A stretch of 56,692 nucleotides of DNA, from the NCBI GenBank assembly GCA_938083015.1, contig CALKCX010000010.1, positions 1 to 56,692 of the forward strand, in the 5' to 3' direction. The first letter of the stretch is position 1. The number at the start of each line of letters is the position of its first letter. The translations under genes were made by a program, and so were the position numbers. Of the stretch, positions 1 to 56,692 are shown in pieces. The notes under the pieces were generated by a model. That model did no database searches. It worked only from the letters and a program-made list of their open reading frames with translations, and was not told where the DNA came from. The DNA comes from an uncultured Candidatus Micrarchaeota archaeon. GTDB lineage: Archaea > Micrarchaeota > Micrarchaeia > Anstonellales > J096.

Positions 1-3000
1 AGCAATACTTGGTAATACAAAAAGATTTAAATATCGAATATTATTTTTGAAAACCAATATATTGGCGTTATCATTTAGGCCTATCGTGACTTTTAAATTA
101 TCTTGAACTTCATTACATCCTTGAAAATCTGGTAGTAAATATGAGACTAATTTACACGAATCACTTGGTGTCGTGTAGTTAAATCTATATAATTTAATAC
201 TTTCACAGGAAGGGTTGTTGATATATTTACAACTTGCCTTTATCAAATGTTTAGATAGAGGTAAAAAATAAGTTTTCGTAGAATTATTATATGCTAAGAA
301 AACGTCCAATACTTCTATATCGTTTTCTAATCTACATTCTGCACTTTCCCCTATATTATAGTCGAATTTTAATTTAAGTACATTCCCATATATATCTCCG
401 GATAAAGATATTTTTATATCACATTTCGAAGATATATTTTCATCATATATTAAACAACCTTGTTTATGTAATTTACATTGACTAACATTTGTTTCAATTT
501 GTCCTTCTAATATTAGATAGCGATCAACATTTAGATTTAATCTATCTCTTAATAATCTATTAAATTCTCTATCTATCAACATATTATTATTTGCATATAA
601 TTTGAAAATCGAATTGTTTATACTAGAATATGATCTATAATTTAATTCAAATGTCGATGAGTTTATTATAAGACATCTATCTCTAGGTAAATTCCAAGAA
701 AGTTCTAATTCACAAGATATATTGGTCGAAGGTGTAGAGCTGTTCTGAGAAACTATATAGACTTTTCTTTCAATATACCTATTACATTCTCTGTTATCTG
801 GGTTATAGCAATATAAAACTAAAGTTGAATTATTTGTGAATTCGTAATTAAATATCCAATTTATTACCGAGCTATTTGAAAAGTTTAATACGTAATTATT
901 TATAGAGTGTATACAATGTAAATTAGAATTAGAACTGATGTTTATATTATAAGATATATTAGTAGCTTGCTCTAGTATTGCACTGGGCATATTTTCTAAT
1001 ATATCTATTCTACATTCTCTGGGCGGAACAATGCTAATATTTCTAACATATAACAGTTTATGCAAATTCAAACCACATTGCCTATTTAAAGTATTTGAGC
1101 AATCTAAACTATGTATATAGTGGCCATAATCATAATATTGATCTCTAAACATTCTAAATATATTAGAACCGTTTTGCAAGAATATTGTAAGGTTGTTTAT
1201 CGAATATCTGCATTCTAGCTCAAGATCAGAAGTAATATTTATGTAATAATCCACATAAAATGGAGATGAATAAGTACCAGAGGGAATATTATCATAAGCT
1301 TGAATAGTACAATTAACTATAGGAGGCTCATATATTTCATCAATTATATAAAGAGATTTAGCTACATATCTATTACAATAAGGGTTAGTTAAGGATTTAC
1401 AGATTAAGAAAAAAGATGTATTACTGTTAAATATTCTATTAACAAAATTCCTGCTGATAAAGCTTCCAGTATCTATATATGCAAGTACGCCATTTTCATA
1501 CATTTTACATTCTAAATTTGTATTCGAACTTATATTATAAGAATAGTTTGAGATAAAGCTATTATTATATGTGCCCCATGGTATGCTTTCTTCAATATCG
1601 ATATCACAAGAACCCGGAGCTTCTATTCTAGTTTCAATGAAAAGATTACTTTCAATATTTTGACTACATTGTCTATCGATCTGATTACATATTATAGAAA
1701 AACTATAATTACCTAAATCAAAATTTAATAATTTTGAAAAGCTTATATGTTTGCCCGTTCCCCTATACAAAACATCATTGTTCATTGATATGGTACAAGT
1801 TAGATTATTATCAGAAGAAGCTGTTAAGTATATAACATCTTGATAAGGCGAAGTATAAGTTCCTGATGGAAGATGATAATCCATATTGATATTACATCGT
1901 TCTGGAGGATTTGTTTGATTTGTTTTTATTATTAGAGTAGAAGAATAAGAAGAAATACATGAATTCTTTCTACAATTAAGTTGAAAGTTATACGTGCCAA
2001 CATCAAAAAATCTCGTATAGATATATTGGCCAATTGATATTTGAGATGACAATATTGGGTTATTGTTTATTATAAGATTACAAGTAGATTGATCATAAGA
2101 TATGAAACCAAAAGATAGATTGGCAGGCGATTCTAATTCACCAGATGGTAAAATAGGAATTATATTTATATTGCATGTATCGTCTAAAACTTCTAAATGA
2201 GAGCTAATAGATTTATAACATTGATTGTTAAAAACATCTCTACAGATTAGATTAAAAGAGTAATTATCAGGTGTGAAGAATAGCTCTCTTTGAAAATTGA
2301 TGTTATTACCAATCGAACTATAGTATTGATTGCCATTAATATTCAAATCACATCTTATTTGATTATTTGAACTTGCAAATATAGATAAATTGTAAGTATT
2401 ATTGTAACCTTTACCATTTGGTAAATAAGCTATTAAGTCTATTTCACATTTAGGAGATGGATTGATTACGTCAAAACATTTTATATCTGTATCTATGCAT
2501 TGTCCGTCTTCAGATACTATATCAGCATGAATGTAATACCTACCAGTAGTTAGATTAAACATTAGTGTGTCACTATAGGTTCTATTTTCATCTAAAAATA
2601 TATTCAATAATTCCTGATTATTTAAATATAATCTTAGATTAGAAGATCTGTTTAATGTGTATGCATTTAAAGATATTGGCAATCTATTGGTATTGTATGT
2701 AATACAGCTATTTGGATCGCCGTTTATTCTTATTTTATTTTCACAAGTTCTTTGAGACTTTTTAACATATATCGTGCTTTGATATATAGGGCATTCATCG
2801 TCTACTTCGCCATTAGGTTCAGAGCAATATAATGTTAATCTATATCTACCAGGTTTATTAAATTCTATTTGTTCTAGAATTTGAGAATTTGGATAAGATA
2901 ATATAGTGTGTACGCGATTATCAATTAGTAAAAAACATTTACTATAATTTCCATTTATTATAGCTGATAAGTTAAGATATGCAGGACTTCGCATATATAT

Positions 3001-4146
3001 TGTAATATTGGAATCTGGTCCCATGTTTTGTCCATTTAGAATAAATGATTCGATATTATAACTACATGATCGAGGATTGGATTGTTTATATATTAAACAT
3101 ATTCTATCTGTATCAGTAGATGTGCTTTGTCCACAGTAATTTGTACTATATGCCATAGTTTCCAAATTAATAATATTATAACCTGGTTCTAATCTAACTG
3201 TTTGTGTACTGTATGAATATCCACTAGTTAGTCGACTATCTAATATATGTTCACCTTGCTCATTGATATTTGATAATATATATAGACCGTTATCTTTTAT
3301 AAAAGTCGCATAATTTACAGTATGTTGAGATTCTGTAGTGACTTTACAATCTTTATTTTCAAATATTACAGATCTTGCCTCTGAATCTGGAAGATATGGA
3401 CAGTTTGGAGTTGAAGATCTAGGTGGAAGTGACGGTATTGTCAAAGAACAAGATTGAAACAAACTTGTTAAACTAAGAGGATCGACAAAATCTGCTTGAA
3501 AAGATTTAGAAGCTATATCGATTATATCGAGTAACATCACATCTATTGTATTATAACAAATTTTTGTCGTATATCCTCCTGTTCCAGCAAAACCGTTTGT
3601 AAATAGACCTATCTGATTAAACATTACCCAAGTATTTGAAGATATCCAATTTAACGAATAACCTCTCCCTACAGCTATACCTATCGTGTTATCGTATATT
3701 CTAACATCTTTTGTAAACAATCTTTTATTACTATCCATTAATGCCAATCCTTGACCACTTACCAGTCCACTTTTAAAACCAGCAATAGATATATTTTCTA
3801 ACGTTATATCTTCTACTCCTCCTCTTACTTGTATACCGTAATAACCAGATTCATAATATGGATATATCCCACCATTCTTAATTGTAATTTTACCTTTATC
3901 TTCACCAGTTACAATAATTCCAAAAGTTCCATAAATGTCGAAATTTTTTAAATCAAGAACACAACTTTCACCATATTTTAAATGTATAAAAAAATCAAAC
4001 AAAATATTATTAGTACCAATTCTAGTAACATAATGAGGAAAACAGTTATCAACTATTCTTTGAGCAACTTCACATGACATTATAACTGGTCTATAACACT
4101 CAATTCCCCAACTTGTTATAAACAGGAAGATTAATAATAGCAGCAT
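1..4146 (-). CDS. Large secreted Cys-rich surface protein, N-terminal beta-helix-like region plus >=10 Ig-like repeats (3'-truncated by window edge, >=1382 aa)
   Basis: Not in the ORF track. I translated the minus frame by hand from ATG 4146 to base 1 and found no stop. Starts MLLLLIFLFITSWGIEC (signal peptide). TTTAAA box at 4170-4175. Beta-helix-like segments (VLDLKNFDIYG..GIIV, ITIKNGGI, VRIYDNTIGIAV), then ~95-aa repeats such as RCNINMDYHLPSGTYTSP...LTCTISMNN...DLGNYSFSIICNQIDRQC. Confidence 0.9.
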   Translation of the reverse strand, partial: MLLLLIFLFITSWGIECYRPVIMSCEVAQRIVDNCFPHYVTRIGTNNILFDFFIHLKYGESCVLDLKNFDIYGTFGIIVTGEDKGKITIKNGGIYPYYESGYYGIQVRGGVEDITLENISIAGFKSGLVSGQGLALMDSNKRLFTKDVRIYDNTIGIAVGRGYSLNWISSNTWVMFNQIGLFTNGFAGTGGYTTKICYNTIDVMLLDIIDIASKSFQADFVDPLSLTSLFQSCSLTIPSLPPRSSTPNCPYLPDSEARSVIFENKDCKVTTESQHTVNYATFIKDNGLYILSNINEQGEHILDSRLTSGYSYSTQTVRLEPGYNIINLETMAYSTNYCGQSTSTDTDRICLIYKQSNPRSCSYNIESFILNGQNMGPDSNITIYMRSPAYLNLSAIINGNYSKCFLLIDNRVHTILSYPNSQILEQIEFNKPGRYRLTLYCSEPNGEVDDECPIYQSTIYVKKSQRTCENKIRINGDPNSCITYNTNRLPISLNAYTLNRSSNLRLYLNNQELLNIFLDENRTYSDTLMFNLTTGRYYIHADIVSEDGQCIDTDIKCFDVINPSPKCEIDLIAYLPNGKGYNNTYNLSIFASSNNQIRCDLNINGNQYYSSIGNNINFQRELFFTPDNYSFNLICRDVFNNQCYKSISSHLEVLDDTCNINIIPILPSGELESPANLSFGFISYDQSTCNLIINNNPILSSQISIGQYIYTRFFDVGTYNFQLNCRKNSCISSYSSTLIIKTNQTNPPERCNINMDYHLPSGTYTSPYQDVIYLTASSDNNLTCTISMNNDVLYRGTGKHISFSKLLNFDLGNYSFSIICNQIDRQCSQNIESNLFIETRIEAPGSCDIDIEESIPWGTYNNSFISNYSYNISSNTNLECKMYENGVLAYIDTGSFISRNFVNRIFNSNTSFFLICKSLTNPYCNRYVAKSLYIIDEIYEPPIVNCTIQAYDNIPSGTYSSPFYVDYYINITSDLELECRYSINNLTIFLQNGSNIFRMFRDQYYDYGHYIHSLDCSNTLNRQCGLNLHKLLYVRNISIVPPRECRIDILENMPSAILEQATNISYNINISSNSNLHCIHSINNYVLNFSNSSVINWIFNYEFTNNSTLVLYCYNPDNRECNRYIERKVYIVSQNSSTPSTNISCELELSWNLPRDRCLIINSSTFELNYRSYSSINNSIFKLYANNNMLIDREFNRLLRDRLNLNVDRYLILEGQIETNVSQCKLHKQGCLIYDENISSKCDIKISLSGDIYGNVLKLKFDYNIGESAECRLENDIEVLDVFLAYNNSTKTYFLPLSKHLIKASCKYINNPSCESIKLYRFNYTTPSDSCKLVSYLLPDFQGCNEVQDNLKVTIGLNDNANILVFKNNIRYLNLFVLPSIA

Positions 4147-4169
4147 TAATATTTTAATAACGTTTTAGT

Positions 4170-4175
4170 TTTAAA
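4170..4175 (-). promoter_or_regulatory. TATA box (TTTAAA) for the large surface protein gene
   Basis: Lies 24-29 nt upstream of ATG 4146, the same spacing seen at many other genes here (leaderless). Confidence 0.55.
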
Positions 4176-4186
4176 ACATAACTTTT

Positions 4187-5077
4187 TTACAATTCTACTT
4201 TTTCACCAGGTATTCTAGGAAATGGTTGTACTTCAGATATTTTATTTACACCTGTTATCCACATCACAAACCTCTCTATACCTAATCCGGCCCCTGCCGA
4301 AGGTCTTAATTTACCTTCTTTAGCTAGATTCAATAAAACATCGTATTTATCTTTATTTATACCATCTTTATCCATTTTAGCTATTAGTTTATCATATTGA
4401 TATTCTCTTTGACCTCCAGATAGAATCTCGCCGTATTTTGGTACATAAAGATCATAATTATGCCATACTCCTTGTTCATCTTGCATATCATAGAAATATC
4501 TTGGAATATCAATTATCCAACTTGGCGAATCTATAGTTTCGATAAACTTTGTTTCCCATTCATCTCCATATTTTTTGACCAAATCTCCATATTTATATTC
4601 TTTAAATGGAGGTTTTGGTATTTTAAAACCAGGATTTAAATTTTTTATTTCTAAATTCATATCTATCTTTATATATCTTAAAGCTGCCATTATTAATTTC
4701 TCTATAAATCTTCTTGCCTCAACATCATTGAAATTAGCTATTTCAAAATCAAGTTGAGTAAATTCAAATAGGTGTTTACCCGTATTTTTCCTACTTTCTC
4801 TCTCGATTCTTATATTAGGTGATAATATGAATAACCTATCTATGTTTTGAGCTATCATGTATTGTTTATGTACTATCATACTTTGAGTTAAAGTTAATTT
4901 CTGACCGTATACTTCTACTTCTAATCCTTTTTCAACAGATCCAGAAGGGTCAGGGAAAAGCGGATCTGTTGTCTTAGATAAGATAACAGGTAATACCCAT
5001 ACAAATCCTTGCTTATGAAGATAATTTACCATTCTAGTTAAAACATAAGATTGTATAGTCAATATCTCTTTCTTCAT
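4187..5077 (-). CDS. asnA: Archaeal asparagine synthetase A (AsnRS-like, no anticodon-binding domain)
   Basis: Class II aaRS motifs (SPNIRIE..HLFEFTQLDFE; EILSGGQRE; GAGLGIERFVMW..QPFPR) in 296 aa with no N-terminal OB domain. Confidence 0.85.
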   Translation of the reverse strand: MKKEILTIQSYVLTRMVNYLHKQGFVWVLPVILSKTTDPLFPDPSGSVEKGLEVEVYGQKLTLTQSMIVHKQYMIAQNIDRLFILSPNIRIERESRKNTGKHLFEFTQLDFEIANFNDVEARRFIEKLIMAALRYIKIDMNLEIKNLNPGFKIPKPPFKEYKYGDLVKKYGDEWETKFIETIDSPSWIIDIPRYFYDMQDEQGVWHNYDLYVPKYGEILSGGQREYQYDKLIAKMDKDGINKDKYDVLLNLAKEGKLRPSAGAGLGIERFVMWITGVNKISEVQPFPRIPGEKVEL

Positions 5078-5099
5078 AATTTTAAATAATATGTAAAGT

Positions 5100-5105
5100 T
5101 TTAAA
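5100..5105. promoter_or_regulatory. Shared palindromic TATA box of the divergent asnA / pilin pair
   Basis: TTTAAA lies 23-28 nt from both start codons (5077 minus, 5128 plus). Confidence 0.6.
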
Positions 5106-5127
5106 AAATTAGCAAATATGAATTATT

Positions 5128-5451
5128 GTGAAGGGCCAAATCACATTTGAAACAGTATTAATATACGGTATTACATTAATAGCTACTGTAATAATAATGA
5201 GCTCAATACTATATATTAATGGTCAAGTAATATCAGCTATAGAGAGAAGCTATATGTTGAAAGAAAAGGCATTGGTTATAGATACAATTAATGAATTATG
5301 TGAACTTGGAAATGGAATTAGGTATAAGTTAAAACTTAAATATGACCATAATATAGATCCTTCATCAGTAAGTTGTGAGGTTATTGGAGAGATAAGAAAA
5401 GGTGAAGTTATATTTTCTAATATAATGGGCAAAGTATTTATTTTAACATAA
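5128..5451 (+). CDS. Archaeal type IV pilin-like protein (class III signal peptide)
   Basis: MKG/QITFETVLIYGITLIATVIIMSSIL: KG|Q cleavage site, Glu at +5, hydrophobic helix. GTG start. Confidence 0.8.
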   Translation: MKGQITFETVLIYGITLIATVIIMSSILYINGQVISAIERSYMLKEKALVIDTINELCELGNGIRYKLKLKYDHNIDPSSVSCEVIGEIRKGEVIFSNIMGKVFILT

Positions 5452-6247
5452 TATAAGGCGATATATCTACATCTATGTCCATGACATTGTTTAAAAATCC
5501 ATTTATCAACATATTTATTGCATCTTCCCTATCTATACCTCTACTTTCTAAATATGTTAACATTTCCATAGGTATTTTAGAAATAGTAGCAGAATGACTT
5601 GCCTTTACATCATTATTTTCTATTTTTAAAGCAGGAAATGCAAAAGCGTTAGCATTATTGCTTAATAGCATTACATGTTGATCTAAAAATGAATTAGTTC
5701 CAGAAGCTTCTGGTAAAATATTTATATAACCTTCTAATTTTATCATAGCTTGATCATTTGAAATACCTCTATAATGAGAATAGGATTTTGAATTAGGCAT
5801 AGTATGATTTAATATAGAGCGATAAATACTAAGTTGATTATCTTTTACAAACCCTATTCCTCTGTCATCTACATTAGAATTATCTTTAATATTAATGTTA
5901 TTACTTATCTCTATATACCCGCCTAGGCCAACAGTTCTAATTGTTAAAGACCCTTTAACGTATATATCTCTATGTATATAACAGAATTGATTTGGTCTAA
6001 TTATCGAGTATATTTTAAAATCTCCATCTACTTCTATAGTTTCATAACTAAAGTTTTCACCATAATATAAATACAATACACCATTACCTTTTAGCTTATA
6101 TTTTATTTTATTATTACCGACGTAATATCTTCTATGTTCTTCATTATATATTATAAAATCATATCTCTCTCCATATTTTTCAATATATGTTTTTGGATCT
6201 TCTAATTGTGCCAATTTATATTCAAATTTATCAAAATATTCGTTCAT
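5438..6247 (-). CDS. sufD: Fe-S cluster assembly protein SufD (short)
   Basis: SufBD beta-helix with AFPALKIENNDVKASHSATIS..YLESRGI..AINMLINGF; coupled to sufB by an ATGA overlap. Confidence 0.85.
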   Translation of the reverse strand: MNEYFDKFEYKLAQLEDPKTYIEKYGERYDFIIYNEEHRRYYVGNNKIKYKLKGNGVLYLYYGENFSYETIEVDGDFKIYSIIRPNQFCYIHRDIYVKGSLTIRTVGLGGYIEISNNINIKDNSNVDDRGIGFVKDNQLSIYRSILNHTMPNSKSYSHYRGISNDQAMIKLEGYINILPEASGTNSFLDQHVMLLSNNANAFAFPALKIENNDVKASHSATISKIPMEMLTYLESRGIDREDAINMLINGFLNNVMDIDVDISPYIMLK

Positions 6248-7587
6248 CCTACAGACCCTTCCATTTCTAAAGATATTAATCTATTTAATTCAATAGCGTA
6301 TTCTAAAGGTATTTCTTTTATAAATTCTTCTATAAATCCTAATACTATCATGGTCTTTGCCTCATCTTCATCAAACCCTCTAGACATTAGATAAGATAAC
6401 TGTTCTTGCTCTATTTTACCTACAGTAGCTTCATGAGTTATTTGAACATCTTTTTCATGAATTTCAATATAAGGATAGGTGTCTGTTCTACTTTTAGGAT
6501 CGAGTAATAAAGCATCACACGATACAGCTATTTTACTATTATAAGCTCCTTTAGCAACCTTCACCCAACCTCTATATCTTGTTATACCACCACCCATTGA
6601 TATGCTCTTTGATACTATTGTTGAACTTGTATCTGGAGCAAGATGTATTGCCTTACCTCCGCTGTCAATTAATTGATCTTTACCTGCTGATGCTATCGAT
6701 ATTATCTTGGCCTTAGCTCCTCTTTCTTTTAGATATATGGCCGGGTATTTATAAGTGTACTTTGAACCTAAATTCCCGTCTAACCATTCTACATAAGCGT
6801 TTTCATATGCGATTGCCCTTTTAGTAACAAGATTATAAACATTTTTACTCCAGTTTTGTACAGTAGTATATCTTACTCTAGAATTTTTATGAGCAAATAC
6901 TTCAACTACTGCTGCATGAAGAGAATTTTTACTATATATAGGTGCAGAACATCCTTCTATATATGATACTTCTGCTTGATCTTCTACTATAATTAATGTT
7001 CTTTCAAATTGTCCCATTGATTGGTTTTGTATTCTAAAATAAGCTTGTAAAGGTCTATCTACTTTGACTCCTTTAGGTACGTATAGAAATACTCCACCAC
7101 TCCAAAAAGCTGTATTTAAAGCAGCAAACTTATTATCTCGAATAGATACTAAGGTGGCAAAATACTTTTTAACAATATCTGGATGTTTTTTCAATCCTTC
7201 GTCAAGACTTGTAAATATAACCCCCATTTTAGATAGAGTATTTTGTATTTTCTCATATAAAACGTTACTTTCATATTGGGCAGTTACACCTGCTAATACT
7301 TTTGCCTCTGCTTCTGGAATACCTAATTCTTGATATATTTTTCTCACATCTTCTGGTAGATCTTCCCAATTATTAACTCTATTGGCTTTAGGTTTTAGAT
7401 AATAAACAATATCATCATAATCTATAGGTTCTAATTCTACCCATTTAGGTAATTCTAAGTTTTTAAAATGTTGAAAAGCTTTCAATCTTATGTTTAACAT
7501 CCACTCTGGTTCTTCTTTCTCTTTACTTATGAACTTAACAGCTTCTTCACTTAATCCTTTATCCCATATAGCTTCATAATCTATCAT
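6244..7587 (-). CDS. sufB: Fe-S cluster assembly protein SufB
   Basis: GQFERTLII, YIEGCSAP, SLHAAVVE, RYTTVQNWS, DTYPYIE, HEATVGKI..YLMSRG. Confidence 0.95.
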   Translation of the reverse strand: MIDYEAIWDKGLSEEAVKFISKEKEEPEWMLNIRLKAFQHFKNLELPKWVELEPIDYDDIVYYLKPKANRVNNWEDLPEDVRKIYQELGIPEAEAKVLAGVTAQYESNVLYEKIQNTLSKMGVIFTSLDEGLKKHPDIVKKYFATLVSIRDNKFAALNTAFWSGGVFLYVPKGVKVDRPLQAYFRIQNQSMGQFERTLIIVEDQAEVSYIEGCSAPIYSKNSLHAAVVEVFAHKNSRVRYTTVQNWSKNVYNLVTKRAIAYENAYVEWLDGNLGSKYTYKYPAIYLKERGAKAKIISIASAGKDQLIDSGGKAIHLAPDTSSTIVSKSISMGGGITRYRGWVKVAKGAYNSKIAVSCDALLLDPKSRTDTYPYIEIHEKDVQITHEATVGKIEQEQLSYLMSRGFDEDEAKTMIVLGFIEEFIKEIPLEYAIELNRLISLEMEGSVG

Positions 7588-8165
7588 TTTTTAAACACAC
7601 CTTTAATTACATCTAATAATCTATTCTTATCTAGTTTATTTGCACAGTATAATGTTTTAATTTTTATCTTTTCATCATCTCTATTAAACAAAGATAGACC
7701 TTTAAATACATAGAATACCTTACCAGTCTTAATGTATTCTTCATATATAATATCGAATTTCTCAGAATGGAAGTTTTGACAATGAGGACATATAGGACTG
7801 GAAAATTCTATTAACCAGATCTCTGCATTAGGATTTCCTAGAGAGATATCATCAGGTTGATATAATCTTGTATCTTTAGAACCTATTGGATTGTTTAAAG
7901 CATTTTTGAAAACCATTATATCTCGATTTCCGACTAATTTATCTTGATTTATAATAAAAGACGGTGTCCCCGTTATATTATATATTCTGGCCTCTTCTTT
8001 AATTCTATTAATGTATTGATCTGCTTGTTCTGAGTTTATACAATCTTCGAATTCAATAGGATATTCGGTATTTGAAGGTATTATTGACATTATATACCAA
8101 AGACCGTATATGAATATTATCATAAATAATACTCCGCCAATGATCATTGTTATATCTAGCTTCAT
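7584..8165 (-). CDS. Membrane-anchored DsbA/BdbD-like thioredoxin-fold protein, circularly permuted
   Basis: N-terminal TM helix. The GTPSFIIN cis-Pro segment comes before DDISLGNPNAEIWLIEFSSPICPHC. Confidence 0.8.
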   Translation of the reverse strand: MKLDITMIIGGVLFMIIFIYGLWYIMSIIPSNTEYPIEFEDCINSEQADQYINRIKEEARIYNITGTPSFIINQDKLVGNRDIMVFKNALNNPIGSKDTRLYQPDDISLGNPNAEIWLIEFSSPICPHCQNFHSEKFDIIYEEYIKTGKVFYVFKGLSLFNRDDEKIKIKTLYCANKLDKNRLLDVIKGVFKK

Positions 8166-8197
8166 AATTTAAATATTAGATTAATATTAAAAATTGA

Positions 8198-9304
8198 ATG
8201 GTTATATTTTTTAATATGAAAGATATAGCTAAGCAGAGACTAATCGAATTAGGTAAGAGATTAGCAGAACAGATAAAGAATGGACAAAATCCTTATTTTC
8301 AAACTAAAGTTAGAAGTAAATCGAATATTTTATCAGATAAAGGCTATTTAGAACTTGGAGATAAGACAGAAAAAAGAGAGTTTTTGAATATTGCTCAAGC
8401 TAAAACTTTTATGCAAACTATTGCAGTTGCTAATAAATTGAAAAAATTCTTAGATGAAGATTTACATACTAGTATAAGAGGATTGTATTATCAGTTAAAA
8501 TACAGTTTAGGGGAAGATATAGATGAAAATCTGTTTGATGAACAATCTGAAAGTAATGTTTTAATAGAAGATTTAGAAGCTGCTTTAGATGTTAAAAGAG
8601 AGGATTTTAATTTAACTACTGATAGAAAAGGAGTATTAGCAGGACCTATTAAAATATTGGATAGGTTTAAAGGAGAAGAGGTAATAATTGATGGGACAAA
8701 AATGGGAAGAAGTGGTTGGATGATACCTTCTGATGTAGATAATGATATGGAAATATTGGAATTAGAAGCAGATTACGTATTAGTAGTAGAAAAAGATGCA
8801 TTGTGGCAAAGATTAAATGAAGATAGATTTTGGCAAAAGAATAAAGCTATTTTAATAACTCCAAAAGGTCAATCTTCTAGAGGAACTCGTAGATTATTAA
8901 GAAAACTAGCTGATCAAGGATTACCTATATATGTGTTTACAGATTGCGATGCCTGGGGATGGTATATATACTGGACTTTGAAGACAGGTAGTATTAACTT
9001 AGCATATCTTGGAAAGGATTTTACAGTTCCAGAGGCCAAATTTATAGGTGTTACCATGAGCGATATAGATAGATTTCCATTTCTTGCAAAACTTACTATA
9101 AAGGCAAAAGAAATAGATATAAAAAGAGCACAAGAATTATTAGAATACGATTGGATAAATAAATATCAAGATTGGGTAGATGAATTAAATAAAGTTATAA
9201 GTACGAAGAAAAAGCTTGAACAGGATGCTTTACAAGGAGAGAGATTGACGTTTGTTGGCGAATATATAAATAGAAAAATAGAGAATCAAGAATTCTTACC
9301 TTAA
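8198..9304 (+). CDS. top6A: DNA topoisomerase VI subunit A
   Basis: SIRGLYY (catalytic Tyr), VLVVEKDA, LITPKGQ, FTDCDAWG TOPRIM motifs. Alternative start at 8216. Confidence 0.95.
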   Translation: MVIFFNMKDIAKQRLIELGKRLAEQIKNGQNPYFQTKVRSKSNILSDKGYLELGDKTEKREFLNIAQAKTFMQTIAVANKLKKFLDEDLHTSIRGLYYQLKYSLGEDIDENLFDEQSESNVLIEDLEAALDVKREDFNLTTDRKGVLAGPIKILDRFKGEEVIIDGTKMGRSGWMIPSDVDNDMEILELEADYVLVVEKDALWQRLNEDRFWQKNKAILITPKGQSSRGTRRLLRKLADQGLPIYVFTDCDAWGWYIYWTLKTGSINLAYLGKDFTVPEAKFIGVTMSDIDRFPFLAKLTIKAKEIDIKRAQELLEYDWINKYQDWVDELNKVISTKKKLEQDALQGERLTFVGEYINRKIENQEFLP

Positions 9305-10147
9305 TTTCTCTAACACATCTTCCAAATATATTTTATCAATCTTAACAGGATTACCTCCTAATCTTCTAATAACTTCTTGATCTAAAGTATTCGAATTATT
9401 CTTATATATTATCCCTATAGGTATTCTTTCCCATTCTGTATCATAAGGTTCATTTGCTTTCTTCCATGCTTGTTCAAAATCTTCAGGATTATGATCTGTA
9501 ATATAAACTCTTTTCTGGTACCATTCATATCCATTTACAGTATTCCATGTTACACACGGTTGATATACGTTTATATAACTAAACCCTTTATGCTCTATAG
9601 ATTGTTGAATTAATTGAGATAGATGTTTTATATTACCAGCATAACCTGCTGAAACCATACTGGCCTTTTGAGATACTAACATAGGTATAGGTCTTACTGG
9701 TTCTATTGGAGTACCATCAGGATATGTTTTGCTTTTAAATCCTTTTCTAGATGTAGGACTGCTTTGACCTGTAGTTAGTCCATACACTTGATTATCTTGC
9801 AATATATATGTTATATCTACATTATATCTAGTAATATGAAGTAGATGATTTCCACCTTCTGACAATCCATCTCCGTCTCCACCAATGGCAATAACAGTAA
9901 GATCTGGATTAGCTATTTTTATACCTAAAGCTAATGGTAATAATCTACCGTGTAATCCTTCGTAACCATATGTTCTTATATAATGGGGTGTTTTGCCCCC
10001 ACATCCAATACCAGATACTATAACTACTTCACTAGGATCTTTGTCAAGATTTGCTAAAGCTGTCTTTATCGACATTAATATTCCAAAATCTCCACAACCA
10101 GGACACCATTGTGGTTTTTCATTAGTATTTATCAAAGCTATATTCAT
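9296..10147 (-). CDS. 2-oxoacid:ferredoxin oxidoreductase beta subunit
   Basis: WCPGCGDFG, SGIGC, LHGR, GGDGDG..EGGNH, DNQVYGLTTGQSSPT, QPCVTWN; SD GGGTGA upstream. Confidence 0.95.
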   Translation of the reverse strand: MNIALINTNEKPQWCPGCGDFGILMSIKTALANLDKDPSEVVIVSGIGCGGKTPHYIRTYGYEGLHGRLLPLALGIKIANPDLTVIAIGGDGDGLSEGGNHLLHITRYNVDITYILQDNQVYGLTTGQSSPTSRKGFKSKTYPDGTPIEPVRPIPMLVSQKASMVSAGYAGNIKHLSQLIQQSIEHKGFSYINVYQPCVTWNTVNGYEWYQKRVYITDHNPEDFEQAWKKANEPYDTEWERIPIGIIYKNNSNTLDQEVIRRLGGNPVKIDKIYLEDVLEKLR

Positions 10148-10151
10148 TTTC

Positions 10152-11888
10152 TCACCCTAATCGCCAAGGAGTATACAATTCATATATATCAAAATCCTCT
10201 CCAAGTATTTCTATACCTTTGTAATTTCTATCTTTAAGATTATTCAAAGCTTTTATAAGTTGATGTGGAAATATTGGTCTACCAGTATATTTTAATACAG
10301 AGAAATCCGCATTTATATCTATGAACATTCTTAGAAATCTATATAAGGCCTGATTAGAATTGTTTTCTACAAAACCTATAATTTCGTATTTCTTTATCAT
10401 CTTCTCTATTTCTAATTTGTTAACAGGATATATCCAGTTAAAATGCATAACATCAAAATCTATCTTATCGAATACTTCAAGTATAGGCAATATCTGACTT
10501 CCCCAGCATATTAACAATTTATCTGAATTTTTAGAGTATAATTTTGGTAACGTCTGCTCATTTTTCAATATCGTATCTATTTTTTTATTACGTTTCTCTA
10601 CTTGCATTTTTCTTTGATTAAAATCTTCAGTAGTAAAGCTATCTTCCATATGTTCATAACTTGAAGCTATGTGCATTCCATTCTTTATTCCAGGTATAGG
10701 CATTTCAGATATTCCATCTTCCGTGTATTTATATCTTAAAAATCTCTGCCCAGGTGGTAAAACATTATCTATGTGATTATACAATACCTTTCCATGTTCT
10801 ATTTCTATCTTTGCAAAATTATCTATTGAAAAGTATGTTTCTGATAAAAACTTATCTGATAGTACAAATACAGGTAATTGGTATTTTTGAGCTAAGTTAA
10901 ATGCATTGCCCATATACCAATAGGCCTCTTGAACAGTACCTGGTGCAAGAATTATCTTTGGAAAGTCTCCTTGACCAGCTCCCCATATTTGGAATAAATC
11001 TGCTTGCTCTGTCCAAGTAGGCATACCTGTTGATGGTCCTACTCTTTGAGATATAAAGTATACCATTGGAGTCTCTGCCAATCCAACCATACTAACTGTT
11101 TCTGTCATTAAGGCAAATCCTCCACCGCTAGTACCTGTCATTGCCCTAACTCCAGCATAATTTGCACCAATAGCAATATTAGCAGCAGCAATTTCATCTT
11201 CTGCCTGTATTACATATACCTTTGCCTTATCTCTAACATTTATTAGAAAATGAAATAAACTAGACGCGGGTGTCATAGGATAAAATGAAGCTATTCTCAT
11301 TCCACCTGCAATAGCACCTAGACCAAATGCCTCATTACCGCTTATTACAATCTTTTCTAATCCTATTTGTTTAACGTTAATATATCTATATGTTGTCTGA
11401 TATCCTAATTCAACAGCTTTAAGGTTACTTTCCAGTATAGTTTTATCTTTACTACCGAACATCTTATTAACAATATCAATTAAGTATTGTTTAGGATAAT
11501 TCAAAGTAGCTAATAAAGCAGATGTTAACAATATGTTTTTAACTTTAGGATTTAGATTATGTTTTTGTATAAGTTCATTGGCATTTATAATTAGGTCTGC
11601 ATTAGAAACACTTTCGTCTCCGATTACAATACCTTCTGTCCATTGTTTTAAATACCTATATCCGTCTTTACCTATACTTAATAATATGTCTGCTGTTGCC
11701 ACTGGTGAATATATTTGTTTATCAGAAAATCTTATATGTATAACATTTAATCCCCCTTTTATCAAAGATGGGTATTCTGGATAAGCTATTACATTATAAC
11801 CTAATTTACTAAACAATTTAGCTAGTAGATTACCAATAGAAAACGCACCTTCTCCAGCTAAGGCCGCTACTTTTATATTCACATCCAT
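10152..11888 (-). CDS. 2-oxoacid:ferredoxin oxidoreductase alpha subunit (gamma-alpha fusion)
   Basis: AGEG..SIG, YPSLIKGG, SGNEAFGLGA, YPMTPAS, QAEDEIAA, TSGGGFALMTE, QRVGPSTGMPT. TTTAAA at 11910-11915. Confidence 0.95.
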   Translation of the reverse strand: MDVNIKVAALAGEGAFSIGNLLAKLFSKLGYNVIAYPEYPSLIKGGLNVIHIRFSDKQIYSPVATADILLSIGKDGYRYLKQWTEGIVIGDESVSNADLIINANELIQKHNLNPKVKNILLTSALLATLNYPKQYLIDIVNKMFGSKDKTILESNLKAVELGYQTTYRYINVKQIGLEKIVISGNEAFGLGAIAGGMRIASFYPMTPASSLFHFLINVRDKAKVYVIQAEDEIAAANIAIGANYAGVRAMTGTSGGGFALMTETVSMVGLAETPMVYFISQRVGPSTGMPTWTEQADLFQIWGAGQGDFPKIILAPGTVQEAYWYMGNAFNLAQKYQLPVFVLSDKFLSETYFSIDNFAKIEIEHGKVLYNHIDNVLPPGQRFLRYKYTEDGISEMPIPGIKNGMHIASSYEHMEDSFTTEDFNQRKMQVEKRNKKIDTILKNEQTLPKLYSKNSDKLLICWGSQILPILEVFDKIDFDVMHFNWIYPVNKLEIEKMIKKYEIIGFVENNSNQALYRFLRMFIDINADFSVLKYTGRPIFPHQLIKALNNLKDRNYKGIEILGEDFDIYELYTPWRLG

Positions 11889-11948
11889 ACCAGTTTATCT
11901 ATAGTAATATTTAAAAGATAAGATATTGAAATTTTATAGATAAATGAA

Positions 11949-12524
11949 TTAGCAGCTGTCTCCTATGCATATCTCTATAGGTTCTCCTTTATACTCTCCT
12001 GGTTCAGGACCATAATGGACGAATTTATCCATATCCACTATCTTTAATTCTATATCTTTCATGAATAATTCGGGAAAGTATTTCCATTCATTCCATCCTA
12101 CTGCAAGTATTTTAACATCTATTCCATGCTTTGCCAATAATAATCCTGTTTTTGCCCCAGTTTTACAAGGTGCAGAGCTACAATATATTATTATGGTTCT
12201 ATTTGGATATTTTTGTTTCAATTCTCTAAATTTAGAAACTATTTGATCAGGATTATCAAGTTGATCTTTATAATTAATACTTGTATAAACTGGTATATTA
12301 ATTGCTCCAATGATGTGTCCATTGTTATATTCAATCTCAGTTCTTACATCTACTAAAATAAAGCTATCATCATTTCTAGATATTGCTTTAACTAATGAAT
12401 GTGGACTAACCTCTACAGTAGTTTTGGTAAGATAATAATTGTAATATACATTATTGAAAAGTATATTGTAAATCCATCCCCCGATCAATCCAGATATTAT
12501 GGATATGAAAATTATTTTATACAT
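11949..12524 (-). CDS. Rhodanese-like domain protein with N-terminal membrane anchor
   Basis: LVDVRTEIEYNNGHIIGAINIP and IIIYCSSAPCKTG..AVGWNEW; hydrophobic N-terminus. Confidence 0.8.
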   Translation of the reverse strand: MYKIIFISIISGLIGGWIYNILFNNVYYNYYLTKTTVEVSPHSLVKAISRNDDSFILVDVRTEIEYNNGHIIGAINIPVYTSINYKDQLDNPDQIVSKFRELKQKYPNRTIIIYCSSAPCKTGAKTGLLLAKHGIDVKILAVGWNEWKYFPELFMKDIELKIVDMDKFVHYGPEPGEYKGEPIEICIGDSC

Positions 12525-12792
12525 ATTTTATCTTTATCTCCCCTGTCTTTATCCTAGATACGCACATTAATCTAGGATTTTTTACTCCGTTGATTGTACT
12601 TAAAGTCATTTGCTCTATTTCTTCAGCAGGATATAGATTCTCTGCCCCTTCTACAACATCTACTAAACAAGTAGTACAAACGCCTTCTCTACAAGCAAAC
12701 AATATATTGCTTTTACCATCCAATTCCAATAATAAACTATGATCTTTTACTTCTATCGTCTTGTTTTCATCTATTATATGTACTTTGGCCAT
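12517..12792 (-). CDS. fdx: [2Fe-2S] ferredoxin
   Basis: FACREGVCTTC...RLMC plant-type motif. Start moved to ATG 12792 (MAKVHII), which is 23-28 nt from TTTAAA. Confidence 0.9.
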   Translation of the reverse strand: MAKVHIIDENKTIEVKDHSLLLELDGKSNILFACREGVCTTCLVDVVEGAENLYPAEEIEQMTLSTINGVKNPRLMCVSRIKTGEIKIKYV

Positions 12793-12814
12793 AATCATAT
12801 TCAGAATATAGATT

Positions 12815-12820
12815 TTTAAA
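12815..12820. promoter_or_regulatory. Shared palindromic TATA box of the divergent fdx / SufT-like pair
   Basis: TTTAAA lies 23-28 nt from ATG 12792 (minus) and 22-27 nt from ATG 12842 (plus). Confidence 0.55.
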
Positions 12821-12841
12821 ACTATACTATTAGATATGCCT

Positions 12842-13186
12842 ATGGATAAAAGAGAATTAAGATCTTTAATAGTCTCTAAGCTAGAGAAAATCAAAGATCC
12901 TGAGTTCGATTATAATATTATTGAATTAGGTCTAGTTTATAGTATAGATATTGACCTTGAAAATAAATATGCCTATGTTAAGATGACTTTAACAACTCCT
13001 TTTTGTCCTTATGGTAATACAATTATAAGTGAAGTACAACAGAAATTAGAAGAGATTACTGAATTAGAAAACATAGATGTAGATATAGTATTCGAACCAG
13101 AATGGAAACCAGAATATATGGAAGAAGATCCTAAAAGAAAATTAATAGAAGAAGGGGTATTTAAGAGCTCCCCTTTAGAGAACTAA
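12842..13186 (+). CDS. SufT/PaaD-like (DUF59, MIP18 family) Fe-S assembly protein
   Basis: LEKIKDPEFDYNIIELGLVYSI..MTLTTPFCPY..VFEPEW. ORF-track start is 12836; TATA spacing favours 12842. Confidence 0.9.
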   Translation: MDKRELRSLIVSKLEKIKDPEFDYNIIELGLVYSIDIDLENKYAYVKMTLTTPFCPYGNTIISEVQQKLEEITELENIDVDIVFEPEWKPEYMEEDPKRKLIEEGVFKSSPLEN

Positions 13187-13400
13187 CTACTACTACATCA
13201 GCTATAGATTTAACATTCTCGAATTTAATACTTTTTTCATTTATAACTTGTTTTGCCTTCTCTGCAGAAGTAGGTAGATCTTCTAGAAGAAGTCTAGATA
13301 TAACACCTTTTTCCATATCTATGATTATTTCGTGTACTGTACCTAGGAATTTACCTGTATCTGTAAATACCTCTTTACCATACAAATCAGAGATCTTCAT
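13161..13400 (-). CDS. PRC-barrel domain protein
   Basis: MKISDLYGKEVFTDTGKFLGTVHEIIID...VKSIADVVVV. The GTG in the ORF track is part of the SD (AGGTGA); true ATG is at 13400. Confidence 0.85.
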   Translation of the reverse strand: MKISDLYGKEVFTDTGKFLGTVHEIIIDMEKGVISRLLLEDLPTSAEKAKQVINEKSIKFENVKSIADVVVVSSLKGSS

Positions 13401-13409
13401 TTTTATCAC

Positions 13410-14093
13410 CTATTTATCAATATTCTCTTTAACGAATTTCTCTAATCTTTTAGCTACTACGTCTTGACCTCCTAGACCAAATGCTAGACCGAATGCTAAT
13501 GCAAATGCCAATGCAATTCCTGCAAACATTACCAATACTATCTGTCCTAGTAATTGCATATTTGAACTAGGGAATATTGCTGGCATTGCTATTACAAAAC
13601 CCAATATAGCTATAAATACTTGTGTAATCATTGCCAAGTAATCTTTCATAACAAGATGATCTTTCTCTCTTATTCTATCTGATATTAGATCTGCTATAAT
13701 TAGGAATAATACTAGGATTATTACACCTTGGAATAGAGATGACATATATGTTAATATACTTCTAAGTACTTGTTGCATTTCTAATGCCCCTGCTACTCTT
13801 TTAATAGATAAATCCATAGCTAAGATCATACCTATTAATAATAGGTATACAAATAGAAGTGTAGAGAATACGCTTTTTATATCTATTCCTAATAGAGCGT
13901 CTTTAAGTTTAAATTTTTCTAGCGTCTCGTCTATCTTAAATACCTTCCATATAGCAGATATTATTCTATTGGCGATGGAATTAGATAATACCCAAACTAG
14001 CATTAGTAATACTAGGAATAGTGTAAATGGAATTACTATATTGTTTATTACCGATGGGATTAACAATAACATCTGTTCTATTATAGAGTTCAT
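13410..14093 (-). CDS. CmpX/MscS-TM-like membrane protein (conserved TM helix repeat)
   Basis: Multi-TM; KIDETLEKFKL, YMSSLFQGVIILV, ALAFGLAFGLGGQD. Confidence 0.65.
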   Translation of the reverse strand: MNSIIEQMLLLIPSVINNIVIPFTLFLVLLMLVWVLSNSIANRIISAIWKVFKIDETLEKFKLKDALLGIDIKSVFSTLLFVYLLLIGMILAMDLSIKRVAGALEMQQVLRSILTYMSSLFQGVIILVLFLIIADLISDRIREKDHLVMKDYLAMITQVFIAILGFVIAMPAIFPSSNMQLLGQIVLVMFAGIALAFALAFGLAFGLGGQDVVAKRLEKFVKENIDK

Positions 14094-14172
14094 ATTAATA
14101 ATACATAGATTAGCTTTAAAAACATTACCTTTTATCTAATCATTTTAAAGCTTATAGATGTATTTTAAAATA

Positions 14173-15387
14173 ATGCTAGAAATACTAATATTGTTGGTGC
14201 TGATATTTGTAATACAGCTTCTCTCTAATCTTATAAGAATACCGTTTATCTTATTTATCCTTGTCTTCTCTGCTTTAATAGGTCCTAATGGTTTTATAAG
14301 TAAAATGTATAATATAAACATAATAGATGAAAACGTCATAAACATATTGTCTCAACTTGGAGTATTACTATTACTTTACCTTATTGGACTTCAGATGAAT
14401 ATAAGAGATATTATTACGTATAATATTAGAGCATTGGGGTTTTTTCTGTTTACAAACCTATCTCTTGGTCTGGCATTATATATGATAATACAGAATATCA
14501 TACCTGGACTTCCTTCTAAAGAGCTTGCCTTTATACTAGCAATAGTATTGACTTTTACATCTACGGCAATATATTACGAATTAGCTAAAGATTATAAATT
14601 GGATAAAAAACCAGAATCCAAATTATTATTTTCACGTAGTATTATAGAAGATGTGTTATCAATATTGATATTGGCCTTTATGTTTAGTGTAACAGAACAT
14701 GATACGAACCAAATATCAAATATTATATATAAACTAGCGGTATCTTTTGTATTATTTATAGTAGCAATATTTTTCATATACATCATATTTTCATTAATTA
14801 GAGATATAATCAATGGAATTGGATTGCAACAAAATGACGATGCTAATAAACAAATATATTTTTCATTCTTCATAAGTATATTCGTGATAATAATATTAAC
14901 ATCTCAAATTCTAGGATTTCCTATGGGAGTAGCTGCATTTATAGCTGGTATAATCTCAAATCTATACTCTAGAGAATTTCAACAGATACGAGATAGTATA
15001 TTTATCTTTTCCGAGACCTTTGTATCAATTTTCCTTATATACATTGGTAGTCAATTAGATCTAACAGTATTGTTCAATCCTGTATATTGGCAAATTAGTA
15101 TTATAATATTGGCCACGATAGCTATAATAAAAACTATAACGTCGTTATACTATTATAATAAAACAGGTTATAATATGAAGAATGCTATAGGTGTATCATT
15201 TTTATCATTACCTATAGGAGAGTTTACCTTAATTATTTTGGCAGAATTTGACAAAATCTTTAATCTTAATCTTATAAATATAGGTTTTATGTTATTGTTA
15301 TTATCAGTATTATTAGCAATATTTTTAATGAATATTAGCGATTTTCTAATAAGATTTTACGAAAGAATAACTAGAACGAGAATATGA
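14173..15387 (+). CDS. Cation:proton antiporter (CPA2/Kef-type)
   Basis: About 12 TM helices; LSQLGVLLLLYLIGLQ, TSTAI, IIEDV, PIGEFTLII. Start 14173 from TATA at 14144-14149 (ORF track gives 14158). Confidence 0.85.
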   Translation: MLEILILLVLIFVIQLLSNLIRIPFILFILVFSALIGPNGFISKMYNINIIDENVINILSQLGVLLLLYLIGLQMNIRDIITYNIRALGFFLFTNLSLGLALYMIIQNIIPGLPSKELAFILAIVLTFTSTAIYYELAKDYKLDKKPESKLLFSRSIIEDVLSILILAFMFSVTEHDTNQISNIIYKLAVSFVLFIVAIFFIYIIFSLIRDIINGIGLQQNDDANKQIYFSFFISIFVIIILTSQILGFPMGVAAFIAGIISNLYSREFQQIRDSIFIFSETFVSIFLIYIGSQLDLTVLFNPVYWQISIIILATIAIIKTITSLYYYNKTGYNMKNAIGVSFLSLPIGEFTLIILAEFDKIFNLNLINIGFMLLLLSVLLAIFLMNISDFLIRFYERITRTRI

Positions 15388-16337
15388 ACGTATTAGGAAT
15401 AGAATCTACAGCTCATACTCTTGGAATTGGGATAAAAATTCAAGATAAATTGATCAATGTTTTAGATACGTATAAAAAAGAATACATACCTAGAGAATTA
15501 GCTGAACATCATGCAAAACTCTTTCCTGAATTATTAAAAAATGCTTTAGATTTGGCCAATATATATTTAGACGATATAGATCTTATAGCTGTAAGTCAAG
15601 GCCCAGGTATAGGGGCGCCATTATCAGTCGGTGTTGGTATTGCCAATTATCTGGGAAGTAAATTAAACATACCTGTAATAGGAGTAAATCATGGATATGC
15701 ACATATAAAGATTGTTGAATACACTAACGCTAGATCTGGGGATCTTGCATTGTATATAAGTGGTGGTAATACTATGATAATAAGAACTAAGGACTTAAAG
15801 ATCATAGGAGAAACTCTAGATATGGGAATAGGTAATATGTTAGATAAAGCTGCTAGGAAGATAGGTTTAAATAATGCTGCTGAATTAGAAAAGTTGGCAT
15901 TAGAAGCTAAAGAATACATAAGATTGCCATATACAGTTAAGGGAATGAATGTAACTTTTGCAGGAATATATACGTATTTTGTCAACAATATAGAATATTA
16001 CAACAAGGAAGATCTTGCTTATTCTCTATTTCACACAAGTTATAGTATGTTATTAGAAACTCTTGCAAGAGCTGCGTTTGCATATAATGCTAAATCAATT
16101 ATAATATGTGGCGGAGTAGCTCAAAGTGTAATACTAAATAAGATGTTAGATAAATTTGCTAACCAATACGATTTATTATTATTGAGAACTGATAATATGT
16201 ATAATCGAGACAATGGGGCAATGATAGCAGTTCTAGGTGAATACTTATATCAACATGGATATAGGTCAAAATATCCTCTCGAGGCCATTCCAGATTATCG
16301 AGTATCAGATAGTCTAAAATATTATTTTACCTTATAG
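15384..16337 (+). CDS. kae1: tRNA N6-adenosine threonylcarbamoyltransferase Kae1
   Basis: LGIESTAHT, SQGPGIG, VNHGYAHI, LYISGGNT, GETLDMGIGN, DNGAMIA. Confidence 0.95.
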   Translation: MNVLGIESTAHTLGIGIKIQDKLINVLDTYKKEYIPRELAEHHAKLFPELLKNALDLANIYLDDIDLIAVSQGPGIGAPLSVGVGIANYLGSKLNIPVIGVNHGYAHIKIVEYTNARSGDLALYISGGNTMIIRTKDLKIIGETLDMGIGNMLDKAARKIGLNNAAELEKLALEAKEYIRLPYTVKGMNVTFAGIYTYFVNNIEYYNKEDLAYSLFHTSYSMLLETLARAAFAYNAKSIIICGGVAQSVILNKMLDKFANQYDLLLLRTDNMYNRDNGAMIAVLGEYLYQHGYRSKYPLEAIPDYRVSDSLKYYFTL

Positions 16338-19087
16338 ATTTTTACATAACCATTATTAAATACTAGATCAAATCCATCTAATTTCTCAAGCACATAGGCC
16401 CTATAGATTGTGGAATTGTAAAATCTCTTAGTAGCATCTTTGTATCCATCTACCCAATTTCCATCATCAAACCATGCACGATCTTCCGTATACAATATTA
16501 ACAGAGCGTTTTGATTTATCAATATTGGTATTCCTTTATGTAATCTTAGTGTATTTATATCATATAAAACATGTCTTATTGGATAATTATTTATAAGTTC
16601 TAATACAAATCTATTTTCTATTCTATTTAAATCTAAAACACCGTCATTGTTAACTACACAATAAGATCTAATTCTTTCTGGACTAAGAGCTCCTGTATAT
16701 CCTTTGTATTCCAATCTATATCCTACTCTACCTATTTTATTGTTAATAAAACATCTTTCATCTGATAATATTACAATTTCCCATGTATTATCTGCTTCAC
16801 ATCTACTGGAAAACATAGGAAAGCTCTCGTTTACCTGTTTTATCTTAGCACATGCCAGATAATTCAAAGCATAGAATTTGCCCCCGAATATTACATCACC
16901 TCCTAATATTATCTCTCTATCAAACAAAGCATACTTAGATCCATATTTATCTAATGTTTCTCTAAGTTGACTTTCATTACCTATTATGTAAGAATAAGCA
17001 ACATCTAAAATCATACTCAATACGCTATGATCGTTTCTTATAGTAGCTCTTCTATTTCCCCAATAGTTTATCCAATGCCCATAATCCCACCAAGATGTTA
17101 TTATAGCATCTGGTTCAGTTTGATCTCGAATAAACATCATAGGACTATACCATTCTATTGGAATATGATTACACGATGTAGAATACAATATATTATATAT
17201 AATATCCGATCTTCTATTTAAGATAAGATCAAGTTGACAAGCTATTCTACTATATTGGGTTGTAATAGTAATATTTTCACATATATTGTTAAAACTTGGA
17301 TATTGATTACAGAAGGTCTTCAAAGTTTCATTCAACAATTCTATATTTTGAGATATCGGAGTAACGAAATTAGATCTTAATAGTAAAGACATTGTATCAA
17401 TTGTCGATACCCCGCTATATCCGGTGAATATAAATAATAGTACTGATAGTACAATAGGAATTGATTTATGAAGAGAAAGTATTTTACTAATAAAGTATAG
17501 CAATATAAATAAATAACCAAACGTAAAATATATCTCGAATTTAGCTTTTAATAATCCTATTGTAAATAGTAGCATTGGCACAGATATTATGAAAGCGTCG
17601 TTAAATTCTATTCTATTTTTTACAAACTTATATATATCAGATAAATAGAATAATAGGGCAAAAAATAGTATACCGTAAGCAATACTTGTTTCTTTATCTA
17701 TCCATTCTATCACCATGAATGAAGATAGAATTTTAAATATTATACTAAACATCGCATTTAAAATAGCAGAAGGGATATAGAAGAAAATTGAGATTAATAA
17801 TTTTAATATCGTACTATAAGGGTCTTTACCTAATCTATCTGGAGCAATACCTAGTTTACCAAAGTTATCTTCTAATGTTGCCCCAGCTGGATTCTGTTCT
17901 GCAATAGTTCTTTCTAAAGGATTATTGTATTGCATTGCATACAATATTGTATCTTTAAACAAGATTATCGATAATACAAAGAATAATAATATTGCTAACA
18001 ATACTATGTTTTGGTTTATATTAATATCTTTTCTTAATTTACTACTAATATATAAAGCAGCTGGTGATAATCCAAATAATAATCTAGATAAGGATTCGGA
18101 ATAGATAAATAAGAATATACCGGCAATAGAAGCAATAGATAAATACATTAGAATATCTTGGACATCTTTCTCATATTTAATATAGGCCAAACCTAAGGAT
18201 ATTAAAAATATTATTATAATTGCTGGTAATGCTACTGCACCAGTAATTGCCGATATGTAAGATAAGGTTAATAAAACATAAGCTATATTATCTTTAGTCT
18301 TTAATGCTAAAGCTAAAGATGCTATAAGAATAGAGAATATAAAGAAATTGAAAGGTTGATATTCGAATACTCCTGCTTGAAATTTTAGTATGAATATAGG
18401 TATCATACTAACAAAATAGGCAAATGCTATTGACAATAATCTATTATTTGTGATAATCAAAGCAACTAGATAAAATGAGAATATCATTAGTATAGCGTTT
18501 ATAGGAGGGAATAAATTTGCAACGGCCGCTAGTCTTATATCATCAATAACATTGCCATACATTAGATAATAAAGACTTCCTATATTATAATGATAAAATG
18601 GGGGGTTTCTATGAGTACTAACATTATAAGGATTCCATGCACTGTCATCGTATTTAGGAATCTGACCATAATTTAAAAGATACTTTACACCATCTAGATA
18701 AAAATAAGGATCAAATTCATAGTATATTGGAGAAAATGAAAAAATTCTCAAATTCCAACTAGATATTATTAGCAATAGTAATAGTATAGCATAAATATGT
18801 TCTTTATCAATATTAAATTTATAATCAATTCTATTCTTGATTAGTATCAACATGATTATTAAAAATGCTATATAAGATAATGCTATTGAGATTAAGCTTA
18901 TATTGCCCAGTATATACGATATGATAATGGTTAAATTTGTTATTGATAGATAGCTTAAGATAATACCAAGAAACCATCTCTCTAAAAAGTTTAGATTGCC
19001 TATTTTAATTAACGTCAATAGTAAACCTGGAATTAAATAAAGTATGAACAATATTATGTATATCTGTTGCCATTCAAATAAGAACAT
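16322..19087 (-). CDS. aglB: Oligosaccharyltransferase AglB (STT3 family)
   Basis: YYEFDPYFY, ERTIAEQNP, ITSWWDYGHWI, multi-TM N-half. Start moved from TTG 19102 to ATG 19087. Confidence 0.93.
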   Translation of the reverse strand: MFLFEWQQIYIILFILYLIPGLLLTLIKIGNLNFLERWFLGIILSYLSITNLTIIISYILGNISLISIALSYIAFLIIMLILIKNRIDYKFNIDKEHIYAILLLLLIISSWNLRIFSFSPIYYEFDPYFYLDGVKYLLNYGQIPKYDDSAWNPYNVSTHRNPPFYHYNIGSLYYLMYGNVIDDIRLAAVANLFPPINAILMIFSFYLVALIITNNRLLSIAFAYFVSMIPIFILKFQAGVFEYQPFNFFIFSILIASLALALKTKDNIAYVLLTLSYISAITGAVALPAIIIIFLISLGLAYIKYEKDVQDILMYLSIASIAGIFLFIYSESLSRLLFGLSPAALYISSKLRKDININQNIVLLAILLFFVLSIILFKDTILYAMQYNNPLERTIAEQNPAGATLEDNFGKLGIAPDRLGKDPYSTILKLLISIFFYIPSAILNAMFSIIFKILSSFMVIEWIDKETSIAYGILFFALLFYLSDIYKFVKNRIEFNDAFIISVPMLLFTIGLLKAKFEIYFTFGYLFILLYFISKILSLHKSIPIVLSVLLFIFTGYSGVSTIDTMSLLLRSNFVTPISQNIELLNETLKTFCNQYPSFNNICENITITTQYSRIACQLDLILNRRSDIIYNILYSTSCNHIPIEWYSPMMFIRDQTEPDAIITSWWDYGHWINYWGNRRATIRNDHSVLSMILDVAYSYIIGNESQLRETLDKYGSKYALFDREIILGGDVIFGGKFYALNYLACAKIKQVNESFPMFSSRCEADNTWEIVILSDERCFINNKIGRVGYRLEYKGYTGALSPERIRSYCVVNNDGVLDLNRIENRFVLELINNYPIRHVLYDINTLRLHKGIPILINQNALLILYTEDRAWFDDGNWVDGYKDATKRFYNSTIYRAYVLEKLDGFDLVFNNGYVKIYKVK

Positions 19088-19110
19088 GTTATTGATAAAC
19101 AAGATAAATT

Positions 19111-19116
19111 TTTAAA
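19111..19116. promoter_or_regulatory. Shared palindromic TATA box of the divergent aglB / TPR-AAA pair
   Basis: TTTAAA lies 24-29 nt from ATG 19087 and 23-28 nt from ATG 19139. Confidence 0.6.
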
Positions 19117-19138
19117 CATTTTACATAATTAATGAATT

Positions 19139-20761
19139 ATGGATAAAGATATTAGATCTATTGATGCTAACAAATTCTATCAGATTGGTTTAGAATACTT
19201 TAAAAAAGGAGACTATGAAAAAGCTAGGGAAAATTTTAGCAAAGTATTAGTATTAAATAGTGTAATGTCAGATGCTTATTTTTATAGAGCATTGTGTAAT
19301 TATTTTCTAAAAGATTACGATAACGCTTATAAAGATTATACTCGTGCCTTAGAGCTAGATCCTAAGAATCCGGTAATCTATAACAATAGAGGAGACATAT
19401 TATTTAAGAAAGGCCAGATAAATGAAGCTATAAAAGATTACGATAAGGCAATTATGTATGATCCGAATTATGTTAGAGCTTATCATAATAGAGGAATATG
19501 TTATGTTAGTTTAGAAAAATACGATAAAGCTCTTGAAGATTTTAACAAGGTAATTGAATTAGAACCTGATAATTCAGATGTATACTATCTTAGAGGAGTA
19601 TGTTATGAAAATTTAAACGATATAGAGAAGGCACAAGCAGATTTTCAGAAAGCTTTAGAATTAGATCCTGAAAATCTAGATGCTAAAGATAGATTAGAAA
19701 GTATACAGATGAAAAAAGGAGGTACATCTGGACAACAACAATCTGGAGATGTTAAAATACTTAAAGATATAAAATTGAATTTCAAAGATCTTGCAGGAAT
19801 GGAAAAATTAAAAGATGAACTTATGAATGGTATTGTTAGGCCTTTACAATACGCTCAACTTACAAAAGAATACGGCCTTATGGGGGGCGGGGGAATCTTA
19901 ATGTATGGTCCACCTGGTTGTGGTAAAACCTATTTCGTCAAAGCTGCTGCAGGAGAGGCAAAAGTAGCTTTTATAAACGTCAAATTATCCGATATATTAG
20001 ATATGTACGTAGGTAATACTGAGAAAAATATACATAAGGTATTTGAAGCTGCTAGAAAGAATGCTCCAGCAATACTGTTCTTCGATGAAGTAGATGCAAT
20101 AGGAGCAAGAAGAGACTCTGGAGGAGGAGAAGCTGGTCAAGCATTGAGATCTGCAATTAATCAATTCTTAACTGAAATGGATGGTATAGAGGCAAATAAT
20201 GAAAATGTATTGGTAATAGCAGCTACTAATGCACCTTGGGATGTAGATCCTGCTTTGAGAAGATCTGGAAGATTCTCGAGAACAATATACGTGCCCCCTC
20301 CTGATTTTCAAACTAGGGTAAAGATGCTTAAACTAAATAGTAGGGGAAGACCTATAGAGAAGAACATAGCATGGTTAAGATTAGGATTACTTACTGAAGG
20401 TTATTCTGCAGCAGATATCAAGGCCTTAAGTGATAAAGCTGCCCAGTATGCATGGTTAGATGCAATAGGTGGAAAGAAAAGACCTATTAGAACATCTGAT
20501 TATATAAAAGCAAGTGATGAAGTAAAAAGTTCACTAGGTCCTTGGTATGCTCAAGCTAGAAAGAAACTTGGAAGGAAGAAAGAGGTAATGTATATCGATG
20601 GAAAAAAGCATGAAAAAGAGATAGAATCTGATCTTGGTGAAGAAGAAAGACAACAGTTTAGAGATTTAATTAATATTGTGGAAAAAAACAACAAATGGTA
20701 TTATAAATTATATGTAGAAACGAAGAGGTTTATCGGTAAATACATACCTATACCCATATAA
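19139..20761 (+). CDS. TPR-repeat / AAA+ ATPase fusion protein
   Basis: Five 34-aa TPRs (e.g. AYHNRGICYVSLEKYDKALEDFNKVIELEPDN), then GPPGCGKT, LFFDEVDAI, ATNAPWDVDPALRRSGRF. Confidence 0.9.
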   Translation: MDKDIRSIDANKFYQIGLEYFKKGDYEKARENFSKVLVLNSVMSDAYFYRALCNYFLKDYDNAYKDYTRALELDPKNPVIYNNRGDILFKKGQINEAIKDYDKAIMYDPNYVRAYHNRGICYVSLEKYDKALEDFNKVIELEPDNSDVYYLRGVCYENLNDIEKAQADFQKALELDPENLDAKDRLESIQMKKGGTSGQQQSGDVKILKDIKLNFKDLAGMEKLKDELMNGIVRPLQYAQLTKEYGLMGGGGILMYGPPGCGKTYFVKAAAGEAKVAFINVKLSDILDMYVGNTEKNIHKVFEAARKNAPAILFFDEVDAIGARRDSGGGEAGQALRSAINQFLTEMDGIEANNENVLVIAATNAPWDVDPALRRSGRFSRTIYVPPPDFQTRVKMLKLNSRGRPIEKNIAWLRLGLLTEGYSAADIKALSDKAAQYAWLDAIGGKKRPIRTSDYIKASDEVKSSLGPWYAQARKKLGRKKEVMYIDGKKHEKEIESDLGEEERQQFRDLINIVEKNNKWYYKLYVETKRFIGKYIPIPI

Positions 20762-20791
20762 GTTTTTAAACATTTTGTTGTAATAAAAATT

Positions 20792-21439
20792 ATGTTAAGC
20801 AGAAGGGAGTTTTTAGGATATGGTTTAGGTATGGGTGTATTAGGAGTATTGGCAACTATGAATGAAATTGAAAAATCTAGTCGTAGATTTAAGAAAGAAG
20901 GAGAAGGTTATTCTATAGAAGCTAAAACGGGCGGAATATTAATTGAGGTTAATTTAGCTAATAAACATAGATTAATTCAAATAATGAATAGTATGTATTT
21001 CAAGGGACCTCATGCAACATTTGTTAGAGAGAAAGATGATAAACTCGAAGTTTTTATTGCATTATTAGAAGGATTTAAAAAACTTGTAATTCAAAGTGCT
21101 CATGATGAAGAAGTAATTTCAGCATCCCATTTATCTATATTTAGAAAATCTATGTTAGGTTTTTATTATGTAGGTGATACAAGAATTTCACATGAAATAT
21201 ACAGACGCTATATGAGTATTTATGTAGATCTTGGTGTTATTCCAGCAAGCAAAATATTAATAGCTGCCCCTAAAGATATAGAAGGTAGACGATATCATGC
21301 TGAAGTTGCCCATATATGGTCTGGAGTATCAATGGAAGGATATGTTATGTATAGAGATAACAATACAGATCCACAAGTTATTAGAGATAGAATAGATAAG
21401 TTAATGAAAGAATATTCGGAAAAATCTTCTAAAAAGTAA
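20792..21439 (+). CDS. Hypothetical protein with twin-arginine-like signal
   Basis: MLSRREFLGYGLGMGVLGVLA fits S-R-R-x-F-L. TTTAAA at 20765-20770. Confidence 0.6.
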   Translation: MLSRREFLGYGLGMGVLGVLATMNEIEKSSRRFKKEGEGYSIEAKTGGILIEVNLANKHRLIQIMNSMYFKGPHATFVREKDDKLEVFIALLEGFKKLVIQSAHDEEVISASHLSIFRKSMLGFYYVGDTRISHEIYRRYMSIYVDLGVIPASKILIAAPKDIEGRRYHAEVAHIWSGVSMEGYVMYRDNNTDPQVIRDRIDKLMKEYSEKSSKK

Positions 21440-21445
21440 AACATC

Positions 21446-21531
21446 TGGGGCTGCTGGGATTTGAACCCAGACTAACAGGTTTCTTCTTTTTAACTGGAGC
21501 CTGTTGTGCTGCCTGGTTACACCACAGCCCC
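21446..21531 (-). tRNA. trnW: tRNA-Trp(CCA) with a 13-nt intron at 37/38 (intron 21481-21493)
   Basis: Folded by hand: acceptor GGGGCTG/CAGCCCC, D stem GTGT/GCAC, anticodon stem ACAGG/CCTGT, loop CTCCAG-[TTAAAAAGAAGAA]-A, T arm CTGGG-TTCAAAT-CCCAG. 73 nt after splicing; CCA end not encoded. Confidence 0.95.
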
Positions 21532-21555
21532 TATTAATAATTTAAACAAAACTTT

Positions 21556-22203
21556 TTAATATTCTAAATAATCAATTAGTTTCATTTCCTCTATACCTGT
21601 TGTGTCTTTACCGATTATTACCAATTCATCATTTCCAACAGCACAGTATTTTACAAAATTAAAACCTGCATTTAAAGATCCGAGATATCCTCTTTTTCCC
21701 AATACCTGTTCAGCTATCTTTAAACCAGATTCTCCTACTTTATAGCCAATTACAAAAGCTTTACTATTCTCAAATATTAAAGAACCAATGGTATTAAAAC
21801 CACCAATACTAATAGGTAAGACTTCTTTTCCAAATACATCTTCTAAAAATTTTACAATCTTCTTCTCAAGATTGGGATTGACAATTATTCTTTTCTCTCC
21901 AATATGTATATTATTGCCAAGAGCATTTTTAAGACTAGGTATTTCAAATATTTCTACACCTTCTTTTTTTATCATCATGATTTCATCTAATTCTTTCTGT
22001 TCAAGATTTTTAGGATATAACAATACGCCGTGTTTCATTACAATATATAATCCGATCATTTCAGAACCGTATGAAGTAATAGCAAAAGATCGAAAATTTT
22101 CTAATTTAAGTTTAGTAGAATGTGGATATAGAAAAATATCCGAATCTATAATATAGTATAGGCCAACTAATTCAGAATTTCTATGAGCTGCTCTTATTAA
22201 CAT
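21556..22203 (-). CDS. eif6: Translation initiation factor 6 (aIF6)
   Basis: NSELVGLY, NALGNNIHI, SIGGFNTIGS, GSLNAGFNFV..GKDTTGIE; follows L39e-L31e as in the conserved archaeal operon. Confidence 0.9.
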   Translation of the reverse strand: MLIRAAHRNSELVGLYYIIDSDIFLYPHSTKLKLENFRSFAITSYGSEMIGLYIVMKHGVLLYPKNLEQKELDEIMMIKKEGVEIFEIPSLKNALGNNIHIGEKRIIVNPNLEKKIVKFLEDVFGKEVLPISIGGFNTIGSLIFENSKAFVIGYKVGESGLKIAEQVLGKRGYLGSLNAGFNFVKYCAVGNDELVIIGKDTTGIEEMKLIDYLEY

Positions 22204-22456
22204 CAGGTTTTTCCTCTATTTTTTCATTGACATCCAATACATACACAATATTATCTTTTCTAACTAGCTTTACAAGTATTCTCTTTGGTAAATTAGAGTA
22301 TTTTAATTTTTCATTTATCTTTTGAGATATCTTAGCAATTGTGCCTTTACCATGTCTTAATGCTAACTCTCTAACAAGTCTTATTCCTACTCTATGTCTC
22401 TTAGTTCTGGGCTTTTTTAATACTCTAGCTAGATTAAAAGTAAGTATTTTTTCCAT
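22181..22456 (-). CDS. rpl31e: 50S ribosomal protein L31e
   Basis: EKILTFNLARVLKKPRTKRHRVGIRLVRE..RHGK; operon context; SD AGGTGA. Confidence 0.9.
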   Translation of the reverse strand: MEKILTFNLARVLKKPRTKRHRVGIRLVRELALRHGKGTIAKISQKINEKLKYSNLPKRILVKLVRKDNIVYVLDVNEKIEEKPDVNKSSS

Positions 22457-22462
22457 AATTAA

Positions 22463-22642
22463 TCACCTAAACACTTTCTTTCTCATATAATATGTATTAA
22501 GTTTTGAATATCTCCAACTTCTTCTAGCATTGGGTGAATAAGCTTTCATATTCGTTTTAATTCTTACAAATACAGGTGGTAATCTTCTCGATTTATTCTT
22601 TGATATCAACCATAATTTAAGATCTAAATTCTTTTTGCCCAT
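22463..22642 (-). CDS. rpl39e: 50S ribosomal protein L39e
   Basis: MGKKN..KLWL..K..RRLPPVFVRIKT..RRSWRYSKL. Start 22642 with TATA at 22667-22672. Confidence 0.88.
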   Translation of the reverse strand: MGKKNLDLKLWLISKNKSRRLPPVFVRIKTNMKAYSPNARRSWRYSKLNTYYMRKKVFR

Positions 22643-22675
22643 GCTTTTTAATAATAACACAAACTTTTAAATTCT

Positions 22676-24058
22676 TTATTTAAGTTGATCTAATATGTTT
22701 AAATCTTTGCGCATCAACATCGATTTTATATTTTCAAGATTTTGATACATCATCTTTATTCTCTTATTAGCTATTCTATAACTTATTTCATCGTATGTAC
22801 CTTTAGTTATTAATATATAAACATCTCCATCTCTAGTTCTTGCAGTCCTTCCCATTCTCTGAATTACTCTTATTGGACTGGGTATTGATTCGTAGAATAC
22901 TACATAATCAGCTGCAGGTAAATCCAATCCTTCTTCTCCTACACTTGAAGATAATAATACTTTAGCTCGTCCATCTACGAATTTCTGTATACTCTCCATC
23001 TGTCTTTTCTTAGATATCCCCCCGCCTATAAGTATATCGTGCTCTATATTATTTTTAGTCAATATATCAGATAAATGAAATATCTGTGCTTTGTATTGAC
23101 TAAATACTATACCTTGTTTAGTTTTTTCATCTGATAATATCTTAAGTAAAAGCTCTGTTTTAGGATGTACATTTTGTTTAGATTTGAGAATTTTTATCAA
23201 TTCATCAACTATTTCTAATTGAGATTTCGAACCTTGATCTTTTAAATCTTCTAAATATCTAATAGAAGCTTCAATACTCTGAATTTCTATAAGTTCTTTT
23301 AGATGTATATATGTAAGAAGTTTTGAATAACTTTGCCATAGTTTCCATTTATCATTAGTTTCAATTTGATCTATACGTTCACCGACTTCTTTTACATTAT
23401 ACTTGTTTATTCTAATATTTAATCTAGGTTGTAATTCTTCTTTGATAATTTTTATTCTTTCATTTAACATATCTAAAATATCGTTGTAATCTTTTGGTAG
23501 TCTGACCATATATGTTTTAATATTTCTAATATGTAAATGTTTTAATATCTCTGGATCGTCTTCTCTTCTATATTCTATCATATTTATCCTTAGATTTTTA
23601 ATTATCTGCCATATCTTATCTATATCATGGCCTGGTGAAGCTGTCAACCCCATAGTTCTAGAATTACTAAAATGTTGAGCTATTTTAACATAATCGTAAT
23701 TACCTACTGCTCTATGGGCCTCATCAAATACTATAAAATCAAAATGATTTTTAGAAATAATATCAATATCATTCATTATTGTTTGTGGAGTAGCAAATAT
23801 AAATCTGTTTTCATAATTCCTATTCTTAACAGTCCCTGTTGCTATCTCTACTTGATCAATACCAATGAATTCTCTAAAACTTTTGCTATGTTGTTCTACT
23901 AATGGTTTTGTAGGAGCTAAAAACAATGCCCTTCTATATCTTTGTATAACGTGAAAAGCTATTAAAGTCTTTCCTAGACCTGTAGGTAAAACTACTAATG
24001 TGTTTTTAAACAACGCCGTTCTAATGATATCTTTTTGATAATCTCTAAGTTCAATCAT
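22676..24058 (-). CDS. hef: Hef/FANCM-like SF2 helicase (no C-terminal ERCC4 nuclease domain)
   Basis: LRDYQ, LPTGLGKT, LAPTKPLVEQH, DEAHRAVGNYDY, GLTASPG, VGEEGLD, QRMGRTAR. Confidence 0.88.
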   Translation of the reverse strand: MIELRDYQKDIIRTALFKNTLVVLPTGLGKTLIAFHVIQRYRRALFLAPTKPLVEQHSKSFREFIGIDQVEIATGTVKNRNYENRFIFATPQTIMNDIDIISKNHFDFIVFDEAHRAVGNYDYVKIAQHFSNSRTMGLTASPGHDIDKIWQIIKNLRINMIEYRREDDPEILKHLHIRNIKTYMVRLPKDYNDILDMLNERIKIIKEELQPRLNIRINKYNVKEVGERIDQIETNDKWKLWQSYSKLLTYIHLKELIEIQSIEASIRYLEDLKDQGSKSQLEIVDELIKILKSKQNVHPKTELLLKILSDEKTKQGIVFSQYKAQIFHLSDILTKNNIEHDILIGGGISKKRQMESIQKFVDGRAKVLLSSSVGEEGLDLPAADYVVFYESIPSPIRVIQRMGRTARTRDGDVYILITKGTYDEISYRIANKRIKMMYQNLENIKSMLMRKDLNILDQLK

Positions 24059-25473
24059 TTTATCATTATATCTATATTTGCATCTTGAAGCATTGCCATA
24101 TATCTCTTAATTCTTTTATACTCTTTCTTATTTACCAATATGTATTTTTTTCCATTTATTATTCTTGTCTCATACTTAGACAATATCTTTTGCAATATAT
24201 CATTCATAACAGGCATTAATACAATTTCATCTCCAAACTTATAGATTTCATATAATAGTATACCTTTATTGTAATCTCTTATTTCAACTACAGGTCTTGT
24301 TAAATCGGTTTCTTTCATTCCAGTAGGCATCTTCATAGTCAATCTAAGTTCTAATATTTTATCAATATCCCCTTTATCTATAAATAATACGGTATCTATA
24401 ACATGGGGCAATAACCCCAATTCAACTCTTCCTATAAATCTATGTATTGCATCTATTGCAGAATTAGCATGTACTATACCGACCATACCAATTCCAGCTA
24501 ATCTCATGTCTGAATAGAATTTAAAATCTTCTTCTGATCTTATCTCATCGAATATTACATAGTCTGGTCTTACCAATAATAATAGATCCTTCAATCTTTC
24601 TATATTTATAAGATTTTTAGAATATTGAGTTATCGATTTATCCACTCTCATATCTCGTGGTTGTTCTACAGTCTTAACTATCTTTTTCATATTAGCATAA
24701 TAATTAGCAAGAGCTGCTGCAAATGTAGTCTTACCTGAACCAGGTGCACCGGCAATGACAATACCATTAGCATTGTTTATTCTATCCAATAATCCTTGTA
24801 TTGAATATTGCGATATATCTAATTTAGATGTAGCTTTAACAATAGTCACTTCATTTTGTTCAGATAAAGGAAAATAAGATATGACTATTCGCATATCTCC
24901 TATTTGAATTACCCTCATATCTTTATCTTTTATATCGTATTCTAATCCATGTTCTCTAGCATACATATCAATATCTAATAATAGCTTATCGATATTTATG
25001 TTAACATCTAATTTTTCCAATACCCAATTTCCAGGTGTACCTACTTTTCTATATACGTCTTTTTTTATATGCAACGACATAGTCTTATTATCAAATAGTC
25101 TATAAATATAATCGAGATTTACATCGTAATCTAATTTTTCTACATCTACTCCAATAGATCTTGCTAAAAGATACATAGCTTTGTCATAAGTATATAGCTT
25201 TGCCTCTAGAGATTTAGCAAGATCAACAATGTATTTATCTATAAACTGGCCAGATATGTTATTTAAAGACTCTCCTACTATTCTAGAGTTATAATTTTTT
25301 ATTATCTTATCCAATCTATCAAATCCGATTTCTGCTATTCTTTTTCTATTACTATCGTATATATGTTTGAGCTCATCTACTACTGGTCTTGGAATTAATA
25401 TTTCTTTATCGATAATAAGTTTATCATCTATACCTATTATAAAAACATTCGTATCTAAGATTACGCTATTCAT
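24055..25473 (-). CDS. PIN domain / ATPase fusion PINA (Holliday junction branch-migration ATPase family)
   Basis: N-terminal PIN (VILDTNV), GAPGSGKTTF, LLVRPDYVIFDEIR, GMVGIVHA, RVELGLLPHVIDT. SD GGTGA supports ATG 25473. Confidence 0.88.
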   Translation of the reverse strand: MNSVILDTNVFIIGIDDKLIIDKEILIPRPVVDELKHIYDSNRKRIAEIGFDRLDKIIKNYNSRIVGESLNNISGQFIDKYIVDLAKSLEAKLYTYDKAMYLLARSIGVDVEKLDYDVNLDYIYRLFDNKTMSLHIKKDVYRKVGTPGNWVLEKLDVNINIDKLLLDIDMYAREHGLEYDIKDKDMRVIQIGDMRIVISYFPLSEQNEVTIVKATSKLDISQYSIQGLLDRINNANGIVIAGAPGSGKTTFAAALANYYANMKKIVKTVEQPRDMRVDKSITQYSKNLINIERLKDLLLLVRPDYVIFDEIRSEEDFKFYSDMRLAGIGMVGIVHANSAIDAIHRFIGRVELGLLPHVIDTVLFIDKGDIDKILELRLTMKMPTGMKETDLTRPVVEIRDYNKGILLYEIYKFGDEIVLMPVMNDILQKILSKYETRIINGKKYILVNKKEYKRIKRYMAMLQDANIDIMIK

Positions 25474-25870
25474 CGGCAATCACCAATCTTAATGAATGAT
25501 TCGGCAATATATTTCTAATGCGCTCAACATTTGATTTTACATGTTCTAAATCCTTAGCTCTTATGATGATCAATAAGTTATAATCATCAATTATATTGTA
25601 TACGCTTTCCACAAAAGGATATTGCTTAATAGTCTTAATATTTATATTCTTATCGGTTTTTACGTATAGTAAAACAACATTTTTATAACCAAGAGATTTC
25701 CAATCTATTTCTATAGTATTGTTTAATATACCAGCTTTCTTCAATCTAGATAGTCTATAATGTACTGTTGATATTGGTAAATCTAAAGATTTTGATAACT
25801 CTTTAAGTTTTAATCTTTTGTTCATCTTCATCTCAGCTATTATCATTTCATCAATTTCATCCAGTTTCAT
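25466..25870 (-). CDS. Lrp/AsnC family transcriptional regulator
   Basis: LDEIDEMII..LKELSKSLDLPISTVHYRLSRLKKAGIL..IDWKSLGY. Confidence 0.9.
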   Translation of the reverse strand: MKLDEIDEMIIAEMKMNKRLKLKELSKSLDLPISTVHYRLSRLKKAGILNNTIEIDWKSLGYKNVVLLYVKTDKNINIKTIKQYPFVESVYNIIDDYNLLIIIRAKDLEHVKSNVERIRNILPNHSLRLVIADE

Positions 25871-25904
25871 AAGAATATTGATTAATAAAAAACCATTTAA
25901 ATAT

Positions 25905-26462
25905 TTACTTTTTGTAATATTTTATAATGACAAATAGCAGTATTATTACGATAATCAAAATTTCAAATTTGTCTTTAAAAGGGGCCAAGTAATCTAATAT
26001 ATTTTCTCCGAAAATACTTGCTCCATAGGCCATTGATATAAAGGTAACTCCTCTTGCAATTATCGATAATATGATAAATTTTGTTAAATTGTATTCTAAA
26101 ATTCCAGATACCCAGGTTACCAGTTTATAAGGTATTGGACTTATAGCTGCTATGATAATAAAATAATCCCCATATTTATTATAAAAATTCTTAACTTCTT
26201 CTATCTTTTTTGGATCTAATCCAATTATTTTTCTTAAATTATGAAATTTTTCTGAATAAACTATTAAGTCTTTCAAGTTTTTTCCTAAGATATACGCTAT
26301 AACAGCACCTGTAACAGAACCCATTGTAACTGTTATTCCGTATAACCACCAATACTCTGGATTTAATACCACCATTGATATTAACAAGATAGCTATTGGA
26401 ATAGGCCATATTATAGATTCTAATAAAGACCATACAAATGCAATTATAATAGAGCGAATCAT
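25905..26462 (-). CDS. YqaA/DedA (VTT domain) membrane protein
   Basis: ESIIWPIP, GSVTGAVIAYILG, AAISPIPYKLVTWVSG..FIILSIIARG. Confidence 0.85.
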   Translation of the reverse strand: MIRSIIIAFVWSLLESIIWPIPIAILLISMVVLNPEYWWLYGITVTMGSVTGAVIAYILGKNLKDLIVYSEKFHNLRKIIGLDPKKIEEVKNFYNKYGDYFIIIAAISPIPYKLVTWVSGILEYNLTKFIILSIIARGVTFISMAYGASIFGENILDYLAPFKDKFEILIIVIILLFVIIKYYKK

Positions 26463-27928
26463 AGTAGATCTTTTTTTACTCTCTCTACTCCTAAAGCATA
26501 TATCAATTTTCCTAATCTAGGACCTTTATCTTTACCTATTAGATGGTTATAAAAATATTTAAATACTTCTGCAGGTAAGTATCCATTTGATTTAGCATAA
26601 TCATATATAGAATTATGAATTTGAATGGCATCCATATCTTCTGTCCAACTTATTACTAATTCTCTATGCTTATCAATCTTAACAGGCCTATAGCTAAAAT
26701 TGTAATCATCAGGTATAAAATCAATCTTAAACCAATTCTCTATATAGGTTTTATAGTAATCTTCTATTTTAATATGATTTTGCACTTTATTCCAATCTTT
26801 ATATATTGAATAATAAAGCAACATCTCTTTAAAACTATTTCTATTTTTTCCAAATAGTTTAAAGGCCACATATCTTTTTCTATCAGCTCTACTTAATTCT
26901 TGATTATCAATCTTAGAAGCGTTTTCATAATCATCTATCATATTAAGTATTTTCTCTTTAGTAGGGTTAAAATCAATATTTTCTTCAAGATCATATTTTA
27001 GAAGATGATAAGCTATTATCTCTGGTGGAACTAATTTTATCATATCTCTAACATACATTCCAATCCCTTTACTCTTAGAGTATTTTTTTCCATCTAATAA
27101 TACAAATCCGTACTTATAACCAATTGGAGGTTCTCTACCTAGTAATTCTCTATGTATTCTCTCCGCCGTATCTCTACTACCTCCTTTTGTAAAATGATCA
27201 ACTCCCCCACCTTCTATATCAGTATTTAAAATTGCTTGCCATGTTGGCCAATGTAATCGCCATTGTAGTTTATACATATGCTTTTCTATACTATTCTCTC
27301 CTATATAACCACAAGATTTACATTTATACTTATAAATACCATTATTGAATTCTGTTATTACTGTATTATCTATTCGACCACAATTTTCACATATGGCCAT
27401 AATGGGTGACCAATCTTTACTCAATTCTCTATTAGATGTTTCACTAATTATATTCTTTACCTTTTCTAGATTATCCATATACAATATAGTATACTTATCG
27501 TAAGCTCCCATTCTATACAATTCACTTACTTTGATTAATTTAAAATTAGTTTCAAAAGCATTCATAATATTTTGAAGCTCTGCTATATACCTATCGGCAT
27601 AACTTACGTATTCTCCCTTTGGATCTTTTACAATTTCTAAAGGTCTACCTATGTTTTTATTTAAATCTTCTTCGTATTCTTTAAGATCAATAGTTATTGA
27701 ATCAAGAGCATCTAAAACATCTAATATAAAATACATCTTAACATCTATATTTGGATTTTTTATCTTTACCATTCTATATATAGCTTCTGGAAAGAGAAAT
27801 TCACATACAGTACCAAGATGTACTGGCCCAGAAGGAGTAACTCCTGCTGTTATTACAATTGTAGATTTACCTAATTTAATTAACTGATCTGCAATTCTCT
27901 CAGTCCAATGCCAATACATAATATTCAT
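26459..27928 (-). CDS. lysS: Class I lysyl-tRNA synthetase
   Basis: TPSGPVHLG (HIGH-like), CENC..CKSC zinc knuckles, KLQWRLHWP, GGGVDH, KYSKSKG, GPRLG. Confidence 0.95.
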   Translation of the reverse strand: MNIMYWHWTERIADQLIKLGKSTIVITAGVTPSGPVHLGTVCEFLFPEAIYRMVKIKNPNIDVKMYFILDVLDALDSITIDLKEYEEDLNKNIGRPLEIVKDPKGEYVSYADRYIAELQNIMNAFETNFKLIKVSELYRMGAYDKYTILYMDNLEKVKNIISETSNRELSKDWSPIMAICENCGRIDNTVITEFNNGIYKYKCKSCGYIGENSIEKHMYKLQWRLHWPTWQAILNTDIEGGGVDHFTKGGSRDTAERIHRELLGREPPIGYKYGFVLLDGKKYSKSKGIGMYVRDMIKLVPPEIIAYHLLKYDLEENIDFNPTKEKILNMIDDYENASKIDNQELSRADRKRYVAFKLFGKNRNSFKEMLLYYSIYKDWNKVQNHIKIEDYYKTYIENWFKIDFIPDDYNFSYRPVKIDKHRELVISWTEDMDAIQIHNSIYDYAKSNGYLPAEVFKYFYNHLIGKDKGPRLGKLIYALGVERVKKDLL

Positions 27929-27974
27929 TATTTTTATAAGATGATTTTTAAAATATACTATTTTTTATTAACAC

Positions 27975-29003
27975 ATGATTGGAATAATAGGTTATGGCAG
28001 TTATATACCTATGTATAGGATAAAGACTGAAACTATAGCTAAAATTTGGGGGGAAGATCCTGAGAGAATAGAACAAGGATTAGGAATAATAGAAAAATCT
28101 GTTCCAGATTATGATGAAGATACTGTTAGTATGGCCATACAAGCAGCTATTAATGCAAAGTCTAATCTTGTTGTTGAAAATCCTTCTATAGGAGCTGTAT
28201 TTGTAGGTAGTGAAAGTCATCCATATGTTGTAAAATCAAGTGCATCAATAGTAGCAGAAGCATTAGGTATTACTCCTGAAACTTTAGCTGCTGATCTTGA
28301 ATTTGCATGTAGAGCAGGTACAGCAGGTATGGTAGCAATATATGGTATGATCAAAGGAGATTTAATTTCAGCAGGATTGGCAATAGGTAGTGATACTGCT
28401 CAAGGTAGACCTGCTGATGCTTTAGAGTATTCAGCTGGAGCAGGTGCAGGAGCTTTTATACTTGGAAAGGGCAAAAAGGTAATTGCAGAAATAATTGCAA
28501 CTTATTCTGTAACTACAGATACTACTGATTTCTGGAGAAGAGAAGGCATGAGATACCCTTCTCATGGAGGAAGATTCACAGGAGAACCTGCTTATTTTAA
28601 ACATATACAGATGGCCATTGAAGGAATACTAAAAAGAACAGGTTATAAAATAGAAGATTTTAATCATGTTATACTTCATCAACCCAATGCAAAATTTCCA
28701 AATATAGTGGCAAAAAGATATAATATTACGAATGAACAACTTCGACACGGATTATTAGTATCTGTAATTGGAAATACCTATAGCGCAGCTACTATGATAG
28801 GTCTAGCTAATGTTTTAGATAATAGCAAAAAAGGAGATTTAATATTGCAAGTAAGTTTTGGATCTGGAGCTGGTGCAGATGCATTTGTATATGAAGTAAA
28901 AAACCCATCACCACCTAGGTTTACCACATCATATTATATAAACAGAAAAACATATATTGACTATGCGACATATCTTAAAAAGAAGAGAATGATTATTAAG
29001 TAA
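27975..29003 (+). CDS. mvaS: Hydroxymethylglutaryl-CoA synthase (archaeal type)
   Basis: GSESHPY, EFACRAGTAG (catalytic Cys), ALEYSAGAGA, DTTDFWRR..RFTGEPAYF, HQPN, IGNTYS. TTTAAA at 27947-27952. Confidence 0.93.
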   Translation: MIGIIGYGSYIPMYRIKTETIAKIWGEDPERIEQGLGIIEKSVPDYDEDTVSMAIQAAINAKSNLVVENPSIGAVFVGSESHPYVVKSSASIVAEALGITPETLAADLEFACRAGTAGMVAIYGMIKGDLISAGLAIGSDTAQGRPADALEYSAGAGAGAFILGKGKKVIAEIIATYSVTTDTTDFWRREGMRYPSHGGRFTGEPAYFKHIQMAIEGILKRTGYKIEDFNHVILHQPNAKFPNIVAKRYNITNEQLRHGLLVSVIGNTYSAATMIGLANVLDNSKKGDLILQVSFGSGAGADAFVYEVKNPSPPRFTTSYYINRKTYIDYATYLKKKRMIIK

Positions 29004-29737
29004 TGCTACAACATCAACATATATTACTTACCATTTTATTTCTTTTTCCATTGATAATTCATTATGACGGCCCATTAGACTTAATATTATCTGTTTCAAT
29101 AGTATTGATATTTTCAGTATTACCAGATATTGACTTAAGTGGTAATAAATTTGTGAATACGAATATGGTTAAACGTGGAATTCTTATGGATTACTTTAAA
29201 TTATTAAACTTGATTACAAACATTATAAGAATTATAATATTTAGACCATACGATTTCTTAATTAAGCTTCTATTAGGTAAATCTAAGACATTTCACAGAG
29301 AATCTTCTCATTCTTTAATATTCTTAAGCGTAACATTAGCAGTATTATTACTATTTATAATCTTATTATCTCCGTATTTGAAATTAGATAATATTGCAAA
29401 ATATATCATTTTAGCTATACTTGGATTTACTATGCATCTTTTTCAAGATTCTCTAACAGTAAACGGTATAAAATGGTTATATCCTTTGGAAAATGTTGAA
29501 ATAAAAGGTAGGTTAAATACATCTAATAACTTGCACATGCGATTAATAGACGTATATATAATGATTATCATCCTTATGATTATCGCCTATCATGTAATAG
29601 AAATTATAATGGTTACCAATATCAATCCGGTAATCTATTCGTTTTATCATAATTGGAATAAGATTTATCCAAATCATACCTATCTACTCGCCATCCCCTT
29701 ATTCCTTTTGATAAAAGAGGTAAAGATTTCTTTGTAA
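29003..29737 (+). CDS. Membrane metal-dependent hydrolase (YdjM/DUF457-like)
   Basis: SVLPDID, HRESSHSL, HLFQDSLT..GI..LYP; several TM helices. Confidence 0.8.
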   Translation: MLQHQHILLTILFLFPLIIHYDGPLDLILSVSIVLIFSVLPDIDLSGNKFVNTNMVKRGILMDYFKLLNLITNIIRIIIFRPYDFLIKLLLGKSKTFHRESSHSLIFLSVTLAVLLLFIILLSPYLKLDNIAKYIILAILGFTMHLFQDSLTVNGIKWLYPLENVEIKGRLNTSNNLHMRLIDVYIMIIILMIIAYHVIEIIMVTNINPVIYSFYHNWNKIYPNHTYLLAIPLFLLIKEVKISL

Positions 29738-30371
29738 GATAATACAATATTCTAAACCCATCTATCCATTCTATCTTAGGAACACCGAATCTTTTTCCAA
29801 ATTTTATAGCTAATTCAGCAGTCTTAAATTTATTCTTAGCTAATTCTACTATTATCTCTACTTCTAACTCAAATCTATTTGATTTGATATCAATTGTCTT
29901 GTAAACATCTTTTCTCATACCTATCATACCAGACATTACATCTGTTACATTAGTATCTAATAATAATCTGGTATAGAAAGATGTAAATAGATTCGTAAAC
30001 TTATTTATCAATGGCATAGCACCGTCTTCTATTTTACCTCTAATTCTACTAGTCAATACTACCTCGTATTCTTCTAGCATATCAAATATTTTAGGTAATG
30101 CCTCTGATGGATAAGTACCATCTGCATCCATCATTATTAGTTTTTTTGCATCTATTTTATTTAAAGCATCTTTAACAGAATAAGCTTTGCCTTTTTTCTC
30201 AGTTCTAAACACTATCGCCCCCATATTTTTAGCTATTTCAGGAGTCTTATCTTGACTAGAATCAGCTAAGAATATGGTTACATCCGGAACATGTTTATAT
30301 ATTGATTCTATTACATAAGATATTCCTTGTTCTTCATTATAAGTCGGTAAAAGTATAGCTTTATCTATCAT
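29622..30371 (-). CDS. GT2 family glycosyltransferase (dolichol-phosphate glycosyltransferase-like)
   Basis: LPTYNEEQGI, ADSSQDKT, KKGKA, MMDADGTYP, DVMSG, FELEVE. Confidence 0.9.
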   Translation of the reverse strand: MIDKAILLPTYNEEQGISYVIESIYKHVPDVTIFLADSSQDKTPEIAKNMGAIVFRTEKKGKAYSVKDALNKIDAKKLIMMDADGTYPSEALPKIFDMLEEYEVVLTSRIRGKIEDGAMPLINKFTNLFTSFYTRLLLDTNVTDVMSGMIGMRKDVYKTIDIKSNRFELEVEIIVELAKNKFKTAELAIKFGKRFGVPKIEWIDGFRILYYLTKKSLPLLSKGIRGWRVDRYDLDKSYSNYDKTNRLPD

Positions 30372-31243
30372 AACATATCACCAAGTAATATAGGTAATAT
30401 TATAGTGGCTTCACCGTATATATCTACGTGTTTACCTTTGATTTTCCCCCAACTTACAGCTTCATTAGATCTAGCACCACTTAATGATCCATCCCATTCT
30501 TGTGAACTTGTAACATATATAGCGTAATCTAGGCCCCCTCTTACGATATTTGCCCCTATTGCATGATGTTTACTTATACCACCTCCGATTATCAATGCAC
30601 CAGTTTTCTTAGCTAGTAAAATCATATCAATATATTTTTTTAAATCTGGAATAGGATCTAATGATATTTTTCTACGTTTCGATATATAATAGAAAAACAA
30701 CCCTATAGCAGCATCTATTATTCCTGGACTAATTACAGGTATGTTTTTTTCGTAACATTTACTTAATATCGATCTTATATTTTTATCATGTAAATACTTA
30801 CCAAATATATAGGCAATCTCTGAAGGTGTATAAGTTTTTTCCTCTAAAAATAATTCATTTGTAATAGATTCCAACATTTCATATGATTTATTAGAAACAT
30901 ATATATTGCCAAGTCTATTTATTCCATCTGCCCTTAGTTTTTTATCATCTACTGTAAAATCTCCAATGTAATAATCTGTAAAACTTCTCATAACATCGTG
31001 ATCAATTGTGGCCCCTGTAGTTACTATAACATCAACATACCCTTTTTCAATCATCTTTATATATATTCCTCTAAGTCCAGTAGCTACGGTATTTCCTGTA
31101 AATGCCAATATCTTAAGAGAAGCTTTTTCAAACATTTCTTTCAATATTAACTTTGCCTTACCTATTTGAGTAGATTGAAAACCAACATTATAGATATTAT
31201 TCAAATAGTCTTCAATACTATATATATCTTTGACTCGATCCAT
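30368..31243 (-). CDS. dys: Deoxyhypusine synthase
   Basis: FTGNTVATGLR, TTGATIDHD, GINRLGNI, GGGISKHH, DGSLSGARSNEAVSWGKI. Confidence 0.95.
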   Translation of the reverse strand: MDRVKDIYSIEDYLNNIYNVGFQSTQIGKAKLILKEMFEKASLKILAFTGNTVATGLRGIYIKMIEKGYVDVIVTTGATIDHDVMRSFTDYYIGDFTVDDKKLRADGINRLGNIYVSNKSYEMLESITNELFLEEKTYTPSEIAYIFGKYLHDKNIRSILSKCYEKNIPVISPGIIDAAIGLFFYYISKRRKISLDPIPDLKKYIDMILLAKKTGALIIGGGISKHHAIGANIVRGGLDYAIYVTSSQEWDGSLSGARSNEAVSWGKIKGKHVDIYGEATIILPILLGDML

Positions 31244-31264
31244 ATGTCAATTTATAGCTTAATA

Positions 31265-31270
31265 TTTAAA
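31265..31270. promoter_or_regulatory. Shared palindromic TATA box of the divergent dys / KaiC-like pair
   Basis: TTTAAA lies 22-27 nt from ATG 31243 and 25-30 nt from ATG 31295. Confidence 0.55.
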
Positions 31271-31294
31271 TGTTTATATTATCTATATACTAAT

Positions 31295-31984
31295 ATGGTC
31301 GAAAAGATAAAAACTGGTATTATAGAATTTGATGAAATGTTAAATGGAGGATTTCCTAAAAATAGACACATAGGTTTCTATGGTGGGCCAGGTACAGGTA
31401 AGACTACTTTTACATTCGAAATATTGTATAAAGGAGCTTTAATGGGAGAAGTCGGTTATTACTTTACTTTAGAAGAACCTCCAGAGATGATAATCGAAAA
31501 CATGAGCGCCCAATTTTCAGAATTTAGAGATATAAGACAATTAGTAGATAGGAAAATGCTAATAATAGAGAAGAATGAATCCTATGATATAAATTCTATA
31601 ATTCAGCAAATAGAACAAGGTGTATTAAAATATAATGTATCTAGATTAGTAATAGATTCTTTGACAATATTTAAATCTTTATTTACCTCAGAACCAGAGT
31701 ATAGAAGAGGGTTGATAGAATTTTTAAATCTACTTAGATCTCTTGATATTAGCGTATTTCCGATTATAGAAGCTGCAACTTCATCTAGAGAGTCATTTGA
31801 ATATTCGATAGAACATTATGTATTAGACGGTATTATAAATCTATACAACATTTACAGAGGAGAAACTAGAATAAGAGCTTTAGAGATATATAAGCTAAGA
31901 GGTACAGCACATAATACAGATATTGTTCCGTATAGAGTGACCCCCAGGGGTATAAAGGTATACCTGGGAGAGAAACTTTTCTAA
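31295..31984 (+). CDS. Single-domain KaiC-like RecA-superfamily ATPase
   Basis: KIKTGIIEFDEMLNGGFP, GGPGTGKT, RLVIDSL, LDGIINL, RALEIYKLRGT. Start moved to ATG 31295; the ORF-track 5' extension overlaps dys. Confidence 0.88.
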   Translation: MVEKIKTGIIEFDEMLNGGFPKNRHIGFYGGPGTGKTTFTFEILYKGALMGEVGYYFTLEEPPEMIIENMSAQFSEFRDIRQLVDRKMLIIEKNESYDINSIIQQIEQGVLKYNVSRLVIDSLTIFKSLFTSEPEYRRGLIEFLNLLRSLDISVFPIIEAATSSRESFEYSIEHYVLDGIINLYNIYRGETRIRALEIYKLRGTAHNTDIVPYRVTPRGIKVYLGEKLF

Positions 31985-31985
31985 C

Positions 31986-32390
31986 ATGGAATTCTTCATA
32001 ATCATCTTAATCATCTTAATAGGAATTGGAGTATTATCAATATTATTTATCAATAGACATGAATTAAAGAAATACTTAGTAGAATTAGAAATAGTAGCTA
32101 TATTATTCTTAATAATATTGATTGTAAATATACAGCAAGCTATATTAGATAGAGAGAATCTAATTGATTGGAGTTTAGAACCTAATGAACAACATAATTA
32201 CGCTTATCGAATATCAATTCCAAATTCAACTGATGTTCAAATAGATAATATAAGTGAGAAGATGGGCATAGTGAAAATTCATCTTAAATATTGTATTGGA
32301 AATAACGACAGTGAATTAATAATATATATGGATAGTAAATATAAAGATTATAAAAAGCAATTGCTAATTGAGCAGAAAGCCTGTAATTAA
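31986..32390 (+). CDS. Hypothetical two-TM membrane protein
   Basis: Two N-terminal hydrophobic helices; starts 1 nt after the KaiC-like stop. Confidence 0.6.
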   Translation: MEFFIIILIILIGIGVLSILFINRHELKKYLVELEIVAILFLIILIVNIQQAILDRENLIDWSLEPNEQHNYAYRISIPNSTDVQIDNISEKMGIVKIHLKYCIGNNDSELIIYMDSKYKDYKKQLLIEQKACN

Positions 32391-33389
32391 TAAAACAGTA
32401 GGTATTATTACTACTCCCATATTTGCATCTATACTTGATTTTATTACAATTATGTTTAAATACGATACTAAAGCAGAACCTAGAGTTACAATTAATCCAT
32501 ACCAACCTTCTAATATATAGGAAATTGTCAATATTATGATAATTGCCAATACGTAAAACATCTCGTTTATCTTAATTTTATCTTTAATCATAATCATTAT
32601 TGGGATTGCTATTATCATACCTATTAAAGCTTCAAATAGTTTAGTTTCAGAATTAAGACATTTTACATATCCATTTCTAACATTTCCAGTATACATATAA
32701 TAATATACGCTAGCAGTAAATTGAAAGCCCATATAGGTAGCGTAATAGTATATATTCATGGTCGATACAAACAATGCACCAAATATAGATGGTGACGAAA
32801 TTCCTGGAAATATCAATGATAGATAAGCTATTACAATACCTAGTATAAAATATAAAATAGAATTGCTGTTATCAATTACAATTTCATTACGATATTCAAA
32901 TTTGGTCAATTTTAAAAGTATAAACACAAGTCCAAACATACCAGAAAATATATGAAACATGTATTTTTCATCTATTACCATAATCCCCCAAAGACCACTT
33001 ATCAACAATCCAATTATGAATCTTAAATCTTTGTTGATAATTATGTAAAATATTAAGAATATTGTTAAAACATAAATAAAATATTTGTAATTTTTTAGAT
33101 GTTTCATGATTTCGTATAATTGTCCAATACCTACTCCAAACGCAGCACCTATGATAAACAATAATATGTATATTAAAAACAGATTTTTATCTTTATTAAA
33201 CATTTTTCCAAGTATAGGTCCAAATATAGAATCTGATGAAGAGTAAAAAAGTAATACGGATAACAAAGAGAATAGCATAGTAAACCCTATTATATAACCT
33301 ATATAATCTGATTGATTGAACATTGCACAATAATTATTAGGATGCATACCTGGAATAAAAGATAGGAAAACTAATAGTAATTCAATCAT
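32364..33389 (-). CDS. TctA-like (DUF112) membrane protein, short form
   Basis: IPGMHPN motif, HIFSGMFG, IFPGISS; about 11 TM helices. Confidence 0.65.
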   Translation of the reverse strand: MIELLLVFLSFIPGMHPNNYCAMFNQSDYIGYIIGFTMLFSLLSVLLFYSSSDSIFGPILGKMFNKDKNLFLIYILLFIIGAAFGVGIGQLYEIMKHLKNYKYFIYVLTIFLIFYIIINKDLRFIIGLLISGLWGIMVIDEKYMFHIFSGMFGLVFILLKLTKFEYRNEIVIDNSNSILYFILGIVIAYLSLIFPGISSPSIFGALFVSTMNIYYYATYMGFQFTASVYYYMYTGNVRNGYVKCLNSETKLFEALIGMIIAIPIMIMIKDKIKINEMFYVLAIIIILTISYILEGWYGLIVTLGSALVSYLNIIVIKSSIDANMGVVIIPTVLLITGFLLN

Positions 33390-33928
33390 GAAATGTTGTT
33401 TATAAAAGATTCTAAGTATTTACCATTTAATATTTTACACCCCATCATTTCACCAAATTTCAACAAACCTTCATCTGACGATACTAAGATTGCGTCTAAT
33501 TCAATAGCTAATATCACAAGTTCAACATCAGTTGCAGAGTCTAAAATACCGTTTCTAACTAATTCTCTAAATTTTTCTCTTAAAGATTTTATATCTTCTT
33601 TCTCATCTTTTACTCCTTTTCTAGCGTATTCTTCTGCTATTCGTAACGCTTTATCAAATCTCTTTCTTAGATCTTTAACATATTCTAAAAATACATATGC
33701 TGGAATTTGAAGACTAGTATTCGGTGCTTTTACAATCCATAAACCTTCTAATATAGATACGTCTAAAAAAGGTTCAAGTTCACGAATTACACTAGGTGTA
33801 GTATATATATCAAATCCAAGAGATTTAAGTCTTTTCATTATATTTAAAGCTGCTTCTGGTCTATTGTTTACAAAATTAGAATAAACTTCTGGATTACCAA
33901 ATATTGACGTATCTAATACTAATTTCAT
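33386..33928 (-). CDS. HARP, protein-only RNase P (PIN-like, 'RNA ligase partner' family)
   Basis: VLDTSIFGNP, YTTPSV, P..QIPAYVFLEYVKDLRKRFDKALRIAEE, LREKFRELVRNGILDS..D..L..LA.ELDA..VSSDEG. Confidence 0.85.
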   Translation of the reverse strand: MKLVLDTSIFGNPEVYSNFVNNRPEAALNIMKRLKSLGFDIYTTPSVIRELEPFLDVSILEGLWIVKAPNTSLQIPAYVFLEYVKDLRKRFDKALRIAEEYARKGVKDEKEDIKSLREKFRELVRNGILDSATDVELVILAIELDAILVSSDEGLLKFGEMMGCKILNGKYLESFINNIS

Positions 33929-35133
33929 TTTAACACCTTTCTTATAACATCTAATATTTTGCCTTCTATTATCTTTTTATTATCTTCATGAAATCTAAAT
34001 GAAGCTGCTTTTAAATGCCCACCTCCTTGTATTATATTTCCTAATTCATCCATAATAATCTTAGTATTAATACCTTTGTTATAAGCTCCTTCTCCTACTC
34101 TTATCGTATATCTACTATTGTTATATACTAATATTACTGCATCTTCTCCAACAGTTTCTAATATATAAGAAGCTATCTTACCTGTACTTTGAAATTCTAT
34201 TCTATTTATCATCTTCTCTGCGTTTATAAAATATACCTTTATTCCTCTTATTTCTACATATCTTAATTCTCTTACTATATCTCTTATTTGTTCATATTTA
34301 TCTTTTGTAGACATCAAGTATTCTTTGTATAGCTTTTCATCAGTCATTACATTGTATATAAAATTAAAATCATTGGTAAAAGTTGTTAAAAAATCAATTA
34401 CCATTGCCTTCATTTTCAAATTATCATTAGCTTCTATTAGAGAGCTTTTATCCCCGACCATACCGATATACATCAATTCATCGTGCTCATAACCTAATAT
34501 TCTTGCTAATTCATTAGTAAGATATGATGCCGTATACTTTCCGCTTTGATCATATTCCCATGATATTAAATACCTATCTTTATCTTGACTTTTAAATGGA
34601 TGATGGTCGATTACCATGTATTCAATATTATGCGATTTCACTAAATCAAGAGCTTCAATACTTTGATTATTTCCACCAAGATCTGTTAATATTAAAAGAG
34701 GGTTATTTTTATTAGACAATACCGATATATCGTATATTGCATCTTTAATATTATAAGAAGGACTTTGATAAATAATTTTAATTGACCATGGAAATATCTT
34801 AGCTATTCCTACAGCTGCTCCAAATCCATCTGCATCATTATGACTTCTCAATAATACAAATCTATTTTCCAATTTATATCTTAATAATCTTTTAGCGAAT
34901 TCTAGCATGTGCATTTTCATATCTTGTGGAATTTGAAACAACGGTGTCCAGTTTAGATCTATCTTAGATAAAAACGAATCTAAATCATTGCCTAAGTATT
35001 TAACAGGTCTATCCGAATCTAATAAATAAAGGCCAACATCTATCAATCCTTCGTTATCAAGTGTAATATCTTTTTTATTCTCCGTGTACATATGTATTTT
35101 GCGATCATTGATTCTATATACATAACCTATCAT
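33925..35133 (-). CDS. DHH-family RecJ-like phosphoesterase
   Basis: HNDADG, TDLGG, DHHP, GMVGD, GGGHLKAAS (DHHA1); SD GAGGTG. Confidence 0.85.
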   Translation of the reverse strand: MIGYVYRINDRKIHMYTENKKDITLDNEGLIDVGLYLLDSDRPVKYLGNDLDSFLSKIDLNWTPLFQIPQDMKMHMLEFAKRLLRYKLENRFVLLRSHNDADGFGAAVGIAKIFPWSIKIIYQSPSYNIKDAIYDISVLSNKNNPLLILTDLGGNNQSIEALDLVKSHNIEYMVIDHHPFKSQDKDRYLISWEYDQSGKYTASYLTNELARILGYEHDELMYIGMVGDKSSLIEANDNLKMKAMVIDFLTTFTNDFNFIYNVMTDEKLYKEYLMSTKDKYEQIRDIVRELRYVEIRGIKVYFINAEKMINRIEFQSTGKIASYILETVGEDAVILVYNNSRYTIRVGEGAYNKGINTKIIMDELGNIIQGGGHLKAASFRFHEDNKKIIEGKILDVIRKVLK

Positions 35134-35195
35134 TTAATACACCTCAAACTAAATATACATGAATAAATTTAAATTTAAAACTATATTTTAAACAC

Positions 35196-35480
35196 ATGTA
35201 TTTGATATTAACTACTACTAAGAAGCCTGAATACATAGCTAATAATTTAATTAAAGATAAATACGCTGCTTGCGTAAGCTATTATAAAATAACCTCTGTA
35301 TATCGATGGAATGAAGAGATAACTCAAGATCAAGAGTATATGATGATTATAAAAACTGCAAGATTGAGAAGAACTTTAAATAAAATAAGAGAATTGCACG
35401 ATTATGAACTTCCTGAAATTGTGTATTATAAAGTAAAGGCCTCAAAGAGTTATCTTGATTGGGTTAGGAAGAATTCATGA
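35196..35480 (+). CDS. cutA: Divalent-cation tolerance protein CutA
   Basis: AACVS...SVYRW....DQEYMMIIKT...HDYELPEI. Confidence 0.92.
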   Translation: MYLILTTTKKPEYIANNLIKDKYAACVSYYKITSVYRWNEEITQDQEYMMIIKTARLRRTLNKIRELHDYELPEIVYYKVKASKSYLDWVRKNS

Positions 35481-36367
35481 TTGAATTAAAGACTTTGATA
35501 AAAGCATATCGAAAGGAACAGAATTCAATAGAAGAAGTATTTGAGAAATTATTACCTGAATCTCCATTTTACGATATATATTATGATAAATACAATACTT
35601 ATCTATATCTTGAAGAGAATATTGAAAATATATTGTCATCTAGGAAGAATTTAAATAATTACATAAGATCTCTATCTTTTCAAGATACAGTAAAATTCGT
35701 ATACTATGTTACTAACAACTATCCAGAAGTACGCTTTTACAGAACAAATCATCATAATGATTTTGTACTTGAGAGTTTTGGTCTATTAAGAATTAAAGAT
35801 AAGAATTTACTAGAATACTACATATCAATAGATAAAATAAAGAATATGGAATACTTTGATCCCCCAGAGATAGATAGTATAGGTAAATACAGTTCTCTGG
35901 CGTATTATGCTTTATTATATAATAATTTTGACGTTTTAGATTTACTATTAGAAAGGACAAATCAATATTATCATGCCGGTATAGGTATTAATTATTACCT
36001 ATGGAACCAAGGTGAACACGATAGATTTATAGATAGTCTATCAACGCAAAGCATATTAATACCACAATATTCCTATGTTAGCGATACTAATTTTGATCTT
36101 ATTTCAATGGTATGTTTAGACGACATATTCTATATATCTCCTGACAAGATATTGTATAATGTTTTACCAGCTTATCTAAGAGAAAGATATCTAAAATTTA
36201 GTTCAGATCAAGTATTAGAGACTGATGTTGCAGATATAATTAATAATCTAGAGCAGATAAAATATATGATAGTATTTGGTAAATTAGAATATATATCTAT
36301 ATTTAAGTCGATAATATCATTGCTTGACGATATAGGTGTTGATATTATAGAATTGGAAAAATTCTAA
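35477..36367 (+). CDS. Hypothetical protein
   Basis: 296-aa ORF coupled to cutA (ATGA overlap); no motif recognised. Confidence 0.6.
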   Translation: MIELKTLIKAYRKEQNSIEEVFEKLLPESPFYDIYYDKYNTYLYLEENIENILSSRKNLNNYIRSLSFQDTVKFVYYVTNNYPEVRFYRTNHHNDFVLESFGLLRIKDKNLLEYYISIDKIKNMEYFDPPEIDSIGKYSSLAYYALLYNNFDVLDLLLERTNQYYHAGIGINYYLWNQGEHDRFIDSLSTQSILIPQYSYVSDTNFDLISMVCLDDIFYISPDKILYNVLPAYLRERYLKFSSDQVLETDVADIINNLEQIKYMIVFGKLEYISIFKSIISLLDDIGVDIIELEKF

Positions 36368-39021
36368 CTTCTCTCAAAACTCTCTTTAAACTTCGAATAA
36401 ATTTGTAGTAAACTGGGGTTTACAGAAGGTTTTGATGTCGATAAAACGGTTTCTATTTCGCTTATATCAAACTTTTTACCTATTAATTCAGCTTCTAACA
36501 TCTTTCTTTTTATATTTTCACATATGTTTACTATATCGGCATGCGTATACCCATCTGTTCTTTTAGCTATAATTTCTATTATTTTCGAATCTAAAAACTT
36601 TGAAAGATGCTTTGATATCAATGCTCTTCTTATATCTAAATTAGGCAAATCTACATAGACTATCTTGTCAATTCTTCCAGGTCTAAGTAATGCAGGATCA
36701 AGTAGATTAGGTAAATTGGTAGTTGCCATAAAGAATACTCCTTTTCTATCTCCTAATCCATCTAATTCTTGAAGTAATTGTCCGACTAAAGGATTACTAC
36801 CAGTTCTTATAGGAGTTATCGTATCTATTTCATCTATAACTATTAATGCTGGTGCTCTTTCTCTAGCTAGATTAAATATTTCTTTTATCTTAGCTGCTCC
36901 TCTTTCATACCCTTCTTTCAATATCTCTGAACCAGAGATGAATATGAATGGCAATTTAAATTCTCCTGCTGTGGCCTTTAAGAAATAAGTCTTACCTGTA
37001 CCAGGTGGCCCAAATAGTAATATACCTCTTGCTGGTTTTATTCCATATTTTTCAAATATCTCTGGATTTTTAATAGCTTGTTCAATATATAATCGCATTT
37101 CACTTTTTAGTTCATCCATATCTACTACATCTGAATAGTTAAGTTTTGGTATAGATACATCGTCTTTTTGTGATTCTAATCTTCTTTCAAATTCTAACTT
37201 GAATTTCTCATAAGTTTCTAACATCGATATACTTATAGAAGGTTTTATGCTCTTTATAGCTTCCAATATATCTTGAGTAGTAATCTTTATTAATCTTCCC
37301 TGTTCTACTGCTTGATTAGCTACTTTTCTATTTACTTCTTGAACTAGATTTGCTATATCGGCACCGCTATATCTTTCTAATAAAGCAGCTATTTTATCAT
37401 AATCTATCTTATCATGAGGTAATCTTCTAAGATAATATTTCAATATCTTCTTACGCTCTTCTAAATTTGGAGGTCTCATGTATATTATCTTGTCAATTCT
37501 TCCAGGTCTAAGTAATGCAGGATCAAGTAGATGTGGTACATTGGTCGATGCAACAAAAACTATTGGTTTCTCATCTTTTATTCCATCTAATTCTTGTAAT
37601 AATGTATTTAACATTCTAGTAGTAAATTCTTCTACACCTGGTAAATCTCTTCTTTTTGCAATCATATCAATTTCATCGAAAAATAATATTACAGGTGCTT
37701 TCTTACGTGCATACTGGAAAAGTCTAGATATATTTTTCTCTGGACTTTCACCATACATTCTTCCCAACATCTCAGATGTTTTAACATATAACAAAGGATA
37801 ATCTAACTCTTTTGCAAGAGCATTCATTAACAACGTCTTACCTGTACCAGGTGGCCCAAATAGTAATATACCTCTTGCTGGTTTTATTCCATAAGCGTAT
37901 TTTAATTCAGAGCTTTTCAACGGATTAATTATAGAATTTTTCAGCTCTGCTTTCACATCTTCATAACCAGCAACATCGTCTAGTCCAGATAGGTTACTAA
38001 CACTAAGTTCGACTACAAATGGCATATCTTTAACTATAGAATACTTCTTTATCTCTACTTCTTTAGAAAAACGTATACCGGCCATATTAGATATTAATAT
38101 GATTATCACGGTCAAAATCGGATATATTATTACACCTAAACCCGGTTTATAATTTTGATATGGATAAATATAAAATAAATATACTGGTATTAATAGTAAG
38201 ACGGGCAATGCTGTTACAGCTTCATTAGGTATGTTTTTAATTCTTATAATTCCAGTCAAATAAGTAGGGAAAAACATTATAAAAGACCATATTATTATGT
38301 AAGATAATAACATATCATCGAATATACCTTTGATAATATTGCCCATTACAGCGTATATATTATTGCCAAACTCATAATGTTGTTCAAAATTAAATATATT
38401 TGCAAGTATTCTAGGTATTCCTTTTGAAAAGAATTCTAAAACCCCCAATTTATCCGTATATCTATAAGGTTCAAAGGTAAAATAACTTAGACGTTCAGAT
38501 TTTAAAAAGAATGTCGACTGCGTATCTAATACAGTAATCAATCCAAAAACTATTATTACAGACAATACTGCTAATATCATAGCTGTCCTAGATCCTATGG
38601 TGTAAGCTGATAATAAATAGGCCAATACTACCAGACCATCTAATACACTAAATGGGGGTTGAAGTAAAGGTAGAAATAACATCATAAATAATAAAAACAC
38701 GGCATTGGTATTACTCCAAAGGAAAAATATCATAATAGATAATAATAACAATCCTAAATTACCAAGTGTTGCACCAATATAGTAAAAGCCCAATACTGCC
38801 ATTAATACAGCTACCATTATTCCAAGCTTAAAGTTATAATAAGATATATAACCAGGGATTATGGCAAGTATAGGTGTTAAAATATATGGATAAGGTGGTA
38901 ATGCTAAAAGAGATATTAGAGACACGATATAAACTAAAAACGCCCTTGTATATCTCTCTTCTGTTATAATTAAGTTTATCTTCGATTTTATTATTACATC
39001 TATTGAATCCAGAGACATCAA
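36364..39021 (-). CDS. Membrane-embedded double-AAA (CDC48-like D1/D2) ATPase
   Basis: About 320-aa multi-TM N-terminus, then two AAA modules (GPPGTGKT / FFDEID and VIDEID / [14 protein letters not shown]). Confidence 0.88.
36661..36707. repeat. 47-bp exact direct repeat, copy in AAA D2 (partner 37486-37532)
   Basis: tatcttgtcaattcttccaggtctaagtaatgcaggatcaagtagat is identical at both places. Confidence 0.9.
36989..37047. repeat. 59-bp exact direct repeat, copy in AAA D2 (partner 37835-37893)
   Basis: gtcttacctgtaccaggtggcccaaatagtaatatacctcttgctggttttattccata is identical at both places. Confidence 0.9.
37486..37532. repeat. 47-bp exact direct repeat, copy in AAA D1
   Basis: Identical to 36661-36707. 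Confidence 0.9.
37835..37893. repeat. 59-bp exact direct repeat, copy in AAA D1
   Basis: Identical to 36989-37047. Confidence 0.9.
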
Positions 39022-39051
39022 TAAAAAATATTAAATTAATAATAAAAACTT

Positions 39052-39960
39052 TTATCTATCTAAATCGCTTGTTGGTACATATGTTTGTAATTTCCAGACT
39101 AGATAATGGAATTTTTCTAAGTATTCTTCTAATGATAGCTTGCCTGTTTTAAAACTTCTATAAATACTATTTAAATCACGATAGAATTCTCGCCTATCTT
39201 GAATACTAGCTATTAGATTAGAATTTTGTAATAGATAATCAATAGGAAGTTCGTAATTAGTTAATCTATCTAAAAATCCTAACCAATTTGATTTCTCTAT
39301 TGTACCAAAAGATAACATTGTAACATATTTTTCCTTCTGATCCATTGTCTTAATAATTTCTCTAAATTTAGTTAACCCAATGTATATCTGTCTAAAATTT
39401 AAATAAGCTCTTCTCATTAACATTTCAAAATACTCTTTTCCTAACAAATCGTATAATTCTAATATTAAATCTTTAATATCCAAATCATTACCTCGAGATA
39501 TTATATTAGATATGGTTTTTACCATATTCCATCTACTTTGTTCAGAATCTAATTGTTTTAATAAATCACGTAATTCTTTATGTTGATATATAAATATAAT
39601 TGCATCCATCTCAGATTTGTTATTAACGTTTTTTAGCAATTCTAACATACTTTTATCTTCTTGTTCTAAGTAAACAGTCAAAAGTCTTGATACATCTCTT
39701 GGTTTCGCTCTAAAAAGTATATAAGCAGATGAAAGATTACTTAAATCAAACAACATTCTATTATTAGAATGTAATAGTAAATCTAAATTTTTAGTTCTAT
39801 CTAATAAAGATAATATTAACCAGTTAGAGTTAAAAGAGCTAGTATTAAACTTATTAGGATCTAAGTTGTTATCTATAAGAAGTTGGTCAAACTTAGTTTT
39901 AGTTCTTCTTTCTATTCTTCTTAATAAAGCTTCACGTTCCAATACAGTAGTGGGGATCAT
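39052..39960 (-). CDS. Hypothetical helical protein
   Basis: 302-aa ORF with a TTTAAA-type box at about 39980-39985; no motif recognised. Confidence 0.6.
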   Translation of the reverse strand: MIPTTVLEREALLRRIERRTKTKFDQLLIDNNLDPNKFNTSSFNSNWLILSLLDRTKNLDLLLHSNNRMLFDLSNLSSAYILFRAKPRDVSRLLTVYLEQEDKSMLELLKNVNNKSEMDAIIFIYQHKELRDLLKQLDSEQSRWNMVKTISNIISRGNDLDIKDLILELYDLLGKEYFEMLMRRAYLNFRQIYIGLTKFREIIKTMDQKEKYVTMLSFGTIEKSNWLGFLDRLTNYELPIDYLLQNSNLIASIQDRREFYRDLNSIYRSFKTGKLSLEEYLEKFHYLVWKLQTYVPTSDLDR

Positions 39961-39988
39961 ATTAATATATAAAAAATGTTTTAAAAAA

Positions 39989-41197
39989 TTAGTATTTAAC
40001 GTATATTATCTTTTCCCCTATGCCTATTATATCAGAATAGCGCAATCTTATGTTTTCTTTATAATCAGTCTGTATATCTATTCCATCTTCATCTATTCCA
40101 GTTACTATACCTAAACTTATCTTTGATCTTTTTTGAACAACCCTATAGCCTTGAATGTTTAATCCAGCTATATAAGCTTTTATATAATTCTCTAAATATT
40201 CGATAAATATTAACCCTAATGAAGCTATCATTAGACCATAAATTATTATATCGTCGAATGTTATATATATTATACTATTCGTAATAAAGTTTATCATAAG
40301 AAAAGTATTGATAAATATTATTGAAACCATAATGAAGAACTGTAAGCTTCTAATTGTTTTTACATTATCATTAGATGTTATTATCCATATGATATTTATG
40401 AATATTACTAATGCGACTATCCAATAGAATACGATTTCAAATGCTCTAAACAAAGCATATATCTCATCTTCTCCTTCAGCAATAATAGTTTGAAAAATAT
40501 TATAAGATACGGCCAATAATCCTATAAATACGACTATTCCCATTATTATAGGTATTAAAACGAACAAGTTAATCTCGTTTATTTCGAATACTTCTTTCAA
40601 AGTTTGATGAAAATTCAATCCATATATTATTAGTAAAAAACCAAATAAAGCTGTTAAAATACTTAAATTTATACCTAATAAGAGAGATATGGAAAACATC
40701 AATATTATTGCACCAGGAATGCCAAATATAAGTTTAGAATAATATGGATCTTTGAGTTTATTCATTAAAAATACATAAGTATTCTCTATTCTATTGGATT
40801 GTTTAATATTCAATCTAACTACTTGAATTATCTTAATATTTCTAGAAGCTAATATAGGTATTACATCATTTTCATCTGACAGTCCATCAGTTACAAGTAT
40901 CGCCTTATCTATACCGTATCTTTCTACTATTTTATCCAATTGTTCATTTATCTTTTTATAAGCATAAAATCCTAATCTTGGATCACCTGTAATTATGGCA
41001 ATTATCTTATCTTTTTCTTCAAGATTATCGTAAACTTCAATTGCCTTAAATATCGTATTGCCATCAGGATCTTCAGGATCGCTTAACAACATCTTGGTAC
41101 CAGCTATTTTACAATTTTCAACTCCGACTATTGGTGCTTGTATCTTTGCCTTACTTCCTAGATCATCATCTATATCGATGACAAATATACCTATCAT
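39989..41197 (-). CDS. DUF373 family membrane protein with C-terminal PRC-barrel-like extension
   Basis: VIDIDDDLGSKA...PIVG...DPEDPDGN, LVTDGLSDE...V..KQS..IE.TY. Tail IQGYRVV..SLGIVTGID...YSDIIGIGEKIIYVK. Confidence 0.8.
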   Translation of the reverse strand: MIGIFVIDIDDDLGSKAKIQAPIVGVENCKIAGTKMLLSDPEDPDGNTIFKAIEVYDNLEEKDKIIAIITGDPRLGFYAYKKINEQLDKIVERYGIDKAILVTDGLSDENDVIPILASRNIKIIQVVRLNIKQSNRIENTYVFLMNKLKDPYYSKLIFGIPGAIILMFSISLLLGINLSILTALFGFLLIIYGLNFHQTLKEVFEINEINLFVLIPIIMGIVVFIGLLAVSYNIFQTIIAEGEDEIYALFRAFEIVFYWIVALVIFINIIWIITSNDNVKTIRSLQFFIMVSIIFINTFLMINFITNSIIYITFDDIIIYGLMIASLGLIFIEYLENYIKAYIAGLNIQGYRVVQKRSKISLGIVTGIDEDGIDIQTDYKENIRLRYSDIIGIGEKIIYVKY

Positions 41198-41221
41198 TAA
41201 GAATATATTATAGAATAAAGT

Positions 41222-41227
41222 TTTAAA
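41222..41227. promoter_or_regulatory. Shared palindromic TATA box of the divergent DUF373 / argS pair
   Basis: TTTAAA lies 25-30 nt from ATG 41197 and 22-27 nt from ATG 41249. Confidence 0.55.
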
Positions 41228-41248
41228 TTATTACCACATATTTAGTTT

Positions 41249-42766
41249 ATGGAGGGATTAGAAGTAAGTAAACTTAAAGGCTATGATCTTGCTATTAACA
41301 TTAGAAAAATAGACAATATAGATAAATTGGCCAATAATCCTGATGTTGAAAAAATAGATATTATAAATGGTTACGTCAACATTAGATTAAAACAAGAATA
41401 CTATAAGAAAATAGAATTAAACACAGATAGAGAACATAAGGTAGTAGCTATAGAATACCCTTCTGTTAATCCGAATAAACCATGGCATATAGGTCATCTT
41501 AGAAATGCAATAATAGGGGAAAGTATGTATAGAATACTTAAATTAAAATACGATAAAGTAGAAAGAATAGATTATATAGATGATCTTGGATTACAAGTTG
41601 CCCAGAGTTATTGGTATTATACAAAATACGGAGTATCAAATGAACATGATAAATTTGATCACAGAGTCGGTATTGATTATGTTAAAGTCAATCAGATGTT
41701 TCAAGATAATGAACACGAGATAAGAGAGATATTAAGACAAATGGAAGAAAACAATATTGCTAGAGACTTCGTAGATAAAGTATTAGATGCCCAATTAGAG
41801 ACAGCAAAACTGTATGGAATAGGGGCAGATTACAGAATATACGAAAGCGATATAAAAAGAGATATATTTGAAGTAGGTCTAAATAAGCTAAAAGATCTAG
41901 GTTATATTGAATATATAGATAATGGTGATTTAAAAGGTACTTATGTGACAAAACTAGGTAAAAAGGTAATTATAAGAAGCGATGGTACAGCTACATATCT
42001 TGGAAAAGATATCACATTTCAAATGTGGAAAGCTGGTATAATAGATGGATTGAAGTTTATTAAAAAAGATAATACATGGTATTCTCATAACAAAGGAGAA
42101 TTTAAGAATATTAAAGCTAATATAATAATCAATGTAATTGGTATAGAACAATCTTCTCATCAGAATGAAATTAAAGAGATATTTAAACAGATTGCACCTG
42201 AAGTAAATTATCTACATCTTGCCTATCAAAGAGTTAAGTTAAAACAAGGACATTTTTCAGGAAGATCTGGAAATTGGATAGGATATACTGCCGATGATCT
42301 ATATAGAGAAGCTTTAAATAGAACAAATAATCATGATCTTGCTCTAGCATCGATAAAATTCTTTATTCTTAAACATAATCCTAAGACAGAAGTAATATTC
42401 GATTGGGATAAAGCTTTAAGTACAACAGGCGATTCTGGAGTTTATGTATTATATAGCTATGTAAGAATGCTAGGATTGGAGAGAAACGCTTTAGTTCAAC
42501 CTAATCTAGAAAGTTTAGACGATGATGATAGAGAATTACTAAAATACCTGTTGATGTACAAATCTTCTATAGATAAAGCTATAAGATATCTTGATCCTTC
42601 TGTAATCGCCGAATATGTATTAAATATTGCTGAAAGCTTTAATTCATATTATTCTAAACATAGAATATCGAATAATCCTTCTAAACTATGGGTAGTAAAC
42701 AAGATTAAGATTCTTTATGAGAAGATGTTAAACTGTCTAACCATTCCAATCGTGTCAAGTATTTAG
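41249..42766 (+). CDS. argS: Arginyl-tRNA synthetase (compact)
   Basis: EYPSVNPNKPWHIGHLRN, RSDGTATYLGKDI, FSGRSG, GDSGVYVLYSYVR, FNSYY (DALR domain). Confidence 0.93.
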   Translation: MEGLEVSKLKGYDLAINIRKIDNIDKLANNPDVEKIDIINGYVNIRLKQEYYKKIELNTDREHKVVAIEYPSVNPNKPWHIGHLRNAIIGESMYRILKLKYDKVERIDYIDDLGLQVAQSYWYYTKYGVSNEHDKFDHRVGIDYVKVNQMFQDNEHEIREILRQMEENNIARDFVDKVLDAQLETAKLYGIGADYRIYESDIKRDIFEVGLNKLKDLGYIEYIDNGDLKGTYVTKLGKKVIIRSDGTATYLGKDITFQMWKAGIIDGLKFIKKDNTWYSHNKGEFKNIKANIIINVIGIEQSSHQNEIKEIFKQIAPEVNYLHLAYQRVKLKQGHFSGRSGNWIGYTADDLYREALNRTNNHDLALASIKFFILKHNPKTEVIFDWDKALSTTGDSGVYVLYSYVRMLGLERNALVQPNLESLDDDDRELLKYLLMYKSSIDKAIRYLDPSVIAEYVLNIAESFNSYYSKHRISNNPSKLWVVNKIKILYEKMLNCLTIPIVSSI

Positions 42767-43028
42767 GAAATCTATCTAAAATAGGTCTTCCTTTTCTATA
42801 TTTTATTATACCTATCACCATATTATCTATTTCAAATATATAATTGCCATCTTTCATCTGAGGTAATTCTCTATTATTATATTGGTCTATTGATATAGAT
42901 ATTCTTCGATTGTCTTTTTTTGAAAGATCACTCATAGCATAAGCATAATTTATATTATCTAGATCTATCAATAGGCCTCTCTCTCCTATATTAAAACTTT
43001 TAAGTTCTCTACTCATCAACCTATCCAT
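42705..43028 (-). CDS. Hypothetical protein, last gene of the surface operon
   Basis: 107 aa; starts 1 nt after the stop of the 1363-aa gene; overlaps the argS 3' end. Confidence 0.5.
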   Translation of the reverse strand: MDRLMSRELKSFNIGERGLLIDLDNINYAYAMSDLSKKDNRRISISIDQYNNRELPQMKDGNYIFEIDNMVIGIIKYRKGRPILDRFPKYLTRLEWLDSLTSSHKES

Positions 43029-43029
43029 G

Positions 43030-46000
43030 TTATTCTTCGCATCTCAACACGAATCTTGAAACACACCAATCAGCATCGTATGTTTCATAGAAAACTATAT
43101 CGTATATTGGTGAAAAAGTAACTGTTCTATTTCTTTCGTTAGGGTAGATATTCCCCCAATGATAAGTACAATTATCATCTCTTATAATAGCTGCCACAGA
43201 AACATCATTTACATTTACATTATATAATACTGGTTCGCATCTACAATTACTACTAAAATCAAAAAGGCCCGATCCATAATCTTGATAACATCTTACTTCA
43301 TATATATTTTGAGTATAAGGTATAGGTATATTTTGAGTGGTATTTGTTCTTAATCTTAAGTTATTATAACCTCCTTCGGAAGCTGCACTACAATTATCTA
43401 AATTTAGACTAATACTAGTAGTATTACCAAATCCTATTGTTCGATATCCTGGTGAAACCATACAACTCTCTTGAATAATCCATGGATTCTCAAATCTACC
43501 TTCAAAAACTCCGAAACCTGATAATGTCAATGTAAAGTTTCTGTGAATACATTGCTCAGGGCTATGGGGTTCTTCATTAATTGTAAGAAGCGATATTTGT
43601 GAAGTTACAGTTCCTCGAATATTAGATATTCTACCTTCTTTATAACATGTTGCTGGTTTACAAAAACTTTCTAATCTATAGCTACAATTAGCCGGTAAGC
43701 ACATCATATTGGTTCTATTATTATATCTATATTCGACAAAATCGAACATTCTATTTCCGATTTCATCGTATATTACAGGATTTGCACCCTTTATATACTG
43801 TTTTGCAAGTTTATAAGTCAAAAACCTACCATCTGGAGCTCTTATACATATGGTTTTATCATTATAATAGTTAGACGTAGCTATTTCTAAGCTATACCTA
43901 GCAAAGTTATTTCTATTGATTAAAACATTATATGTAGGGAAAATATCACCAGTTCTTACCTGAGGTACAGGATCTGGAATACATGTTATAGGTTGATTGT
44001 ATTGCTCATCAACAACATAACTACATTCTGATCTGTTTTCTGTTTGATATAAAACTGGAAGTCTTGCAAAACTACTTAATACAGATCTAGATAATTCCAT
44101 ACTACTTGAATAAGCGTTATTTTTTAACATGAAATCCTTCATATTACCTATATGTATTCCCATTACTCCATGACCAGATAGATTATGGCTATGGTTTACC
44201 AATAAATCTACAAATTCTTTTGCATAATTACTACTTCCATTTATATATAAATAAATTGGCATGCCCCCGCTTCTTTTATTTATATCTTTTAAAACCGATA
44301 TTAGTAAATTTATATCTGGGGCATTGTTTACTGTTACTATATAAAACAATATATCTTCTTGCGGAGAAGGTTTATTATTATTTACACCAGGACAACTTAA
44401 AAGATTATTATTCGATATATCTTCAGTTCTTGTATTATAATCAGGAACATGATAACTTATATTGCCACTTCCTATATTCATATTTCTCATAGTGGTTATT
44501 AAACAAGTAGGACATATAGATTTTAGTGTATTATAAGAATTACTTTCACCAAAAATACCCCCACCAAATAATGGATTACTTCTAACTAATATTACGCTAC
44601 CTATAGGAGATGCAGAATATTTTATAAATGGTCTAGGTATTCTCTCATTAGCTAGTATAAACACATCTACTTCACGTAATACTTTTTTAAGATAATCAAT
44701 AGGCACGTAATCTATGAACATTATAACTTGTCTTCCTTCCATCAAGTATTTAGTAACATCTCTTGTAAATGGGTAATGCTTATAAAGTCCATATTGATAA
44801 TCTCTTCTAATTACGAAAAGCAGTTCTCCATCAAGACTTCTATTCATAGCTACTGTACCTTGATAACAACCTATTAATCTACCAAAATCATCAAAGGCAA
44901 AACTAGCGTATTCGTATTTTTGCTTTGACGGACTAGAATATGTATATGTTCCTCCATAATTCGTATCTGGTTTTGCACAAGCATATTTAGCAATTTTTAT
45001 ATTATCCGTACTCTTACCACTATATTCTATTTGATTAGGCATGTTAAATAAAGTTACAGCTATAGAGTTTAAAGAAGGATTAGGGGGCACAGGTAGTCCA
45101 AATATTCTAATATCTAAATCTAAAAACTCTTGCGTAGTATTATTTACAGTCTTATTAACTCTTATACCTTTACAATCTCCATAATTACCATTACCATCCT
45201 CTATTAATATAACTACTTTTTTCAAATAAGTAATATCATCAAATTGAAATTCGTATCTTTTAAATGTAATATTCCACAATTCTTCATTTCTATTAGGACA
45301 ACCAGCTCCACCAGTTATGGCGTCACAAACTAAAATTTCATTATTGTTTCCACTAAAACAAGCTTTTTTCAATGTATAATTGTTAAAATCTAAATTATCA
45401 TTAACTGGAATAACTACCGCGTTTCTACCTTTAAACTTTATTGTCTTTCTAGGTATAAACTCAGGACTTTCAAATACATTGGTACGATTGTAAGTAAGAC
45501 TAGGCTTTACTTCAGAACCTACTTTTAAATTAAGCATAGGTCCTTGATAATTATAGTATGCATAACATGTTACAGGATCACACCAACAATCCAAAGATTG
45601 ATTATTTGAAGCATTTATACAAGTATACCTAGCATAGTATTCTACAGAACAAGTACCACCACTTGAACTATAATCTTCATAAATACATTCAAAAGGAAGA
45701 CCTGTAAAATTGTAATATCTATTCATATATCTATCAAATCTCTGGATAAGGGGTCTTGATGTATTATCTGGACTAAAACCAAATCTTTGATAGTATCTTT
45801 TAGCTATCTCTTGCATAATATACATTGGGTATTCCTCTTCTATAAATATTTCAGATAATGTCATGTTAAACGTCAGAGTTGTAGTAATTCTAGAAGAAGT
45901 GCAAAACGTAATTAAAAATCCTCCTTGACTATATTTGGTCAAGTTTAAATCTTGAAGTTTTAAAATAAAATTATATTTTACTCTATATATGTTTTTACCA

Positions 46001-47121
46001 TTTACATTGCGTATATACTCATAACTTATATTGCCAGTTTCTACAAACGCAGTATAATTACCAGGGTTTAACACAAAGCTTTCTCTAAATCCAAATCCAA
46101 GACCTATTCCGAGAAAACAACCTGTCATAAGGCCCCCTCCTGTGGTTAGAGAAGATTGATTTAAGTAAATCTTATGAAAGAAATTTGGATGAGAAGGTTG
46201 GGCAAAAGTTTTAAACAGTCCTACAGGGTATCTTTCGCTAATCCTATCTAGACTAGCAATGATAATTAAAAGTCTATAAAAGTTTTGATCATTTAATATC
46301 TTGGCCGTATCATCATATACGCTATATATGTATTCGTATCCATATGATTTATTGTATTTTGATCTGTAAAAAGATTCCATGGATTCTCTACCAGTATTGG
46401 GCATCTCACACATCAATAGACAGCTTTCCCAAGTTTCGTATTCTCTACCAGCACACGTATATTTAGTATTATTTAATTCACATCTTCTCTCTGCTTCAGG
46501 AACTATATTATAGAAAATAGGGTTTAGACCTTCCATACCTTGATAATCTCTATCAAATGGGTAAAAGTATTTATAATGTTCATATTCTAATATAGAATCA
46601 CCAACTCCAAATTTAGTACCGTATATGTTAAATTTATCCATATCGTATTTACCGACAAACTTTCTAGATAATGTTCCATAGAGAAGATTGAACGGAGTCT
46701 TTTGCTTTAATTCTTCTCCTTGATCTGCAGGTAACGTGTTATTAAACATGAATTTTTGTATTAAAAAATCATAATTTACCTTCTGATTTCCCGTATACTT
46801 ATCGTATACTAACATCGTAAATCCTGTTTTACAATTATCTATATTTGCGTATCTACAATAAGGAATATCTACTCTAGCTGATAAACCATTTATTGATAAA
46901 TTAGTATTGTAACATAATCTAGCTAAATCTGAACAACTGCCATCGCTTATCTGCATTGACACTACTTGATTATTCGTAACATTTCTTAACTCGACACATC
47001 TTCCATCTGTTATGTTTTGACAACATATATCTCTAATAATAAAACTTGACTGATTTTGTAAACAACCAGATAATATTATTAATATTATAACAATCTTAAG
47101 AACTGTATAGGGGCCCCCCAT
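43030..47121 (-). CDS. Large Cys-rich secreted lipoprotein-like surface protein (1363 aa)
   Basis: IVIILIILSG|C lipobox; many Cys and NxS/T sequons; strong SD GGAGGT (47130-47135) 8 nt before the ATG. Confidence 0.85.
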   Translation of the reverse strand: MGGPYTVLKIVIILIILSGCLQNQSSFIIRDICCQNITDGRCVELRNVTNNQVVSMQISDGSCSDLARLCYNTNLSINGLSARVDIPYCRYANIDNCKTGFTMLVYDKYTGNQKVNYDFLIQKFMFNNTLPADQGEELKQKTPFNLLYGTLSRKFVGKYDMDKFNIYGTKFGVGDSILEYEHYKYFYPFDRDYQGMEGLNPIFYNIVPEAERRCELNNTKYTCAGREYETWESCLLMCEMPNTGRESMESFYRSKYNKSYGYEYIYSVYDDTAKILNDQNFYRLLIIIASLDRISERYPVGLFKTFAQPSHPNFFHKIYLNQSSLTTGGGLMTGCFLGIGLGFGFRESFVLNPGNYTAFVETGNISYEYIRNVNGKNIYRVKYNFILKLQDLNLTKYSQGGFLITFCTSSRITTTLTFNMTLSEIFIEEEYPMYIMQEIAKRYYQRFGFSPDNTSRPLIQRFDRYMNRYYNFTGLPFECIYEDYSSSGGTCSVEYYARYTCINASNNQSLDCWCDPVTCYAYYNYQGPMLNLKVGSEVKPSLTYNRTNVFESPEFIPRKTIKFKGRNAVVIPVNDNLDFNNYTLKKACFSGNNNEILVCDAITGGAGCPNRNEELWNITFKRYEFQFDDITYLKKVVILIEDGNGNYGDCKGIRVNKTVNNTTQEFLDLDIRIFGLPVPPNPSLNSIAVTLFNMPNQIEYSGKSTDNIKIAKYACAKPDTNYGGTYTYSSPSKQKYEYASFAFDDFGRLIGCYQGTVAMNRSLDGELLFVIRRDYQYGLYKHYPFTRDVTKYLMEGRQVIMFIDYVPIDYLKKVLREVDVFILANERIPRPFIKYSASPIGSVILVRSNPLFGGGIFGESNSYNTLKSICPTCLITTMRNMNIGSGNISYHVPDYNTRTEDISNNNLLSCPGVNNNKPSPQEDILFYIVTVNNAPDINLLISVLKDINKRSGGMPIYLYINGSSNYAKEFVDLLVNHSHNLSGHGVMGIHIGNMKDFMLKNNAYSSSMELSRSVLSSFARLPVLYQTENRSECSYVVDEQYNQPITCIPDPVPQVRTGDIFPTYNVLINRNNFARYSLEIATSNYYNDKTICIRAPDGRFLTYKLAKQYIKGANPVIYDEIGNRMFDFVEYRYNNRTNMMCLPANCSYRLESFCKPATCYKEGRISNIRGTVTSQISLLTINEEPHSPEQCIHRNFTLTLSGFGVFEGRFENPWIIQESCMVSPGYRTIGFGNTTSISLNLDNCSAASEGGYNNLRLRTNTTQNIPIPYTQNIYEVRCYQDYGSGLFDFSSNCRCEPVLYNVNVNDVSVAAIIRDDNCTYHWGNIYPNERNRTVTFSPIYDIVFYETYDADWCVSRFVLRCEE

Positions 47122-48068
47122 ATTAGACTACCTCCTGTAAGAATACCGTAAAAGTATAAAGCTATTCCTAAACTTAACCCCATACTTACCCATATTGCTA
47201 TATTTAATCTATTGTATACAAAATTTAAAAAGTTTTTTATACTATCAGTAGCTCTGCTGTATTTATCTAAATCAAAATTCATTAATTCTGCCGAGTAATA
47301 GCTAGTTCCATCAACTTTTAGTTTACTACCACCAACACCAAGTTGTACATTAGTCATACTATTTAGTAATGACATAGATAATATCATTGGAAATATGAAG
47401 TAAAAAGAGAATGTCAAACTTATTAATATCGCTCCTAGACCTTTGGTAAGATATAAAGCTCTTAATACTATACCTGTGATAAGAATCAATGGTGCCATCT
47501 CTCTTAAATATCTTAAAGCTTCTATTAATATAGATAAGTTAACTATTAAATTGAAAGATGACTTTATTATAAATCCAAGCTTTACTAGTTCTTTAGCAAT
47601 TATCTCTTTACCTTCTAATTGTTCCAATATTCTTTGAAATAACCTATATGAATAACCTGCTATAGAAAAATCAAAACCAGCAAATCTATTTACAATTCTA
47701 TCATAATCGTCTATTGCCCTATCTTTTATAGATATCAACAAATCTCTATATAATTCAAGATAAGTTATGATAACATCGATATAACTATCTCCGCTAGCAG
47801 GATTGCCTAAAGTAACTTGTCCTGAATAGTTTCTAAGATTCTCTTGAAATATTCTTAATTGTTCTTGTGCACTTTGAGTAAATGCAATACCTAAGAAGTT
47901 AAACAACAATAATAATGCTATTGCAAATATTACAGATTCAATCATATCTTGAGTGGCCATTTTCTCTTGATATGGCATATTAGCTATTTTATAAAATAAT
48001 ATTCGAATCAAATATAGGGCGAATACTATCATAATACCTAAAACTGACAATTCAACATACCCTCCCAT
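47085..48068 (-). CDS. CedA/VirB6-like membrane protein, paralog 6
   Basis: N-terminal TM hairpin (..KIANMPYQEKMATQDMIESV..), motif GIVLRALYLTKGLGAILISLTFSFYFIFP, C-terminal TM ending LTGG. Family name is inference. Confidence 0.7.
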   Translation of the reverse strand: MGGYVELSVLGIMIVFALYLIRILFYKIANMPYQEKMATQDMIESVIFAIALLLLFNFLGIAFTQSAQEQLRIFQENLRNYSGQVTLGNPASGDSYIDVIITYLELYRDLLISIKDRAIDDYDRIVNRFAGFDFSIAGYSYRLFQRILEQLEGKEIIAKELVKLGFIIKSSFNLIVNLSILIEALRYLREMAPLILITGIVLRALYLTKGLGAILISLTFSFYFIFPMILSMSLLNSMTNVQLGVGGSKLKVDGTSYYSAELMNFDLDKYSRATDSIKNFLNFVYNRLNIAIWVSMGLSLGIALYFYGILTGGSLIWGAPIQFLRLL

Positions 48069-49234
48069 TATATCACCCTTAAGAATAGATCCAAGAATGA
48101 GAATCTCTCTCCAAGTAGTATTACTATTGATTTTGCAGCTATAATCATAGCTACTATTGTTGAAGATAGGGAAAATGTAGATATGATAAATTGAGATTGA
48201 TAAGCTCGCTTTATCTCGGAATCAAGTATAGTTGTACTAGGTCTACCGAAGATTGCGCTAAATAAGTTACCACTAGTTGGTATACCAAATTCTATATCTG
48301 TACCTTTCTTATTGATGTATGGTGTTGATACAATATTTTTACAAGGATCAGTAGGGTCTACGAAGAGATTATTTATATTTATTACCAATTGCGATAAGAT
48401 ATTAGGTTCAAGATAACCAGGTAAGTTATCGGAAAAGTTTTTTATTCTATCATAATAACCCATTACATCATTATTAATATATTTGAAAAATATATTAGAT
48501 TGTAAATATATTATGACAGGTAATATTATTAGCATCACAAATGCTATTGCCATCAAAGTATTGCCAGCGAATTTCATTCCAGGTATTAACCTTAATATTA
48601 TGCCATATGCTAATAACAATACTATTGATCTTGTAGAGCTTAAGTTTAATAAACCATAATAAGAACCTAATATCTTGGTACTTAATTCTAAACTATTTCT
48701 AGCTGCTGCTAATGATTGTGCAATCGGTTCTATGTAATTAGTATAAGGTATAACTGTATACAATGAAAGTGAATTAGGAAAGAAGAAACAACCAGCATCA
48801 AAACCACCTATTGTTATATCGCTAGCACATCTACTACAAGTAAATGAAGAATAATGATACATTCTAGCTTCAGTTTCTATTAACATATAAGACATATTAT
48901 TTATCAATCCCAACATATACAATAAATACTGTCTCGATATATTATATATCGTTCCTTGAGTTAAAAACGATCCCGGGCTAACAGCTATGCTACTACCTTG
49001 AAATGCAGATAAGACAAAATCTGGATGCTGAATAGTTTCAAAATATATAAATCTATAGCTTATATAAGTCAATATTACGAATACCAATATTATTATGAAT
49101 TCTCTCATTCCCATGTCTACGTATCTTATCAACATCTGATTAGATAAAACCTTACCTAAAAGAAATATCAAAGCATAAAATATTAAATATATTACCATAG
49201 CTATTGCTATTGGTCCAGTAAATTGATCTAACAT
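48068..49234 (-). CDS. CedA/VirB6-like membrane protein, paralog 5
   Basis: LLGKVLSNQMLIRYVDMGMREF hairpin; GIILRLIPGMKFAGNTLMAIAFVMLIILP; C-terminal TM ..ILLG. Confidence 0.7.
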   Translation of the reverse strand: MLDQFTGPIAIAMVIYLIFYALIFLLGKVLSNQMLIRYVDMGMREFIIILVFVILTYISYRFIYFETIQHPDFVLSAFQGSSIAVSPGSFLTQGTIYNISRQYLLYMLGLINNMSYMLIETEARMYHYSSFTCSRCASDITIGGFDAGCFFFPNSLSLYTVIPYTNYIEPIAQSLAAARNSLELSTKILGSYYGLLNLSSTRSIVLLLAYGIILRLIPGMKFAGNTLMAIAFVMLIILPVIIYLQSNIFFKYINNDVMGYYDRIKNFSDNLPGYLEPNILSQLVININNLFVDPTDPCKNIVSTPYINKKGTDIEFGIPTSGNLFSAIFGRPSTTILDSEIKRAYQSQFIISTFSLSSTIVAMIIAAKSIVILLGERFSFLDLFLRVI

Positions 49235-50395
49235 CTACGCCACCCTAGCTATATACGATAATACGAATGGACTAACATCTATTCCTAATAATTGATTAAT
49301 ACCTACTGTTATCGATATCGTTGCTAATAAAGATAACCCAAGAGATAAGATTATTAACATAGAGTATACGCTAAATCCTATTATCATAGAATTAGAATCT
49401 GATATCTCTGATAAGATGTTTAAAAACATACCTTTAAAGCTCTCTAATGTAAGATCTTTACAATTAGTCGGATATGCTCTAATATCTGTTAATTCTGCTA
49501 TTTTATTAGAAGCATTTACTGCCATAGTAGATGCATTAAAATCATTGTATGTTAAGGTAATTACGTTTAAAAAGAATACCGATAGTATAGGTAACATACT
49601 CATAGCTATAGAGAAAGATATCATAAAGCTGCCGACTTTTCTAGTTAACTTGACCATTCTTAATATTCCGCCTATACCGAAGAATCCAACTATAAATATT
49701 GGATAAACACTAGAACTAAACATCTCTCTAAACATGTATATTATCGATCTATATTGATTGATCTGAGATAATAAAGTATTTACATTATCGTATATTAAAC
49801 TAAAATGTCTACATGGCATATAAGAAAATCCACTAGATAAACCAGGATTTAATTCAGATAAGTCTTTTTTTATTTCATCTAAAGGTAGTCCAATATCGTT
49901 TATTTTTGCTTGATCAGGTATAGTATTACTACCACCTAATATTCCAGGTAGATCATTATAGAGAGCGTCAACAGCAATACTACCAAATATAAAATATCTT
50001 CTCGAGCTTAACGATATTTTTAACAATCTATCCAAGTTATCTTTAACCCTATCTCCAGCTACAGACATATAGCTCATATTCAAATAATTCTCAAAAGATC
50101 TATTTAGATAAATTTCTCTATCAACAGGATTATCACATGCTATGTTTTCGCCCAGAATATTATTTATCAATACTCCGCATGTAAACGTTTGTATAGGATT
50201 GGTAACCAAGTAACTAACTACTCCGATTAAAAGTATAGATATGGCAATTTCTACAATTTCTTCTTTCGAAGTCTGTTCCATCTCTTTTATACTAAACATT
50301 TTACCCAATGCTAATAGTATAAACATAAACAATCCTGCTATAACTATAGTTATTCCCAATACAGTATACAAAGTACTACCAAATTCTGGTATCAT
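49235..50395 (-). CDS. CedA/VirB6-like membrane protein, paralog 4
   Basis: ALGKMFSIKEMEQTSKEEIVEI hairpin; GGILRMVKLTRKVGSFMISFSIAMSMLP; C-terminal TM ..QLLG. Confidence 0.7.
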   Translation of the reverse strand: MIPEFGSTLYTVLGITIVIAGLFMFILLALGKMFSIKEMEQTSKEEIVEIAISILLIGVVSYLVTNPIQTFTCGVLINNILGENIACDNPVDREIYLNRSFENYLNMSYMSVAGDRVKDNLDRLLKISLSSRRYFIFGSIAVDALYNDLPGILGGSNTIPDQAKINDIGLPLDEIKKDLSELNPGLSSGFSYMPCRHFSLIYDNVNTLLSQINQYRSIIYMFREMFSSSVYPIFIVGFFGIGGILRMVKLTRKVGSFMISFSIAMSMLPILSVFFLNVITLTYNDFNASTMAVNASNKIAELTDIRAYPTNCKDLTLESFKGMFLNILSEISDSNSMIIGFSVYSMLIILSLGLSLLATISITVGINQLLGIDVSPFVLSYIARVA

Positions 50396-53031
50396 TATCT
50401 CACCTTACCTATTCCAGGTAAGAATATCTCTCCGCCCAGATATTCTGATAAAGTTATTATAGCTACAAATGTTATAAATATAGCTATTAAAGGTAAAGTT
50501 ATCATTCTAAATACAGCAGCACCGACATAGGAAAATAGATGATTATGGTTTTCAAACATGTTTAATTCTACACATCCAGAACAATCTGGAGAAGGAGGGA
50601 ATCTAAGTAAATCTGGGTTTACACTAGTAGCTAAACTGCAATCTTGACTATTTGGATATATAGGTAAATATACTTTTGATAGATATGTTATCATTACACT
50701 TAGCTCTGTATTAGTGGTTTCAAAGTAATTTTGTCTAATATTTCTCCAGATTCTTGAAGGTAGTTCCTCAGTCTTATACATATAGGTATTATTGCATGTC
50801 GTAACTCTAGGACACATGTTTGATCCAGAATACTTACATTCCATACCAAAATCTTCATTTGGATTACATATACCATATGCCCAGTATGGTGTATTGGCAG
50901 CATGTTTAAGATCTTTTATAGTCTGATCTAAAGCGTTACCTACGATTTCAGAGCATCCAGCTAATTTTACTATTTCATCTGTACTTATATCTGATCTAGC
51001 ACCTTTTTTTATATTCATGACTGTTTGAAGAGAATTAAAACAGTTTGTTCTCCATATGTTACCAAACCTATCTTTCCAACCTTTAAAGTTACCGTCGTTA
51101 TTTACATCTATGTTATTGTAATTATTTATAACATATTGATAGAATCTATCTCTAAACATATTTACTATCTGTTCTTCAGAAGTTGTAAATCCTGTTTGAT
51201 TGTAAACATCTATAAATATTAGAAAATCATTTGAAATTTCGTGTTGAGGTTTGATATTGTTTCTTATATTCAAAGCTTTATTTCCTCTAGGCGTATCGTA
51301 TTGATTATTTATTTCCTCTACTAAAGTAGTATTGTTTATACTTGGACTCTCTATAGCTGTGTAGATCTTTTTTATACTATTATTAAGATCTTGATCATAG
51401 CAATATGGATTAGCTACTGTATACATAGCTCCACATGTTATCAATATTTTGGCATTCCATACATTCTTGATACTATTGTTTATAATGTCACTAACAACAT
51501 TTTTAAAAAACGTATCATTTTTTAGCATATTTGCAAATTCTTTTGTGTACTCTCCGCCCTGGCCTCTATTTAAAAGATCCAATATACTTCTTGGATTTCC
51601 ATTTTGAATCAATTCTATTTCTTCTTCAGTAAAAGTGCCCCATACTATTTTATTATAATATCCTCTACATGATAAAGGACAATACAAATTGTAATCCTCT
51701 CTATACGGTCTAAGAGGTAATAATTTAGTACAATTAGTTTCCCTTATATAATCTCTTAACCTTATAGTATTTCCATTTGCCAATCTAATGGTATTATCTA
51801 AGACACTTAAATCATACATAATATTAAAGCAAGATCCATTCGATAAATCGTATAGATTAGAACATGCTGATGAGCTAAAGTAACATATAGGTATATCTAT
51901 AGGATATGGGATTTTTCTACATATCTTTGGACAAGTATTCATTCTTATACCTAAATCTCTAGCTTTAATTGATATCTCTGGTGTAACACCATATATAGAT
52001 CCAAGATTATTGTTAAGATATTCACAAGATGTTATCCCGTTTAAAGTCTTTTCATCAAGACCATCTAAAAATCTATTTATTTTTATCAAATCATAAGATT
52101 GAGATAAAATAGAATAGGCTTGTTGATAAGTTAGGCGTTGATTATTATAAGCTACTATTTCAATTCTACATATCTCTGGACATTGGTTTAATGAATAAGT
52201 TAGACCAAAAGATGGAGGAAAAGAATAAAGTAATACGAATAAACCTGGTAATATAAAGAAGAAGCCTATACCTATTGCAAGTAAAGTAGCTCCTAATTTT
52301 CTAAAGAATGGTAAAGGTCTAAGAAATACTCCTATTGAAATAAATATAGGTCCTATTATTTGTATTAGACCAAATGTTAAAGCTGCTATTCCAGATGATA
52401 ATGTTAAAATATACATTCCTAATGTATAATATTGTTCTTCAACAATATATGGGGTGAATCCACCGGCGTATTGTAATCCTAAAGAAGGAATTCCTGGCCA
52501 TTCGAATTTAACACCTTCTCTAACATTGCCCATCTTATATTTTGCAGCAGCTGATTTTACACTCTCTAAAACCATCGTCTTAAAAATATCGAAGTTTTCC
52601 TTTATATTTTCCCTTATGTAATTATAAACACATCCAGTAGAATTACAATCTCTAATAGATGGATTATTTGAAGAAGAGGTGACGCTTATAAATATGATAT
52701 CCATTATATGCATTAAGGCCAATAATCCTAATAATATAACAAATGAAAAAGCGAATTCCTTCATTTCAACATTGGCCATGGCCTTTAATCTAGGAGAATT
52801 CAATAGATCTGCAGAGAAATTCATTAATATGACTAAACTAAATCCTATCAATAATCCGATTACTCCTAATGTAAACCAACCTGGAAGCTCTCCTTGCATT
52901 AGATTTCCTTGTAATATCTCTCCAATATACGGTGTGCCTGATAGATTCCTTAATATTGATTCTATACTACGATTGTATTCTTCCGATACATTTATTCCAA
53001 ATACGTATATTATTAACATAAGATATATCAT
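50395..53031 (-). CDS. CedA/VirB6-like membrane protein, paralog 3, with ~560-aa Cys-rich insertion
   Basis: DLLNSPRLKAMANVEMKEF hairpin; GVFLRPLPFFRKLGATLLAIGIGFFFILP; ..YLGG. ATG 53031 with SD AGGTG preferred to GTG 53040. Confidence 0.75.
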   Translation of the reverse strand: MIYLMLIIYVFGINVSEEYNRSIESILRNLSGTPYIGEILQGNLMQGELPGWFTLGVIGLLIGFSLVILMNFSADLLNSPRLKAMANVEMKEFAFSFVILLGLLALMHIMDIIFISVTSSSNNPSIRDCNSTGCVYNYIRENIKENFDIFKTMVLESVKSAAAKYKMGNVREGVKFEWPGIPSLGLQYAGGFTPYIVEEQYYTLGMYILTLSSGIAALTFGLIQIIGPIFISIGVFLRPLPFFRKLGATLLAIGIGFFFILPGLFVLLYSFPPSFGLTYSLNQCPEICRIEIVAYNNQRLTYQQAYSILSQSYDLIKINRFLDGLDEKTLNGITSCEYLNNNLGSIYGVTPEISIKARDLGIRMNTCPKICRKIPYPIDIPICYFSSSACSNLYDLSNGSCFNIMYDLSVLDNTIRLANGNTIRLRDYIRETNCTKLLPLRPYREDYNLYCPLSCRGYYNKIVWGTFTEEEIELIQNGNPRSILDLLNRGQGGEYTKEFANMLKNDTFFKNVVSDIINNSIKNVWNAKILITCGAMYTVANPYCYDQDLNNSIKKIYTAIESPSINNTTLVEEINNQYDTPRGNKALNIRNNIKPQHEISNDFLIFIDVYNQTGFTTSEEQIVNMFRDRFYQYVINNYNNIDVNNDGNFKGWKDRFGNIWRTNCFNSLQTVMNIKKGARSDISTDEIVKLAGCSEIVGNALDQTIKDLKHAANTPYWAYGICNPNEDFGMECKYSGSNMCPRVTTCNNTYMYKTEELPSRIWRNIRQNYFETTNTELSVMITYLSKVYLPIYPNSQDCSLATSVNPDLLRFPPSPDCSGCVELNMFENHNHLFSYVGAAVFRMITLPLIAIFITFVAIITLSEYLGGEIFLPGIGKVR

Positions 53032-53040
53032 AAACAACAC

Positions 53041-54030
53041 CTATAATGATTCTATAAAATCAAAAGTTTTATAAGCATTCATTGCAAAAGCAGCTACTAC
53101 AGCTAATGATAGATTTGGTAAAGTTATCACCATAAGTTGATATAAACTAACTTTGTAATAAGATAAGTCTGGATTTTTTATGAATATGTTTTCCACATAC
53201 CTTGGATTATATATTCCTTGATCAGCATTAAATATATCTTCAAACCCCCTTAAATATATAGAGTATATAAATGGATATAGTATATGCATGCCTAATCCAA
53301 TAGCTATTAACATATCTCCTGCTTTTTTTAGACCTGGAAACAATCTTATAACAACCCCTCCTATTGCTATACCTGCAAACAACCCATTTCTTATAATTTG
53401 CAATATAAATAGATGAACTTGTAAACCTATATATATTGTTTCTAAGTCTCTAATTATTCTGTTAGTTATAGAATTATATACCATGTATTGTTTATATGGT
53501 AGATAAGTTATTACTGGAAAGATCATCGATTTTGTAATTGCCGATGTAATCAAACTAGGTTGATCTAAACTCATTATTACATATAATATCGTAGCACCTG
53601 TTATTGTAAACGAAACTATAGTAAAGCTATACGGTATGTTAGCTTCTCCTTCTCTCTGGGCCAATCTATCGTATGCCGATAATATATTGCTTAATAACAT
53701 ATCTGTTCTAGATTGTAAAGTATTCATAGAATAATCAAAATAATTACCTATACTTGGATCTATATTTGATTGTAATCTACATAAGAATTCACTAAAACCA
53801 GGTATTGCTAGAAGTATAAATATACTAAAAAGATAGTTTATAGCAGATGCTCTTACAATTATACGCTTTTGTTGATCAGCTATTAAGTAACTATAAATAG
53901 TAAACAATGCAAGTCCAATTAGTATTATGGTTATGATTTGATGAGCAATTCTTATCATATTATTATCTATTTCTAAATTACATGTTGCCGAACTTATAAT
54001 TATTAAGCTAAATACGCTCTTCAATACCAT
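53041..54030 (-). CDS. CedA/VirB6-like membrane protein, paralog 2
   Basis: YLIADQQKRIIVRASAINYL hairpin; GVVIRLFPGLKKAGDMLIAIGLGMHILYP. The ORF-track GTG 54045 is part of SD GGAGGAGGTGA, so ATG 54030 is preferred. Confidence 0.7.
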   Translation of the reverse strand: MVLKSVFSLIIISSATCNLEIDNNMIRIAHQIITIILIGLALFTIYSYLIADQQKRIIVRASAINYLFSIFILLAIPGFSEFLCRLQSNIDPSIGNYFDYSMNTLQSRTDMLLSNILSAYDRLAQREGEANIPYSFTIVSFTITGATILYVIMSLDQPSLITSAITKSMIFPVITYLPYKQYMVYNSITNRIIRDLETIYIGLQVHLFILQIIRNGLFAGIAIGGVVIRLFPGLKKAGDMLIAIGLGMHILYPFIYSIYLRGFEDIFNADQGIYNPRYVENIFIKNPDLSYYKVSLYQLMVITLPNLSLAVVAAFAMNAYKTFDFIESL

Positions 54031-56692
54031 ATAAGAAATAATCACCTCCTCCTAATAAAGATATAGATCGAATAGAAACTATGGCGACTATGAGATTGAT
54101 TAAATAGTATGCTATGTTAATGACATTCATAAATGCTAAATGTATCATCATATTATAACTTAATAAAATATCAAAGGCCTCTATCATTTGATTCGTTCCA
54201 CCAGTACCTACATTATTCATATTCGAAGTCTCAAGACTCCATATAACGGCTATTATCATTTTAATTATTCCATAGGCGATATCTGCGAATACATAGAATA
54301 AAGCTGCTGCTATTGGATATGTAATACCTATTATTTTAGATATTTGTAAGAATATCCAAGAACCGAATTTAAGAAATAGCCATCCAAATTGTAATCTATT
54401 TGCCCATATTGCTATTTCATCTAAATTATTCAATGCCGCAGCTACCTGATTATATATTTCACCTATCTTAGATTCTGCTATTATCAAATTTTGTTCTATA
54501 CCTTGAATAGTATTCAACATTATATTAACGATTATAACAGTAGTTACATTATATAAGAATGGCAATATGAATATCAATGTTATAGCTATACCTAATAGCG
54601 TAGATCCTATTCTCTTAGTAAAAGGTAATATACGTGCTATTAAAGCTAGATATAATAGAAAACCATAAGAATAAGATATTAAAAATTCGACTAGTTTAGT
54701 GTAATAATTTAGATTAAATACTATAGATTGGAATAATCTTACCAGACCTTGTGCATTATTAGCGTATTCATATATCTTTTTATTGAAGTTCTCTCTTTTA
54801 TTTAGTTCTACTACCCATATACTTATAGACCATTCCATAGGACTTATAGATGATAATATAGATGACATTGCGTATATTTTAGCTGCAGTTAAAGTAAGGT
54901 TGTTTAATTTATTCGATAATGCTGAAATGTTGTTTTTAGCTGTTACAAGCATATTTTCTGTCATTCCACAATAGAATGCATTCGAAGCAAATATAATAAG
55001 GAAGAATACAAATAATGTAACTAAATAAGATCTAAATTCTACCTTTGCACCCAATAGTATCTCTTGATTATTAAACAAATTCCCGAACATATATCCTAAT
55101 GCTATTAACAATATACCTATAACAGCTACTGTAACAAAAATATAAAGCATTCTTTGATTGCCATTTGTACCACATTGAAATGTAAATGGGGGCAATTCAA
55201 CATTTTCTTTCTTTCTAAAATCTACCCAATAAGATTCGGCAATATTGTTATTATTATCGCGACATCTAACCATCCATCGATAGTTACCATCATTACCTAA
55301 ATTGACATTTACACCTATATTGCCTGCCGAACCACTGTAAGTTTGACTAACATTATACCCACCTGGACCTTCTAAGATAAATTCACAAAAAACATTATTA
55401 GAACTTTCATCTACATAAGCTATTAGCTGAACATTATTACTATTAACATTTGTTCCAATAGGTGATTTAGGTGTTATCCTTGGGGGCACTCCATCTTGAT
55501 ATCTAAATCTAACTCCAGTAGAATTCTGATTTCCAGCTAGATCTACACAGGTAACATTAAAAGTATAATCTCCGTTATTAACAATATTTACACTTCTTCT
55601 TATAATACTATTCGGAGATGTTTCTGTATTATCAGAATATAAATTAGCTACAATTAAATTGCACGTAAGCTTATTAGGTGATGGTATTAGATCGAATACT
55701 CTTACTTGAAGATCAATAGGAGATGCGTATGTCAAAGATCCTTCATCAGGGTATATTATTGATATCTCTGGTGGAGTAAAATCAACGATAAACACTCTAG
55801 ATTGTGAAGTTCCTGTATTTCTTGGCCCCCTATCTGTACATTGTACAACAATATTGTATAAACCTTCACTTAGATTTGTATATATTCTCTCAATTCTAGA
55901 ATTGTTTCTAACATCATTTATAGTTTCTATAACAAGACCAGTAGCAGTATTGTTTATAATACAATCTAACATATCCACAGGACTATCGTTAACTTCAAAT
56001 GTTATATTTACTGGTTTGATTGTCGTATTATTAGTAGCGAATATAGGTAAAGCTGGTGGCGATAATATATTTATTGTAGCTGTCTGCTCAGTATATCTTC
56101 TTATATCTCGCGTTTCTGTACTATTACGTTTAGTACCTGTAAAAGATGTATTTCTGGTTGTATCCTTACATTCTATAGTAACTCGATGATGGCCCCAAGG
56201 CAATCCTGATATTGTATTGTTAGCACAACCTTGATTACCTGGAAAATGATTTTCTATAAACTTTATATTGTTAATCCGTATTGCACATAATATATCATTA
56301 TTATCGTCATTTACACAATATCTTATATTTATAGAATCATTATAAAAAGGAGAACTAGGTTCTATTACAAGATTTCTTATTTGCGGATTTTCAAAATCAA
56401 AAAGTAAAGGATTAGATCTAATGGATTCGTTGTTTGTGCAGTTTAATTCAGCGTACCCATATCCGGGATCTAAGCCTGAAGGACGTATAGAAATTGAACA
56501 TGAATAAGTTGCCGAGCTATTATTATTGCCATAATCAACACACTGTCCCACCCAAGAACAGCTACCAGGAAAAGATTTTATAGAAACACCGTCTTTTACA
56601 TAGAGTGTGCAAGATAAAGGATCTGGAGGTTGAATGGCATTACAATTTGGTGGCCCATACATACGTTCATTAAAAACGTGCGTAAATTCTCG
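54008..56692 (-). CDS. CedA/VirB6-like membrane protein, paralog 1, with N-terminal Ig-like repeats (probably 5'-truncated by window)
   Basis: Frame stays open above ATG 56662 to the window end (REFTHVFNER-MYG) and there is no signal peptide at that ATG. Ig-like units (DFTPPEISIIYP..GDYTFNVTCVDLAGN), then MFGNLFNNQEILLGAKVEF hairpin and LIARILPFTKRIGSTLLGIAITLIFILP. Confidence 0.8.
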   Translation of the reverse strand, partial: REFTHVFNERMYGPPNCNAIQPPDPLSCTLYVKDGVSIKSFPGSCSWVGQCVDYGNNNSSATYSCSISIRPSGLDPGYGYAELNCTNNESIRSNPLLFDFENPQIRNLVIEPSSPFYNDSINIRYCVNDDNNDILCAIRINNIKFIENHFPGNQGCANNTISGLPWGHHRVTIECKDTTRNTSFTGTKRNSTETRDIRRYTEQTATINILSPPALPIFATNNTTIKPVNITFEVNDSPVDMLDCIINNTATGLVIETINDVRNNSRIERIYTNLSEGLYNIVVQCTDRGPRNTGTSQSRVFIVDFTPPEISIIYPDEGSLTYASPIDLQVRVFDLIPSPNKLTCNLIVANLYSDNTETSPNSIIRRSVNIVNNGDYTFNVTCVDLAGNQNSTGVRFRYQDGVPPRITPKSPIGTNVNSNNVQLIAYVDESSNNVFCEFILEGPGGYNVSQTYSGSAGNIGVNVNLGNDGNYRWMVRCRDNNNNIAESYWVDFRKKENVELPPFTFQCGTNGNQRMLYIFVTVAVIGILLIALGYMFGNLFNNQEILLGAKVEFRSYLVTLFVFFLIIFASNAFYCGMTENMLVTAKNNISALSNKLNNLTLTAAKIYAMSSILSSISPMEWSISIWVVELNKRENFNKKIYEYANNAQGLVRLFQSIVFNLNYYTKLVEFLISYSYGFLLYLALIARILPFTKRIGSTLLGIAITLIFILPFLYNVTTVIIVNIMLNTIQGIEQNLIIAESKIGEIYNQVAAALNNLDEIAIWANRLQFGWLFLKFGSWIFLQISKIIGITYPIAAALFYVFADIAYGIIKMIIAVIWSLETSNMNNVGTGGTNQMIEAFDILLSYNMMIHLAFMNVINIAYYLINLIVAIVSIRSISLLGGGDYFLYGIEERI

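Follow-up and report, generated by a model that had tools for sequence, protein, structure and literature searches.

The window, a stretch of 56,692 nucleotides that makes up the entire contig C10 of a 518-kb Micrarchaeota (DPANN) bin, encodes the N-terminal two-thirds of what is expected to be a type I membrane surface protein of ~2,000 residues (about 1,900-2,150 aa). This protein, giant-1, was best read as belonging to a sequence family that is new but to a familiar kind of protein that recurs in organisms of this sort, and on balance would be a host-contact adhesin on the surface of a genome-reduced DPANN Micrarchaeota. A DPANN Micrarchaeota genome of ~0.5 Mb fits a host-attached symbiont, as the earlier note had expected; the genome encodes archaeal Topo VI. 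The features considered, with their positions in the window and the basis of each, were:

1..4146, minus strand: truncated giant gene (N-terminal 1382 codons; 3' end lost at the contig end), from the ORF and colinear full-length relatives
4099..4146, minus strand: hydrophobic N-terminus resembling a signal peptide, residues 1-16; four family members share this layout
3442..4098, minus strand: head domain, residues 17-235 (~220 aa), from the family alignment and predicted structure
3361..3441, minus strand: Pro/Ser-rich linker, residues 236-262, with two conserved Cys including Cys 249, from sequence and alignment
3019..3360, minus strand: first post-linker beta-rich domain, residues 263-376, with moderate pLDDT and weak Ig-like Foldseek hits
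2458..3018, minus strand: divergent repeats R1 (377-469, Cys pattern xCCC) and R2 (472-563, C2 and C3 both absent), from the repeat HMM
721..2454, minus strand: R3-R8, six canonical four-Cys Ig-like repeats (565-1142) of ~92-99 aa each, from HMM, AF2 and Foldseek
151..720, minus strand: R9 (1143-1239; CxxC, C2 and C3 replaced, alternative Cys pair) and R10 (1240-1332, CCCC), from the repeat HMM
1..150, minus strand: start of R11 (residues 1333-1382), cut at the contig end, from sequence and relatives
4169..4176, minus strand: TTTTAAAA box, candidate archaeal TATA box centred ~26 nt upstream of the ATG, read from the sequence
7584..8165, minus strand: DsbA-like thiol oxidoreductase, anchored in the membrane by an N-terminal TM helix and with CPHC as active site, syntenic in a relative

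The minus-strand frame was open for 1382 codons from the ATG at 4146 to the contig end (1..4146), as reported earlier, and the probability of such a frame arising by chance was negligible (roughly e^-119, at 29% GC with ~8% of random codons being stops). The truncation is an assembly effect, because the window is the whole contig. Circularity of C10 was ruled out, as its high end overlaps C9 by 141 nt and not its own start, and its low end shared no k-mer overlap with any contig of the bin. The missing C-terminus gave no match in tblastn of the bin with the C-terminal third of a relative, and a search of the bin with the tail HMM returned the tails of other proteins only. The TTTTAAAA box lies in the 40-nt gap between the upstream gene and the ATG of the giant gene, and suggests that the latter has its own promoter and a leaderless mRNA.

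Three full-length relatives (P0002, P0003 and P0005) were colinear with the window protein (P0001) at 35-43% identity, had 1890-2139 aa, ran on for ~550-760 residues past its cut end, and carried a chain of ~17 Ig-like domains vs. ~11 in the window. All three had one C-terminal TM helix with basic residues after it, followed by a conserved CarboxypepD_reg-like tail of ~80 aa without sequons or Cys, which was the best-conserved part of the family. The anchor of the window protein was inferred from these relatives, because the bin lacks the C-terminal part of that protein. The relatives stood in for the extension beyond the window that the earlier note had proposed in order to find the anchor, with a signal-like N-terminus in the window protein and a single C-terminal TM helix in 3 of 3 full-length relatives; the immediate stop without an anchor that it had named as refuting was not borne out. 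No PGF or PEF motif of an archaeosortase signature (PGF-CTERM or PEF-CTERM) preceded the TM helix of the relatives, and the ~80-aa domain after the helix was unlike the short basic end of archaeosortase substrates. Large proteins besides giant-1 also bore the TM and tail module in 5 of the 6 genomes of the genus; in the window's genome, several of them ended in this anchor.

An iterated HMM tiled residues 377-1332 into 10 units of ~92-99 aa, with a partial eleventh at 1333-1382, in agreement with the at least ten repeats of ~90-100 aa described before. The alignment gave the motif C-x-I-x-I...P-x-G...C...L-x-C...C, and the four-Cys pattern, ascribed earlier to most repeats, was complete in 7 of the 10 window repeats; R3-R8 were linked by short Pro-containing linkers. 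Divergence of the repeats at the DNA level was likewise confirmed (only chance matches of 19-29 nt). Repeats in the relatives were recovered at E 1e-12 to 1e-26 by an HMM trained on six of those in the window. That the repeats are common to the window's other Cys-rich giants was ruled out, the repeat HMM being private to the giant-1 family.

The AF2 model of a single repeat (residues 749-844; 20-row paralog/ortholog alignment) was all-beta with a pLDDT of 94.6, and its Foldseek matches in PDB were Fn3-like CbhA modules, complement MG, titin and other Ig domains (TM 0.5-0.6, E down to 4e-4). Modelling of single repeats, suggested by the earlier note, thus predicted an Ig/Fn3-like two-sheet beta-sandwich for the stalk repeat. 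The comparison with Big and PKD profiles that it had also suggested was negative, with no Pfam Big_x, PKD, CARDB, fn3 or Bact_surface_Ig-like family at gathering score in the whole protein or in 20 single repeats (scattered single hits; best Rho_GDI, 7e-4, and PKD, 0.12), and the repeat profile had no match among PDB sequences. Residues 263-376 are probably an Ig-like domain by their model, marginally related to the repeat HMM. An exported protein with a distal N-terminal head on an Ig-like stalk was supported by the signal segment, AF2, Foldseek and the relatives.

Cysteine made up 3.7% of the window protein vs. a genome median of 0.33%, and Cys totals in the full-length members were even (62, 54 and 54). 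Across repeats, the C2/C3 pair was present with both members in 29 cases, with neither in 7 and with a single one in 0, these counts covering few orthologous positions and perhaps only three independent events. As far as sequence goes, this co-occurrence fits intradomain disulfides, and the co-conserved Cys pairs, the export and the CPHC DsbA-like gene nearby would together class the repeats as disulfide-stapled domains. The DsbA-like gene is 3.4 kb upstream of the giant gene; its protein was 43.5% identical to the copy of the relative, diverges as fast as the giant, and likely catalyses the stalk disulfides. A Pfam search for machinery that re-oxidises DsbA found no VKOR in the window's genome, a point against the stapling model.

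The hydrophobic N-terminal segment was of Sec signal type and its type was conserved in four family members, which agrees with the signal peptide first described; it was directly followed by a conserved C-[YF]-R-P-x4-C motif. The head after it is a Cys-containing domain of ~220 aa of no recognisable family, with only one NxS/T sequon and six conserved Cys (17, 25, 62, 197, 233 and 249, the last just inside the Pro/Ser linker, which was found at ~residues 236-262 as the earlier note had claimed). The prediction gave an N-terminal helix and then periodic short beta strands at ~62-215. The region of GI/I-x-N strands reported here exists and contains the most conserved columns (invariant G-[IL]-x-[VLA] at residues 104, 133, 156 and 180), but its periodicity was only modestly above chance (by autocorrelation, z = 3.3 for a lag of 29 residues and z = 2 for one of 22). 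The best local self-match of the head region was inside the null range, and profile self-comparison of the head found no repeats.

The head as a divergent pectin-lyase-fold (tailspike-like) depolymerase, which would cut host S-layer glycans or exopolysaccharide with the stalk merely delivering it, is unlikely. The only matches of the head profile among PDB sequences were to the phi29 pre-neck appendage beta-helix (gp12; E = 0.004 with a 4-row profile, no match with 2 rows), one of four family members reached Pfam PF12708 (Pect-lyase_RHGA_epim) at E = 0.01, and hhalign placed the head against a genuine Beta_helix profile in PbH1 register at P = 0.005 (control 0.79). In the AF2 model of residues 16-376, of low confidence (pLDDT 54.9), short-plus-long strands were spaced 21-29 residues apart and coincided with the invariant G-[IL] sites, and PL3 pectate lyases gave the only Foldseek alignments of ~200 columns, which were not significant. 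All these fold signals were nevertheless below significance: the hhalign probability was 7%, Foldseek of the model against PDB and BFVD had no match at E < 0.1 (all E >= 0.13), and Pfam matched no Beta_helix, NosD or other family on P0001. An HMM of a single ~22-aa PbH1 coil (from 68 genuine coils) did not score the four heads above 200 shuffles of each. At most 5-6 coils would be possible, a small number for a beta-helix with catalytic function, and no catalytic residues could be named. PF13229 had zero matches across the window's whole genome; in related Micrarchaeota, genuine beta-helix domains occurred on giant proteins in 35 of 41 genomes. The beta-helix head of the earlier note was therefore not upheld by structure prediction with Foldseek or by profiles of NosD and pectin lyase, and the weak hints in the model and the profiles leave the head a candidate irregular beta-solenoid whose fold is not established. 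Binding or lysis of glycans by the head, and rigidity of the stalk, as the earlier note proposed them, are no more than inferred.

Sequons were enriched in the stalks of the relatives (z 9.5-13.5) but absent from head and tail, and in the window copy the excess was modest (z 3.1), with a high reversed-motif control (38 vs. 34). A Pfam search for glycosylation machinery recognised no AglB/STT3 in any of the 6 genomes of the genus, a point against a glycan-shielded stalk. Typical archaeal S-layer components are exported, rich in Ig-like domains and sequons, and C-terminally TM-anchored, and the same TM and tail anchor is borne by several other large proteins of the genome; both would suit a giant that forms or braces the organism's own S-layer or sheath with no host-specific role, in the manner of the large Ig-rich S-layer proteins known from other archaea. 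That role is distinctly improbable. A separate PF05123-type, Cys-poor S-layer candidate of ~870 aa has an ortholog in the window's genome (53-55% identity, on the ends of contigs C1 and C2), and the giant gene had no PF05123 (S_layer_N) match. The described S-layer protein SLP_Mh of Ca. Micrarchaeum harzensis (~101 kDa, PF05123 domain) has almost no sulfur amino acids and is widespread in the phylum, and S-layer proteins in general are described as nearly devoid of these amino acids (10.1101/2021.04.28.441871). It is from the same phylum as giant-1, and both are exported and sequon-rich; giant-1, however, is Cys-rich (3.7%) and genus-restricted, and was rejected as an SLP_Mh/PF05123-type protein. 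A single-file chain of ~17 domains would also suit a fibre better than a lattice.

Among 41 genomes the giant-1 family was limited to its genus, where it was seen in 3 of 6 genomes (all fragmented bins), and was absent from the 35 genomes of other genera. Identity within the genus was about 35-47%; the giant was 43% identical to the copy of the relative vs. 61-84% for housekeeping neighbours, and diverged faster than these neighbours and than the S-layer candidate. The head profile matched only two proteins among 1.84 billion representatives, searches for a wider family (including P0003 as query) returned only P0002 or the query itself, and a search of genome contigs for more relatives gave only the already known contig of the same genus. 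Giant-1 is thus nearly an orphan family.

The three relatives, from at least two lineages, kept one gene order, in which TM-anchored giant-1 comes before giant-2 (secreted and lacking a TM helix) and giant-3 (>3,700 aa), and the giant-2 proteins were homologous (E 1e-18 to 1e-49). This order, the strong conservation of the tail and the spread of the TM and tail module within the genus are consistent with giant-1 being one arm of a multi-protein surface apparatus, working only with the two downstream giants and docking its cytoplasmic tail to an envelope machine. It is a decidedly doubtful reading: gene order is weak evidence of a complex in very compact genomes, tblastn found no giant-2 or giant-3 counterpart in the window's bin, the tail is without an identified partner, and the reading is compatible with an adhesin, not exclusive of it. 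A bolder version has little probability, namely that giant-1 joins the two secreted giants in a three-protein apparatus, so far undescribed, by which hydrothermal-vent Micrarchaeota contact their hosts. The head would then be an irregular beta-solenoid of a new type that recognises or cuts the host envelope, and the TM helix and CarboxypepD_reg-like tail, which many of the lineage's large proteins have in common, would act on the cytoplasmic side as a signal for docking or sorting that an envelope machine reads.

In the favoured reading as a host-contact adhesin, the membrane-bound CPHC DsbA-like enzyme would put two disulfides into each repeat after export, with the C2-C3 staple spanning the sandwich and C1-C4 tying the domain ends, to yield a stalk that resists heat and extends for some tens of nanometres. 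The TM helix would anchor this stalk, with the tail on the cytoplasmic side. The heavy sequon decoration of the relatives' stalk suggests that it is probably glycan-shielded, leaving the head bare. Held beyond the cell's own S-layer, the head would bind a structure on the host-cell surface, which would make giant-1 a host-recognition adhesin, and its rapid divergence would be adaptation to host surfaces. It would probably be made along with the secreted giants, giant-2 and giant-3, whose genes come next in all three relatives.

Giant membrane-anchored proteins with Ig repeats have been proposed as host-binding devices in Nanohaloarchaeota (PMC10266531). These SPEARE-type proteins (such as SVXNc_0300 and BNXNv_0298; PMC10266531) and giant-1 are alike in coming from DPANN episymbionts, in being cell-bound and extracellular with tandem Ig-like or fibronectin-like runs, and in being organism-specific, proposed binders of host surfaces. 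SPEARE-type proteins have 8,900-9,400 aa and a VirB4/TraG-like ATPase domain. Members of the giant-1 family, at about 1,900-2,150 aa, carry neither an ATPase nor any other Pfam domain, are not similar to them in sequence, and have a head of another kind and a four-Cys repeat of their own. Membership of that type (>5,000 aa with a VirB4/TraG-like ATPase) was rejected, as the relatives have 1,890-2,139 aa and no catalytic Pfam domain. With bacterial fibrillar adhesins that have Ig-like (Big/PKD/Fn3) stalks and a distal binding domain, giant-1 shares a general plan in which tandem beta-sandwich domains form a rod between a binding head and an anchor; it differs in repeats without a match to the Pfam families Big, PKD, CARDB or fn3, in anchoring by a C-terminal TM helix and tail domain rather than a sortase or an outer-membrane barrel, and in domains stapled by two Cys pairs rather than isopeptide bonds or calcium. 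Its head weakly resembles right-handed parallel beta-helix proteins (PF13229/NosD, phi29 gp12) in a 22-29-residue periodicity and h-x-h-x-[DN]-N-x-I-G-h motifs, although nothing was significant and the canonical 22-aa coil model failed.

Giant-1 widens a known theme and opens no new one, as Micrarchaeota commonly appear to have large Cys-rich surface proteins with Ig repeats that are specific to their lineage. Within a genome of only ~0.5 Mb, it is a further clear example of disulfide stapling outside the cell, with a dedicated DsbA-like enzyme encoded nearby, and the conserved anchor module may mark surface proteins across the lineage. For the molecular basis of host recognition and holding in DPANN, giant-1 offers a concrete, testable candidate: its head is unshielded and of no recognised fold, and its stalk domain predicts confidently, so that constructs can be designed.

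The giant surface protein claimed by the earlier note on the minus strand was confirmed as a frame open for 1382 codons, from the ATG at 4146 to base 1 of the window. With ~29% G+C in the window DNA, ~1/12 of random codons would be stops, which rules out chance as the source of so long an open frame. The truncation of the giant was an assembly effect, because the window covers, from end to end, contig C10 in the source bin G000 (518 kb, 15 contigs, 84% complete). No k-mer overlap was found between the low end of C10 and the other contigs. The high end of C10 (56552-56692) shared an overlap of exactly 141 nt with the start of C9, and an overlap of the same kind linked C12 to C8, which makes C10-C9 and C12-C8 joinable. 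The 40 nt that separate the ATG from the upstream gene contained the box TTTTAAAA; it had its centre ~26 nt before the start codon, and may be read as an archaeal promoter with a leaderless mRNA for the giant.

A word-indexed search of 5.8 billion proteins found a single homolog, P0002 (2139 aa; 43% identical, with 98% coverage). A profile of the head (residues 17-235), run exhaustively against 1.84 billion representatives, matched two sequences, P0003 (1890 aa) and a fragment of 124 aa. A same-genus genome contained a full copy, P0005 (1947 aa, 35% identity), and another contained fragments (35-47% identity); the giant was missing from three further same-genus genomes and from 35 genomes that belong to other genera of the family and order. 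Every full-length member was colinear with the giant, with two canonical repeats absent from P0003.

Beyond the point at which the window ends, the relatives carried more repeats, becoming Cys-free and very sequon-rich, and the C-terminus of the full-length relatives consisted of one hydrophobic helix, basic residues and a conserved ~80-aa domain ('ELLxEPYV...G-x-PV...TD-x-x-G'). This tail domain gave consistent sub-threshold matches to CarboxypepD_reg (E=1.2e-5 and 9e-3). As the relatives continue past the window's end, the window lacks ~550-760 residues including the anchor. The C-terminal anchor that the earlier note had sought was thereby seen in the relatives as helix plus tail, but the giant's own end was absent from the remainder of the bin. 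A module of a transmembrane (TM) helix, one or two basic residues and a ~60-aa CarboxypepD_reg-like domain ended several large proteins, among them a 2033-aa protein on C14, and occurred at the following loci in G000:

C14, 1923-8021, plus strand: TM and tail module
C7, 39427-40032, minus strand: TM and tail module
C7, 1-279, plus strand: TM and tail module
C14, 21602-21985, minus strand: TM and tail module

Near-identical fragments of the module lay precisely at ends of contigs C7 and C14, and the repeated copies probably cause the assembly breaks there. Of 41 related genomes, 30 contained the module. Full-length matches were concentrated in the genus, where 5 of 6 genomes had them, and also occurred in several other genera. 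The module appears to be a common anchor of the lineage's large surface proteins.

According to an iterated HMM, repeat units tiled the stalk from residue 377 to residue 1332 and were followed by an incomplete one, in agreement with the at least ten tandem repeats described before; their reported divergence at the DNA level also held, the nucleotide repeat signal being absent. An HMM seeded with six window repeats only recovered the six orthologous repeats of P0002 (E 1e-15 to 1e-26), and in P0003 and P0005, neither of which was ever part of it, the iterated HMM recovered four canonical repeats apiece (E 1e-12 to 1e-18). A single repeat, folded from an alignment of 20 paralogous and orthologous repeats, was predicted to be all-beta (pLDDT 94.6), as an Ig-like unit was expected to be. 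By Foldseek, the model resembled Fn3-like, complement MG and Ig domains (TM-score never above ~0.6). No Pfam families or PDB sequences matched the repeat, and the repeat HMM had no match in other proteins of this genome or in the neighbouring giants. The fold class of the repeat is ordinary, and its sequence family is new and private.

The head held the protein's most conserved columns, six conserved Cys among them. Its proposed beta-helix fold received weak but concordant hints. A four-row head profile matched, in the PDB, only the phi29 pre-neck appendage beta-helix (E=0.004), and one family member touched PF12708 (E=0.01). Alignment by hhalign to a profile built on 14 true Beta_helix segments of related genomes covered 62 columns in PbH1 register (P=0.005, probability only 7%; Ig repeat control P=0.79). 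In the AF2 head model (pLDDT 55), short and long strands alternated every 21-29 residues, starting from invariant G-[IL] positions, and the best internal self-matches had lags of 22-29, yet the best one was within the null range. Against a beta-helix, the head had no Pfam Beta_helix or NosD match, a single-coil HMM performed no better on the heads than on shuffles, and Foldseek of the head model against PDB and BFVD returned nothing below E=0.1. The fold is not established, with the balance tilting slightly towards an irregular beta-solenoid. At the level of sequence, the giant is a new family, with a head, a repeat and an anchor that are its own.

Cysteine made up 3.7% of the giant, compared with a genome median of 0.33%, and Cys totals were even in full-length members. 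The repeat cysteines fell in four alignment columns (first to fourth, C1-C4). Among 40 repeats drawn from four proteins, 29 had both C2 and C3, 7 had neither and 0 had just one of them; the absences occurred at a few orthologous positions and represent few independent events. The pattern is compatible with a C2-C3 bond, which would leave C1-C4 as the second pair. The neighbours of the giant were a class II aaRS-core protein, SufD-/SufB-like proteins, a DsbA/thioredoxin-like protein and topoisomerase VI subunit A, in a genus with genomes of just 0.5-0.6 Mb:

4187-5077, minus strand: class II aaRS core only, 296 aa (tRNA-synt_2, E=2e-41), without anticodon-binding domain
7584-8165, minus strand: DsbA-like thioredoxin-fold protein with N-terminal membrane helix and classic CPHC motif, syntenic

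Residues 38-90 of the DsbA-like protein matched the C-terminal part of Pfam DSBA (profile 138-190), and residues 104-190, with the CPHC, matched the N-terminal part of Thioredoxin_4 (profile 3-86); this order suggests a circular permutation with respect to the Pfam models. No VKOR-type re-oxidant for it was found in the genome. The 296-aa protein was 68% identical to the syntenic copy in a relative and is possibly an enzyme of AsnA type or another aaRS paralog. The set of neighbouring genes shows the genome to be archaeal. Upstream, synteny with the contig of P0002 was full. A contig of one same-genus genome is the public record WAPD01000007.1. Identity to the relative's copy was 61-84% for housekeeping neighbours and 43.5% for the DsbA-like neighbour, which diverged as fast as the giant.

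Directly downstream of the gene, 3 of 3 relatives encoded a second secreted giant (1,459+ to 2,227 aa, without C-terminal TM):

L002, 16456-26420: downstream giants
L004, 12910-22876: downstream giants
L010, 3-4373, minus strand: downstream giant

The second giants were homologous among themselves (E 1e-18 to 1e-49), and a third giant of >3,700 aa with faint FG-GAP, LamG and CARDB signals was next in line in two relatives; neither was present in the window's bin. At the contig's other end, the window contained three more large Cys-rich (2.0-3.3%) exported-looking proteins, from which the repeat was absent by HMM:

43030-47121, minus strand: large Cys-rich protein
50395-53040, minus strand: large Cys-rich protein
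54008-56662, minus strand: large Cys-rich protein

One of these gave weak Big_13 and Y_Y_Y signals. A 289-codon open frame on contig C1 (13437-14303, plus strand) had 14% Cys, by far the highest in the genome.

In the relatives, NxS/T sequons were enriched 2.5- to 4-fold (z 9.5-13.5), and the reversed motif stayed close to what is expected; the window copy had a modest excess (z 3.1), with the reversed motif also high. Sequons avoided the head and the post-TM tail, as would fit a stalk that is exposed and shielded, a functional tip left bare and a tail on the cytoplasmic side. The oligosaccharyltransferase AglB was not found by Pfam STT3 in any of the 6 genomes of the genus, and STT3 matched in just 5 of 21 relatives; either the Pfam model would miss a strongly divergent AglB, or this genus would have another way of glycosylation.

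The giant was rejected as the main S-layer candidate; the genome has a separate ortholog of the genus's PF05123-type, Cys-poor ~870-aa candidate, split over two contig ends with its middle missing from the bin:

Contig C1, 34532-34987: one part of the S-layer ortholog
Contig C2, 8-475: another part of the S-layer ortholog

These parts were 53-55% identical to the 871-aa protein of another genome of the genus (G005). The characterised Micrarchaeota S-layer protein is almost without sulfur amino acids (10.1101/2021.04.28.441871). The giant diverged faster than its housekeeping neighbours and than the S-layer candidate. An Ig-like domain is ~4 nm long, and ~17 predicted stalk domains would give a reach of 60-70 nm. 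A host-contact role has been proposed for giant Ig-repeat proteins of Nanohaloarchaeota (PMC10266531), to which the giant would be alike as an adhesin. Four features together fit the giant as a candidate host-contact adhesin: a head that sits unshielded at the far tip of a long stalk, anchoring in the membrane, restriction at genus level and fast divergence.

Follow-up and report, generated by a model that had tools for sequence, protein, structure and literature searches.

The 1363-aa protein encoded at the end of a six-gene membrane array in this DNA of an uncultured Candidatus Micrarchaeota archaeon (hereafter the giant; the window is the whole stretch of 56,692 nucleotides that was analysed) is best read as the surface subunit of a type IV secretion system (T4SS)-derived envelope machine, Ced/Ted-like in kind, whose extracellular part it would cap or scaffold. 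We give this reading a probability of about 0.55. The evidence supports well that the giant is the partner of the array outside the cell, and the machine itself is probably a so far undescribed cell-contact or transfer apparatus. The features considered are as follows.

43030..47121, (-) strand: gene of the giant Cys-rich lipobox protein P0001 (ORF and translation; orthologues hypothetical)
47062..47121, (-) strand: signal peptide and lipobox, residues 1-20 (read from sequence)
46507..46758, (-) strand: family signature region, residues 122-205, FMFNN ... FNIYGTKFGVGDSIxEYEHYKYFxPFD (conservation)
46087..46143, (-) strand: Gly-rich hydrophobic loop GGGLMTGCFLGIGLGFGF, residues 327-345, in a predicted long beta-hairpin sheet (residues ~315-430)
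44032..44772, (-) strand: TIM-barrel-like alpha/beta domain, residues ~784-1030, weakly supported (AlphaFold2, Foldseek, column conservation)
44503-44514, (-) strand: conserved CPTC of this domain, residues 870-873 (33-homologue alignment)
43033..43698, (-) strand: C-terminal Cys-rich extension, residues 1142-1363, 12 Cys (orthologue comparison)
42705..43028, (-) strand: 107-aa cytoplasmic ORF, possibly a ninth operon gene, starting one base after the stop codon of the giant
47085..48068, (-) strand: membrane paralogue 6, 327 aa, its end overlapping the start of the giant by 37 nt
48068..49234, (-) strand: membrane paralogue 5, 388 aa
49235..50395, (-) strand: membrane paralogue 4, 386 aa
50395..53040, (-) strand: membrane paralogue 3, 881 aa, with a large extracytoplasmic Cys-rich insert (24 Cys)
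53041..54045, (-) strand: membrane paralogue 2, 334 aa, with an N-terminal two-helix hairpin
54008..56692, (-) strand: membrane paralogue 1, at least 884 aa, with an Ig-like ectodomain (Big_13, Y_Y_Y, Big_3_3), its 5' end cut by the contig end
7584..8165, (-) strand: membrane-anchored DsbA-like thiol oxidase, outside the operon (Pfam Thioredoxin_4 8e-24, DSBA 1.5e-7)

The ORF at 43030-47121 (-) starts with ATG and encodes 1363 aa, the coordinates including the stop codon, and every sequence string quoted in the preliminary description was found in this single frame. Full-length orthologues were retrieved at 68 %, 53 % and 37 % identity, all annotated as hypothetical; the family is unnamed in the databases and the giant had no NCBIfam match at E values up to 0.1. 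Its N-terminus (MGGPYTVLK-IVIILIIL-SGC) comprises an n-region with K9, the h-region IVIILIIL and LSG followed by C20, so that the signal peptide MGGPYTVLKIVIILIILSG directly precedes Cys20 and the SPII-type lipobox pattern [LVI][ASTVI][GAS]C is satisfied. The lipobox is kept in all orthologues and in distant homologues (as ISGC, IAGC, ITGC, MVGC, IPGC or MAGC) and, together with the CC pair after it, is retained even at ~20 % identity. No transmembrane (TM) segment other than the signal peptide was found, i.e. none past residue 29. Such proteins are predicted to be common among DPANN archaea (PMC12462473), and six lipobox-like proteins were counted in this genome. The giant shares with archaeal lipobox lipoproteins of the AliA/AliB pathway (PMC12462473) the signal peptide end [LIVM][SATP]G before the Cys, its own lipidation being predicted only. 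These features support an extracytoplasmic protein with a lipobox, probably lipid-anchored via Cys20; to that extent the lipoprotein assignment of the preliminary description holds.

The giant contains 45 Cys (3.3 %, against 0.60 % for the proteome overall and a median of 0.27 %), the second-highest count in the genome, and 33 of the 33 Cys of its core are kept in orthologues down to 37 % identity. They include the clusters DICCQN..GRC..GSC..LC..YC..NC (residues 31-97), ECIY..GGTC..YTC..LDCWCDPVTC (479-519) and CLPANC..FCKPATC (1141-1159); the C-terminal Cys-rich extension is missing from P0006 and P0007, orthologues of 1139 aa, and varies among the others. Judging from this pattern, the protein is predicted to be heavily disulfide-bonded. 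The DsbA-like oxidase on the same contig provides supporting context for extracytoplasmic disulfide formation. NxS/T sequons number 36, against 16.1 +/- 3.5 expected, a count reached in none of 2000 shuffles. The most conserved segment of the giant is the signature region (residues 122-205), invariant in the genus and traceable in G007, G008, G012 and G246 as F[KR]FG[VIL]Gx[ST]FxE[YF]..FP; with a pLDDT of only ~25 in AlphaFold2 model 1, it is also an unmodelled one.

The giant is the terminal gene of the paralogue array, as had been proposed: its start lies within the last paralogue gene, and the 37-nt overlap is identical at loci L001, L002 and L003. The eight genes of the operon are closely packed throughout, neighbours overlapping or being separated by 0-38 nt, and gene order is identical in L001, L003, G007, G008, G012 and G246. 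The 107-aa ORF, which overlaps the convergent ArgRS gene at its 3' end, has counterparts of 100-105 aa in L001, L002 and L003 and returned no match in family searches. Orthologues of paralogue 1 are 919-928 aa long. The array was found, with its gene order kept, in 266 of 301 Micrarchaeota genomes. On a tree of 66 paralogues, operon position required 10 changes, compared with 42.9 in shuffles, none of the 200 shuffles being as low. The six paralogues are polytopic, of ancient divergence and fixed in position, and probably form one hetero-oligomer. No TrbL/VirB6 or other Pfam family recurred among 39 paralogues, and sequence searches of the PDB yielded no match for them; no sequence match to VirB6, TrbL or CedA was seen. 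The N-terminal hairpin of paralogue 2 gave a sub-threshold T4SS_pilin match (20.5 bits, cut-off 26.6). Operon proteins show 24-32 % identity to their G007 counterparts, compared with 59 % for the ATPase described below, i.e. the faster evolution expected of exposed parts.

The link between the array and this ATPase is shown by gene neighbourhood. In G063, G114, G122, G111 and G107, the six paralogues share a single operon with a VirB4-like ATPase, two 2-TM proteins, a coiled-coil protein and a 770-aa 2-TM protein; in G171, one paralogue match adjoins the 2-TM protein and the ATPase. The parts of this ATPase module in other orders have orthologues on contig C8 of the present genome (35-50 % identity for the ATPase). 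The closest matches of the C8 ATPase are VirB4 (4ag5, E 5e-11) and, in Pfam, P-loop_TraG (3.5e-13); it also matches AAA_10. This ATPase was found in all 32 genomes tested. In the order of the giant, none of the 80 closest loci has the array within 10 kb of the ATPase module. Upstream of their arrays, G107 (E 1.5e-5) and G111 (2e-3) carry VirB2/TrbC-like pilin candidates that score below Pfam cut-offs; at locus level, a 123-aa ORF of L151 matched TrbC at E 1.5e-5 (25.6 bits, cut-off 27.9) and L149 gave 2e-3. Two tandem relatives (pairwise blastp E 1.5e-8), also below curated cut-offs, are located on contig C2 at 15638-16296. The relationship of the array to T4SS therefore stands on the linked VirB4-like ATPase and the VirB2-like pilin candidates, not on paralogue sequence, and 'CedA-like', as the preliminary description calls such arrays, is at most a tentative label.

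A profile built from residues 765-1141 of the giant detected the family in ORFs of 1000-2000 aa from 78 of the order's 116 genomes, and in at least 28 genomes the match lay 2.5-6.4 kb downstream of the array match on the same strand. The relationship between the giant and that of G246 was recovered by hhalign with a probability of 99.4 %. The expectation that homologues follow such arrays was borne out across the order, and the refuting condition set in the preliminary description (homologues independent of the membrane array) did not overturn it. We infer from this arrangement that the giant is physically associated with the array. It was undetectable in G302 despite the array, and in other orders the operon ends with a large Cys-rich protein without detectable homology to it; such a giant is thus recurrent, the P0001 family itself not being indispensable.

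In the machine proposed here, the giant would be exported by Sec, anchored to lipid through Cys20, disulfide-bonded and N-glycosylated, and would reside on the outside of the cytoplasmic membrane. There it would serve an envelope machine found throughout the Micrarchaeota as a surface subunit that is specific to its lineage and evolves fast. The six paralogous polytopic proteins would form the membrane core and the VirB4/TraG-type ATPase the motor, a combination pointing to a chromosomal T4SS-derived apparatus. Between membrane and S-layer, the giant would cap or scaffold the extracellular part and contact the partner cell or a conduit.

Four other readings were weighed against this one. The first, possible but rather unlikely, takes the giant for a stand-alone host-attachment adhesin, co-transcribed with the array but working independently, akin to other giant surface proteins of DPANN archaea. 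It is a large, fast-evolving surface protein rich in Cys and sequons, another giant Ig-repeat surface protein is encoded on the same contig, and some arrays do without the P0001 family (i.e. that of G302 and those of other orders with non-homologous Cys-rich proteins). Against this, its place directly after paralogue 6, translationally coupled, is conserved across at least eight families of the order, and two array members carry large Cys-rich or Ig-like ectodomains of their own, which suggests a shared extracellular assembly.

The second reading, an improbable one, is that of a TIM-barrel enzyme acting outside the cell as a glycoside hydrolase or in a lyase/aldolase-like manner and opening host S-layer glycans, the activity which the preliminary description had attached to a possible degenerate TIM-barrel region. 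The fold found some support. The six strand strings concerned (QVIMFIDY at 798, SVILVR at 842, CPTCLITT at 870, DILFYIV at 923, PIYLYING at 955 and GVMGIHIG at 985) are all predicted as beta strands alternating with helices in two AlphaFold2 models, and residues ~784-1030 form alternating beta/alpha units in both independent runs, ~7-8 units being drawable in model 2. The full-length model 1 was poor (pLDDT 53.8), and modelling of residues 765-1141 from 33 sequences reached a pLDDT of 69.5 and a pTM of 0.59. All of the top 50 Foldseek matches of the cropped model in the PDB were TIM barrels, but all were weak (E of at least 9e-3, i.e. ~1e-2; TM 0.17-0.43; rmsd 7-14 A). The best of them were aldolase, isocitrate-lyase and ribulose-phosphate-binding barrels (3e5b, 5c54, 3qyq, 1mzh, 2wjz, 7uek), which the domain resembles, in two models, in the order of strand/helix alternation over ~250 residues; unlike them, it lacks helix 3, contains an inserted hairpin, has no conserved catalytic residues, and would be extracellular and disulfide-braced with a CPTC motif. 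These models lend weak support to a barrel-like region.

The enzymatic part of the claim found no support. CPTC (870-873), D923 and GxxG (985-988) are conserved, but D923 is the only acidic residue conserved across the 33 homologues, which leaves no catalytic acid pair, and it sits at the start of its strand, away from the C-terminal strand ends where TIM barrels have their active sites. No glycoside hydrolase was present among the top 50 structural matches, nor was any GH/CAZy-type Pfam match or other Pfam or NCBIfam enzyme family found in the giant. The catalytic centre may have been lost or never present, and the region looks structural rather than glycan-cutting, i.e. a structural or binding module. 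This negative result carries a caution for annotation: the TIM-like domain should not be labelled a glycosidase.

A lipid-anchored S-layer or general envelope structural glycoprotein would be the third reading. Some archaeal S-layer glycoproteins have a similar size, a signal peptide, many sequons and a lipid anchor, all of which the giant resembles. The Micrarchaeota S-layer protein, however, is described as nearly free of sulfur amino acids and as having TIGR01564/01567 domains (bioRxiv 10.1101/2021.04.28.441871), whereas the giant has 3.3 % Cys and no match to either model (NCBIfam, E up to 0.1); weak TIGR01564 matches were found instead at the ends of contigs C1 and C2, as a separate weak candidate. 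We regard this reading as very improbable. As for a membrane-perforating or fusogenic protein whose long beta hairpins, tipped by loop 327-345, would insert into the host membrane, we consider it highly unlikely: the strands (13-27 residues, pLDDT 70-80 in model 1), a loop that includes the 15-residue window ranking second in hydrophobicity within the giant, and weak top Foldseek matches including perforin-2, MAC and gasdermin pore forms speak for it, but those matches, obtained with a model of low confidence, have probabilities of 0.04-0.38 and TM of at most 0.13, the loop is confined to the genus and missing in the more distant homologues (G007, G008, G012, G246), and Pfam gave no MACPF or gasdermin signal.

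The surface-subunit reading was compared with known systems. Ced (Sulfolobales) and Ted (Thermoproteales) are chromosomal T4SS-derived archaeal DNA-import machines, and Ced, Ted and VirB6 have no mutual sequence similarity (PMC9905601). The Micrarchaeota system is likewise chromosomal and not plasmid-borne, combines a VirB4-like ATPase with polytopic membrane proteins and, as candidates, small pilin-like proteins of two helices, and has components too diverged for ordinary sequence searches. It differs in having six fixed paralogues where Ced has one CedA, in its giant Cys-rich lipoprotein, which Ced and Ted lack, in the lack of a detectable VirB6/TrbL sequence match for the array, and in its organism, an obligate symbiont with a genome of ~0.5 Mb.

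SPEARE-type giant membrane-anchored proteins of Nanohaloarchaeota contain a VirB4/TraG-like ATPase domain (PMC10266531). They offer a parallel as DPANN giant surface proteins tied to a VirB4/TraG-type ATPase and proposed as part of a T4SS-like host-interaction device. They unite Ig-repeat ectodomain, TM segment and ATPase in one polypeptide, unlike the giant, in which a Pfam search found no ATPase domain, the ATPase being encoded separately on another contig; no sequence similarity between the two was found. Among bacterial T4SS accessory subunits, VirB7 is a lipoprotein of the outer core complex and PrgB an operon-encoded adhesin of enterococcal conjugation. Both are, like the giant, lipid-anchored or surface-exposed, system-specific subunits encoded in the same operon as channel proteins; they differ from it in the absence of homology and, for VirB7, in a size 10-30 times below that of the giant. 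Archaea have neither outer membrane nor peptidoglycan.

These results bear on the physical route by which lipids, nucleotides and other metabolites pass from hosts to DPANN archaea. Cryo-electron tomography has revealed tubes as well as a large docking barrel of as yet unassigned composition; in ARM-1, a cultured Micrarchaeon, the envelope contains a 21-nm 'barrel-shaped docking platform' (PMC11329633). The system described here, kept across the phylum, joins a conjugation-type motor, six fixed membrane paralogues and a giant exposed lipoprotein, and takes up ~19.5 kb of an assembly of ~0.52 Mb, roughly 3.8 % (the array and the giant account for 13.7 kb, the C8 ATPase module for 5.9 kb). In a more speculative extension, which we regard as doubtful, the six paralogues would form a pseudo-hexameric ring on a hexameric VirB4-type motor and the giant a wide extracellular barrel spanning from membrane to S-layer, together constituting a portal on the symbiont side for the uptake of host material, an assembly that may be of the same kind as the ARM-1 platform (PMC11329633). 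If true, this six-fold multiplied T4SS-derived machine with its lineage-specific giant cap would be the long-sought feeding or exchange organelle of DPANN archaea. Of all the parts, the giant is the likeliest to come into contact with the partner cell; fast-evolving and order-specific, it is thus a concrete candidate for host specificity, and it provides an experimental handle on host exchange in existing co-cultures.

The giant protein, a 1363-aa Cys-rich product, is encoded by a stop-free ORF (43030-47121, minus strand) on contig C10, which makes up the entire 56.7-kb window within an assembly of 518 kb (15 contigs, 29% G+C). Its nearest relatives bear names that assign the assembly to Micrarchaeota, "Candidatus Anstonellales". 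All the sequence strings cited in the preliminary description were found in its translation. Its sole hydrophobic segment is N-terminal and ends in LSG/C20, i.e. the lipobox previously proposed, without any further TM-like segment. The protein contains 45 Cys (3.3%), against a proteome mean of 0.60% and a median of 0.27%. Every Cys-rich protein encoded in this genome is either secreted or membrane-bound, and six of them start with a lipobox-like signal. Thirty-six N-glycosylation sequons were counted, against 16.1 +/- 3.5 in 2000 composition-preserving shuffles of the protein, none of which (0/2000) reached this number. Within the conserved core, 33/33 Cys are retained in orthologues down to 37% identity, and the contig also has a gene for a membrane-anchored DsbA-like oxidase. 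Taken together, export signals, Cys and sequon enrichment, Cys conservation and the oxidase confirm the observation and are not explained by chance. The giant would be exported by Sec, lipid-anchored at Cys20, and both oxidised, presumably forming disulfides, and glycosylated. The 1139-aa orthologues lack its C-terminal 220 residues, an optional extension that contains 12 Cys. The most Cys-dense protein of the genome is another one, a small secreted product of a 278-aa ORF on contig C1 (plus strand) with an LFSG/C lipobox and 41 Cys (14.8%).

The giant gene stands eighth in a compact minus-strand operon, whose genes overlap or lie apart by 0-38 nt; its overlap with the gene of paralogue 6 is 37 nt. 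The six genes upstream of it encode paralogous polytopic membrane proteins, hereafter the array. Common to all six are an invariant G..R...G...P core, flanked by two helices, and a C-terminal helix followed by a tail. Large ectodomains, Ig-like or Cys-rich, are found in paralogues 1 and 3, paralogue 1 being truncated at the contig end. No TrbL/VirB6 or other recurrent Pfam match was obtained for the paralogues. Two further genes of the window were recorded:

window 42705-43028, minus strand: 107-aa ORF without predicted TM segment or signal peptide
window 36364-39021, minus strand: double-AAA (Cdc48-like) ATPase of 885 aa; the neighbourhood of DUF373, ~290-aa ORF and AAA is retained in the close metagenomic contigs L002 and L003

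The 107-aa ORF starts one base past the giant stop codon and at its 3' end shares 62 nt with the convergent gene for arginyl-tRNA synthetase; counterparts of 100-105 aa exist in three close relatives, and no family match was obtained.

The same gene order was found in three close metagenomic contigs and in four Micrarchaeota genomes (G007, G008, G012 and G246). More widely, in a phylum-wide sample of 301 genomes the paralogue profile matched 266, most of them six times or more. A maximum likelihood tree was built from 66 paralogues of 11 genomes; on it, operon position required 10 changes (minimum 5), versus 42.9 in shuffles, and 0/200 shuffles were as low. This strong clustering by operon position indicates that the sixfold duplication predates the radiation and that gene order has been frozen since. 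In G246 (locus L031, G246:C4:557000-576900), array positions 3 (5450-8830; 1126 aa, 84 Cys, i.e. 7.5%) and 4 (8827-11628; 933 aa, 42 Cys) are enlarged, an extreme Cys-rich ectodomain expansion inside the array itself. Some Micrarchaeota may have a duplicated or partial second array, since paralogue matches occur at two separate loci in G124:C1 (~142-150 kb and ~261 kb) and G246:C4 (~62 kb and 557-577 kb).

We found no description of the six-paralogue array or of the giant in the literature; nor does Sakai et al. (2022) report a conserved membrane cluster of DPANN. When all operon proteins including the giant were scanned against Pfam, NCBIfam and PHROGs, the giant matched no family, and PDB sequence searches with the giant and paralogue profiles returned nothing or chance matches only. 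Word-index searches with the giant recovered 5-7 relatives, six in one case, all annotated "hypothetical protein". When the core profile was run exhaustively with HMMER against 1.84 billion representatives, 8 proteins matched, all from the same lineage. Single-sequence six-frame searches detected the giant only in its own genus and in two further genera of its family, where the match came from the N-terminal 240 residues. Profile comparison with hhalign aligned the giant family to a 1300-aa G246 protein from another family of the order (probability 99.4%), including the lipobox, the CC pair and the signature F[KR]FG[VIL]Gx[ST]FxE[YF]..FP. Moreover, a profile of residues 765-1141 revealed homologues in 78 of the 116 genomes of the order (Anstonellales), always within ORFs of ~1000-2000 aa.

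Coordinates of giant-profile matches were compared with those of array-profile matches. In at least 28 genomes from at least 8 families, a giant lies 2.5-6.4 kb downstream of an array match on the same strand. Thus, the homologues follow the array, a point that the preliminary description proposed to check, and do not occur independently of it in these genomes; the two are presumed to associate physically. One genome, G302, has the array and no detectable giant. A stand-alone adhesin, i.e. an exposed protein working apart from the array it accompanies, is a possible reading of the giant, though a distinctly less probable one than a subunit of an array-based machine.

In G063, two 2-TM proteins come after the array, together with a 1047-aa protein containing HerA/DUF87 and AAA_10 domains. 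An intein bearing a LAGLIDADG homing endonuclease (Pfam Intein_splicing, 1.7e-20; LAGLIDADG_3, 8.7e-24) interrupts this VirB4-like ATPase (L032:1485-4628, G063:C2), whose exteins share 50% identity with an intact 521-aa ATPase on contig C8 of the genome studied here, where the flanking 2-TM and coiled-coil proteins likewise have orthologues:

C8:58855-64704, minus strand: ATPase module encoding a 276-aa 2-TM protein, the 521-aa VirB4-like ATPase, a 144-aa 2-TM protein, a 233-aa coiled-coil protein and a 794-aa 2-TM protein

The best match of the C8 ATPase is the VirB4 C-terminal domain 4ag5 (E 5e-11), others being Pfam P-loop_TraG (3.5e-13), AAA_10 and TrwB_AAD_bind, and orthologues (35-59% identity) were present in 32/32 Micrarchaeota genomes tested. 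All module members except the 144-aa protein have orthologues within super-operons of other orders. These super-operons (G114, G122, G111 and G107) comprise six paralogues, two copies of the 2-TM protein, the ATPase, a coiled-coil protein and a ~770-aa 2-TM protein; in G171, one paralogue adjoins the 2-TM protein and the ATPase. Within the window's own order, none of the 80 closest loci had the ATPase beside the array; the gene neighbourhoods of other orders suggest that the two are parts of one system in this genome as well. The last gene of the super-operon in G114 and G122 encodes a large Cys-rich protein unrelated to the giant, hhalign of the giant profile with the G114 protein having shown no homology.

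One or two in-frame TAG/TAA stops were also observed in otherwise full-length VirB4-like ATPase genes (50-56% identical) of five genomes, which could be split genes, recoding or assembly errors:

G124:C1:337455-339008, stop-carrying ATPase gene
G287:C11:13549-15102, stop-carrying ATPase gene
G190:C2:56283-57839, stop-carrying ATPase gene
G025:C1:189352-190893, stop-carrying ATPase gene
G027:C4:61253-62815, stop-carrying ATPase gene

Regarding pilins, the G107 and G111 arrays are preceded by genes for 123-125-aa membrane proteins, whose TrbC/VirB2 matches fall just under the Pfam cut-off (E 1.5e-5 and 2e-3). Pairwise blastp relates them (E 1.5e-8 and 5e-7) to the 116-aa member, with a C-terminal Cys residue, of the following pair:

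C2:15638-16296, minus strand: two tandem ORFs of 110 and 116 aa, each with a signal peptide and two hydrophobic helices

Judging from these sub-threshold sequence matches, both are candidate pilins of the array/ATPase system. In this genome, a T4SS_pilin-like signal was seen solely in the N-terminal hairpin of paralogue 2 (20.5 bits, sub-threshold); it recalls the VirB2-like N-terminus reported for CedA/VirB6 (PMC9905601).

Structure prediction bears on the remaining readings. The AF2 model of residues 21-1141 (14 sequences, shallow MSA) was poor (pLDDT 53.8, pTM 0.35): its better parts are a long beta-hairpin sheet (~315-430), beta-rich mid modules and alternating beta/alpha elements from ~784, and the most conserved segment, residues 90-205, was left unmodelled (pLDDT ~25). 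Foldseek against PDB gave no match at E ≤ 1e-3, the weak matches being pore-form perforin/MAC/gasdermin proteins (probability ≤0.38) and many TIM barrels. Among viral structures, the full model matched nothing but ssRNA-phage maturation proteins, by way of long sheets, and these matches were dismissed as meaningless.

Residues 765-1141 were modelled better, at moderate confidence, with 33 diverse homologues (likewise a shallow MSA; pLDDT 69.5, pTM 0.59, 71 residues >90). The alternation of strands and helices noticed near residues 790-1010 is borne out, the strings QVIMFIDY, SVILV, CPTCLITT, DILFYIV, PIYLYI and GVMGIHIG coinciding with predicted strands, with helices between. The model allows some 7-8 beta/alpha units to be traced, with helix 3 absent and a hairpin inserted. 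Again, no Foldseek match reached E ≤ 1e-3; the top 50 were all (beta/alpha)8 barrels (TM 0.17-0.43, rmsd 7-14 A), i.e. isocitrate lyase, sialic-acid and deoxyribose-phosphate aldolases, HisF/HisA, KDO8PS and designed TIM barrels, with no glycoside hydrolase among them. Residues conserved in the 33 homologues are P784, G841, C870/C873 (CPTC), D923, G985/G988, four further Cys and G-K-P 953-955 (K being M in this giant); D923, at the beginning of its strand, is the one conserved acidic residue. These barrel-only, weak matches lend weak support to a TIM-like topology, for which "degenerate" is apt, and together with the single conserved acid they do not support the proposed opening of S-layer glycans by a hydrolase. 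A TIM-barrel enzyme is accordingly an improbable identity for the giant.

Still less probable is an S-layer protein, an identity we rejected: the giant has no NCBIfam match, the S-layer protein known from Micrarchaeota contains little sulfur and has TIGR01564/01567 domains (bioRxiv 10.1101/2021.04.28.441871), and the weak matches to the S-layer model fall elsewhere in the genome. The latter correspond to the N- and C-terminal ends of S_layer_MJ (TIGR01564), at C1:34532-34735 and C2:251-472 (contig end and start), and may represent a candidate S-layer gene split by an assembly gap between C1 and C2. A pore former or fusogen, hinted at by the perforin-like matches, was set aside as the main reading and is about as improbable, those matches being weak and its Gly-rich loop genus-specific.

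We therefore favour, with a probability of roughly 0.55, a giant that would form a lineage-specific, exposed subunit, presumably a cap or contact element, of a T4SS-derived envelope machine, with the six-paralogue membrane assembly as its putative core and the VirB4-like ATPase as its motor. This array/ATPase system probably works like type IV secretion machinery and descends from it. Its nearest described analogues are the chromosomal DNA importers Ced and Ted (PMC9905601), from which it differs by six fixed paralogues instead of one channel protein, by a separate giant Cys-rich lipobox protein and, in the window's order, by a motor unlinked from the array. DPANN giants, the nanohaloarchaeal SPEARE proteins, have already been proposed as parts of VirB4-powered devices (PMC10266531). 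The operon proteins share only 24-32% identity with those of G007, whereas the ATPase shares 59%; such fast divergence beside a conserved motor fits exposed, partner-facing parts.

Follow-up and report, generated by a model that had tools for sequence, protein, structure and literature searches.

The question raised by this locus is what kind of machine, if any, is built from six tandem membrane proteins and a giant lipoprotein that are encoded together on the chromosome of an uncultured Micrarchaeota archaeon. The window, that is, the whole stretch of DNA analyzed (56,692 nucleotides), corresponds to contig C10, and its final 141 nt are shared with the beginning of contig C9. An earlier note had reported the six paralogs and the lipoprotein, and this observation is confirmed, with all seven ORFs located on the minus strand where they had been placed. 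The analysis described here suggests that the array is one half, the one with surface decorations, of an unpublished machine that is Micrarchaeota-wide in distribution, has a conjugation-type (VirB4-like) motor and a pilin at its center, and most resembles the archaeal Ced DNA-import system.

Paralogy, gene layout, and topology of the array

Judged from their sequences, the six abutting genes are paralogs in a single uncurated family, a relationship far beyond chance. An independent family HMM, based on 92 members from other genomes, none of which is close to the genes of the window, matches all six over nearly the full profile with E values from 1e-20 to 1e-37 (g1, 3.3e-28; g2, 1.9e-20; g3, 1.4e-37; g4, 2.2e-27; g5, 2.1e-25; g6, 4.1e-23), in agreement with the earlier view that they share one skeleton; the six motif strings quoted in its support are each present verbatim. 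Among the 1,402 ORFs of the genome, the only other matches are one pilin-like ORF and the six genes of a second, plain array (C1:22876-30279), which bears out the prediction of additional paralogs elsewhere in the genome. Among 1.84 billion proteins the family accounts for 2,330 representative clusters, and it corresponds to no Pfam family; Arg215, Gly224, and Pro239 (g5 numbering) do not vary among 100 diverse members, and positional orthology (p1-p6) is recognized across arrays.

The coordinates of the six paralogs, all on the minus strand, show that the genes do abut or overlap, as had been claimed. The first, g1 (54008-56692, reaching 56770 on the joined C10+C9 sequence), is completed by the join to an ORF of 920 amino acids with a signal-like N terminus, upstream of which the joined sequence contains no additional paralog. 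It overlaps g2 (53041-54045, 329-334 amino acids) by 23 nt; g2 probably starts at 54030 (329 amino acids), matching the starts of its orthologs, which begin MVLKS. The pairs g2/g3 and g4/g5 are abutting, and there are 1-nt overlaps between g3 (50395-53040, 881 amino acids) and g4 (49235-50395, 386 amino acids) and between g5 (48068-49234, 388 amino acids) and g6 (47085-48068, 327 amino acids). A 37-nt overlap joins g6 to the lipoprotein gene, g7, which is separated by 1 nt from g8 (42705-43028, minus strand), a soluble ORF of 107 amino acids. ORFs of 103-109 amino acids are found at the corresponding site of three related genomes, and no homolog is present beside the arrays of other genera, so that conservation of g8 here is within the genus only; it is possibly a member of the operon.

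Each subunit is N-out and C-in with five TM helices and two variable ectodomains. The five-part skeleton proposed previously (a TM hairpin, an extracellular helical region, the Arg-Pro-Gly motif, a variable insert, and a last TM) is supported by the AlphaFold2 model of g5, the protein chosen for modeling (pLDDT 83, pTM 0.80; helices 6-29, 33-65, 96-129, 165-214, 221-252, 338-373, and 380-387), and by family-wide residue statistics: Lys and Arg make up 13-25% of loop1 and loop2 as compared with 5% of the ectodomains, and Cys accounts for 1.5-3% of residues outside and 0-0.2% inside. The conserved elements that face the cytoplasm are the TM1-TM2 loop, the TM3-TM4 loop with its R-x-x-P-x-T-R-x-x-G motif, and the LGG…RLI tail. 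Identity among orthologs is 44-61% in the ectodomains but 72-86% in the cytoplasmic loops, and thus the ectodomains are the faster-evolving parts.

On this common core, individual paralogs carry distinct features. In g1, about 500 residues of Ig-like β-sandwich repeats, with Pfam matches over cutoff to Y_Y_Y (29.6 bits) and Big_13 (28.6 bits), precede the 5-TM core (residues ∼520-920). The g2 core follows a signal- or lipobox-like N terminus (…SSATC), and its N-terminal hairpin (residues 33-88) gives a weak match to T4SS_pilin (E = 0.008). A Cys-rich insert of about 500 residues lies between TM4 and TM5 of g3, where the family HMM aligns both the N-terminal part and the C-terminal TM, and the motif of g4 (LRMVKLTRKVG) is without the Pro. 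The smallest core, g6, has a recognizable p6 identity, its best matches being the p6 proteins of other arrays and its orthologs having 61-82% identity.

The VirB4-like ATPase, pilins, and operon partners

A VirB4/HerA-like ATPase had been predicted to lie beyond the window or elsewhere in the genome, and one of the VirB4/CedB class is indeed encoded on another contig (C8:62316-63881). It matches Pfam DUF87, P-loop_TraG, AAA_10, and TrwB_AAD_bind over cutoff; its best NCBIfam matches are to VirB4-like CD1110 (3e-26), CedB (1e-24), and CedD (5e-20), and its best match in the PDB is VirB4 (4AG5, 5e-11). A search with the ATPase matched 1,207 plasmid records, of which 1,027 were conjugative, and the plasmid matches listed were all on TraC/VirB4-type or unnamed DUF87/ATP-binding genes.

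In eight loci retrieved from other families within the class, the array and the ATPase are parts of one operon. This begins with a pilin, a 7-TM protein (243 amino acids), and six, or sometimes three or four, of the paralogs, continues with one or two copies of a 2-TM protein of about 276 amino acids and the VirB4-like ATPase, and ends with an ORF of about 100 amino acids, a 2-TM protein of about 135, a coiled-coil protein of about 245, and a 2-TM protein of about 800; each of the later parts is homologous to a gene in C8:58855-64704 of the present genome. The family and the ATPase also co-occur, both being present in 133 of 151 Micrarchaeota genomes and neither in 16, with two discordant cases.

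VirB2-like pilins are encoded in this genome on contigs C2 and C14. Small proteins flanking the arrays match T4SS_pilin/TrbC (1e-5, 2.7e-5, and 6e-4) and are homologous to C14:12400-12732. Comparison of the pilin with the N-terminal hairpin of the family by hhalign gave 37-46%, as against 3.2% or less for controls; the same relation has been reported for CedA/CedA1 and VirB6/VirB2 (PMC9905601).

Relationship to Ced, VirB6, and other secretion systems

The NCBIfam CedA and CedE models are the two most often matched among 100 family members (best E values 8.5e-8 and 1.4e-5, respectively). At a per-genome threshold of E ≤ 0.01, the CedA model matches 49 of the 151 Micrarchaeota genomes, where about 1.5 would be expected, and among 14 control genomes it is positive in Sulfolobus acidocaldarius only. 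The CedA-model matches always fall on the TM3–R-x-x-P-x-T-R-x-x-G–TM4 segment, which is the one that the earlier note had singled out as resembling CedA. Among the paralog types, that at position 4 is matched most frequently in other genomes, including the g4 ortholog in genome G084 and p4 of loci L043, L045, and L041. It should be noted that all CedA and CedE matches are far under the curated cutoffs (≤28 bits as compared with 330) and cover about 90 TM-rich residues, and that such matches occur neither for the six proteins of the window individually nor for anything in the whole genome. The link to CedA is therefore transitive through the family.

The Ced system of Sulfolobales has a channel of CedA and its five-TM paralog CedE, the CedA1 pilin, and the CedB and CedD ATPases, and the Ted system of Thermoproteales has TedA, TedC, and TedB (PMC9905601, PMC11868833). 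Like these, the Micrarchaeota system appears to be a chromosomal, “domesticated” archaeal T4SS derivative with a VirB4/CedB-class ATPase and a VirB2-like two-helix pilin, and neither a relaxase (PF03432) nor a VirD4-type coupling protein was found. As in Ced, there is more than one channel paralog, and the polytopic channel-type proteins of the family are the sole CedA/CedE HMM matches in these genomes; the five TM helices are as in CedE (PMC11868833), and the pilin-like N-terminal hairpin is as in CedA. However, there are six fixed, positionally conserved paralogs rather than one or two, and a second, decorated array with Ig-like and Cys-rich ectodomains as well as a giant lipoprotein; the 276-residue 2-TM, 245-residue coiled-coil, ∼800-residue 2-TM, and 243-residue 7-TM proteins have no Ced counterparts. 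Also unlike Ced, the system belongs to a DPANN symbiont and is near-universal in its phylum, as opposed to being UV-inducible repair equipment.

The topology of the family equals that of VirB6/TrbL proteins (PF04610; TrwI of R388; the monoderm CD1112/PrgH-type VirB6-like proteins), which are N-out and C-in with about five TM helices and a large external loop after TM2 (PMC6120205). The genes are also similarly placed, preceding those for a small membrane protein and VirB4; the order in an Enterococcus plasmid is VirB6-like protein, small ORF, PrgI, VirB4. In contrast, similarity in sequence, profile, or fold, as had been proposed, was undetected in every test run: Pfam TrbL is never matched by the window proteins or the family, a Foldseek search of the PDB with the g5 model gave a best E of 0.35 and TM scores ≤0.2 with no VirB6 chain, and hhalign with a 7-sequence CD1112 VirB6-like profile gave a non-colinear 2.9%. 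The Rickettsiales rvh T4SS, also from obligate symbionts or parasites, likewise has tandem channel-type paralogs, some with very large extensions (PMC2653234, PMC7648143), but these are 4-5 copies of a recognizable TrbL/VirB6 in a diderm MPF-T system, whereas the present array belongs to a monoderm archaeon, has six copies whose order is fixed, and is not recognized by TrbL models. The MPF-FATA T4SS of Patescibacteria (CPR) is similarly a conjugation-derived VirB4 system on the chromosome of nearly all members of an ultra-small episymbiotic lineage, where virB4 has genes for a pilin and a VirB6-like protein in its vicinity and a role in host interaction has been proposed (PMC12102498); it differs in being bacterial, in having a single VirB6 homolog caught by standard profiles, and in the absence of a six-paralog array or giant lipoprotein.

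The decorated array and its interpretation

The window array is of the “decorated” kind (type B), the hallmark of which, kept across the order, is a Cys-rich ectodomain on p3 and a giant lipoprotein encoded after p6. The p3 ectodomains range from 574 to 1380 residues in 10 arrays across the order, and p3 of locus L036 matches that of the window with 206 bits. The lipoprotein g7 (43030-47121, minus strand, 1363 amino acids) has a signal peptide, a lipobox (LSGC), and a CC pair 13-14 residues beyond the lipobox Cys, and its description as a giant lipoprotein stands; g7 itself is not a paralog of the six (hhalign <1%) and matched no Pfam domain. It contains 45 Cys and 35 N-x-S/T sequons for N-glycosylation; an N-terminal module of about 240 residues and the region ∼440-528 are conserved and the remainder evolves fast. 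A jackhmmer search ties g7 to the giant ORFs located after p6 in nine further arrays retrieved from across the order; every giant listed has the lipobox, the CC pair is missing from just one, and there are 17 invariant columns, 11 of which are Cys.

The type-B array has diverged strongly from those linked to the ATPase, with only p3 and p6 recognizable, and because of this it may have a different role. It could descend from a T4SS-like platform and now be an ATPase-free scaffold that displays the lipoprotein and the p1 and p3 ectodomains in an adhesion or envelope complex without translocation. The window array is on a separate contig from the ATPase and pilins, type-B arrays always accompany the giant lipoprotein and not the ATPase, and the plain C1 array, which maps p1-p6 onto the ATPase-linked arrays, could alone serve the motor. 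However, the putative motor-docking motifs are equally conserved in types A and B (the three invariant residues, and 86% loop2 identity among orthologs), and in G083, a genome of the same family, a type-B array begins downstream of the ATPase module at a distance of 4.4 kb; the single VirB4-like ATPase for two arrays fits sharing and independence equally. We regard such a change of function as unlikely, although it deserves consideration. It is quite improbable that the system builds only a VirB2-type pilus for host attachment, with the paralogs as its assembly platform and nothing translocated; the pilin genes in the operon, the pilin-like hairpin of the paralogs, and the missing coupling protein and relaxase would agree with this, but Ced and Ted move DNA although they also lack the latter two (PMC9905601, PMC11868833), and pilus biogenesis and translocation are not separable by sequence tests.

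DPANN archaea rely on taking up many metabolites, and polytopic proteins without a curated family might be tandemly duplicated solute transporters or permeases unrelated to secretion. This reading is already disfavored and seems very improbable, given the presence of just five TM helices and of large ectodomains rich in Cys, no match to a transporter family, the conserved operon and near-perfect co-occurrence with the ATPase, and the specific CedA/CedE similarity. Assignment of the locus to a conjugative plasmid or an integrated conjugative element, which would agree with the conjugation ATPases being the nearest named relatives of the ATPase, is rejected as having practically no likelihood, since the flanking adenosine-kinase-like, ArgRS, DUF373, and CDC48-like AAA genes are the same in three other genomes, G+C is uniform (0.26-0.32), no PF03432 relaxase or VirD4 was found, and the family is found in 134 of the 151 genomes of the phylum; the locus was thus correctly described as chromosomal rather than conjugative.

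The reading that we prefer, and consider reasonably probable, is that the array is the CedA/CedE-like platform of a chromosomal, T4SS-derived machine in a version decorated for host contact; the interpretation in the earlier note is in this respect supported. The six genes would encode distinct subunits, p1-p6, belonging to a CedA/CedE-like (VirB6-class) family that is very divergent, possibly joined in a hetero-oligomeric, perhaps six-membered, assembly that forms the membrane platform, and the C8 ATPase module, the C2 and C14 pilins, and the plain C1 array would be further parts of the machine, with the conserved cytoplasmic elements docking the ATPase module. The Ig-like repeats of p1, the Cys-rich ectodomain of p3, and the disulfide-rich, glycosylated lipoprotein would provide a fast-evolving surface structure, possibly an adhesin, through which this DPANN symbiont contacts its host cell, and the VirB4-type motor may power assembly of a pilus and/or transfer of DNA or protein cargo through this structure, as in Ced and Ted.

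The six-gene array and its membrane protein family

The seven minus-strand ORFs described in the earlier note are present in the window with their overlaps as stated, and each of the six motif strings quoted there is found verbatim in the predicted proteins. The window is a complete contig (C10, 56,692 bp) of the genome assembly G000, which comprises 518 kb at about 29% G+C and is 84% complete; protein matches assign it to "Ca. Anstonellales" of the DPANN Micrarchaeota. The end of the window (56552-56692) matches the start of another contig (C9:1-141) over 141 nt exactly, an overlap that has the look of a k-mer join in the assembly. On the strength of this overlap the two contigs were merged into one sequence, in which g1, the first of the six paralogs (g1 to g6, at positions p1 to p6 of the array), has a full length of 920 aa and a signal-like N terminus. 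Upstream of g1, on the C9 side, are genes for a 101-aa coiled-coil protein, an adenosine-kinase-like protein, a multi-TM protein, and LeuRS; this continuation contains neither an ATPase nor an additional paralog, and its gene content rules out an ATPase immediately upstream of the window. Similar end matches are seen for the contig pairs C8/C12, C2/C13, C11/C6, and C14/C7, so that further scaffolding of the assembly is feasible.

Elsewhere in the window, a 107-aa ORF (g8) and a convergent ArgRS gene overlap at their 3' ends by 62 nt (42705-42766), a layout also found in three related genomes. The minus strand encodes a CDC48-like double-AAA protein of 885 aa whose N-terminal domain is polytopic (36364-39021) and, at the contig start, an open-ended surface protein of 1,382 aa (1-4146).

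The array and its flanks are syntenic with three other genomes, the flanking synteny involving housekeeping genes, and the G+C content along the window is uniform. In the 84% of the G000 genome that is assembled, the VirD4-type coupling protein family (PF02534) and PF03432, the single relaxase family searched, are absent. The conserved housekeeping synteny, the uniform G+C, and the lack of PF03432 and VirD4-type matches rule out a mobile-element origin and bear out the earlier view that the locus is chromosomal rather than conjugative.

Pairwise BLAST comparisons among the six genes are weak but colinear, with E values down to 1e-5. Alignment of ortholog profiles with hhalign gives probabilities of 94% for g2-g5 and 86% for g1-g5, with 22-44% for several of the remaining pairs and down to 2-6% for some. 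The decisive test is an independent HMM, constructed from 92 family members of other genomes, none of them near the window's genes, which matches all six proteins over nearly the whole profile (E=1e-20 to 1e-37); across the 1,402 ORFs of G000 it otherwise matches only a small pilin-like ORF and all six members of a further array, on contig C1. The six window genes are paralogs. The giant lipoprotein, g7, is rejected as a seventh, since its hhalign probability with each of the six is <1% and it is unmatched by the family HMM.

Neither Pfam nor NCBIfam has a match for the cores among the eight proteins of the window, and no Pfam family covers the members of the family, including a set of 100 diverse ones. 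Searched with the family profile, a set of 1.84 billion representative proteins yielded 2,330 clusters with E<=1e-3, of which 693 reach E<=1e-10. In every case seen, members are named "hypothetical protein" in their sources; this holds for all cluster members of ten diverse matches, for which the sole organism label is Micrarchaeota. When a degenerate DNA pattern for one variant of the motif was scanned across 185,579 species genomes, 61 matches were obtained, 52 archaeal and 9 bacterial; all 52 of the former, labeled as Micrarchaeota or unclassified archaeon, encode family members, and none of the 9 bacterial matches does. In the 100 diverse members, Arg215, Gly224, and Pro239 (g5 numbering) are invariant, and the consensus near them is LPxGxxLRxFPxTRxxGGxLIA…P.

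A confident AlphaFold2 model of g5, generated from the 100-sequence alignment (pLDDT 83, pTM 0.80), consists, from N to C terminus, of a predicted TM hairpin, a long helical ectodomain hairpin, TM3 and TM4 joined by a short loop, a mixed insert, and TM5 with a short amphipathic tail after it. Residue statistics by topological region in 149 members give K+R and Cys contents of 13% and 0.03% for loop1, 25% and 0.20% for loop2, and 8% and 0.00% for the C-tail, with ~5% and 1.5-1.7% for the ectodomains and 2.9% and 3.0% for the N terminus. On the basis of these positive-inside and Cys-outside statistics, the family proteins are N-out, five-TM, and C-in, and every strongly conserved motif lies on the cytoplasmic face. 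In keeping with the N-out topology, a signal peptide precedes the 500-aa Ig-like N-terminal ectodomain of g1. Between close orthologs the ectodomains are 44-61% identical, whereas the cytoplasmic loops are 72-86% identical. The topology is that of VirB6 of A. tumefaciens, which has an external N terminus, ~5 TM helices, a large external loop, and a cytoplasmic C terminus (PMC6120205), and the number of helices is the same as in CedE, which has five (PMC11868833).

Plain and decorated arrays

The earlier note suggested that additional paralogs might lie beyond the window or elsewhere in the genome, and a second six-gene array is indeed located on the plus strand at C1:22876-30279. It encodes proteins of 504, 358, 398, 424, 463, and 328 aa with few Cys residues, has no giant partner, and has housekeeping genes as neighbors (S19e, an aminoacyl-tRNA synthetase, and SerRS). 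Its positions p1 to p6 map in order onto the ATPase-linked array of another genome, G121 (locus L026). The positions are one-to-one orthologs, in the same order, in the ATPase-linked arrays of loci L023, L024, L031, and L034, and largely so in L026. The window array is far more diverged, yet its order maps perfectly onto arrays from two other genera of the same taxonomic family (L036 and L037).

Across the order, two types of array can be distinguished. Type A, or plain, arrays contain six paralogs with few Cys residues and no giant partner. In type B, or decorated, arrays, position 3 bears a Cys-rich ectodomain of 574-1,380 aa, and a giant Cys-rich ORF of 1,084-1,968 aa follows p6, directly except in genome G123, where a 292-aa ORF lies between. 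The window array is of type B. In another genome of the same family, G083, the type-B array starts 4.4 kb downstream of an ATPase module on the same strand. It may also be recorded that, 9 kb upstream of the plain array of G000, C1:13470-14306 (plus strand) encodes a 278-aa lipobox protein that consists almost wholly of Cys-rich repeats of 22 aa, about twelve in number (…C-x-x-D-x-D-C-x-x-[WY]-x-x-C…).

The giant protein of the window, g7, has a lipobox (LSGC), 45 Cys residues, and 35 N-glycosylation sequons. A simple search recognizes it within the genus only, but iterative search connects it with giants from nine further arrays, fetched across the order, with which it shares a conserved N-terminal module of ~240 aa and a block at ~440-528. 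All of the giants listed have a lipobox, and all but one have a CC pair about 8-15 residues after it. Pfam detects no domain in g7 or in six giant lipoproteins from other genomes, and AlphaFold2 modeling of the conserved N-terminal 540 aa of g7 with 14 homologs yielded no usable fold (pLDDT 51, pTM 0.34).

Pilin-like proteins, the ATPase, and comparison with CedA/CedE and VirB6

A VirB4/HerA-like ATPase was also predicted to lie beyond the window or elsewhere in the genome. None is directly upstream, but G000 contains two DUF87 ATPases, on contigs C3 and C8. The C3 protein is of the classic HerA type and is outside the system. The C8 protein (C8:62316-63881) matches P-loop_TraG (49 bits), AAA_10 (35.5 bits), DUF87 (59 bits), and TrwB_AAD_bind above the Pfam cutoffs; its best NCBIfam matches are VirB4-like CD1110 (3e-26), mycoplasma ICE VirB4, CedB (1e-24), CedD, and TraC, with HerA behind, and its top match in the PDB is VirB4 (4AG5). 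Among plasmids it matches 1,207 records, 1,027 of them conjugative, and all the matches listed fall on a TraC/VirB4-type gene or on an unnamed DUF87/ATP-binding gene. The VirB4 N-terminal domain, PF03135, is not detected on it. By sequence, then, this is an ATPase of the VirB4/CedB class. Of 151 genomes examined in the phylum, 134 encode the membrane protein family and 137 the C8-type ATPase; counting strong ATPase matches only, both are present in 133, neither in 16, and the two are discordant in 2 (133/1/1/16).

Eight loci from other families in the class encode members of the membrane protein family and a VirB4/CedB-class ATPase in the same operon, and in four further loci family genes adjoin an ATPase paralog. 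The parts of the operon are a pilin-like protein of ~130 aa, a 7-TM protein of ~243 aa, six paralogs of the family (three or four in some loci), one or two 2-TM proteins of ~276 aa, the VirB4-like ATPase, a winged-helix ORF of ~100 aa, a 2-TM protein of ~135 aa, a coiled-coil protein of ~245 aa, and a 2-TM protein of ~800 aa. The winged-helix domain (Pfam MCM_C match, 4.5e-5), a separate ORF in several relatives (L024:11759-13565, L032, and L034), corresponds to the last ~100 aa of the ATPase and is fused to it in G000. The C8 ATPase gene is one of five in a cluster that also encodes membrane and coiled-coil proteins (C8:58855-64704) and in which each of the last parts of the operon has a homolog. 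The parts of the system in G000 are scattered over five contigs, with array genes and ATPase on different ones: two pilin-like genes are at C2:15641-16332 (minus strand) and one at C14:12400-12732 (plus strand), the 7-TM protein is at C1:19669-20406 and the plain array on the same contig, the ATPase module is on C8, and the decorated array and lipoprotein are in the window.

A smaller module is found in four genomes of the same order (L027-L030, from G089, G059, G037, and G129, respectively). Its core is formed by a single member of the family, a 2-TM protein of 260 aa, a paralog of the ATPase (~480-495 aa), and a coiled-coil protein, with a ~98-aa ORF in two of the four, 2-TM proteins of ~700 aa in G089 and G059, and a pilin before the module in G089, G059, and G129. 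It was not found in G000, being either absent or within the 16% of that genome that is missing. On a Pontibacillus plasmid (NZ_CP062975.1, 6874-13188), a T4SS cluster of a monoderm bacterium has, in order, a pilin-like gene, two ORFs for hypothetical proteins (one of them 779 aa long), an ORF of 116 aa, another of 274 aa that overlaps virB4, and the VirB4-like gene; this gene order resembles that of pilin, membrane proteins, 276-aa protein, and ATPase in Micrarchaeota.

The small flanking proteins are mutually homologous, the G000 copies included, and have a signal peptide followed by two hydrophobic helices with a basic loop between them. Operon pilins of relatives match the Pfam T4SS_pilin model over its full length with 25.9 and 24.6 bits (1e-5 and 2.7e-5) against a cutoff of 26.6, and the TrbC/VirB2 model is matched at 6e-4. 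The three candidate VirB2-like pilin genes of G000, which lie away from both arrays and the ATPase, are linked to the operon pilins by phmmer (E~1e-8 to 1e-12) and have no match of their own to the T4SS_pilin or TrbC models; the best Pfam match of the C14 pilin is DUF4134 (E=0.0018). When the pilin profile was compared with the N-terminal hairpin of the family (TM1 plus loop), hhalign gave 37-46% (P~3e-4), compared with 0.1-3.2% in internal controls and at most 0.6% in 20 column shuffles, and T4SS_pilin matches the family itself below threshold in g2 and in 3 of the 100 members. The same kind of relation has been described by Beltran et al. for CedA and CedA1 and, more weakly, for VirB6 and VirB2 (PMC9905601).

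The proposal that the paralogs resemble CedA and VirB6 stands in part. Among NCBIfam models, CedE (NF053657) and CedA (NF041796) are the two most often matched by the 100 diverse members, by 6 (best E=1.4e-5) and 5 (best E=8.5e-8), respectively; single matches are to a mycoplasma ICE VirB6-like TM protein and to TcpD. The CedA model matches 49 of the 151 Micrarchaeota genomes at a per-genome E<=0.01, where about 1.5 would be expected, always at model positions ~100-200 of 259, and of 14 control genomes only Sulfolobus acidocaldarius is positive. All the mappable matches are within family members, mostly p4, on the TM3-motif-TM4 segment (for example, residues 163-246 of p4 in locus L043), and one is the ortholog of g4 in genome G084. 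No score exceeds 28 bits, where the cutoff is 330, and there is no CedA match in the six proteins of the window or anywhere in G000; the family is therefore read, from these profile matches, as a distant branch of the CedA/CedE lineage and not as an equivalog-level member. That lineage is structurally related to VirB6 (PMC9905601, PMC11868833).

Direct comparisons with VirB6-type proteins, by contrast with the CedA/CedE models, are negative. TrbL (PF04610) has no match at E<=1, and CD1112 no NCBIfam match, in the six window proteins or the 100 members; hhalign of the family with a profile of CD1112 (monoderm VirB6-like), built from seven sequences of plasmid genes, gives 2.9% and is non-colinear. 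Sequence searches of the PDB with two family profiles (A1 and A2) returned no match. The structural search that had been suggested did not favor the likeness, as Foldseek of the g5 model (pLDDT 83) against the PDB gave a best E of 0.35, TM<=0.2, and 50 top matches that include no T4SS chain, and thus no fold likeness to the solved VirB6, TrwI (PDB 7O3V).

A probable Ced/Ted-like machine as a candidate for host contact

DPANN archaea such as Micrarchaeota are attached to host cells and are missing many biosynthetic pathways. To our knowledge, hardly any of the molecular hardware of this contact and exchange has been described, and the envelope structures that cryo-tomography has revealed at the contact site are without assigned genes. 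A literature search returned no paper describing the family or the system, and in the Micrarchaeota genomics papers checked the words secretion, pili, VirB, and conjugation are absent.

The observation made in the earlier note is confirmed, and its interpretation is supported where the analysis could test it. The window probably encodes a decorated six-subunit platform, together with its lipoprotein partner, of a Micrarchaeota-wide, Ced/Ted-like machine derived from T4SS. We infer the assembly state of the platform, the coupling of the window array to the motor, host contact, and the cargo. A more specific arrangement, which we consider improbable as a whole, is that the six unlike subunits would join in gene order to form a pseudo-sixfold ring seated on a hexameric VirB4-type motor. 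In type B arrays, such a ring would be crowned by the Ig-like repeats of p1, the Cys-rich ectodomain of p3, and the giant lipoprotein, and might form the symbiont side of a cell-to-cell junction, through which host DNA, nucleotides, or proteins would be imported by a cell unable to make them. An example of such a junction might be an unassigned barrel-like docking structure of 21 nm that cryo-tomography revealed in the symbiont envelope of the cultured Micrarchaeon ARM-1 (bioRxiv 10.1101/2024.05.20.594898).

The system itself is not confined to G000; the window adds the decorated type of array along with the direct CedA/CedE signal. Roughly nine in ten of the genomes sampled from the phylum keep the machine; its motor and pilin appear to derive from the world of conjugation and type IV secretion, and its membrane core is an uncurated family of about 2,300 clusters, with distinct subunits, six per array (sometimes three or four). 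The type-B ectodomains and the giant lipoprotein are concrete candidates for host recognition. The system would widen the idea of a "domesticated conjugation machine," as represented by Ced/Ted, beyond repair-related DNA exchange in Crenarchaeota, and in Micrarchaeota the machine may be a lifeline of an obligate symbiont.
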